The translations under genes were made by a program, and so were the position numbers. From contig JAYENL010000179.1 in assembly GCA_034722055.1 (NCBI GenBank), positions 1 through 32,033 of the forward strand: 32,033 bases of DNA, given 5' to 3'. Below the pieces are notes generated by a model. It worked only from the letters and a program-made list of their open reading frames with translations. It was not told the DNA's origin and ran no database searches. Position 1 is the first letter of the stretch. Each line of letters begins with the position of its first letter. The DNA is from Armatimonadota bacterium. GTDB taxonomy: Bacteria; Armatimonadota; Zipacnadia; Zipacnadales; UBA5352. Below are positions 1 to 32,033 of the stretch, in pieces.

Positions 1-252
1 CACCAAAGGCGGCTGGGACGAGGCTTTGCCATCTCTCGTAAGGCAGACCCAAGTCTTCCAGGAAGCTTCCTTCTCTCATGGTCCTGGCTCGTGCCTCTCG
101 TTCCCATGACGCGTTGGTGGCGCATACTGCGGCGGCTCTGGGCGCGCGATCACGCACTGCTTTGGCAGTTCCTCTTGCACCCTACGCCTGTATGGCGAGG
201 CCTGATGAGCTGGCAGCGAGGCTTCCGGGAAGGCGCGCAAGAACAGCCGTAG
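1..252 (+). CDS. Partial CDS (3' end), possibly a family-2 glycosyltransferase C-terminus
   Basis: Frame 1 is open from base 1 to TAG at 250-252 (HQRRLGRGFAISRKADPSLPGSFLLSWSWLVPLVPMTRWWRILRRLW...GLMSWQRGFREGAQEQP*). The amphipathic Trp/Arg-rich tail resembles GT2 C-termini, and it lies directly upstream of a flippase. Not in the ORF track because no start codon is in the window. Confidence 0.55.
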   Translation, partial: HQRRLGRGFAISRKADPSLPGSFLLSWSWLVPLVPMTRWWRILRRLWARDHALLWQFLLHPTPVWRGLMSWQRGFREGAQEQP

Positions 253-311
253 AGTGGCCCAGAGCGCTGGCGACCAACAATCGCCATTGCTGAGCATCAG
301 GAGTACTCATC

Positions 312-1751
312 TTGACGCACACTACAGATCGAGCAACAGCTCGGGGCGCGGTTCAGATACTCATCTCTGCCGCAATCTCGCTAGCCGCGGGACTGTTCCT
401 GCATGTGTTCCTTGCGAGGACGCTGCAACCCCAACTCTACGGCATCCTGGCGGTCGTAACCTCCGTCATCATCTGGTGGGAGGCCGCTGCCGCCAACTTG
501 ATTCGCGAGGCGACTGAGCGAGCGGTCGCGGCCGCTGGTGAGGCGTGGCGAGGGGTAGCGGGCACGTCACTTCAGGCGGCCCTGGCCACAAGTGTGCTGC
601 TCGCTGCGCTCTGTTGGGGCGTCGCATCCCTCCTCGCGGACGCGCTTGGCGATCAGCGTCTGACTGGCTACATCAGGCTAATGGCACTGGACATTCCGCT
701 CTACGTTCTTTGGTGGCAGTGGAGCTCCGTGCTGAATGGCCGGCGCCTCTATGGCAGGCGGGCACTCTCCCACATCGCGTACTGGGTGGCAAAGGCTGCA
801 CTGATGTGCGGCCTCGTCGCCCTGGGGTGGTCGGTCCGTGGGGCGATCATTGGGAGCATCTGTGCATCGGTAGTGGGACTCGTCGTGGCATGGGGGTTGG
901 CGGGCGTTGGTCTGCCTGCGGCTCGGTTCCCGGTGCGCGAACTCCTCGTGTTCGGGGCGCCCCTGATGGCCCTCGCCATTGCAGACCGCCTCATGATTAG
1001 CATGGACCTGTGGTTCGTGAAGGCTGTGATCCCCGATCCTGACGCTGCAGGCGTCTACGGCATCGCGAAGTACGTGTTCCAGGCCGCCATAATGCTGTCA
1101 TTGACCGTGTGCGGCGCCGCATTCCCGACCCTCACCCGGGCGATCGAGAGTGGCAACGATCAGTCCATTGAGGAACTGATCCAGCAGTCAAGCCGCTTCG
1201 TCATCCTGCTGACGGCGCCCATCATGGCGATCATGGCGTGCTGCGGCAGACAGATCGTGACCGTTGTGTTCGGGGGCGCCTACGCGGCGTCGGCACCCGC
1301 CATCACGATCCTCGTGGGCGCCGCGCTTCTGTTCGGCCTCCGGCTGGTCGCCAACACCACGCTGATTGCCGGGAACCGTCCCGGCTTGGTGCTCGCGATC
1401 TCGGCGCCACTGGTCCCGCTGAACATCTGGCTGAACTACGTGCTTGTCTCATCGCATGGACTTGTCGGCGCAGCAACGGCGACCGGAGTCACGTTTCTGT
1501 GCGCGGCAGCGGCTGTGTGGTTTTTTGTCTGGCGACGATTCGAGGTGCTTCCCTTTCCGATTTCCGCGCTTCGGGTCGGCATAGCCGCTGCTGCGATCTA
1601 CGGACTCGGGCTACTTCTCCCGGCGGAGGGCTGGCTGGCTCTGCTCGAGGCGGTCGGTCTGGGCGGGCTCTACTTGGTTATTCTCGGGATCCTGAGAGAG
1701 TTGACCGCTCGGGACCTGGAGCCACTGCTCTTCTGGCGTGGGGCCAGATAG
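312..1751 (+). CDS. Oligosaccharide/polysaccharide flippase (Wzx, MOP superfamily)
   Basis: 479 aa with many hydrophobic segments. Wzx-like signatures LARTLQPQLYG, DLWFVK...AGVYGIA, FPTLTR, LNIWLNYVLV..HGLVGAATAT. TTG start with AGGAG at 299-303. Confidence 0.88.
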   Translation: MTHTTDRATARGAVQILISAAISLAAGLFLHVFLARTLQPQLYGILAVVTSVIIWWEAAAANLIREATERAVAAAGEAWRGVAGTSLQAALATSVLLAALCWGVASLLADALGDQRLTGYIRLMALDIPLYVLWWQWSSVLNGRRLYGRRALSHIAYWVAKAALMCGLVALGWSVRGAIIGSICASVVGLVVAWGLAGVGLPAARFPVRELLVFGAPLMALAIADRLMISMDLWFVKAVIPDPDAAGVYGIAKYVFQAAIMLSLTVCGAAFPTLTRAIESGNDQSIEELIQQSSRFVILLTAPIMAIMACCGRQIVTVVFGGAYAASAPAITILVGAALLFGLRLVANTTLIAGNRPGLVLAISAPLVPLNIWLNYVLVSSHGLVGAATATGVTFLCAAAAVWFFVWRRFEVLPFPISALRVGIAAAAIYGLGLLLPAEGWLALLEAVGLGGLYLVILGILRELTARDLEPLLFWRGAR

Positions 1752-1802
1752 GACCTACAAGAGACGCCTACCACGCTCGGCGACATCAGGAACAGGCCTG
1801 GC

Positions 1803-2765
1803 TCAATCCCCACTGAGGGCGTCCTCGTCTTGATCCCACCCGCGGTCCTCACGGATCAGACGCCAAAAGAGGGGGCACTCCTCGGGATTCCGCGATTCCC
1901 GCATGCGCCTCCATGCGCTTCCCAGGGGGTGGGTAGCTTCGAAGATAGGGCGCGCGACCTTGTCGAGGAGTGCGAGCTGCCACGGGGAGATGATCTCTCT
2001 GCGCTCACGGTTGCTCTTGAAGCTGGTGTTCCTGGGGAACTGCCGCTCGAGCATCTGAGGCGAATACTCCAACCCAAGATAGGAGCAGATACGCCGCGAG
2101 GCCGATTCGAAGTCGCCGACGACCTCTGAAAAGTCCAGCAGCAGGCCGTCCGCTTGTTCCACGATGCGTCTTATCTTCGGTCGCTGAGCGGCATACCTCA
2201 GTGTCTGGCTCAACGCGAACCGCTGCTGCCCGATCGAGAACCGTGCACTGCTCAGCTCGTTGCCTGTCACGCGCCTTCTCAGATGTGACTTCAGGACCCC
2301 CTCGAAGTCGCGCACAATACCGATGAACATGGGGGCGCTGTATGTCTCCCATAGCAGCGACAGGAAGCGCTCGAGGTCGCGCGGGTGATGGTAGAACCTC
2401 TCTTCCAGCTTCATCACCCAGTACGGCACGCCCTTGCGCGCTGCGAACTGATCCATCAGTGTCAGGAAGAAGTCGTAGAAGTCTCGTGGGCGGTGTGCGT
2501 AGAAGTAGTCCTTGTCGCCCTCGGCCAGCGTGAAGAAATCTCCGGACGAGTACAGCTCGAGGAAATGGACAAAGCGGCGCGTGTCAGTCAGGTCGCCCCA
2601 ATACTGCGCGTGTCGGAGTACCTGGCTCTCCTGGCATCCCCAGTGGAGTCTGTGTTGCGGTGCGCTCACCTGGGGATGCCGACAGAGGATGTTGCACAGA
2701 AGAGTAGTACCGCCCCTGTTCATCCCGACCACGAGGATCGGGTTGACGGCGGGCGTACCCTCCAT
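1803..2765 (-). CDS. PAPS-dependent sulfotransferase family protein
   Basis: N-terminal 5'-PSB loop ILVVGMNRGGTTLLCNILCRHPQV, 3'-PB-like FIGIVRDFEGVLKS, and C-terminal RRICSYLGLEYSPQML. Confidence 0.82.
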   Translation of the reverse strand: MEGTPAVNPILVVGMNRGGTTLLCNILCRHPQVSAPQHRLHWGCQESQVLRHAQYWGDLTDTRRFVHFLELYSSGDFFTLAEGDKDYFYAHRPRDFYDFFLTLMDQFAARKGVPYWVMKLEERFYHHPRDLERFLSLLWETYSAPMFIGIVRDFEGVLKSHLRRRVTGNELSSARFSIGQQRFALSQTLRYAAQRPKIRRIVEQADGLLLDFSEVVGDFESASRRICSYLGLEYSPQMLERQFPRNTSFKSNRERREIISPWQLALLDKVARPIFEATHPLGSAWRRMRESRNPEECPLFWRLIREDRGWDQDEDALSGD

Positions 2766-2915
2766 TGATGGGAGTCACCCTTTCGGAATCGAGGAATGAA
2801 CCTGCCTGGGGATACGTTTCCAGCCTGATCCGTATCTGCTGTGACGGCCCGGTGTGTTCCGTCACAGCATTCGGCAGATACCTTTGATGCCTGCGCAGGG
2901 CAGAGCTCCATCTCG

Positions 2916-3329
2916 CTAGAACTCGGGGACTGACGGTGGCGAGAGCCGCGCGCCGGGACACACGACGATCTGGCCGAGGTCGGAAGACTCGGCCTCAACC
3001 TCTATCTGCATTGCGCCACCAAGCATCGTGTAGCCGGCGCCATAGACATCCAGCCAGTGCTGCCCGACTGAGATGTTCTGGATCAGGAACTCGCCGTCAC
3101 TGCCAGTCGTGGCCGTCACGCTGCTGTCGATAGCGACTGTCGCGCCAGCGACTGGTTCGGCGTCAGGTACGGAGACAACTCGCCCCACCACGTCAGCAGT
3201 GCCCTCGGCAGGGCCTCCGCCGCTGGCTACGGTAGAGTCAGGGATGACGTCAACGCCAGCACAACCCGCAAGCCAGACAGTTATCGCGAGGATCACCAAG
3301 CAACTCGTACACCGTGCACCGTTGGCCAT
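2916..3329 (-). CDS. Lipoprotein with carboxypeptidase-regulatory-like (beta-sandwich) domain
   Basis: Signal peptide with lipobox LAGC; motif VVGRVV...EPVAGATVAI...ATTGSDGEF.I...G...L.V...GY; AAAGGA upstream of ATG. Confidence 0.75.
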   Translation of the reverse strand: MANGARCTSCLVILAITVWLAGCAGVDVIPDSTVASGGGPAEGTADVVGRVVSVPDAEPVAGATVAIDSSVTATTGSDGEFLIQNISVGQHWLDVYGAGYTMLGGAMQIEVEAESSDLGQIVVCPGARLSPPSVPEF

Positions 3330-3401
3330 CGCGTTTCAACATCCTTTCTGCTCCTGCATGATGTCGGGTGCAGATGGCGCCGGCGGTCTCTTGTCGTCGC
3401 C

Positions 3402-3410
3402 ATTATACCA
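3402..3410 (-). promoter_or_regulatory. Putative extended -10 promoter (TGGTATAAT) for the lipoprotein gene
   Basis: Minus strand reads ATGCTATGGTATAATGG, i.e. TGn plus perfect TATAAT, about 70 nt upstream of the start at 3329. Confidence 0.55.
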
Positions 3411-3823
3411 TAGCATGCGCCGCCTCTCATCTTGCCTCACAGTATCTTCACAGTACCTGCGGCCTGCCCCACAGCGAGGATCGAGCTACGTGTACTGAAG
3501 GTATCGGATCGAAGGGCCCTGCAATAGAGGTTCTCTCGTCAAGCGCAAGCGCTACCGGGGGAGCAGATCTCGTTCATCCTCGGCAAGGCAGAGGGCCGGT
3601 GATCGACACGCTCGAGTAGCTGGCGCCAACGCGCGACGTCGGACCGCATTCGCGGCGATACTCGTCCGGAGTTCACGGCGGGAGCGTTGCTCGAGGCATG
3701 AGGAGGAGGCAAACGCGTAGGGCGCGCACAGCTCGCCGAGTAGCTTACGCCACTGTGGGTCCCACAAGATGCTTCGCAGTTCTATCGAGGAAGGCGTAGT
3801 TGGCGAGCTTTGCGGGCTTGCTT

Positions 3824-5191
3824 TCAGCGCATTCGCACGGTCGTCAGGCCATGCGTCTGATCGCCGGTGGGAGCGTGGGCACAGACGCGGATGAGGTAGA
3901 GGCCGCCCGGCACCCGCGTGCCGCGGTCGCAGCGGCCATCCCAGGCCACCGTCTGCAGGCCCGCATCGCACTCCCGATCGGCGACGATTCGCTTGACGCT
4001 CCGCCCGGCGATGTTGAGCACGTCCACAGTCACTGTTCCGGCCGCCGAGAGCGTGAAGCTGATCTGCGCGCTATCGCCTGCAGGCTGTGCCGACACGCCC
4101 ATCACCTGCAGCATGTCCTCGCGCTCGCCGAGTTCGATCTCGAAGCGGCGCTGGCCCTCGCGGGCAGTATAGGTGTAGCCCGGCGCGTGGCGCAGGTCTA
4201 TCCGCTTGCCCGTCGCCAGGTCATTCAGCCACACGGCCATGTTTCCGGGGAGCTGCGAGCTGTCCACGATACGCAGGGAAACCTCCTCGTCTCTCGGCGA
4301 GTTGACCGCCAGCGTCCACGTATGGTCTCTGCCCTGCGGCACAAGCGATCGGGAGTAGCCGATGCCGTCCTGAACGTCCAGGTAGGCTCCGACCGCGCCA
4401 GGCCTCATGGGAGGCTTGGGCGTCTTCATGGCATTGTCGTCGGCAGTGGTGCCCAGCCACGTGCATACGTCCCTGCTGCTCTCGCTCTCCGCTGCAAGCT
4501 GCAGCCAGGTGCCCGGCGTGACGCTGCGGGACACATCGGTCAGGGACGCGCTCCCCGCTGACTCTGGCGGCGGTGGCGGAGTGAGCCGGAAGGTGGCACC
4601 GCCATGGTAGGTCGCGAGCGCCCAGAACGCATGACCGGCATAGGGCGTCTGGTGGCCGTCGTATGCATGCCCGTTCCACGAGTAGACGGGGGGGATGAAC
4701 CGGCCCTGGTTGTCCGGCACCAGGAACTCCAGGCCGATCTCGAACTCGAATGGATTCGCCAGCAGATTCCAGCCCTCCGCGATGGCGACCGAGGTGCTGG
4801 AGGGACCGTCCACAGGGATCTCCGCCGTCGTCTCCGTCCGGCTCAGCGCCCACAGGCCGTATCCCATGTACGCCGCCGCGGCCTCGTCACGACCGACCTC
4901 CCGGTACACGAAAGCTTCAGCGTCCCACCGGTAGAGGGCCAGCACGTCTGGTCCCAGCAGCTCTCCCAACGTCGCCTGCGGGTCGAGCGGCTCGCCGATG
5001 GAGATCATATTCCAGCCCGGAAGCAGACTCACGACCACGTCGCCGTCCAACTGATGTGGCCGAACAGCGTCTTGAGACGGAGCGGCCACAGTGCCGACCT
5101 CGCAGTGTGCTGCAGGCACCGCAACCGTTGAGGCAAACAGAAGCGAGCAGGCCATCAGGACGTGCCGATGTGGTGTATTTGCTGCACGCAT
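3824..5191 (-). CDS. Secreted protein consisting of signal peptide, two GWN repeats and a C-terminal FlgD-type Ig domain
   Basis: Start reassigned to ATG 5191 (GGAGG upstream; MRAANTPHRHVLMACSLLFASTVAVPAAHC signal). Repeats LLPGWNMIS and IAEGWNLLANPF. C-terminus ISFTLSAAGTVTVDVLNIAGRSVK...WDGRCDRGTRVPGGLYLIRV is FlgD_ig-like. Confidence 0.75.
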   Translation of the reverse strand: MRAANTPHRHVLMACSLLFASTVAVPAAHCEVGTVAAPSQDAVRPHQLDGDVVVSLLPGWNMISIGEPLDPQATLGELLGPDVLALYRWDAEAFVYREVGRDEAAAAYMGYGLWALSRTETTAEIPVDGPSSTSVAIAEGWNLLANPFEFEIGLEFLVPDNQGRFIPPVYSWNGHAYDGHQTPYAGHAFWALATYHGGATFRLTPPPPPESAGSASLTDVSRSVTPGTWLQLAAESESSRDVCTWLGTTADDNAMKTPKPPMRPGAVGAYLDVQDGIGYSRSLVPQGRDHTWTLAVNSPRDEEVSLRIVDSSQLPGNMAVWLNDLATGKRIDLRHAPGYTYTAREGQRRFEIELGEREDMLQVMGVSAQPAGDSAQISFTLSAAGTVTVDVLNIAGRSVKRIVADRECDAGLQTVAWDGRCDRGTRVPGGLYLIRVCAHAPTGDQTHGLTTVRMR

Positions 5192-5284
5192 GAACCATTC
5201 CTCCGTGGTGCGACCCCGCGTGTTCGCCCCGACAGGCTGCTTGCTGGTGCTGCGTGCCGGGGCTCCTGGCGCCGGGAACCGAGA

Positions 5285-5328
5285 AAGCCGGTGGGCCCGG
5301 GCGGCGCCTCCCCGAGGCCCACCGGCTT
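5285..5328 (-). terminator. Stem-loop after the pectate lyase-like gene (terminator-like)
   Basis: 13-bp inverted repeat AAGCCGGTGGGCC / GGCCCACCGGCTT about 20 nt after the stop at 5350; the minus strand ends in TTTCTC, a weak U-tract. Confidence 0.5.
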
Positions 5329-5349
5329 GATTCCCGTGAGCCGGCAGGT

Positions 5350-8300
5350 TCAGCGACGCACAGTCGTGGTCGTGATTGCGTGTGTCTGCTGCCCGTCGGC
5401 ACTGCGCGCTGTGATCTGGATAATGTAGCGGCCGTTCGCCACCTTCGTCCCGCGGTCGCTGCGCAGGTTCCACGACAGCGTGTTGGCCCCGCTCATGACG
5501 CTCTCCGCTCGAGCCAGGACTCGGATCGGGCGTCCCGCGATGTTCAGCACCCTCGCACTGACATCGCACTGCTTGGAGACGTTGTACTGCAGAGCCACCG
5601 CCTCCGGTCCCTGCGAGGCCGCCATTGCAGTGACGACGAGGCTCGCGTCGTCCTGCGGCACGACCTCGAGCTTGAAGCGCCTCTGGCCGCCGCTGTCCCC
5701 CGAGACATACCTGTAGCGACGCATGGTCCGAGCATAGACGCGCTTGTTGGCGTCGATATCGGTCAGATACACGCACATGTCATTCGGCACCTGGCTGAGG
5801 TCGGGCAGCCTGACGCTCACCTCAGCGTCGCACAGGTCAGTGGACACGACGAACTCCCAGCTCGCCGCCCCCACGCTGTTGCGTACGCACTGGGCCAGTT
5901 GCTGCCCATCCGCGCCGACGATGTACATGTCCACGCTCTCTGGAGCGGTGGGTGGATTGTAGATCTCAACCGGATCTGCGAGCATACTCGATGTGCCAAC
6001 GACCGTCGTGGTATCGCACCTGCCGCCGGCTTCGACCTCAATCGGCACCAGCCAGCCCCGGTCCCCGCCCACGGCGGACTGGGGAACGACCGCGCTGCTG
6101 GATGCAGCAGCGGTATCGGCGGACTGCGGCGGGTCCGGAGGGATGGGGTCTTCAGGCGGCGAGACCTCGAGCTTCGCCCGCCGGCCATGGTTATACATCC
6201 AGATGCCTTCCCATGGGAAGATGTCGTTCCGATCCACATTGGCCCCCGCGACGCTGGTGATGAGCAGGTAGTCACCGGCGTCGGCATCGTAGGCGAAGCC
6301 ATACGGATGCACGTGGGACGGCGCATTGCCCATGAGGTTCCCGAAGGGAAGGCCCGCCGCAAACATGTTCGCGACCATGTTCCATCCATGCTCGATTGTC
6401 AACGGGAAGAGCGCCCCGCTGCTGACTGGTACGCCGGGCACGCTCAGATCGCGTGCCGGCGACTTGAGGAAGAAGCCGCGTCCCGGCTGCACGGTCAGGA
6501 GGTCGCTGCTTCCGTCGGCGGCAAAGACGTATTTGTGCTGCTCCGGGTTCCACCGCGCAATCAGCTCAGTACCCCAGACGGTGGTCGGGTCGGTCTGCAG
6601 CGGCACGCACGGGACGCCGACGAAGCTGATTCCCTTTCGGAGACGATGCCGGAACACCTGGTGGGCCTTGAAATCCACGCCGGTCGCATCAGGCGGCACG
6701 GTCACTTTCTGGACTTGCGGCGTCACCACATGGCTGTCCTTGCTCGCGCTGATGGAGAGCTCTCCCGTCTGGACGACAGTCAGCGTGTACTGACCCTGGT
6801 CGTCGGTTAGGGCGGTCTGATCGCCGTCTGTGACCCCGACCCCGGGCACGGGCTCGTCGTTGGGATACAGGACGGTGCCCGACACAGTGTATGTCTTGCC
6901 AATGGTCACACTGGCCTCGCCCGTCTCGCCCGCGTCTGTTCCATCGCTGGGCGTGACGACCACACGCCACGTCTCGCCATCGCCGGTCAGGTCCGACGAC
7001 ACGGTGTCGCCCGTGAGGTCCTCCTGAAGCGTATCATCCCTGTACCAGGCGTATTCGTAGGTAACGGTGTCGTCGTCCGAGTCCGTGCTGCCCTCGACGC
7101 TCGCGACAAGGTCGTCCAAGGTGGTGGGTGAACCCGGAGTGATCGAGACCGTGGGGGCTGTTGGCGGGCTGTTCGCGATAGTGACCGACGCCTCGCCGGC
7201 ATCGCCGGTGGCGCTGCCATCCGACGGGGTGACAACCACCCGCCAGGTCTCGTCTCTCGCCGTCAGATCAGACGACACCGTGTCGCCGGTGACCTCGTCC
7301 TGCAGCTCGTCGTTCTTGTACCAGGCGTAGGTGAATGTCACGTCATCCCCGTCAGGATCGGTGCTTTCAGCCGTGACCACCAGGTCGTCTGATGTGGTGG
7401 GCGCGTCAGGGCTGATCGAAACCTCCGGCGCGGGTGGTGGGCTGTTATCTGAGTTGACGGTGATCGTGACCGTGTCCGGCACGGAGTTCAGCGATCCGTC
7501 ATTGACGACCAGGGTCACAACCGTCTCGCCGGAGGGAAGGCTGACTGTCGGGTTGACGCCGCTCGCTTCGTGGTCGTTCCCCTCCGCGTCCTGCCACGTC
7601 CAGCGGTAGGTGAGGGGATCGCCATCAGCATCGGAGGAACCCGAGCCATCCAGTTCCACCTCAGCCTCGGCGGAGCTGCCTGCACTGACCTCCTGGTCGG
7701 AGCCCGCATCGGCAGTGGGCTGATGGTTGCCCGGGGGCCCCTCTGGGACCAGCGAGTTGAGGTAGACCTCGACGTTGGTGTAGTCCGGATCAAGATCGTA
7801 CCGGGGCCCGTCGGACTCATCATTGGGATCCAGCCCGTGCTCCGTCTCCCAACTGTCCGGCATCCCATCATGGTCGCTGTCATCGGGCGGCGTGCCGTTC
7901 TCATACGTCAGCGTGGCCCAGTTTGCCGCCGCCATTGCCCGCTGACTGTTCTGGCCTGTGGGATAGCCTCCACGGTTGGTGCCGTCCCGGACCTCTGCCA
8001 CTATGCGCGTGTCAACTACATCACGCACGGGTACCGTAGCTCCAGCGTTCCCCAAGACAAGATCGTATGTCGTCTGGGGGTCATGCGTGGTCACGGGCGG
8101 CGTATCAAAGGGTACGAGAGACCTGTACATATTCTCATCGGCTATGTCCCAACCGTCACGCACTTCATGCCAGATAGGTTCGCCTTGAGCCACCCTGGGG
8201 CCGTAGATGTCGTCGATGTACAGCCTGAGCATTTCCGCAGGACGCAAGCACACGCAGTATCTGTGGAGGCGGCTCGTCTTGCCGACCTTCCAGTAGTTGC

Positions 8301-9144
8301 CGACAATGTTCACATGCACGTTCCCCAACAGGGCGCATCCATCATTCTGGACGTCGTAGACAACATTGCTCCGAATGTCGCCGACAGAGACGTCCCCTCC
8401 GCCCTGATTAAAGCGATCCTGAAAGACGGGATTCCGCATACCGTTATGCGCAAACAGATTGTGATGGATGGAGCTTTGGTGGGCGTACCACGCCAGTAAC
8501 GCTTTCATCGATTCGCTCAAAACGCACCACTGTACGGTCACATGTCTCGCCGGAACCGGATCAATCGAGTCCTTAGGAAGTGTTCTATGATAGCCTACAA
8601 GTTCATCTCCAGCCCAGGAGAAGGAGCAGTGATCCACGATGTTGTTGTACCCCTTCATTTCAAGGCAATCCCCCATACCCACTTCGCCTTGGCGTATTCG
8701 CAGATAGCGTATGATGCAGTTGCTGCGAACAGCTAACCCGCCCTTTATCACGATTCCGTCGCCTGGTGCTGTCTGACCTGCGATGGTGATGTCGGATTCA
8801 TAAGGGCCCCAGTTCTTGCGACTGCTATTCAGTAGAGGCTCGTTCAGCTCAATGACCCCTCCCACACGGAAGACAATGATGCGCGGACCAGAGACCTCCT
8901 CCAAGGCATAGCGGAGCGTGCCAGGCTCACCGGGTACCGGATCGTCGAGGCGCGTCACTTCGACTACCTGTCCACCCCTTCCGCCAGTTGCCTCAGCACC
9001 AAAGCCTTCCGCGCCGGGGAAGGCGGGCACCGCCGCAACTGGATTAGCGGCAATCAAGAGAGAGAGCAGGCACACGCTGACGCAGACAGTCCGTGGGAGG
9101 GTATGGCCAAATCCTGTGTGCGGAGTATCTTGCGTGGAAATCAT
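5350..9144 (-). CDS. Secreted multidomain pectate-lyase-like (PL1-type beta-helix) protein with PKD and Ig-like repeats and C-terminal FlgD-type Ig domain
   Basis: Start reassigned to ATG 9144 (AGGAGG upstream). AFPGAEGFGAEATGGRGG, GTLRYAL..GPRIIVFRVGG, TIAGQTAPGDG, IVDHCSFSWAGDE, HHNLFAHNGMRNP and DSDHDGMPDSWE are typical of this lyase clade. PKD-like NHQPTADAGSDQ...LDGSGSSDADGDPLTYRW follows. Confidence 0.85.
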   Translation of the reverse strand: MISTQDTPHTGFGHTLPRTVCVSVCLLSLLIAANPVAAVPAFPGAEGFGAEATGGRGGQVVEVTRLDDPVPGEPGTLRYALEEVSGPRIIVFRVGGVIELNEPLLNSSRKNWGPYESDITIAGQTAPGDGIVIKGGLAVRSNCIIRYLRIRQGEVGMGDCLEMKGYNNIVDHCSFSWAGDELVGYHRTLPKDSIDPVPARHVTVQWCVLSESMKALLAWYAHQSSIHHNLFAHNGMRNPVFQDRFNQGGGDVSVGDIRSNVVYDVQNDGCALLGNVHVNIVGNYWKVGKTSRLHRYCVCLRPAEMLRLYIDDIYGPRVAQGEPIWHEVRDGWDIADENMYRSLVPFDTPPVTTHDPQTTYDLVLGNAGATVPVRDVVDTRIVAEVRDGTNRGGYPTGQNSQRAMAAANWATLTYENGTPPDDSDHDGMPDSWETEHGLDPNDESDGPRYDLDPDYTNVEVYLNSLVPEGPPGNHQPTADAGSDQEVSAGSSAEAEVELDGSGSSDADGDPLTYRWTWQDAEGNDHEASGVNPTVSLPSGETVVTLVVNDGSLNSVPDTVTITVNSDNSPPPAPEVSISPDAPTTSDDLVVTAESTDPDGDDVTFTYAWYKNDELQDEVTGDTVSSDLTARDETWRVVVTPSDGSATGDAGEASVTIANSPPTAPTVSITPGSPTTLDDLVASVEGSTDSDDDTVTYEYAWYRDDTLQEDLTGDTVSSDLTGDGETWRVVVTPSDGTDAGETGEASVTIGKTYTVSGTVLYPNDEPVPGVGVTDGDQTALTDDQGQYTLTVVQTGELSISASKDSHVVTPQVQKVTVPPDATGVDFKAHQVFRHRLRKGISFVGVPCVPLQTDPTTVWGTELIARWNPEQHKYVFAADGSSDLLTVQPGRGFFLKSPARDLSVPGVPVSSGALFPLTIEHGWNMVANMFAAGLPFGNLMGNAPSHVHPYGFAYDADAGDYLLITSVAGANVDRNDIFPWEGIWMYNHGRRAKLEVSPPEDPIPPDPPQSADTAAASSSAVVPQSAVGGDRGWLVPIEVEAGGRCDTTTVVGTSSMLADPVEIYNPPTAPESVDMYIVGADGQQLAQCVRNSVGAASWEFVVSTDLCDAEVSVRLPDLSQVPNDMCVYLTDIDANKRVYARTMRRYRYVSGDSGGQRRFKLEVVPQDDASLVVTAMAASQGPEAVALQYNVSKQCDVSARVLNIAGRPIRVLARAESVMSGANTLSWNLRSDRGTKVANGRYIIQITARSADGQQTHAITTTTVRR
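6898..7446 (-). repeat. Intragenic tandem duplication of a ~91-aa Ig-like domain
   Basis: NSPPPAPEVSISPDAPTTSDDL...TGDTVSSDLTARDETWRVVVTPSDG...GEASVTI and NSPPTAPTVSITPGSPTTLDDL...TGDTVSSDLTGDGETWRVVVTPSDG...GEASVTI. Boundaries approximate. Confidence 0.85.
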
Positions 9145-10250
9145 CTTCGCAGTTCCTCCTGTAACCTTGCCGGCGGCTGGCTCTCGGAGTTCGCTCTCGG
9201 TCGGGAGCAATGAGTCCAAAGGACGTCGCCCGCTGTGCGCTTTCCGATGCGCCACGATTTGTTCGGTTTTCCTTGAGGCTGGATTGAGTATACCCTCGGC
9301 GAACACCATCACCCAGGAACAGCACCACGTCAAACGCAAGACCAACGACGCAACGCTGCATACCCAACTGCCCGCGAACTGACCACCGCTCATCCGAGGT
9401 GCAATCGGCAGATGCAGCAAACCAGGCCCCAGCAAGTACCGGAGGACCGTCCGGCGTTTGGGAGACTCTGAGTGCAGCGGCGCGCAGGAGCCTGGGTATT
9501 GGGTCCCAGGTGGGCGCCGTGATTGGTGATCGTCCTGGGCTCAACACCTGCGTGGGGCCTCCTGCGGACTTACCGGAAGATCGGGGCAGTTGTGGTTGGC
9601 GGGCGGGCGCATTCGCCAAACGCTTCGACGCTGGACGCACGCAAGGGGTGCACAACTGTTCGCACGCCGAGGGGGCGACGGACGCACAGATGCTGCGCCG
9701 TACGGAGGGATGCCTCGGAGGCTATGGCGAGCAGGCATCTTCTGCAGACGTCGAGGGTGAGCGACGCACCAATATTGGGCCAGAGGAGCTCGGTCCGCGA
9801 TCAATGGCGAAAGCCGGGGCGTTCCGGCGGGTGAAGGGCAGCACTGTCACCGTATCTCCGTTCTCATGGCTGCATCGTCCTCTGCCGAGATGCTTCGTCT
9901 GCAAGCTCTATTGCGCAATGACCTGCTCTTTCCGCCTATTCCCAGTGACAGCGACCGCTAAACATGGGGGGCCAGTCCTTAAGCCCCGCGCCAGGTGAGC
10001 AGCGGCGGTCTCCTCTGGCGCTGATGAAGATAATCGCTGTTATGAGTGCGACCATGCCTCGAGGGCCGCATACCCGATTGTGTCTGGGGACGCAAGGGGG
10101 TTCCAGATGGTCCAGCGGTCTTCCTGCGACCGATACTGTGGTCTCACATCCTGTCGTCTCATGTGCGGATTCCTGGGCTGGCTGATCCATCGCATTGCGG
10201 TGTACCATGACCGTCTCTTGCTCCATTACTCGGGATCGCTGCCGCGTCGC

Positions 10251-10290
10251 AAACACCGAAAGCCGCCGCATGCTCACGACAGCGGCGGGC
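10251..10290 (-). terminator. Putative intrinsic terminator of tRNA-Ser
   Basis: CCGCCGC/GCGGCGG stem (10263-10288) followed on the minus strand by CTTTCGGTGTTT, about 20 nt after the tRNA CCA. Confidence 0.5.
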
Positions 10291-10310
10291 CATGGGAGGC
10301 GTGATCTCGG

Positions 10311-10401
10311 TGGCGGAGGGGGAGGGATTCGAACCCCCGGTGCCCGTCAAGAGCACAACGGTTTTCAAGACCGTCACCTTAAGCCGCTCGGTCACCCCTC
10401 C
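10311..10401 (-). tRNA. tRNA-Ser (anticodon TGA)
   Basis: Reverse complement GGAGGGGTGACCGAGCGGCTTAAGGTGACGGTCTTGAAAACCGTTGTGCTCTTGACGGGCACCGGGGGTTCGAATCCCTCCCCCTCCGCCA: 7-bp acceptor stem, anticodon loop CTTGAAA, long variable arm, GTTCGAAT T-loop, G discriminator, encoded CCA. Confidence 0.97.
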
Positions 10402-10413
10402 GCGTACATCCCT

Positions 10414-10443
10414 ATTATACCCCGAATGGCCGCCCAGCAGCAA
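10414..10443 (-). promoter_or_regulatory. Sigma70-type promoter of tRNA-Ser
   Basis: TTGCTG-18 nt-TATAAT, with the -10 box ending 12 nt upstream of the tRNA 5' G. Confidence 0.65.
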
Positions 10444-10600
10444 TCCCGCTCAGTCTGAAGGGGGCGGATCGATCGCGTCTGCTCAACGCGCGGGCCGAGG
10501 CGCCCGGAGGCAACAGCGCGTCTCTGCCCGCGGCCGCGGCCCCGCCCGGACGGCGGCTCTCGTTCGCGCCACGTCTGCGAGCCACGATCTAAGGACACAC

Positions 10601-13057
10601 TCAGTCCAGGCTCAGTTCGATGACGCGGGCGGCGGCGTGGTCGTAGACGTCGTAGCAGGTGAACAGCAGCACCTGCGCATCCTCCGCAAGGCGCCTGATG
10701 ATCCCCAGGGCCTCCTGGCGGCGGGTCGCATCGAAGTTGACCATGGGGTCATCGAGGAGGATGGGCGGACGCTCATCCGGCCACACCAGCGAGGTCAGGG
10801 CCAGCCGTGCCGCCAGGTAGACCTGCTCGCGTGTGGCGCAACTCAGCTCGGAATCGATGTCCACCTCCCCGCCCTTCTCCGAGGAGTGGATTGCCGGCTC
10901 GAGCGTCGAGCGGTCGAAGGTGACCTCCCCGTAGCGCCCGCAGGTAAGCTCAGACAAGAGGTCCCCGGTGCGCGGCTCCAGCACATCGATGGCGACGCTG
11001 ACGGTCTCGCGGTGAGCCCGGTCAAGCAGCTCGCGCGTCAGCGCGAGCGCGTCCCGCTGCTCCTCCAGGCGCTCCAGCCTGCGACGTGCGGCGACCAGTT
11101 GCTCCTCCAACGACCGCAGCCGCTCCGGGTCGGCCTCCGGATGCTCGGCGGCGCGACGGGCCTCGTCCAGCTCCTCGTCCAGCGCAGATGCCTGCTCCTG
11201 AAGCTCCGCGATCCGTGACAGCAGGGCCTGGTACTCTTCCGGCGTCAGGTCGGTCTCGGCAAGCTCCGGGGCTTCGAGCGCCTCCGCTGTGCCCATGCGG
11301 TCCGCATTGAGGGCCGAGAAATCGTCCTCCAGCTCCTTGAGCGTGCTGTCGCCGAGCAGACCCTTCAGCTCCGAGCGCGCCGACTCCAGCTCATCGCGGG
11401 CGTTGGCGACGCGCTCTACCTGCTCCAAGAGCTCCTCGGAGCTCTGCGCGTCGGCGCGCTTGAGGGCCACCTGCAACTGCGTCTCCAGCCCCTCGATGCG
11501 CTCGCGGTGCCTCTCCGCGGAATCGATGGCGCTCTCCGCCTGGCCCTGCACCCGCGCGTGGACCTCGACGGCGTCCTCCACGGCCTTCCGCGCATCGCGG
11601 AGGTGGCAGCGAAGGGCGTCCACGTCCCGTGCGCCGGCGTCCTCAAGCGCGGCGGCGAGCTCCTCGCGGGTGGTGCTGAGATGCCGCTGCAAGTCCTCGA
11701 GGCGGGTCCGCGCCTCCTCGTGTCGTCGGCGGGCCTCAGGCACAGACATACGCGGGCCGCCGAGGGAGGCCCAGAGGAAGATGCCAGCGCCCGCCAGGGC
11801 GACGAGCGCCAGCCAGGGGCTGACCAGCGCACCCAGGACCGCGCCGGCCACCACGAGGACGACCGCCAGGAGGTAGCGCAGGCGCTGCCGCCCGGAGGTC
11901 CGCTCGACGGACGCGCGCTGCTCCGCGGCCGCCTCGACCTCCTCGGCGAGGACGCCGCATTCAGTCTCGGTCGCGGCGACCTCGCGCTGGAGGTCCTCGG
12001 CGCGGTCGAGCAGGGACTCGTCGGGGACGTGCTCGCGAGCCGCGACCAGTCGCTGCTCGGCCTGCTCGGCGTCCTCAGCCAGCCCCTTCGCCTCCTCCTC
12101 GGCTGTCTCGGCAGCACGCGCGGCCTCGTCCAGGTCGCGGACCAGCTCCCGGGCCTCCTGGCCCCGCTCCGGGGAGATGTCGGGAAGCTCCTCCAGCCGC
12201 TGTTCCAGCCGGCTAATGCGCTGCTGCAGCTCGCGGGCCTGGCGGCTGCGCTTCTCAAGCTCGCCGCAGCGCCTGGTGAGATCGGCAAGCTCCTCCTCCA
12301 GCTCTCGGCGGCGCTGCACGCGCTCCTGCAGGTGCCGGCGCTCCTCAAGCTCGCGCTCGACGTCCTTGCGCCGGTCGCGTAGTTGCTCCAGGCGCTCCGC
12401 GGCGTCCTGGGCGGCCGACACGATGGGCCGCAGGTGGGCGACCTGGGCCTCCAGGTCGTCGATGCGGCTCATGGTGGAGGCAATGGGGCCGAGGTGCTTG
12501 GCGGGTCTCGACACGCCGCGGTTGATGTCCTCAAGCGCATCATCGAGCTCACCGATGACGCTCTGCGCGCCGGCTTCCGCCCCCGGGCCGGCCAGACGCT
12601 GCTGGAGGAGCTCGCTGACGCGCTCCCCGCCGTCCAGGCGAGCGAACTCCTGCTGGCGGAGGCAGGCCGTGGTCTCATAGACCTCTCGCGACCATGGCTG
12701 CAGCAGCTCCGAGAGGCGCTCCCGGACCCGGCCCTCATCGGTGAGGGCATCTCCATCCATGCACAGCTCGATGCCCTGGGACTCGAAGTCGCGGGTCAGC
12801 ATCAGGCGGCGGCCGGCCGCCTCAAGCTCGCCCTCCAGCACGAACTGCCGCTGGCAGTCCCAGCTCGTGCACGCCAGGAACTGGGAGTCGCGGGTGTCCA
12901 CCTTCTTCTCCGCGAACAGCAGTCGCACGATGGCCTCGCGCATGGTGGACTTGCCGGACTCGTTGGGCCCACGGATGACATTGAGGCCGGGCGCGAACTC
13001 CCAGGAGGCGTCGCGGAAGCATCTGAAGCGCTGCAAACGCAGTCGGGTGAGGATCAT
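10601..13057 (-). CDS. SbcC/Rad50-like (YhaN-type) SMC-family ATPase with long coiled coils
   Basis: Walker A GPNESGKST after LRLQRFRCF...FAPGLNVI; signature-like LSCATREQVYLAARL; Walker B ILLDDPMVNFD; central hydrophobic hairpin. ATGA overlap with the upstream nuclease gene. Confidence 0.88.
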   Translation of the reverse strand: MILTRLRLQRFRCFRDASWEFAPGLNVIRGPNESGKSTMREAIVRLLFAEKKVDTRDSQFLACTSWDCQRQFVLEGELEAAGRRLMLTRDFESQGIELCMDGDALTDEGRVRERLSELLQPWSREVYETTACLRQQEFARLDGGERVSELLQQRLAGPGAEAGAQSVIGELDDALEDINRGVSRPAKHLGPIASTMSRIDDLEAQVAHLRPIVSAAQDAAERLEQLRDRRKDVERELEERRHLQERVQRRRELEEELADLTRRCGELEKRSRQARELQQRISRLEQRLEELPDISPERGQEARELVRDLDEAARAAETAEEEAKGLAEDAEQAEQRLVAAREHVPDESLLDRAEDLQREVAATETECGVLAEEVEAAAEQRASVERTSGRQRLRYLLAVVLVVAGAVLGALVSPWLALVALAGAGIFLWASLGGPRMSVPEARRRHEEARTRLEDLQRHLSTTREELAAALEDAGARDVDALRCHLRDARKAVEDAVEVHARVQGQAESAIDSAERHRERIEGLETQLQVALKRADAQSSEELLEQVERVANARDELESARSELKGLLGDSTLKELEDDFSALNADRMGTAEALEAPELAETDLTPEEYQALLSRIAELQEQASALDEELDEARRAAEHPEADPERLRSLEEQLVAARRRLERLEEQRDALALTRELLDRAHRETVSVAIDVLEPRTGDLLSELTCGRYGEVTFDRSTLEPAIHSSEKGGEVDIDSELSCATREQVYLAARLALTSLVWPDERPPILLDDPMVNFDATRRQEALGIIRRLAEDAQVLLFTCYDVYDHAAARVIELSLD

Positions 13058-14187
13058 CGCAGGCCCCCCTCGCCGCGCAGCATGGCCACGCCGATCTGCA
13101 GCGCGCGCTCGGCCACGCGCCGCTCGCGCTCGTCGCCGGCCGCCTGGATCCTCTCGCGAGCCAGCTCCACGAAGCGCCCCAGGGCCAGCCCGTCGGCGGC
13201 GACGCCCTCCAGGTCCTCGATGGCCGGATGCGTGTCATCGACGATACGAAGGGCGAAGAACTCGTCCGCGAGGCGCTCCTGGGCGGCCTGCACGTCGATG
13301 AGGACTCCGGGCGCGGCGAGCCCCCCGACCGTCACATGCAGGAGCAGGCCATCGTTGGCGTGCTCGCGGATGCGTGTGACCAGGTCCTCAGTGCCGCCCA
13401 GCTCGCCGGCGTCGATGGCGACCTGCTCGCCGCGCAACGCGCCGACAGTGACCCGCTCCACGCGCGTGCGGCCCTCACCGAGCGTGACAACGGCCACGGC
13501 GCCAGCGTCGCGCTGCGCGAAGCCGTCGATCTCCGGGCTGCCGGGATTGATGGCCACGACGTCCCCGGCGGTGTGGTCGGTCCAGGAGTGCCAGTGTCCC
13601 AGCGCGAGGTAGTCCATGCCCGTGGCGGCGATCTCCTCGGCGTCGAACATGCTGGAGTCCGCCACGTCGCCCCGCTCCATCGAGCCATGCGCCACGCCCA
13701 CGTTCAGCGGCAGGTCCGCCTCCGGCCGGAGGCCGCTGAGCGGCCGCTGCCGCTCGCGGCCGCAGAGGTGAGCACAGCCGTGGAGGGCGAGGTCGAGCTG
13801 CGGCAGATGGATGGTGACGGCCTCAGGGCCGCACAACGCGTGCACCGAATCCCCAAGCGCTCGCATCCGCGGGGAGTCCCACAAGGCGCCCTCGCGCCAG
13901 CAGTCATGGGTGCCTGGCAGCAGCGCGACGGCCACGGGGGGCGATGCCTCCGTGAGGCGGCGGAGCTGGCCGAGGGCGAAGTCGATGGTGGCGGCATCCG
14001 GCCGGGCCTGGTTGAAGAGATCGCCGGCCACGATGAGCAGATGTGCATCGCGCTCCAGGCAGAGGTCGATGACGCGCGTGAAGGCCTCCCGGGTGGCCCT
14101 GCGAAGCGCGGCGGCGCGCTCGCCGAGCTCGGCGTTCGGCGCGTCGAGGTGGACGTCGGCGGTGTGAACGATCCTGACGGTAGACAT
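13054..14187 (-). CDS. SbcD/Mre11-like (YhaO-type) DNA repair exonuclease, metallophosphoesterase
   Basis: Start reassigned to ATG 14187. Five phosphoesterase motifs: HTADVHL, VAGDLF, PGTHD, VAHG, YLALGHWH; also NPGSPE. Confidence 0.88.
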   Translation of the reverse strand: MSTVRIVHTADVHLDAPNAELGERAAALRRATREAFTRVIDLCLERDAHLLIVAGDLFNQARPDAATIDFALGQLRRLTEASPPVAVALLPGTHDCWREGALWDSPRMRALGDSVHALCGPEAVTIHLPQLDLALHGCAHLCGRERQRPLSGLRPEADLPLNVGVAHGSMERGDVADSSMFDAEEIAATGMDYLALGHWHSWTDHTAGDVVAINPGSPEIDGFAQRDAGAVAVVTLGEGRTRVERVTVGALRGEQVAIDAGELGGTEDLVTRIREHANDGLLLHVTVGGLAAPGVLIDVQAAQERLADEFFALRIVDDTHPAIEDLEGVAADGLALGRFVELARERIQAAGDERERRVAERALQIGVAMLRGEGGLR

Positions 14188-14277
14188 GCGTATCCCCGTG
14201 CGCGTATCTGTGTGTGCGTGTGAGCCTTCCCGCTGAGGATGGAACATTCCTCCCGCGTGGTCCGGGGGAAAGCCGTG

Positions 14278-14315
14278 TTGGGCCGGCCTCCTCGGGGTGC
14301 TTCGCACCCGTCGTC
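14278..14315. repeat. REP-like hairpin repeat, type A copy 1
   Basis: TTGGGCCGGCCTCCTCGGGGTGCTTCGCACCCGTCGTC matches 31996-32033 at 36/38 nt; stem GGGTGC-TTC-GCACCC. Confidence 0.8.
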
Positions 14316-14407
14316 GTGCGGCCCCTCCTTACGGCAGCGAGGGCTGGAAGCGGGCCTACAGACGCGCGCCCAGGCCCAATGACTCCCCGTGGTAAGGGCG
14401 CGACGCC

Positions 14408-14431
14408 GGCCGGCTCTGGGCAGAGCCGGCC
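14408..14431. other. GC-rich hairpin just after the oxidoreductase stop codon
   Basis: GGCCGGCTCT-GGGC-AGAGCCGGCC, a perfect 10-bp stem with no U-tract. Confidence 0.5.
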
Positions 14432-14447
14432 CGCCGCATTTGCCTCG

Positions 14448-15581
14448 TCAGATCTCCTCCACCGGCTCCCACCGACCGCTGCTGTCGGAGCGATGCACGG
14501 CATCCATGACGGCCTCGGCGCGGGCGCCGTCGTAGAGCGTGGCGGTGCCCAGCTCGCCATTCCTCACCGCTGTGAGGAAGTCGAAGATGGCGTGCATGTG
14601 GAAGCGCACCCAGCCCACGGGAAGCTTCGGCGAGGGCAGCGCGGAGGGCTCCGGGTAGTGCTGGACGGTGGCGATGCGGGTGAACCCCTCCATGCCGCCC
14701 GGCGCGGAGGTATTGTAGGCCTCCAGGAAGTTGGGGTCCATCATGCTCCACCGCAGCGCCCCCCGCTGTCCGTAGATCTCGAAGGACATGTCGTCCTGGG
14801 TGCCGGTTGCGAACCTGGAGGCCTCGATGAACCCCAGCGTGCCGGACTGCATGCGGGCCTGCAGGCAGGCGTAGTCATCCACCTGCACCGGGACCATCTC
14901 GGAGGGATCCTCGGCCGATGGCCGCTGGTCGATCCACCGCTCCAGCGTCCCCCGGACCGCGGCGTAATCGCCCAGCAGATGGGCCATGAGGTCAATGACG
15001 TGAGAGCCGAGGTCGGCCAGGCATCCGCCGCCAGGCGCGAGCCGCCAGCTCATGGGTCGGAGCGGGTCGGCATAGCCGGCGTGCATGTAGGCGGCGCGGA
15101 AGTGATAGACCTCGCCCAGGAAGCCCTCCTCGACGAGCTGCCTCGCGCGCATGATGGCGGGGATGAACCGGCAATGGAAGGCCATGCCATGCACCTGATC
15201 GGGGTGCGCGCGGGCCGCCCGAACGATGGCGCGGGCGTCCCCCAGGTCGTTGGTCAGCGGCTTGTCGCAATAGACGTGCTTGCCGGCCTCCAGCGCGGCG
15301 ATCACCTGCCGGCGGTGGAGGTTGTTGGGCGTCGCCACGTCGATGACGTCGATGTCATCCCGCTCCAGGAGGTCCTCGAAGCGCGAGGTACCGAACTCGA
15401 AGCCGCCGGTCTGGCGCGCGGCGCGAGCAGTCTCGTCGCGGGACGTGCAGACGCCCAGGAGCCGCACCTGACACGGTGGCGGGTCGTAGAACAGATCGAG
15501 GTTGCGGAAGCCGTAGGTGTGCACCTTGCCGATGAAGCCGAAGCCGGCCATGCCGACGTTGATCTGGGGGAGCGATGGCAC
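14448..15581 (-). CDS. Gfo/Idh/MocA family oxidoreductase
   Basis: Rossmann motif VGMAGFGFIGKVH; DIDVIDVATPNNLH; ALEAGKHVYCDKPL; GGGCLADLGSHVID. GGGAGG upstream of the GTG start. Confidence 0.92.
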   Translation of the reverse strand: MPSLPQINVGMAGFGFIGKVHTYGFRNLDLFYDPPPCQVRLLGVCTSRDETARAARQTGGFEFGTSRFEDLLERDDIDVIDVATPNNLHRRQVIAALEAGKHVYCDKPLTNDLGDARAIVRAARAHPDQVHGMAFHCRFIPAIMRARQLVEEGFLGEVYHFRAAYMHAGYADPLRPMSWRLAPGGGCLADLGSHVIDLMAHLLGDYAAVRGTLERWIDQRPSAEDPSEMVPVQVDDYACLQARMQSGTLGFIEASRFATGTQDDMSFEIYGQRGALRWSMMDPNFLEAYNTSAPGGMEGFTRIATVQHYPEPSALPSPKLPVGWVRFHMHAIFDFLTAVRNGELGTATLYDGARAEAVMDAVHRSDSSGRWEPVEEI

Positions 15582-16136
15582 GGTGGGACCCTCCCGTCAC
15601 GATGATCCGCGTCGTGAGCGGTGATTCACCGGACGGCGGCGTGGAACCTGCCGGGCTCCCGGGCCAGGCGCGCGGGAGAAGCACGCCGCGCCTTCACCTG
15701 CCCCTGCCATCACTGGTCAGGCGCCGGCCGACCGTTGCCGGTCTTCTGGGATGGAGGCACTCTTGAGGGGAACCTGAGCCGATGGAGAGCCCGGGGGGCG
15801 TCTGGTATGGTATGGTATGCACCACGCTGTAACACGTCACCGCCTCGGCTGGGCGAACTGCTCGCGCGATCCCTGTGGATCCGGCAGAGCGGGTCTGGTG
15901 CGGAGGCGTTTTCCGTATCTGACAGTCACCTAAGGGCCGCCTGGAGCCAACTCGATGTGCGTACACCGCGGCGAAACGCCGCGGACCTCGCCCCGCCCTG
16001 ATTGCGGTGACGACCAGCGGGCAGTCCCGGGAGCGCGGTCGCCGGGCTTTCGGCGGGGGCGCCGGAGGACGTCCTGAAGAGGAGCGCGTGCGCCGCAGTG
16101 ACGGCGCACGCGCTCTGTGGTTTCACGCGGCCGGGA

Positions 16137-16940
16137 CTACGCCGGAGTGGGGGAGAGGACCGCGTACTGCACCCGGCTGCCGCCGCCACCCTCGACGCGC
16201 TCGATGCCGGGCAAGTCCAGAGCCTCGTCACTGCGCCGGCACTTGACCACCACGCAGCGCCTCGCCACGCGCCTGGCCTCCTGATACGCCTCCTCGCCGA
16301 TGGGCTGATGCACACCGAGCCGCCGCAACGGCTGCATGGCCTGGGAGCGCCCGATGGTCTGCTCGAAGAACGGGTCGAAGTAGACCACGTCGAAGCCGGC
16401 CTCGGGGAACGTGGGCAGCACCTCACGGCAGTCGCCGTGGCGTGCGTCGATCCGCCGCATGGCCTCCTGCACGCCCGGGCCCTCGATCTCGTAGCTCTGC
16501 AGGCCCGAGATGGTCAGTGCGCCCACCAGCGGATCCGCCTCGTACCCGACCACGCGCCCCTCCTCGCCGACCACCCAGGAGGCGACGGTGGCGTCGGTGG
16601 CGCGGCCGAGCGTACAGTCCAGGACGCTGTCGCCGGCCTGGAGGCCCATGGCGCTGACCATGGGGTCGCTCATGCCGTCGATGATGTTGCGGATGCGGGT
16701 GCGGGCCATGCTGGGGTGGAAGAAGTACTCCACGTCCTCGGACGGGATCACCAGGCCGACGCGCTCGGCGGTCACCGTGAGCGCGGCCTCGACGCCCTCC
16801 TCGCGGCAGAGGCTCGCGAGGCTGCGGCCGGCTCGCGGAACGAAGGGGACCTGCAGGCGCTGAGCCCACCCGACGGCGCGCGCGGCAAGCTCGGGATCGG
16901 ACCTCCGGGAGGTGGTGACGACGTAGGCGAGGTCAGGCAT
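16137..16940 (-). CDS. Class I SAM-dependent methyltransferase (RsmJ/YhiQ-like)
   Basis: FFHPSMA..RI; motif I VLDCTLGRATDA; motif IV FDVVYFDPFF; RVARRCVVVK. Start overlaps the HEPN stop (ATGCCTGA). Confidence 0.8.
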   Translation of the reverse strand: MPDLAYVVTTSRRSDPELAARAVGWAQRLQVPFVPRAGRSLASLCREEGVEAALTVTAERVGLVIPSEDVEYFFHPSMARTRIRNIIDGMSDPMVSAMGLQAGDSVLDCTLGRATDATVASWVVGEEGRVVGYEADPLVGALTISGLQSYEIEGPGVQEAMRRIDARHGDCREVLPTFPEAGFDVVYFDPFFEQTIGRSQAMQPLRRLGVHQPIGEEAYQEARRVARRCVVVKCRRSDEALDLPGIERVEGGGGSRVQYAVLSPTPA

Positions 16941-16943
16941 CGG
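16875..16943 (-). repeat. Direct repeat R1a (methyltransferase 5' end), partner of 17798-17866
   Basis: 66/69 nt identical by manual alignment. Confidence 0.92.
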
Positions 16944-17391
16944 GAGCGCGAGGCTCCTCTGCCCCAGCGTCTGCGTCGGCCTCGAGGAACTCCAAGATGC
17001 GTGGCTCGAAGATCGCCCAGGCGCGATCCGTCAACGCCAGCAGTCGCTCGCTCGTCTCCTCGTCAAACGGCTCGCCGGTGTCAGGGTAGCGGGCGTCAAC
17101 AGCGTAAGCGCCGAGCTCGTCGGCGAATGCGGCCTCGGCCGCGAGGTGTGGATCGACTTGCACTACATAGGTCTCGAGCAACCGAGCGATGTCGCGGATC
17201 TTGGGGAAGCGAACGCCATGAACAACGAGGCAGGTCTTGATGACCTTCTCGATGGCCTGCTGACAGAGGAAGACCACGTTATCGTACGCACGGGGGCCGG
17301 TGGCGTGAAGCACCCGGGCATTGGCGAGATCCAACTCGGCGCGGGAGTACCACTCCTGGACCTGCTCGCGTAGCGGATCACCCTCGCTCAT
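16933..17391 (-). CDS. HEPN domain protein (cassette 1)
   Basis: EWYSRAELDLANAR, FLCQQAIEKVIK, FPKIRDIARL, YAVDARYPD; overlaps the upstream MNT gene. Confidence 0.85.
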   Translation of the reverse strand: MSEGDPLREQVQEWYSRAELDLANARVLHATGPRAYDNVVFLCQQAIEKVIKTCLVVHGVRFPKIRDIARLLETYVVQVDPHLAAEAAFADELGAYAVDARYPDTGEPFDEETSERLLALTDRAWAIFEPRILEFLEADADAGAEEPRAPDA

Positions 17392-17725
17392 ACATCAGCC
17401 GCCCGTCGTGTGCGACCATATTGGCGAGACTGCCGATGACCTTCCGTCTGCGCTCGAACTGGTCCCTGCCGAGCACGAGGATGTCCATCGGGAACGGGCG
17501 CGGGCGGCAGAGAGCGCTCAACCGTACCATCTCCTGGCGGCGATCCGGCTCTCCCTCGTAGACCGCCAGCAGGTCCACGTCGCTGTCAGGGCCGGCGGTG
17601 CCGGTGGCGTGTGAGCCGAACAGCCACACCTGGATCACGCCCGGCTGCTCGCCGATCTTCCGGGCGATCTCCCGGATCTGCTCCTTCGTGACCTCGGATT
17701 GCGTTGTGTCGCTGTGATCGCTCAT
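17378..17725 (-). CDS. Minimal nucleotidyltransferase (MNT) (cassette 1)
   Basis: 115 aa from ATG 17725; LFGSHATGTAGPDSDVDLL fits GSx10DxD; third Asp in PMDILV. Confidence 0.88.
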   Translation of the reverse strand: MSDHSDTTQSEVTKEQIREIARKIGEQPGVIQVWLFGSHATGTAGPDSDVDLLAVYEGEPDRRQEMVRLSALCRPRPFPMDILVLGRDQFERRRKVIGSLANMVAHDGRLMYERG

Positions 17726-17729
17726 GGGA
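17544..17729 (-). repeat. Direct repeat R2a (MNT 5' half), partner of 18428-18613
   Basis: 184/186 nt identical by manual alignment. Confidence 0.93.
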
Positions 17730-17741
17730 GCCACCCGTCCG

Positions 17742-17770
17742 ATTGTACCTCCGGCGCAGGGGCGCGTCAA
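17742..17770 (-). promoter_or_regulatory. Sigma70-type promoter of MNT-HEPN cassette 1
   Basis: TTGACG-17 nt-TACAAT; the same boxes and spacing recur before cassette 2. Confidence 0.75.
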
Positions 17771-17797
17771 CGAACGCGGGGCTTCGGGCCGCCCGCT

Positions 17798-17866
17798 GGC
17801 GCGCGCGGCAAGCTCAGGGTCGGACCTGCGGGAGGTGGTGACGACGTAGGCGAGGTCAGGCATCGG
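17798..17866 (-). pseudogene. Duplicated 5' fragment (22 codons) of the methyltransferase gene (repeat R1b)
   Basis: Encodes MPDLAYVVTTSRRSDPELAARA, identical to the N-terminus of 16137..16940; similarity then stops abruptly. Confidence 0.85.
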
Positions 17867-18275
17867 CAGAACCGCAGTCGGGTAGGGCCTCGAGGACGAG
17901 CGAGCGCACGGCCCCGGCGATTCCGACCAGGCGAGCCGCGTCCTCGCAAGAGACTGTGAGGTCGGGGGTCGGATACCTCGCGGCGACGGAGTACCGGGAC
18001 AACGCCCGGGCGTCATCGGCCGCGTCGGCCAGATCCTGGTCAACCGTGGCCACCAGGTTGATCAGATGCGTGATGTCGTGAGTCGCCGGAAAGGAGACGC
18101 CGTGGTAGAAGAGATAGGCCTTCAGATACTTCTCCCCAGCCTGTTGAGCGAGAAAGGCGATGTTCTCATAGTGCTCAGTCATCTCCAGAAGCACGCGGGC
18201 GCAGTCAAGGTCTTCGGAGGCCCTCCGCAGCCACTCCGCCAACTCGTCGAACTGCGCCTCATCCGGCCCTGTCAT
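17856..18275 (-). CDS. HEPN domain protein (cassette 2)
   Basis: 139 aa from ATG 18275; EWLRRASEDLDCAR, FLAQQAGEKYLKAYL, FPATHDITHL, YSVAARYP. Confidence 0.87.
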   Translation of the reverse strand: MTGPDEAQFDELAEWLRRASEDLDCARVLLEMTEHYENIAFLAQQAGEKYLKAYLFYHGVSFPATHDITHLINLVATVDQDLADAADDARALSRYSVAARYPTPDLTVSCEDAARLVGIAGAVRSLVLEALPDCGSADA

Positions 18276-18609
18276 GGATGACCCTGCCCTCTCGGCTAAC
18301 CTCATATGCAAGCGTACCAATGACGTCCTGCCAGCTCTCGAATTCCTCCTCGCCCATGACCAAGATATCCATGCTGAACATCCTGCGTGAGAACAGATCA
18401 TCAAGCTCGGCCATCTTGTGAAACTTGTCCGGCTCTCCCTCGTAGATCGCCAGCAGGTCCACGTCGCTGTCAGGGCCGGCGGTGCCGGTGGCGTGTGAGC
18501 CGAACAGCCACACCTGGATCACGCCCGGCTGCTCGCCGATCTTCCGGGCGATCTCCCGGATCTGCTCCTTCGTAACCTCGGATTGCGTTGTGTCGCTGTG
18601 ATCGCTCAT
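18259..18609 (-). CDS. Minimal nucleotidyltransferase (MNT) (cassette 2)
   Basis: 116 aa from ATG 18609; GSx10DxD motif; SMDILV; EVSREGRVI. Confidence 0.88.
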   Translation of the reverse strand: MSDHSDTTQSEVTKEQIREIARKIGEQPGVIQVWLFGSHATGTAGPDSDVDLLAIYEGEPDKFHKMAELDDLFSRRMFSMDILVMGEEEFESWQDVIGTLAYEVSREGRVIHDRAG

Positions 18610-18613
18610 GGGA
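18428..18613 (-). repeat. Direct repeat R2b (MNT 5' half)
   Basis: 184/186 nt identical to 17544-17729. Confidence 0.93.
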
Positions 18614-18625
18614 AGTACGGCTGTG

Positions 18626-18654
18626 ATTGTACCGCGGGGGCCAATGCGCGTCAA
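18626..18654 (-). promoter_or_regulatory. Sigma70-type promoter of MNT-HEPN cassette 2
   Basis: TTGACG-17 nt-TACAAT, 16 nt upstream of the ATG, as in cassette 1. Confidence 0.75.
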
Positions 18655-18685
18655 CGGCGCTCGCAGCGCAGGCGCCAATTCGTAG

Positions 18686-18808
18686 CGTGTTGGGGCGGGC
18701 TCCTGGAGACGCTTGCGCGTCTCTCCCCCCCGGCCACAGCCCCTCCGACGACGGCTGCGGGCCTTTTGTCGCGCGTCGGGCGTAACCACGCCCGACCTCC
18801 GTACGGCA
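18686..18808. repeat. Composite REP-like repeat (diverged type A plus type B)
   Basis: CGTGTTGGGGCGGGCTCCTG plus hairpin GAGACGC-TTGC-GCGTCTC; then 18756-18808 with hairpin GTCGGGCGT-AACC-ACGCCCGAC plus CTCCGTACGGCA, 44/53 identical to 30051-30103. Confidence 0.7.
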
Positions 18809-18882
18809 CGACGACGAAGGCCAAGCCTTCCCGGGACCGCGAGAGCGCAGCCAGGGCACGGCGATGAGCCGATGCTGCTCCC

Positions 18883-20226
18883 CTACCCCGGCTGCTCATC
18901 GCTGTCGGGCTGGAACTGGAAGGCGTAGAGCTTCGCGGCGTGCATCACGAAGCGCAGGCGCACGGGTCGCCCCGCGAGGGCGCTGAGGTCGGGGTCGCCG
19001 TCGCGCCAGGTGGCGAGCTTGCGGATGAAGTTGCCGCGGATCAGGTCTGCGTGCTCCAGCGCGAAGCCCTCTATCGGCTGACCGTCCGCGGCCTGGACCT
19101 CCACCCGACAGTCCCCGGCGGCTGAGCAGTCGATGTTCAGCTCCAGGTGGGCGCCCTCGAAGACGATGGGCGGCGTGATGAGCTCCCCGCCCTCGTAGTC
19201 AGCGTCCGCGGACACGAAGCCGTCGAGTCGCTGCACCACCATGCCGTTGAAGCGCGGGTTCCCCTCCGCGCCGGCCCAATGCCCATGCGTCTGAGGATAG
19301 CCGGCGTACCACTGGTGGAGCTGATCCCCATTCCTCATCAGGCCCCGCGAGATGTAGATGCAGGCGCCGTCCGGGTCCTCGCCGCTGATGCCGAGGTCGA
19401 TGTAGGGTCCGCGGAAGCGCCGCCAGGTGACGCCGTCGCGGCTGGTGGCGAGCTGCACGTCCACCAGGCCGTCGTTGGCCAGCTCGCCCTGGGGCGGGGG
19501 CGGGAAGTGCCGGTAGAGGACCGGGAAGGCCAGGTAGACCCTGTCGGCCCAGGGGTAGCGGAAGATGCCATGGTCGTAGAAGTCGCACTCGCCCGGGTCT
19601 CGCTCATCGGTGGCGAGGACCGTCTGGAAGCCGGGGCCGGGGGCCGGGAGTCTGTCCTGGCCCCACATGAAGACGCGGGCATTCTGCTCCGGGATGGGCC
19701 AGGGCTGCAGCGGATCCTCCACCTCCAGGCGGCCGACCGAGCGCATCATCCTGTCGGTGCCATCGCCCGCGGGGATCCACTGCCGGAAGTGCGCCACGTA
19801 GATGTCCTTGTGTGGGTCATAGAACATGTTGTTCTCGCCATCGGGCCAGAAGGGGAAGACGCGCTGGGGCACCTCCGTCCAGTTGGTGCGATCCGCGGAG
19901 TACTGGATGTAGAGTCCGCCGGTCTCGGTGTCCTTCATCTCGCCCTTCAGGAGCGTGCGCTTGTAGCGCTGCTCGGGCGGGGCCTTCGGGTCGTAGAAGA
20001 CCGCGCCGAAGTCCACGCGCGGGTTGTCCTGCCACATCGGGCCCACGTCCACGCGCTCGCGTTTCACCGGCGGGTTCATCGTCAGCGTCACGCCGCTGCT
20101 CTCGGCGATGAACAGGTCGTCGATGAAGAGCTGCTTGCGTGAGCCGACGTCGATGGGCTCCTGGGCCAGACCCGGCTGTCCCGCCAGGATCGCCAGGAGC
20201 GCTGCGATCCCGCTGTGACGCATCAT
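18883..20226 (-). CDS. Secreted uncharacterised protein, likely glycoside-hydrolase-like beta-propeller plus C-terminal beta-sandwich
   Basis: Signal peptide; IDVGSRKQLFIDD; Asp-box LATSRDGVTW; RLDGFVS..A...GELIT; LSALAGRPVRLRFVM..AKLYAFQF. GGAGG upstream. Confidence 0.65.
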   Translation of the reverse strand: MMRHSGIAALLAILAGQPGLAQEPIDVGSRKQLFIDDLFIAESSGVTLTMNPPVKRERVDVGPMWQDNPRVDFGAVFYDPKAPPEQRYKRTLLKGEMKDTETGGLYIQYSADRTNWTEVPQRVFPFWPDGENNMFYDPHKDIYVAHFRQWIPAGDGTDRMMRSVGRLEVEDPLQPWPIPEQNARVFMWGQDRLPAPGPGFQTVLATDERDPGECDFYDHGIFRYPWADRVYLAFPVLYRHFPPPPQGELANDGLVDVQLATSRDGVTWRRFRGPYIDLGISGEDPDGACIYISRGLMRNGDQLHQWYAGYPQTHGHWAGAEGNPRFNGMVVQRLDGFVSADADYEGGELITPPIVFEGAHLELNIDCSAAGDCRVEVQAADGQPIEGFALEHADLIRGNFIRKLATWRDGDPDLSALAGRPVRLRFVMHAAKLYAFQFQPDSDEQPG

Positions 20227-20343
20227 CGGCGATTCCTCCAGTGTGTTCCGTCAGGCTGCCACCGCCGGGAGGGCGAACGCGCGCACGTCAGGTCCGTCGC
20301 CATCAGGCCAGGTGCCGCCGCTGAACGCAGATGGCCTCGTCCA

Positions 20344-21744
20344 TCACCGGAGCTCCTCCCTCCATCGCTCCTCGATGCGCAGCAGTTCGTGCTCGACGTC
20401 ATCGCTCAGGCGCCTCTCCTCGGGCGCGGCGAGGATTTCGCGGGCGCGCTCGGTGGCGCGCATGACGGCGGTCACCTCGCCCTCGGCCTCCCAACCCTCG
20501 CGGCGCCCCACGAAGCCCAGCTCGGGCTCGAAGAGCTCCTCGCGGAAGTGCCCCAGGGTGTGCTGGTGGCCGAGGTAGTCCGCCTTCGCACGCAGCTCCG
20601 CGACCACCTCGTAGGCCAGGGCCTCATCGTCGGTCGGCACACCGCGGGCGGCTCTGAGGCACGCGGCGGCGATCTCGTCGTCGATGACCATCATCTCAGG
20701 CGAGAGCGTCCGCTGGGACTCGAGCTGGCCGATGCCCCAGATGACGTTGACGCCGGCCAGGGCGTGCATCAGCCCCACCGTCATCTTCTCCCACGCCGCC
20801 TGCTCGTCGGCGATCATGGACTCGGTGCTCATCCAGGAGGCGCTGGGCAGGCCGTGAAAGCCTGCCAGCTCCGCCCCGACCGCGCCCAGCAGGCCGTTCT
20901 CCGGCGCGCCGGTGCGGGTGATGGCCTGGCGCATGTCCATGGCGTGGGCGAAGCCGAGGTTGAAGATGCAGGGGCGGCCCGGTTCCAGGGTCTGGATGAT
21001 GACCACGCCGCTGAGGGCCTCGGCGTTGGCGAGCATCAGTGTCCCGCCGAGTGTCACCGGGGAGGTAGCGCCTGCAGTGGGCTCGGAGTTGATCATGATG
21101 GGCACGCCGTGGCCGGACGTCTGCACGAACATCTCCAGGCCCGGCTCGGTCCAGCGCAGCGGGCTGACGATGGTGTACCCGAAGCTGACCACCGGCCGCT
21201 CGGCGAGACTGTGGGGCGAGGCCAGGACGCGGCCCATCTCGATGATGGCGGCGCCGCCGCGGGGCGTGTAGATGCACGGGCGGAGGTGCTTGCCGGTGTG
21301 CTGGGCCAGCAGCCGGCAGCCCACGAAGTCGCGGAACTGCGCCGGGATCTCGCTGATGGTGGGACCGACGACGGCCTGCACCCGGTCGAGGGCGTCGGCC
21401 ACGCGGGTGAGGGCCACGAACTGCGGCTCGGTGATAGGCCGCATCTCGGCGCCCTCGGCGTAATACAGCGCATTGCCGGTCCAGAAGACCGTCGGGCCGT
21501 CAGGGCCCACCTCCGTGACCTCGCCCGCCACCGGCGCCAGCCTCACGACCGACGGCGCGCGCTCTACGCACTCGGCAACGAGCTCGCGCGGCAAGGCCAT
21601 CATCCCCGATGGCAGCTCGCGGCAGCCGGCATCCAGCAACGCGCGGGTGACGGCCTCGTGCTCGATGCGCACACCGACCTCTTCCAGCAGATCGAGGCTC
21701 CGCTGGTTGATACGCGCGACCTGCTCGGGCTCCATGAAGCGCAT
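20344..21744 (-). CDS. Trimethylamine:corrinoid methyltransferase (MttB) superfamily protein, non-pyrrolysine
   Basis: SLDLLEEVGVRI, LVAECVERAPS, VSPLRW, AGATSPVTLGGTL..ANAEALSG, GAPE, SPEMMVIDDEI, YLGHQHTL.HFR. Uninterrupted ORF. Confidence 0.87.
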   Translation of the reverse strand: MRFMEPEQVARINQRSLDLLEEVGVRIEHEAVTRALLDAGCRELPSGMMALPRELVAECVERAPSVVRLAPVAGEVTEVGPDGPTVFWTGNALYYAEGAEMRPITEPQFVALTRVADALDRVQAVVGPTISEIPAQFRDFVGCRLLAQHTGKHLRPCIYTPRGGAAIIEMGRVLASPHSLAERPVVSFGYTIVSPLRWTEPGLEMFVQTSGHGVPIMINSEPTAGATSPVTLGGTLMLANAEALSGVVIIQTLEPGRPCIFNLGFAHAMDMRQAITRTGAPENGLLGAVGAELAGFHGLPSASWMSTESMIADEQAAWEKMTVGLMHALAGVNVIWGIGQLESQRTLSPEMMVIDDEIAAACLRAARGVPTDDEALAYEVVAELRAKADYLGHQHTLGHFREELFEPELGFVGRREGWEAEGEVTAVMRATERAREILAAPEERRLSDDVEHELLRIEERWREELR

Positions 21745-22142
21745 GGCGCTCGTCCCTTCACATGCGGCGCGTGATGCCGCTGAGATCCCAACGGACTAGC
21801 TCGTTGTTAAGTCGAGCCGTCCGCAGTGGCGTGCGCCGTTGCCGTCGGAGGGGCCGCCTGAGCGAGCCCCACAGGGGGAGCGAAGTCGGCCCGCGTCTTA
21901 GGACGAACCGTTTGGGCACAACGGCGAACGGCTGGGCCCACTTCCCGCCCGGTCTCGCTGGCGGTCGCCGCGCGCTCAGGCGTCCTACTACGGCAACCAC
22001 ACCGACGCACGAGGCCCGCTACTGCTCAGTCGCAGAAGTTCGCGTACGCTCCGCCGTCACGACAGCATGCTCGCGCCCACCATGGAGGGGCCGCCGCGAG
22101 CGAAGCGAGCGGTGGGCGGTGCGTTCCCTAACGCGCCGCTCA

Positions 22143-22290
22143 GGTTCCACCCCGGCCCACCCGTTAAGGAGTCCAGGCGCCATCGCCTGCATGCCGTTTG
22201 GGCCCCTCGAGAGAGATGCGCCCTGGGCCGGGGTGGAACCCTCGGCCGGTTCGCTCAGCTCACCGGCCTCACCGGGCGCTACGCGCCCGG
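22143..22290. repeat. Cluster of inverted repeats in an intergenic region
   Basis: Perfect 17-bp IR GGTTCCACCCCGGCCCA (22143-22159) / TGGGCCGGGGTGGAACC (22224-22240); hairpins GGCCGGT..ACCGGCC (22244-22268) and CCGGGCGC-TAC-GCGCCCGG (22272-22290). Confidence 0.75.
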
Positions 22291-22381
22291 CGGCCCCTCC
22301 ACGAGGTACGCCGCGCATCTCCAACGCAGCCAAGCGCTGGGTGCGCTCGTCGTCAACACGCGGGAATTGCGCAAGTAAGCA

Positions 22382-23044
22382 CTAGCCCGCCCGCCCGCGA
22401 GCGATCCGGAAGAAGTTGCCCAACAGGTTGTGCCCGTCCGGGTAGCCCTCCACGCGGCTCTCGGGGTGGAACTGTACGCCGTAGAGGCACATCGTCTCGT
22501 GCACCATGGCCTGGATGCGACAGTCGGCACTGGATGCCAGCAGGCGGAAGCCCTCGGGAAGCTGCTTGATCTCGCTGCGATGGGCCTCACGGACGCGGAT
22601 GGGGTTCGGCAGGCCCTCGAAGAGCGGATTGTCGGCGACGAGGCGCACCGGCCAGATGCCCCACTCCTTGAAGGTCCCCGGGTGATAGTCCGGCGCCAGG
22701 TCGGCCTCATCGTCGGCCAGCTCGCGCATGATGTCCACCTCGGCCCCGAACATCTCGCCAATGAGCTGATGCCCGCCGCAGAAGCCGATCTGCGGGATGC
22801 CGGACTCGGTGATCGCCCAGCGATAGTCGTCGCAGTCGAGCACGTCGTACTCGTCGTGCGAGGTGCTGCCACCGGAGTGGCAGAGGGCCCACGGCCGCGC
22901 CTGCTCCAGGAGCTCGCGGGTGACGCCGCTGTAGTGCATCACCAGGCAGCGGTCGCCGGAGAGCCGCTCCAGGTCGAGCTTGAGTTGATGTGGCTGCATC
23001 TCGCGATACTTGTCGAGAGTCTCAGTGACCACGTAGCAGATCAT
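22382..23044 (-). CDS. Class I glutamine amidotransferase / gamma-glutamyl hydrolase family protein
   Basis: Start reassigned to ATG 23044 (ATGA overlap with the upstream gene). Nucleophile elbow IGFCGGHQLI and YGVQFHPE give a Cys-His-Glu triad. Confidence 0.85.
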   Translation of the reverse strand: MICYVVTETLDKYREMQPHQLKLDLERLSGDRCLVMHYSGVTRELLEQARPWALCHSGGSTSHDEYDVLDCDDYRWAITESGIPQIGFCGGHQLIGEMFGAEVDIMRELADDEADLAPDYHPGTFKEWGIWPVRLVADNPLFEGLPNPIRVREAHRSEIKQLPEGFRLLASSADCRIQAMVHETMCLYGVQFHPESRVEGYPDGHNLLGNFFRIARGRAG

Positions 23045-24231
23045 GCGCGGGCCTCCTCGATGATCTCGGCGATGTCGATGACGTACATCTGCCGCTCGCC
23101 CTCGTGCAGGGAGTCGAAGCACACCCCGGTGCCGTCGCGGTTCCAGCGGGGGTGCAGGTCGCAGCGGATCTCGCCGGAGTAGCGCCTGGGCGAGAGGAAG
23201 CGGCCCAGGTCCGCCCGGCGCCCGGTCTCGGTGTCGTAGATCAGCAGCGTGCGCTTTGACTGGGCGTCCGGGTAGGTGTCTGTGAGGATGAAGCGGCGGT
23301 CGCCGGGGGAGTAGGAGCAGTGGCCGTCGGTGGTGAAGACCTCGTCGCCGACCACCTCGAACCACGGAGTCTGATCGCGGTAGAGGTAGTACCTGTTGCC
23401 GATCTGCCGATGCGTCGCCCAGGCCAGGATGTGCCGCTCATCCCGCCAGTCGAAGTGCGAGACCATGTCGTCATCGGCGACCAGGAAGACGTCATTGCCG
23501 TGCGGATCGGCGGTGAACAGGCGCGTGAACCACCGCTCGCTGCCGTGGCGGTACCAGCGGTGCAGCCACAGGAAGCGGCTGCCGTCGGTGCAGAACTGCA
23601 TGTGATTGAACCAGTTCTCGTTCTCCATGCTCTGGCGCCAGGCGATCTGCACGATCTGGTCGAGGGTGACGATCAGCTCGGTGTCGCCGGTGTCCAGGTC
23701 CATCCACCAGATACCGTCATCGTCAGGGTGCATCTGCCTCTCCGTGGGATCGGGCAGCGCATAGTAGCCGTACCCCGGGCGCGTGCGCGCCACGCGGGAG
23801 AAGTTGAGGCTCACCGCCTGGCTCCCGTCGGGGCTGACGGCGTAGATCGGCCGCGGCAGTGTCCGCGTCTCCCCCGAGTGCACATCGTGGATGATGGACA
23901 CGTACCGCCCATCCTCGACCGAGTTGTAGATGATCTTCCGGCTGGGGTCGCTGCCCAGCCACTGGAGCATGGTCCCCTGCTGCCAGCACCAGGCCCGTGT
24001 CTCATCCAGGGCGTGGAACTCGCGGTCACCGGCCTCGACATCGACGATCCCGACGCGGATGGAGTCCGCGCCGGTGGGCGGCCGGTCCATGAAGTCCACC
24101 TCCATGGCCAGCATTAGCCTCCCGTCGGCGCTCCAGGGGCACTTGTCGTAGTAGCCGAACCAGTGGTATCCGGGGCCGGTCGTGACGGCTCGCGCGGGCG
24201 CGATGCCGTCGCTGCATTGGAGCTGAGTCAT
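23041..24231 (-). CDS. TolB/oligogalacturonate-lyase-like beta-propeller protein
   Basis: Start reassigned to ATG 24231 (AAGGAGG upstream). HWFGYYDKCPWSADG, AWCWQQG, NHMQFCTDG, DGHCSYSP, TDTYPD, RCDLHPRWNRDG..VCFDS. No signal peptide. Confidence 0.7.
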   Translation of the reverse strand: MTQLQCSDGIAPARAVTTGPGYHWFGYYDKCPWSADGRLMLAMEVDFMDRPPTGADSIRVGIVDVEAGDREFHALDETRAWCWQQGTMLQWLGSDPSRKIIYNSVEDGRYVSIIHDVHSGETRTLPRPIYAVSPDGSQAVSLNFSRVARTRPGYGYYALPDPTERQMHPDDDGIWWMDLDTGDTELIVTLDQIVQIAWRQSMENENWFNHMQFCTDGSRFLWLHRWYRHGSERWFTRLFTADPHGNDVFLVADDDMVSHFDWRDERHILAWATHRQIGNRYYLYRDQTPWFEVVGDEVFTTDGHCSYSPGDRRFILTDTYPDAQSKRTLLIYDTETGRRADLGRFLSPRRYSGEIRCDLHPRWNRDGTGVCFDSLHEGERQMYVIDIAEIIEEARA

Positions 24232-24396
24232 CCGTGTGTCCCTCCTTCTGGGCCGGAGACGGCCCACTCGGCAGTGAGTTGCAGTTCCTCGTCGAGGGCC
24301 GATGTCCTGCGGGCCATCTCCCCGGCGGGAGCGCGAAGGGTCCGCCGTCCATGCCGCGAAACTCTCCACTGTGCGGAATGCTCTGGATGGAGGCGG

Positions 24397-26616
24397 ATGA
24401 TGCGAGAGACATGGCTTGTAGCGATGCTGATCCTGGCGGCGGGGCCGGTGAGTGGCGAGATACACTGGCGGAACATCGGCCCCGGCGGGGGCGGGTGGCT
24501 GCCGTGCGTGACCTTCCACCCGCAGGATCCCGATACCATCTACGTGGGGTGCGACGTGGGCGGCTTCTACCGCAGCACCGACGCCGGCCACACCTGGGAG
24601 ATACGCAACGAGGGCCTGACCGCCGACTACGTTCGCGAGATCCTGGTGGTGCCGGGAGAGCCGGACAGGCTCTACCTGGCAGGATGTGGCGGGGTCTTCA
24701 CGAGCACCGATGGCGGGGAGACCTGGCGCTGGCTGCGGGAGGGCTTCCCGGAGCCGACCGAGCACAGCTACTCCGCGCCGGTGGGCGCGCTCGCGGTGCA
24801 TCCGACCAGCCCGGAGGTCCTCTACGCGGGGATCGGCTATCCGCGGCGGGAGCGGCACGGCAACGGCCTGGTGTATAAGAGCGACGACAGCGGCGAGACG
24901 TGGCGGCCGCTCGGGGGCATCGCAGAGCTGGCGCCGGACGCCTGCTTCTTCGCCATCGCGATTCGCCCGGACCGTCCTGAGGTGCTGCTGGCGGCCACGA
25001 ACCGGGGGCTGTTCCGGAGCGAGGACGCCGGCGAGAGCTGGGCGCCGGGCGGGCGGGGCCTCCCGCTGCCCAAGGTGACGGACGTGGCCTTCAGCCCCGC
25101 AGATGGGGACATGGCCTACGCCACCGTGTGGTCGCCGGCCGGCCAGCAGCCGTGGCAGGGCGGGGTGTATCGAAGCGACGACGGCGGCGTGACCTTCCGC
25201 AGCGTCTCGGCCCACCTGCCGCATCGGGTGGGGCCCGCCGACGGGCCGCCGCAGCTCACCACGAACTTCCTGCACCTGACCCTCGACCCGCGCGATCCCG
25301 ACCGCGTCCTCGCCGGCTCGGCCAACTGGGTGCACGCTGGGCTCTTCCGGTCGCTGGACGGCGGGGCTCACTGGCGGCTGACCACGCGCAAGACCGAGGA
25401 GCCGAACCTGGACGTGGGCTGGCTCACCATGGGCGGCCATCCGGGCATCAAGGGCCTCGACATGGCGCCCGCGCGACCCCAGCGGCTGGCCTTCGGCGGC
25501 TCCATGCTGTTCATGGTCTCCGACGACGGCGGGGAGTCGTGGCAGCAGCGCTTCACGCGGGAGGTGCGGCCTGGCTGGTGGCAGGGGAACGGCCTGGAGA
25601 CCACGTGCATCAATCAGATCACCGTGGACCCCGCGGATTCGGACCGCGTGTACCTGGGCTACGCGGACATCGGCCTGCTGGTGACTGAGGACGGCGGAGA
25701 GGCCTTCCAGCGCCGGGTGGAGGGCATCCCGTGGCACGGGGACATGGCCCCGGTGGTGTGCGATCCTGATCGCCCGGGGAGGGTGTGGTGCGGCATGGGG
25801 AAGGCGCGGGTGCCCGGTGGCGGGGTGGCGAAGAGCCTCGACCACGGCCGCTCGTGGGCGGTGGTGGGCCGGCCCGAGACCGGCCTGCCGGATGCGACAA
25901 CGCCGGCGCTGGTGCTCGATCCCTCCAGCCCGCCGGAGGGCCGCACGCTCTACGTCGTCGTTCGCGGGCACGGGATCTACCGCTCAGACGATGACGGAGC
26001 CACGTGGCGCCGGGCGAGCGCGGGCCTGCCGCTGGGCGAGGACTTCGTCGCGCGCGCCGTGGTGCTCGACGGCGGCGGGCGGCTGCTGGTGGGGGTGGCG
26101 CACAACGCCGAGGCCCCGCTGGGCGGCCTCTACGCCAGCTCCGACGGCGGCAGCACCTGGGAGAGGCTCAATGTGCGGATGGATATGCCTGACATCTACG
26201 GGATCGCGGTCGATCCTCGCGACCCGAACAGGCTCTTCGTGGCCTGCCGGCGCTACTACGACCGGGACGCGAGCGTGGTCCACCCGGGAGGGATCTACCG
26301 CAGCCGCGACGGCGGCGAGAGCTGGGAGCATGTGCTGGAGGATCGCTTCGCAGGCTGCGTGCTGGTCAGCCCGGCGGACCCGCAGGTCGTCTACGCCGGG
26401 CTCACGGATCATCCCTACCACGACCACTGCCGCGGCGGCGGGGTCATGCGCAGCGCCGACGCCGGGGACACCTGGGAGGCCGTGAACGACGGCCTGACGG
26501 ACCTGCAGGTCAACGCCATCACCTGCGACCCGCAGGACCCGCGCACCCTCTACGCCGGCACGGGCGGCAACGGGGTCTTCACCGCTGTGGACGGCGAGAT
26601 ACCGGCCGGCCGGTGA
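24397..26616 (+). CDS. Secreted BNR/Asp-box repeat protein (VPS10/GH74-like propellers)
   Basis: GGAGG then ATG 24397/24400; signal peptide; WRNIGPGGGG, YVGCDVGGFYRSTDAG.TW and about 12 SxDxGxxW boxes. Confidence 0.82.
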   Translation: MMRETWLVAMLILAAGPVSGEIHWRNIGPGGGGWLPCVTFHPQDPDTIYVGCDVGGFYRSTDAGHTWEIRNEGLTADYVREILVVPGEPDRLYLAGCGGVFTSTDGGETWRWLREGFPEPTEHSYSAPVGALAVHPTSPEVLYAGIGYPRRERHGNGLVYKSDDSGETWRPLGGIAELAPDACFFAIAIRPDRPEVLLAATNRGLFRSEDAGESWAPGGRGLPLPKVTDVAFSPADGDMAYATVWSPAGQQPWQGGVYRSDDGGVTFRSVSAHLPHRVGPADGPPQLTTNFLHLTLDPRDPDRVLAGSANWVHAGLFRSLDGGAHWRLTTRKTEEPNLDVGWLTMGGHPGIKGLDMAPARPQRLAFGGSMLFMVSDDGGESWQQRFTREVRPGWWQGNGLETTCINQITVDPADSDRVYLGYADIGLLVTEDGGEAFQRRVEGIPWHGDMAPVVCDPDRPGRVWCGMGKARVPGGGVAKSLDHGRSWAVVGRPETGLPDATTPALVLDPSSPPEGRTLYVVVRGHGIYRSDDDGATWRRASAGLPLGEDFVARAVVLDGGGRLLVGVAHNAEAPLGGLYASSDGGSTWERLNVRMDMPDIYGIAVDPRDPNRLFVACRRYYDRDASVVHPGGIYRSRDGGESWEHVLEDRFAGCVLVSPADPQVVYAGLTDHPYHDHCRGGGVMRSADAGDTWEAVNDGLTDLQVNAITCDPQDPRTLYAGTGGNGVFTAVDGEIPAGR

Positions 26617-26620
26617 GCGG

Positions 26621-29600
26621 CTACTGGTGGCGGAAGGCGGTCACGTCCACCACGATATCGGCCTCCGCCGCGGCCTCCGAGTCCGGGTCGAAGCAGATGA
26701 CGTCCTCGCCGACGCGGACGGTCCGGTCGTCGGCGCGCACGATCGGCGGGATCTCACCGCCGGGCGGCTGCGGGTAGACCACCGCCAGGAAGGCCCACTG
26801 GGCGGCCGGCTCCGCGGTGCTGATCCACAGGTTGTGGCCCTCGACGATGTCGCCGCGCAGGAACTGGCGCCAGTCCTCGCCGGTGATGGGATTGACGCGG
26901 CCCTGCATGCCCTCGCGGTCGTCAAGCTCCAGCGCGTCAGGCCGGAAGGCATGCTGCAGCCTCACCGGGACGTCGCCCACCGTGTAGTCGATGGCGAAGG
27001 TCTCCGGATTGAAGCTCAGCGGGTTGTCCGGCAGGATGTGCCACAGCCAGGTGTAGGTGGCCGGCTGCGAGCAGCGCAGGTCGTCGAAGATGACGAAGTA
27101 GCGGCCGCGCATGAAGAGTACGTGGCGGATGTAGCTGTCGAGGTAGGGCAGAGCGCGCTCGGTGTAGGGCTCGCGGAGCGGGAGGCTCCAGCGGCTGAAG
27201 CTGCCCGGCTCGTGCGGGTAGCAGAGCGTGGGATCGGCGGCGAAGTAGACGAAGTCATCGCCGCGCGCGTGGCCGCAGATGTGCCCGTAGGTGGGGTGGC
27301 GCATTCCCGCCGGCGGCTGGCCCTGGCCGAGGCCGTCGATGAGCACCACGTTGTGGCTCATGGTGTGATAGGCGTAGGCGTCCTGGTTGGCCGAGGTGCC
27401 GCCGCCGTGGTTGAGCATCTGCCCGTAGGCGTGAAGCTGCACCGAGCCGTCGGAGTTGAAGGAGTGGCTGTAGCCGCCGCGCGGCCGGCACTGCAGGATG
27501 ACGCCGGCGCCCTCGGCGTAGGTGGCCGGGTCGCTGGGCGGGCCGGTGGCGGCCATGGCCCAGCCGCCGATGTCGAACACCTCCACGACCTCGCTCTCGG
27601 GGACCGGCTCCGGCTCCTCGTAGTAGGCCGGCAGGCAGTACTCGATCCACGGGCGGAAGCCGCTGAACAGCTCGCCCCCGTAGCTGTGCCAGTTGTACAG
27701 GAAGCGACCGTCGGTGGTCAGGTAGGCCAGCTTGCGGAAGGTGGCGAGGTGGTTGCCGCGCGAGGCGTTGCGCTGATTCCCCCAGGCGTGGTGGTCCATC
27801 CCGACGGGGATGATGCGCCGCAGCCAGCTTCCGAGGCGAGGGTAGAAGGGGTTGCGCCCCAGGTTGGCCTCCGGCAGGGCGGTATCGAAGTAGAGGGAGG
27901 CGTTGGTCAGCCACTTGTTCTTGGATGAGCCGTAGCCGGCGCCCTCGTTCCACTGCTCGTCGAAGCCGCAGCCGCAGGTGACGCCGATCAGGTAGTTGAG
28001 CATCAGCTCGAACCACTCGCGGCCGATGGCGCTGTGCTCATAGAGCACCAGCCCGCAGACGGCGGTGTCCATGCTGGCCTCGAACTGGTGGCTGCTGATC
28101 TGCCCCGACAGAGAGGTCCCGCGGACCGGCGCGGTGAGCATGTCCACGCTGGTGCGGTAGCGCCCCCGCACGTGGTAGGTGCCGGGCTCGGCCAGCTCCA
28201 GGACCTGGGACCATGAGCCGCGGTCGCCCGAGTCCGGGCAGATCACGCCCACCGCGCCCGAGTCGCCCGTGCCGCCGGTCGCCTCGTAACGCCCCTCACC
28301 GTCGGTGCCGAAGCTGTGGAAGCTCCATGCCGCGGGTCGGGTGCCGTCCTCGGTGGCGGCGAACTCGCCGTTCTGGAGCAGGTTCGGGCCGCCCGGCTCG
28401 CGGCTGACCACGATCTCGTCCCACCACACCTCCCCGGCGGCGTAGTAGTTGAAGGGCTCCACGGTGACGCGCGTGCTGCCGACGGGCGCCTCGGCCCGCC
28501 AGGTGAACTCCTTCCACTCGGCCGTGCGCTGCAGGCGCAGGCGCTGATCGCCGTGCACGTCGATGCACATCGAATCGATGCGCACGCCGACCTCGCCGGG
28601 CGTGACCCGGATGGTGTGCTCGCCGGCCTCGGTCACGGTGATGCGCACACTCGTCTCGCCGCGATCCTGCACGAAGGTCCGCTGCGGCTCGCCGTCATCG
28701 AGCGCCACCAGGAAGGCGTCCTGATCGGGCGCGGGGCCGTGTGCGGCGACAGTCACGACGTAGGGCCCCGGGTCAAGCTCGGCGGTCAGGGCGATGGCCG
28801 CGTCCTCCCCCGCAAGCTCCACGATGCGCCCGCCTGAAGCGTCGGGATCATCGAGCACGCGCGCCGCGCCGGTCAGCTCCAGCTCCTCGGCCTCATGCAG
28901 CGCGGCCTCGCGACCGGCGCGGAAGGTCATGCGCAGCATGGGCCCGCTGGTGCGCCGGCCGCGCCACGCGAAGCTGTTCATGATGTGGTCGATGCGCCAC
29001 TCCAGGGAGGCGATCATGACCTGGCGCTGGGCCTCGGTCATGTCCTCGTAGAGCCAGTCGAAGAGCAGGGCCAGGAACTCGTTGCCCTGAGTGGCGTCCT
29101 CGTTGCCGTCGCCGCCCAGGCCCTCCGGCGACGCCCGCCCGCCGGGCGGATAGCTCGCCCAGGTGACGGCCCGCTCCACCACGCCCGCGTAGCGGTCATC
29201 GCCGGTGATCTTCCACGCGAAGGCCACCATGGCCAGGTCGCGCGCGATGGTGTAGAAGGCCTGCTCCGGCTCCTCGCCGCGATCGGTCTCCGGGAAGTCG
29301 CTCCACCACGGCCTCTCCAGGATGCCGTCGGCGCTTCGGCGGATGTACTGCAGCGCCGCCTGCGAGCCCGGATCCTCCTCGGCCAGCGCCCGGAGGCGGT
29401 CCATCATCTCAGGCCGCAGGAGCACCCGCGGGTGGCCCATGGCCGCCAGGTCCGGCTCAGCCAGCGCGGAGCGATCCCACTCCGCGGCGTCCCGGGCGAT
29501 GGTGAAGCTGCGCGTGTCGCTCCAACCCTCAGCGGCAGTGCCCACGTCGTAGCCCACGCGCCAGTGCCAGGTCTGTCCGGCGTCGAGCGCGGGAAGCGTG

Positions 29601-29920
29601 TTGTAGAAGTTGAAAGGACAGGTCACGTTCACCGCGGGATCTTCGAACTCCGGGTCGGCCGCGATCTGAAGCGTAAACATGTGCAGGGCGTCGCCGAAGT
29701 CCTCCGGGAAGTCGGCGTTGTACGGCCAGGAGATGCGCGGGGGATTGACGCTGACGACCTCGCCGTCGGCCGGCCGCCAGTTGACGTACCGGCACCACAG
29801 GCTGCGGGGGTTGACCGGGACGACGGACTCCGCTCCGATCACGGTAGGCTCACCTCGCGCCACGTCAGCCGCAAGGGCGACCAGAAGAAGCGCTGCTGAC
29901 ACTGCGGCGTACCGGATCAC
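26621..29920 (-). CDS. Secreted heparinase II/III-like polysaccharide lyase with inserted carbohydrate-binding modules
   Basis: Start reassigned to GTG 29920 (GAGGAG upstream). N-terminal PADGEVVSVNPPRISW...LQIAADPEF...WHWRV; HPRVLL; WNEGAGYG; YSHSF; SHNVVLIDGLGQ; RHVLF...YFVIFDDL...TWLWH. Confidence 0.72.
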   Translation of the reverse strand: MIRYAAVSAALLLVALAADVARGEPTVIGAESVVPVNPRSLWCRYVNWRPADGEVVSVNPPRISWPYNADFPEDFGDALHMFTLQIAADPEFEDPAVNVTCPFNFYNTLPALDAGQTWHWRVGYDVGTAAEGWSDTRSFTIARDAAEWDRSALAEPDLAAMGHPRVLLRPEMMDRLRALAEEDPGSQAALQYIRRSADGILERPWWSDFPETDRGEEPEQAFYTIARDLAMVAFAWKITGDDRYAGVVERAVTWASYPPGGRASPEGLGGDGNEDATQGNEFLALLFDWLYEDMTEAQRQVMIASLEWRIDHIMNSFAWRGRRTSGPMLRMTFRAGREAALHEAEELELTGAARVLDDPDASGGRIVELAGEDAAIALTAELDPGPYVVTVAAHGPAPDQDAFLVALDDGEPQRTFVQDRGETSVRITVTEAGEHTIRVTPGEVGVRIDSMCIDVHGDQRLRLQRTAEWKEFTWRAEAPVGSTRVTVEPFNYYAAGEVWWDEIVVSREPGGPNLLQNGEFAATEDGTRPAAWSFHSFGTDGEGRYEATGGTGDSGAVGVICPDSGDRGSWSQVLELAEPGTYHVRGRYRTSVDMLTAPVRGTSLSGQISSHQFEASMDTAVCGLVLYEHSAIGREWFELMLNYLIGVTCGCGFDEQWNEGAGYGSSKNKWLTNASLYFDTALPEANLGRNPFYPRLGSWLRRIIPVGMDHHAWGNQRNASRGNHLATFRKLAYLTTDGRFLYNWHSYGGELFSGFRPWIEYCLPAYYEEPEPVPESEVVEVFDIGGWAMAATGPPSDPATYAEGAGVILQCRPRGGYSHSFNSDGSVQLHAYGQMLNHGGGTSANQDAYAYHTMSHNVVLIDGLGQGQPPAGMRHPTYGHICGHARGDDFVYFAADPTLCYPHEPGSFSRWSLPLREPYTERALPYLDSYIRHVLFMRGRYFVIFDDLRCSQPATYTWLWHILPDNPLSFNPETFAIDYTVGDVPVRLQHAFRPDALELDDREGMQGRVNPITGEDWRQFLRGDIVEGHNLWISTAEPAAQWAFLAVVYPQPPGGEIPPIVRADDRTVRVGEDVICFDPDSEAAAEADIVVDVTAFRHQ

Positions 29921-30050
29921 GGGGCTCCTCCGCCCTTCCTCGGCGCGGCGCCAAACTGGACACGCCACTCGCCGACCGGATCTCGATCGCGATGTGCTGT
30001 GGTTGCATTTCCACCCGTCTGCCGCCACGCCCTTCCGTGTGTGGAACGGA

Positions 30051-30103
30051 TGCGGGCCTTTCTGCCCGCGTCGGGCGTGGGCACGCCCGGCTTCCGTACG
30101 GCA
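30051..30103. repeat. REP-like hairpin repeat, type B
   Basis: 44/53 identical to 18756-18808; stem CGGGCGT/ACGCCCG preserved while the loop differs. Confidence 0.72.
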
Positions 30104-30324
30104 TGGCAAACGGCCGGCGGGTCTAAAGACACCGCCGCTCCGGACGGCAACGGCCGACAGCAAACGAGCGGTGGCACGGTCGTTAGTCGTGAGCTTGAGG
30201 CTTGCAGCTTCTCGCTCGTAGCTCTCATGGAGGGATGACCTGGATGGTGCAGGAAGAATAAGATGAGGAGCGTGCAGAACCGAGCACAGAGGGATCCACA
30301 GTGAGCTCCAGAGCAGGCGCGACG

Positions 30325-31731
30325 ATGAGCAGGCGGGAGGCCATCCGGACGATGGCCGGGGCCGCACTTGGAGGTGTCGCAGCACTCACCATGGCTTCAG
30401 AGACACGCGCGCAGCCCACCGAGCAGGAGCCGCCGAACATCATCTTCATCCTCGCCGACGACCTCGGCTACGGCGACCTGGGCTGCTACGGCCAGCAGAT
30501 CATCCAGACGCCGAACATCGATCGCATGGCGGCGGAGGGCCTTCGGTACACCGACGCCTACGCCGGGAGCACGGTCTGCGCGCCGTCGCGGTGCTGCCTG
30601 ATGACCGGCAGGGACACCGGCCACGCCTACGTGCGCGGGAACGCCCGGGTGCCGCTGCCGCCTGAGGAGCGGACGGTGGCAGAGTACCTGAAGGAGATCG
30701 GCTACGCCACGGGGATCGTGGGCAAGTGGGGGCTGGGCGAGCCGGACACCTACGGCATCCCCAACCGCCACGGCTTCGACTACTGGTTCGGCTACCTCAA
30801 CCAGGGGCGGGCGCACAACTACTACATCGACTACGTGTGGGAGAATGAGGAGAAGTACCCGCTTCCAGGCAACGAGGGCGACGGCCGGGAGACCTACTCC
30901 CATGACGTGATCGTGGAGAAGGGCCTGGACTTCATCCGCCGGCACCGCGGTGAGCCCTTTTTCCTCTACTTCGCGGTGACGCTGCCGCACGCAAACAACG
31001 AGCGCGGCCGGGAGACCGGCGACGGCATGGAGGTGCCCGACTACGGCATCTACGCCGACCGCGACTGGCCCAGCCCGCAGAAGGGCCATGCGGCGATGAT
31101 CAGCCGCCTGGACCGCGACGTGGGGCGCGTGTTGGACCTGCTGGCCGAGCTTGACATCGACCAGAACACGCTGGTCTTCTTCACCTCCGACAACGGTCCG
31201 CATAAGGAGGGCGGCGCCGACCCGGCGTTCTTCAACTCCTGGGGGCCGCTGCGGGGCTACAAGCGCGACCTCTATGAGGGCGGCATCCGGGTGCCGATGA
31301 TCGCCCGCTGGCCGGGCCGCATCGAGGCGGGGACGGAGAGCGCATATCCCTGGGCCTTCTGGGACCTCCCGGCGACCGTCTCGGAGCTGACCGGCTGCGC
31401 CTGCCCTGAGGACATCCAGGGCGTGTCGGTGGCGCCGACGCTGTTCGGCGGCGAGGGCCCTCAGCGAGAGGTCCTCTACTGGGAGTTCCAGGGAGGCGGC
31501 AGGGCCGCCTCTGGGAAGTTCAAGCAGGCGGTGCGCCTCGGGAACATGAAGGCCGTCCGCGAGGGCATGACGCGGCCCACGGAGGTCTACGACCTGGAGC
31601 GCGACATCGGCGAGACCACCGACCTGGCAGAGGAGCGGCCTGAGGTCGTGGCGCACGCCGAGGAGCTCTTCGCACGGTGGCGCACCGAGTCCGAGCACTT
31701 CCCGCGCAGGGACCCGGGGCTGAACCGGTAA
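30325..31731 (+). CDS. Arylsulfatase (formylglycine-dependent, Cys-type) with twin-arginine signal
   Basis: SRREAI Tat motif; PNIIFILADDLGYGDLG; CAPSRCCLMTG (CxPxR); GKWGLG; TSDNG; GYKRDLYEGGIRVP. Alternative start GTG 30301. Confidence 0.93.
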   Translation: MSRREAIRTMAGAALGGVAALTMASETRAQPTEQEPPNIIFILADDLGYGDLGCYGQQIIQTPNIDRMAAEGLRYTDAYAGSTVCAPSRCCLMTGRDTGHAYVRGNARVPLPPEERTVAEYLKEIGYATGIVGKWGLGEPDTYGIPNRHGFDYWFGYLNQGRAHNYYIDYVWENEEKYPLPGNEGDGRETYSHDVIVEKGLDFIRRHRGEPFFLYFAVTLPHANNERGRETGDGMEVPDYGIYADRDWPSPQKGHAAMISRLDRDVGRVLDLLAELDIDQNTLVFFTSDNGPHKEGGADPAFFNSWGPLRGYKRDLYEGGIRVPMIARWPGRIEAGTESAYPWAFWDLPATVSELTGCACPEDIQGVSVAPTLFGGEGPQREVLYWEFQGGGRAASGKFKQAVRLGNMKAVREGMTRPTEVYDLERDIGETTDLAEERPEVVAHAEELFARWRTESEHFPRRDPGLNR

Positions 31732-31910
31732 GGCGCGCGCCGTTCAGCGAAATGACGCGCGACCTTGCCGCGCATTCCCCGGGTGTGGCCTCAGATTGTC
31801 GGTTGGGGGCGAGGACGCCCGCAACCCACCAAGAATGGCTATGCAGTGCTGGGTAGCCGCCCCCACGCTGCGTACCGATGGGCTCGCGCAGTTCCGGCGC
31901 TGCGGGTCAG

Positions 31911-32033
31911 TGTCGTACGGAGGGCTGGCCTGCCTAGGCCAGCCGTCGCGCGAAGCGCGACTGTCGTTCGAGCGCACCCTCAACGGCACGGCATCTTGGG
32001 CCGGCCTCCTCCGGGTGCTTCGCACCCATCGTC
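31911..32033. repeat. Composite REP-like repeat (inverted type B foot plus hairpins, then type A), truncated by the window end
   Basis: TGTCGTACGGAGG plus GCTGGCCT-GCCT-AGGCCAGC; GTCGCGC-GAA-GCGCGAC; 31996-32033 is 36/38 identical to 14278-14315. Confidence 0.75.

Follow-up and report, generated by a model that had tools for sequence, protein, structure and literature searches.

The window analyzed here is a stretch of 32,033 nucleotides from an Armatimonadota bacterium (assembly GCA_034722055.1, contig JAYENL010000179.1). On its minus strand, a methyltransferase gene is preceded by two tandem units, each with a promoter-like site, a gene for a minimal nucleotidyltransferase (MNT) and a HEPN gene, arranged as follows.

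18626..18654, minus strand: promoter-like element P1 (TTGACG, 17 nt, TACAAT)
18259..18609, minus strand: MNT1, minimal nucleotidyltransferase of 116 aa with GSx10DxD and the invariant D81 (PF01909, E = 5e-12; PF18765)
18428..18613, minus strand: constant border A, copy 1, a 4-nt leader plus MNT codons 1-61 (184/186 identical to copy 2)
17867..18427, minus strand: variable core 1, the MNT1 C-half plus HEPN1 (weak grouping with the G011 core, 85/82)
17856..18275, minus strand: HEPN1, 139 aa, HEPN-T, His66 and RYP kept (PF05168, E = 1.5e-26)
17798..17866, minus strand: constant border B, copy 1, a methyltransferase 5' fragment of 22 codons (66/69 identical to the full gene)
17771..17797, minus strand: unique junction (junction contig in runs X1, X2 and X3)
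17742..17770, minus strand: promoter-like element P2 (TTGACG-17-TACAAT), with spacer and leader unlike those of P1
17378..17725, minus strand: MNT2, 115 aa, catalytic motif intact (PF01909, E = 1.8e-12)
17544..17729, minus strand: constant border A, copy 2 (184/186 identical to copy 1)
16944..17543, minus strand: variable core 2, the MNT2 C-half plus HEPN2 (class common to G005, G012 and G015, 100/100)
16933..17391, minus strand: HEPN2, 152 aa, HEPN-T (PF05168, E = 4.7e-21)
16875..16943, minus strand: constant border B, copy 2, the 5' end of the full methyltransferase gene (66/69 identical to copy 1)
16137..16940, minus strand: SAM-dependent methyltransferase, 267 aa (PF04445), conserved across the order

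The original prediction had described near-identical edges around a diverged core, and the sequence bears this out. The MNT 5' borders differ only at 17563 and 17690, and the methyltransferase 5' borders at 16893, 16896 and 16905. Past the EGEPD codons, identity collapses abruptly, with 10-nt bins going from 10/10 matches to 3-6/10; between the like borders, the MNT C-halves share 54% of nucleotides and 43% of amino acids, and HEPN1 and HEPN2 share 50% and 36%. Both MNT C-half peptides cited in that prediction are present in the translations, and all five window proteins form single-member clusters. A genome-wide search for the 186-nt MNT 5' block found no additional copy (best other match, 59 nt at 78%). 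The near-identical block spans an 11-codon N-terminal extension that differs among all relatives. At 4-fold sites of the MNT 5' half, identity is 0.96 within the window's genome (G000, both units) and 0.80-0.89 within G005, compared to 0.46-0.79 in the remaining pairs of genera g1, g3 and g5 (degenerate G011 left out), so that within-genome copies are closer than orthologues at synonymous sites for this half of the gene. Since the extension and synonymous sites are also near-identical, protein constraint does not explain the border identity, although the high conservation of the N-half between genera (84-90% nt, 84-96% aa) means that constraint contributes to the likeness.

The promoter, as predicted, is part of the repeated unit, with a sigma-70-like site in both copies: the window holds two TTGACG-17-TACAAT sites, compared to 0.2 +/- 0.4 in shuffles, and the P1 hexamer pair also lies upstream of the locus in nine relatives. 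Run X3 contains a third leader allele at P2 (differing at 17731, 17736, 17739 and 17740). The start of the PF04445 methyltransferase gene, whose product is presumably RsmJ/YhiQ-like, overlaps the HEPN2 stop, and at HEPN1 the stop likewise overlaps the beginning of the methyltransferase fragment, just as in a terminal unit. All three differences between fragment and full gene are synonymous, a weak signal (p ~0.06, by a rough hand estimate). By eye, the junction at 17771..17797 resembles the hairpin ahead of the promoter in G009, G012, G015 and G005, and at the join it has a few bases in common with the methyltransferase gene.

On domain and motif matches, both pairs are class II MNT-HEPN modules (PF01909 plus PF05168), not type VII HepT/MntA. 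Both MNTs match PF01909, with GSx10DxD at residues 37-51, and both HEPNs match PF05168 (93 and 76 bits, cut-off 22). A type VII (class I) assignment was rejected, as the HEPNs are not DUF86/PF08780 proteins with RX4HXY and have no NCBIfam HepT match; NF047752 scored 36-39, below its cut-off of 60. PADLOC matched the MNTs to PDC-S09 only and the HEPNs to nothing, and a PDB sequence search returned structures of HEPN-T and MNT proteins, all uncharacterized, but none of a class II complex. According to PMC7641770, class II pairs had seen no biochemical study by 2020. R100-Y101-P102 is invariant in 14/14 aligned HEPNs, and His66, likened by sequence only to the HEPN-T alternative active site, a conserved His in the insert that separates helices 2 and 3, is present in HEPN1 and in 13/14 overall. 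Residue 66 of HEPN2 is Arg (codon 17196-17194), not the conserved His, with the same letters in contigs from all four runs (X1-X4). HEPN2 is likely to be weakened or inactive; given the missing His, unit 2 may now serve mainly as a spare antitoxin.

Relatives show no fixed arrangement at the methyltransferase-upstream locus, where unit number ranges from 0 to 3. Ten of the 15 relatives carry one to three units and five carry none; in G016 the promoter alone is left, and in G010 a HEPN tail. In G001, of the same genus, the locus is cut off inside the methyltransferase gene. A core-less allele from a co-occurring relative was found in X1 (2.8x) and X3 (14.2x), in which 624 nt are missing and the MNT 5' half is fused to a HEPN tail; protein P0025 is such a fusion. 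Cores of the same class at the locus share 35-60% of HEPN amino acids, compared to 63-89% for the methyltransferase, and among the relatives compared, with the window species represented by one genome, no near-identical donor core was found at this locus (closest HEPN, 60% aa). A fixed HEPN-MNT pair in 16 genomes has HEPN identities of 61-96%, compared to 24-59% at the window locus. GC3 of the fixed HEPN is 0.93, against 0.76-0.83 in seven other detected HEPNs.

Separate trees of N-halves and cores, suggested in the original prediction, conflict (AU p ~2e-5). N-halves cluster by genome (the G000 pair at 100/99), whereas cores cluster by class across genera (100/100 and 99/96). AU tests rejected a clade of the two G000 cores (p 2e-5), a clade of the three G005 cores and a clade of the G013 and G017 cores (p 2e-5), though the methyltransferases of the latter two are sisters; a clade of class A N-halves was likewise rejected (p 2e-5). 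Trees of the N-halves were computed both with the three long rows (G006, G008 and G011) and without them, and the N-half AU tests used an 11-row set. A second locus shows the same conflict, and the first-position cores of G000 and G015 do not form a clade. Thirty database proteins share the MNT 5' half, with a mean identity of 90% over residues 12-60, 38% over residues 61-79 and 50% over residues 80-114; they fall into five core classes, by thresholds set by eye and after removal of 7 of 37 proteins (truncated, frameshifted, deleted or partial), and one N-terminal tag is paired with four of these classes.

Across the bacterial family, 14 of 25 adjacent MNT pairs (seven genomes, six loci) have a homogenized border, defined as a tract of at least 80 nt at 90% identity or more. 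Among the other 11, six involve the fixed pair and two are the C323 array and its G001 copy. For the four HEPN-then-MNT pairs, identity of the tract between genomes (91-99%) equals that within them (92-100%), so the tract may be conserved rather than converted. Of 160 loci listed from metagenome and genome contigs by MNT alignment, five have tandem MNTs and one, L073 (177 nt at 90%), has the same 5'-half pattern; these matches are distant MNTs (31-46% identity), not strain-level alleles. The wider set narrows the roles first proposed for the parts. The methyltransferase 5' end serves as a repeated arm in the window array only, its place being taken in G005 and the C130 triple array by the HEPN 3' tail and intergenic DNA. 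The catalytic N-half is the constant arm in the window, but in HEPN-then-MNT arrays the last 83-92 nt of the MNT are. As these arrays read, the constant part is the outer edge of the unit, and not always the catalytic half. Nor do the MNT C-half and HEPN always travel as one module, as had been proposed: in G013 (P0016), the helix of one class is joined to the C-end and HEPN of another. At the window locus, the MNT C-end co-varies with HEPN (rho 0.69; middle helix, 0.10), whereas at the HEPN-first locus it is the middle helix that does so (0.45; C-end, 0.26). No MNT segment thus tracks HEPN at every locus, and linkage alone could yield much of the co-variation. A role of the middle helix (residues 61-79) as the specificity element was not upheld by the co-variation or by the G013 chimera.

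The original prediction had raised the case of two strain haplotypes concatenated by the assembler, here head to tail. We judge this very improbable. Contig depths in three runs agree with a real tandem: along the downstream flank, core 2, junction, core 1 and upstream flank, they are 46.2, 53.5, 45.8, 51.3 and 53.6 in X1; 16.3, 21, 16.3, 16.7 and 16.6 in X2; and 60.5, 54.3, 42.1, 55.9 and 47.2 in X3. Cores and unique junction (17700-17858) thus lie at flank depth, unlike two alternative haplotypes, and the repeated MNT 5' block reaches 98.1 in X1, about twice the flanks, 27.6 in X2 and 68.9 in X3, or ~1.3-2x overall. The junction is unique sequence with its own promoter, one X3 contig continues from core 1 into the methyltransferase fragment, and the same pattern is present in other genomes. 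On the other side, the genome is metagenome-assembled, and the depths come from contigs of four runs of a single study, possibly its source; the array is not covered end to end by any contig or read, repeats of 38 nt and 126-166 nt are collapsed in the run contigs, and X4 (~7x) has a gap at 17614-18066.

Simple recent duplication, with the catalytic half under purifying selection and the remainder evolving fast, would draw on the between-genus conservation of the N-half. It is rejected, in line with the original prediction, as highly improbable: synonymous sites, the lineage-specific extension and a non-coding fragment are near-identical too, and the cores are closer to those of other genera than to each other, a result that the AU tests reinforce. 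A site-specific recombinase encoded elsewhere, with the borders as its sites, might account for the breakpoints, placed in the fold by motif, that cluster right past the DxD strand in six arrays drawn from four MNT subfamilies, and the genome has 22 PF00589 (tyrosine recombinase) matches. None of these lies on the window's contig (C179), where the original prediction saw no recombinase, or on the other three homogenized-array contigs, C130, C324 and C4 (the search covered tyrosine recombinases). Different loci have unrelated coding sequences as their borders, with no common site seen among them, and tract ends differ by tens of bases, making such an enzyme a poor candidate. An old, vertically inherited multi-unit array, in which the cores are ancient paralogues, the borders undergo conversion or unequal crossover within the genome, and lineages lose units without any foreign DNA, predicts the same tree conflict. 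Same-class cores have diverged as much as the methyltransferase or beyond it, the unit orders of three genomes at the HEPN-first locus fit one ancestral order with losses, and conversion-driven concerted evolution is documented in prokaryotes (PMC6053082). Such an ancestor would need at least five units at several loci, whereas most genomes carry one; the functionless 69-nt gene fragment at 96% identity suggests a recent join; and the P-class core takes the first position in G000 but the second in G015. The junctions of G000 (methyltransferase fragment) and G005 (HEPN tail) differ, indicating that the tandems arose apart. As no donor has been found, an old array stays in consideration, but we regard it as unlikely.

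Given what was observed directly (the tandem, its borders, varying unit number, tree conflict and core-less alleles), we favor, with some confidence, the reading that ordinary RecA-type homologous recombination at the borders swaps, adds and deletes the cores, with no dedicated recombinase involved. Exchange of cores between strains is a step that we infer, no near-identical donor core having been found in another genome. The window tandem may have a recent origin: two single-unit alleles of the methyltransferase-upstream locus would have come together in the same chromosome through one homologous join and a short illegitimate one that lies 69-80 nt inside the methyltransferase gene; alternatively, a circle could have integrated via the MNT 5' half. 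Crossover or conversion at the borders would keep them alike, and the cores would be too divergent for internal recombination, save at two conserved MNT strands. The core classes are old and divergent and occur throughout the bacterial family. RecA and ComEC are present in the genome, as is MutS, which would limit recombination between diverged species. By analogy with class I, each MNT may adenylylate its own HEPN, a putative RNA-directed toxin using the alternative His, at the conserved Tyr. We speculate that selection favors several matched pairs, through extra antitoxin coverage or target range, and so keeps the classes. A broader proposal, offered tentatively, is a family-wide, recombinase-free diversification at six or more sites, in which a constant enzyme chassis carries swappable, matched antitoxin-surface/toxin cores that pass between strains and stack into an immunity repertoire; the logic of polymorphic toxins would here be directed inward, at a toxin-antitoxin pair.

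In archaea and many bacteria, class II MNT-HEPN pairs rank among the commonest two-gene modules, with a function that is putative. At these loci, one near-invariant catalytic half is combined with at least five core classes, and there are also chimeras, deletions and a His-less HEPN: a natural panel to ask whether HEPN-T is a toxin, whether it is modified by the MNT and which segment of the MNT determines the partner. They illustrate how a gene pair may multiply and diversify via recombination at its own edges, without a mobile element. In the mostly open-access literature searched, no description of tandem units with homogenized borders and reassorted cores was found.

The pairs resemble the class II HEPN/MNT family (PF05168 plus PF01909; HEPN-T, COG2250/COG1708) in domains, MNT-first order, gene overlap, GSx10DxD, conserved Tyr and absence of RX4HXY, as described in PMC7641770 and PMC3710099, and the latter mentions crenarchaeal clusters of several MNT and HEPN genes. 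Type VII HepT/MntA shares the MNT catalytic motif and probably, by analogy, the same Tyr-adenylylation logic. Helix α4 of MntA (residues 98-113) carries much of the HepT binding, according to PMC7641770, a role in keeping with the way the MNT C-end co-varies with HEPN at the window locus, but the window HEPNs are PF05168 proteins without RX4HXY. An integron or site-specific array differs in that here there is no linked tyrosine recombinase and no shared site was seen. Prokaryotic concerted evolution likewise makes paralogues within a genome closer than orthologues, synonymous sites included, but there whole genes are homogenized, whereas here the borders alone are, and unit number and content vary; the study of such evolution (PMC6053082) does not mention "toxin". 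MafB/MafI, CdiA and Rhs systems also have a constant 5' part, a sharp motif boundary and a variable 3' part with the next gene, sit at fixed chromosomal sites and had their recombination deduced from genome comparison (PMC4287609). Compared with those polymorphic toxins, the roles here are reversed and internal: it is the putative antitoxin gene that is split, there is no secreted product (the window MNTs and HEPNs are single-domain proteins of 115-152 aa with no trafficking domain in Pfam), and each unit comprises a complete gene pair, in the window with a promoter of its own, rather than an orphan cassette lacking its 5' part.

An MNT (minimal nucleotidyltransferase, putative antitoxin) and its HEPN partner (putative toxin) occur twice in tandem in the window, which is one complete contig (C179) from a 6.1-Mb metagenome-assembled genome (G000). 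The array reads as follows:

Minus strand, promoter P1, first in the array, ahead of MNT1
18609-18259, minus strand, MNT1
18275-17856, minus strand, HEPN1
Minus strand, methyltransferase gene 5' fragment, after HEPN1
Minus strand, short junction between the methyltransferase fragment and P2
Minus strand, promoter P2, ahead of MNT2
17725-17378, minus strand, MNT2
17391-16933, minus strand, HEPN2
16940-16137, minus strand, full methyltransferase gene, last in the array

On recount, the border identities of the original prediction were exact (184/186 nt for the MNT 5' halves, 66/69 nt for the methyltransferase 5' ends), and the diverged core it described was confirmed for the MNT C-halves (54% DNA, 43% protein identity) and for HEPN1 and HEPN2 (50% DNA, 36% protein identity). 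Close homologues of the window MNT are labeled candidate division WS1 or Armatimonadota in their sources. A palindromic repeat, dispersed through the genome in dozens of copies, lies just upstream of P1 (18690-18815) and at 30046-30103, and a second, 49-nt intergenic repeat lies at 14267-14315 and at the contig end (31985-32033). The 10 kb beside the tRNA-Ser at 10311-10401 (positions 1-10401) have lower GC (0.56-0.69), contain a 1396-codon open frame (5353-9540, minus strand), and are possibly an island. A metallophosphoesterase and SMC-like ATPase pair, which we take to be SbcD/SbcC-like, is encoded at 10601-14178 (minus strand).

An alternative explanation for the tandem is that two strain haplotypes were concatenated during assembly. 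Window DNA was found in four brine metagenome runs (X1-X4) of one study, possibly also the source of the assembly, and was evaluated at contig level. In X1, depth is 46-54 for the two cores, the junction, and the two flanks and 98 for the repeated MNT block, a trend repeated in X2 and X3. Sequence across the junction and P2 is unique and was found in three runs; no contig spanning the full array was found in X1-X4. Within what contigs tell, the tandem is not an artefact.

MNT1 and MNT2 each have a PF01909 match and the GSx10DxD motif. HEPN1 and HEPN2 each have a PF05168 match and no RX4HXY, which ruled out a type VII HepT/MntA (class I) identity; judged by these motifs, the pairs fall into class II as defined in PMC7641770, whose available text describes class II as keeping the conserved tyrosine and as without biochemical study. 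The available text of PMC3710099 describes an alternative histidine in HEPN-T. At the methyltransferase locus, 13/14 HEPNs have His at position 66; HEPN2 has Arg in its place and is therefore likely impaired. By analogy with class I, HEPN would be the toxin and MNT the antitoxin.

The methyltransferase is assembled in 15/17 related genomes of the family (G001-G017), and the arrangement upstream is not fixed, in line with the original prediction of exchange: 10 genomes have an MNT-HEPN pair directly upstream and 5 do not. G005 has three units, in G016 the promoter stands without a cassette, and in G010 a HEPN tail remains. No pair was found within 1.5 kb of the locus at 14 loci from the order's other families. 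In G011, G013, and G014, HEPN reads in frame into the methyltransferase with no HEPN stop, giving frames of 401-457 aa (L041:6608-7837, L036:5289-6500, and L037:1530-2729 minus, respectively); the fused HEPNs fall in two classes, and two separate origins of the fusion are therefore possible. The gene upstream of the locus is also variable among relatives. In the window, the usual neighbor is replaced by a 447-aa protein (18883-20226, minus strand) with many paralogues across the family and no match in Pfam, NCBIfam, or PADLOC.

The two parts of the unit have different histories. Over MNT codons 12-60, DNA identity is 99% within G000, 90-95% within G005, and 84-90% between genomes of genera g1, g3, and g5 (G011 left out), and the block common to both G000 MNTs includes an N-terminal extension absent from every relative. 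In trees, N-halves cluster by genome and cores by class, across genera: class A (100/100) holds G000 unit 2, G005 units 1 and 2, G012, and G015; class B (99/96) holds G005 unit 3, G009, G013, G014, and G017; and a weak class C (85/82) holds G000 unit 1 and G011. AU tests rejected as clades the two G000 cores (p 2e-5), the three G005 cores, and the cores of G013 and G017 (p 2e-5), two genomes with sister methyltransferases (89% identical); on N-halves, they rejected class A (p 2e-5) and class B (p 0.016). The N-half and core trees are thus incongruent, and since the cores of one genome do not form a clade, the dismissal of plain duplication followed by drift holds. A protein search that used the N-half for scoring yielded 37 proteins out of 63 candidates; among the 30 complete ones, mean identity is 90% over residues 12-60, 38% over 61-79, and 50% over 80-114, each MNT segment has five classes, and the N-terminal tag MSRS is combined with four classes. 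In a control, a fixed HEPN-MNT pair in 16 genomes, HEPN identity is 61-96%, compared with 24-59% at the methyltransferase locus. This pair (at about 25.6-26.3 kb of contig C130 in G000, and in 15 further genomes) has DLN instead of DxD in its MNT, a HEPN GC3 of 0.93 in G000, and variable units often stacked upstream; it is likely domesticated and perhaps non-catalytic. HEPN tracks the MNT C-end at the methyltransferase locus (rho 0.69) and the MNT middle helix at the HEPN-first locus (rho 0.45), and linkage alone may explain both. In class I MntA, the C-terminal helix carries a large share of binding (available text of PMC7641770).

Probable traces of recombination were found in several places. 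The overlap of HEPN1 with the methyltransferase fragment is exactly that of a last unit, and the fragment's three differences are all synonymous. A relative co-occurring in the metagenome samples (84-86% identical; depth 2.8 in X1, 14.2 in X3) has an MNT 5' half that continues directly into the HEPN tail and the start of the methyltransferase, 624 nt being absent, and has three leader letters in common with the P2 variant of X3. Among database MNT proteins, P0025 is an in-frame fusion of MNT N-half and HEPN tail, and P0016 (G013) joins a class A middle helix to a class B C-end. The window junction resembles the hairpin ahead of the promoter in four relatives; the upstream context of P1 differs. 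In G005 the repeated downstream edge consists of HEPN tail plus intergenic DNA, and in the window array it is the methyltransferase fragment, so the two tandems arose separately. RecA, ComEC, and MutS are encoded in the genome, and, in line with the original remark that no recombinase is visible, none of the genome's 22 tyrosine-recombinase matches lies on the window contig (C179) or on C130, C324, or C4, the other contigs with homogenised arrays.

PF05168 genes occur in 18/18 genomes, at 1-14 per genome. A homogenised tract (at least 80 nt at 90% identity or more, at unit period, in adjacent same-strand MNT pairs) was found in 14/25 adjacent MNT pairs (7 genomes, 6 loci), with four such arrays in G000. 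In MNT-first arrays, which span four MNT subfamilies, the tract stops directly behind the DxD strand; in HEPN-first arrays, it is the final 83-92 nt of the MNT. The constant part is therefore the unit's outer edge, and the predicted role of the catalytic N-half as constant arm stands for MNT-first arrays and fails for HEPN-first arrays, where the MNT 3' end is constant instead. At the C130 locus, genome of origin again decides the clustering of N-halves (100/99 for G000) and not that of cores; the class in first position in G000 is second in G015. In a triple array of another HEPN subfamily (C130, 60.3-62.5 kb), the units are near-identical at the MNT 5' half and at the HEPN 3' tail. Against generality count the 11/25 adjacent pairs without a tract, the HEPN-first 3' tract being equally alike within and between genomes, and a clear pattern at 1/160 distant loci. 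In HEPN-first arrays (G000:C4 4.4-5.5 kb, L046, L050, L052), the 90 nt at the MNT 3' end show 91-100% identity, whether the copies compared come from one genome or from different genera, and could contain a signal at the DNA or RNA level. L073:25-1535, on a metagenome contig outside the family, has two units with a 177-nt MNT 5' tract at 90%, so the pattern may extend beyond the family. The MNTs P0013 and P0021, of different core classes, have longest contigs of the same size (9638) and a rare N-half substitution in common, and are likely another tandem. A two-unit array with borders not homogenised (G000:C323 14.5-17.3 kb) is 94.6% identical to L049 of G001, a different species of the genus for which another locus gives 83%; the array adjoins a DNA-methylase-like gene on a contig carrying integrase genes and is likely mobile-element cargo.

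The pattern is real, recurrent, and beyond duplication plus drift. We propose that host recombination would act on the borders, which are long and alike enough, and not on the cores, which are too unlike. Border crossovers could exchange one core for another, add a second unit to the array, or remove a unit, and conversion would keep the borders of stacked units alike. It is somewhat probable that the window tandem represents two alleles of one locus that met recently. The other reading is an old array, sorted by unit loss and with borders polished by conversion. No donor was found, in that a near-identical core is never common to two genomes at the methyltransferase locus; the old array therefore keeps a place as an unlikely explanation. 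Persistence of the classes may reflect matched MNT-HEPN pairs having to move together, and more than one pair would presumably broaden antitoxin cover or target range.

A literature search (supplements aside) found no published description of border-homogenised MNT-HEPN arrays; the parts and the kind of mechanism are known, and the combination was not found in print. Whole MNT-HEPN modules have been reported as recently gained and lost (available text of PMC2701414), and the available part of PMC13000451 covers fused class I-type proteins and does not contain the terms "class II" or "tandem." The MNT 5' half behaves as a case of concerted evolution as treated in the available text of PMC6053082. 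Polymorphic toxin loci such as MafB/MafI, as presented in the available text of PMC4287609, similarly combine a constant 5' part with swappable 3' cassettes. However, MNT-HEPN products are not secreted and the split gene here is the putative antitoxin, and the arrays are therefore not members of that group.
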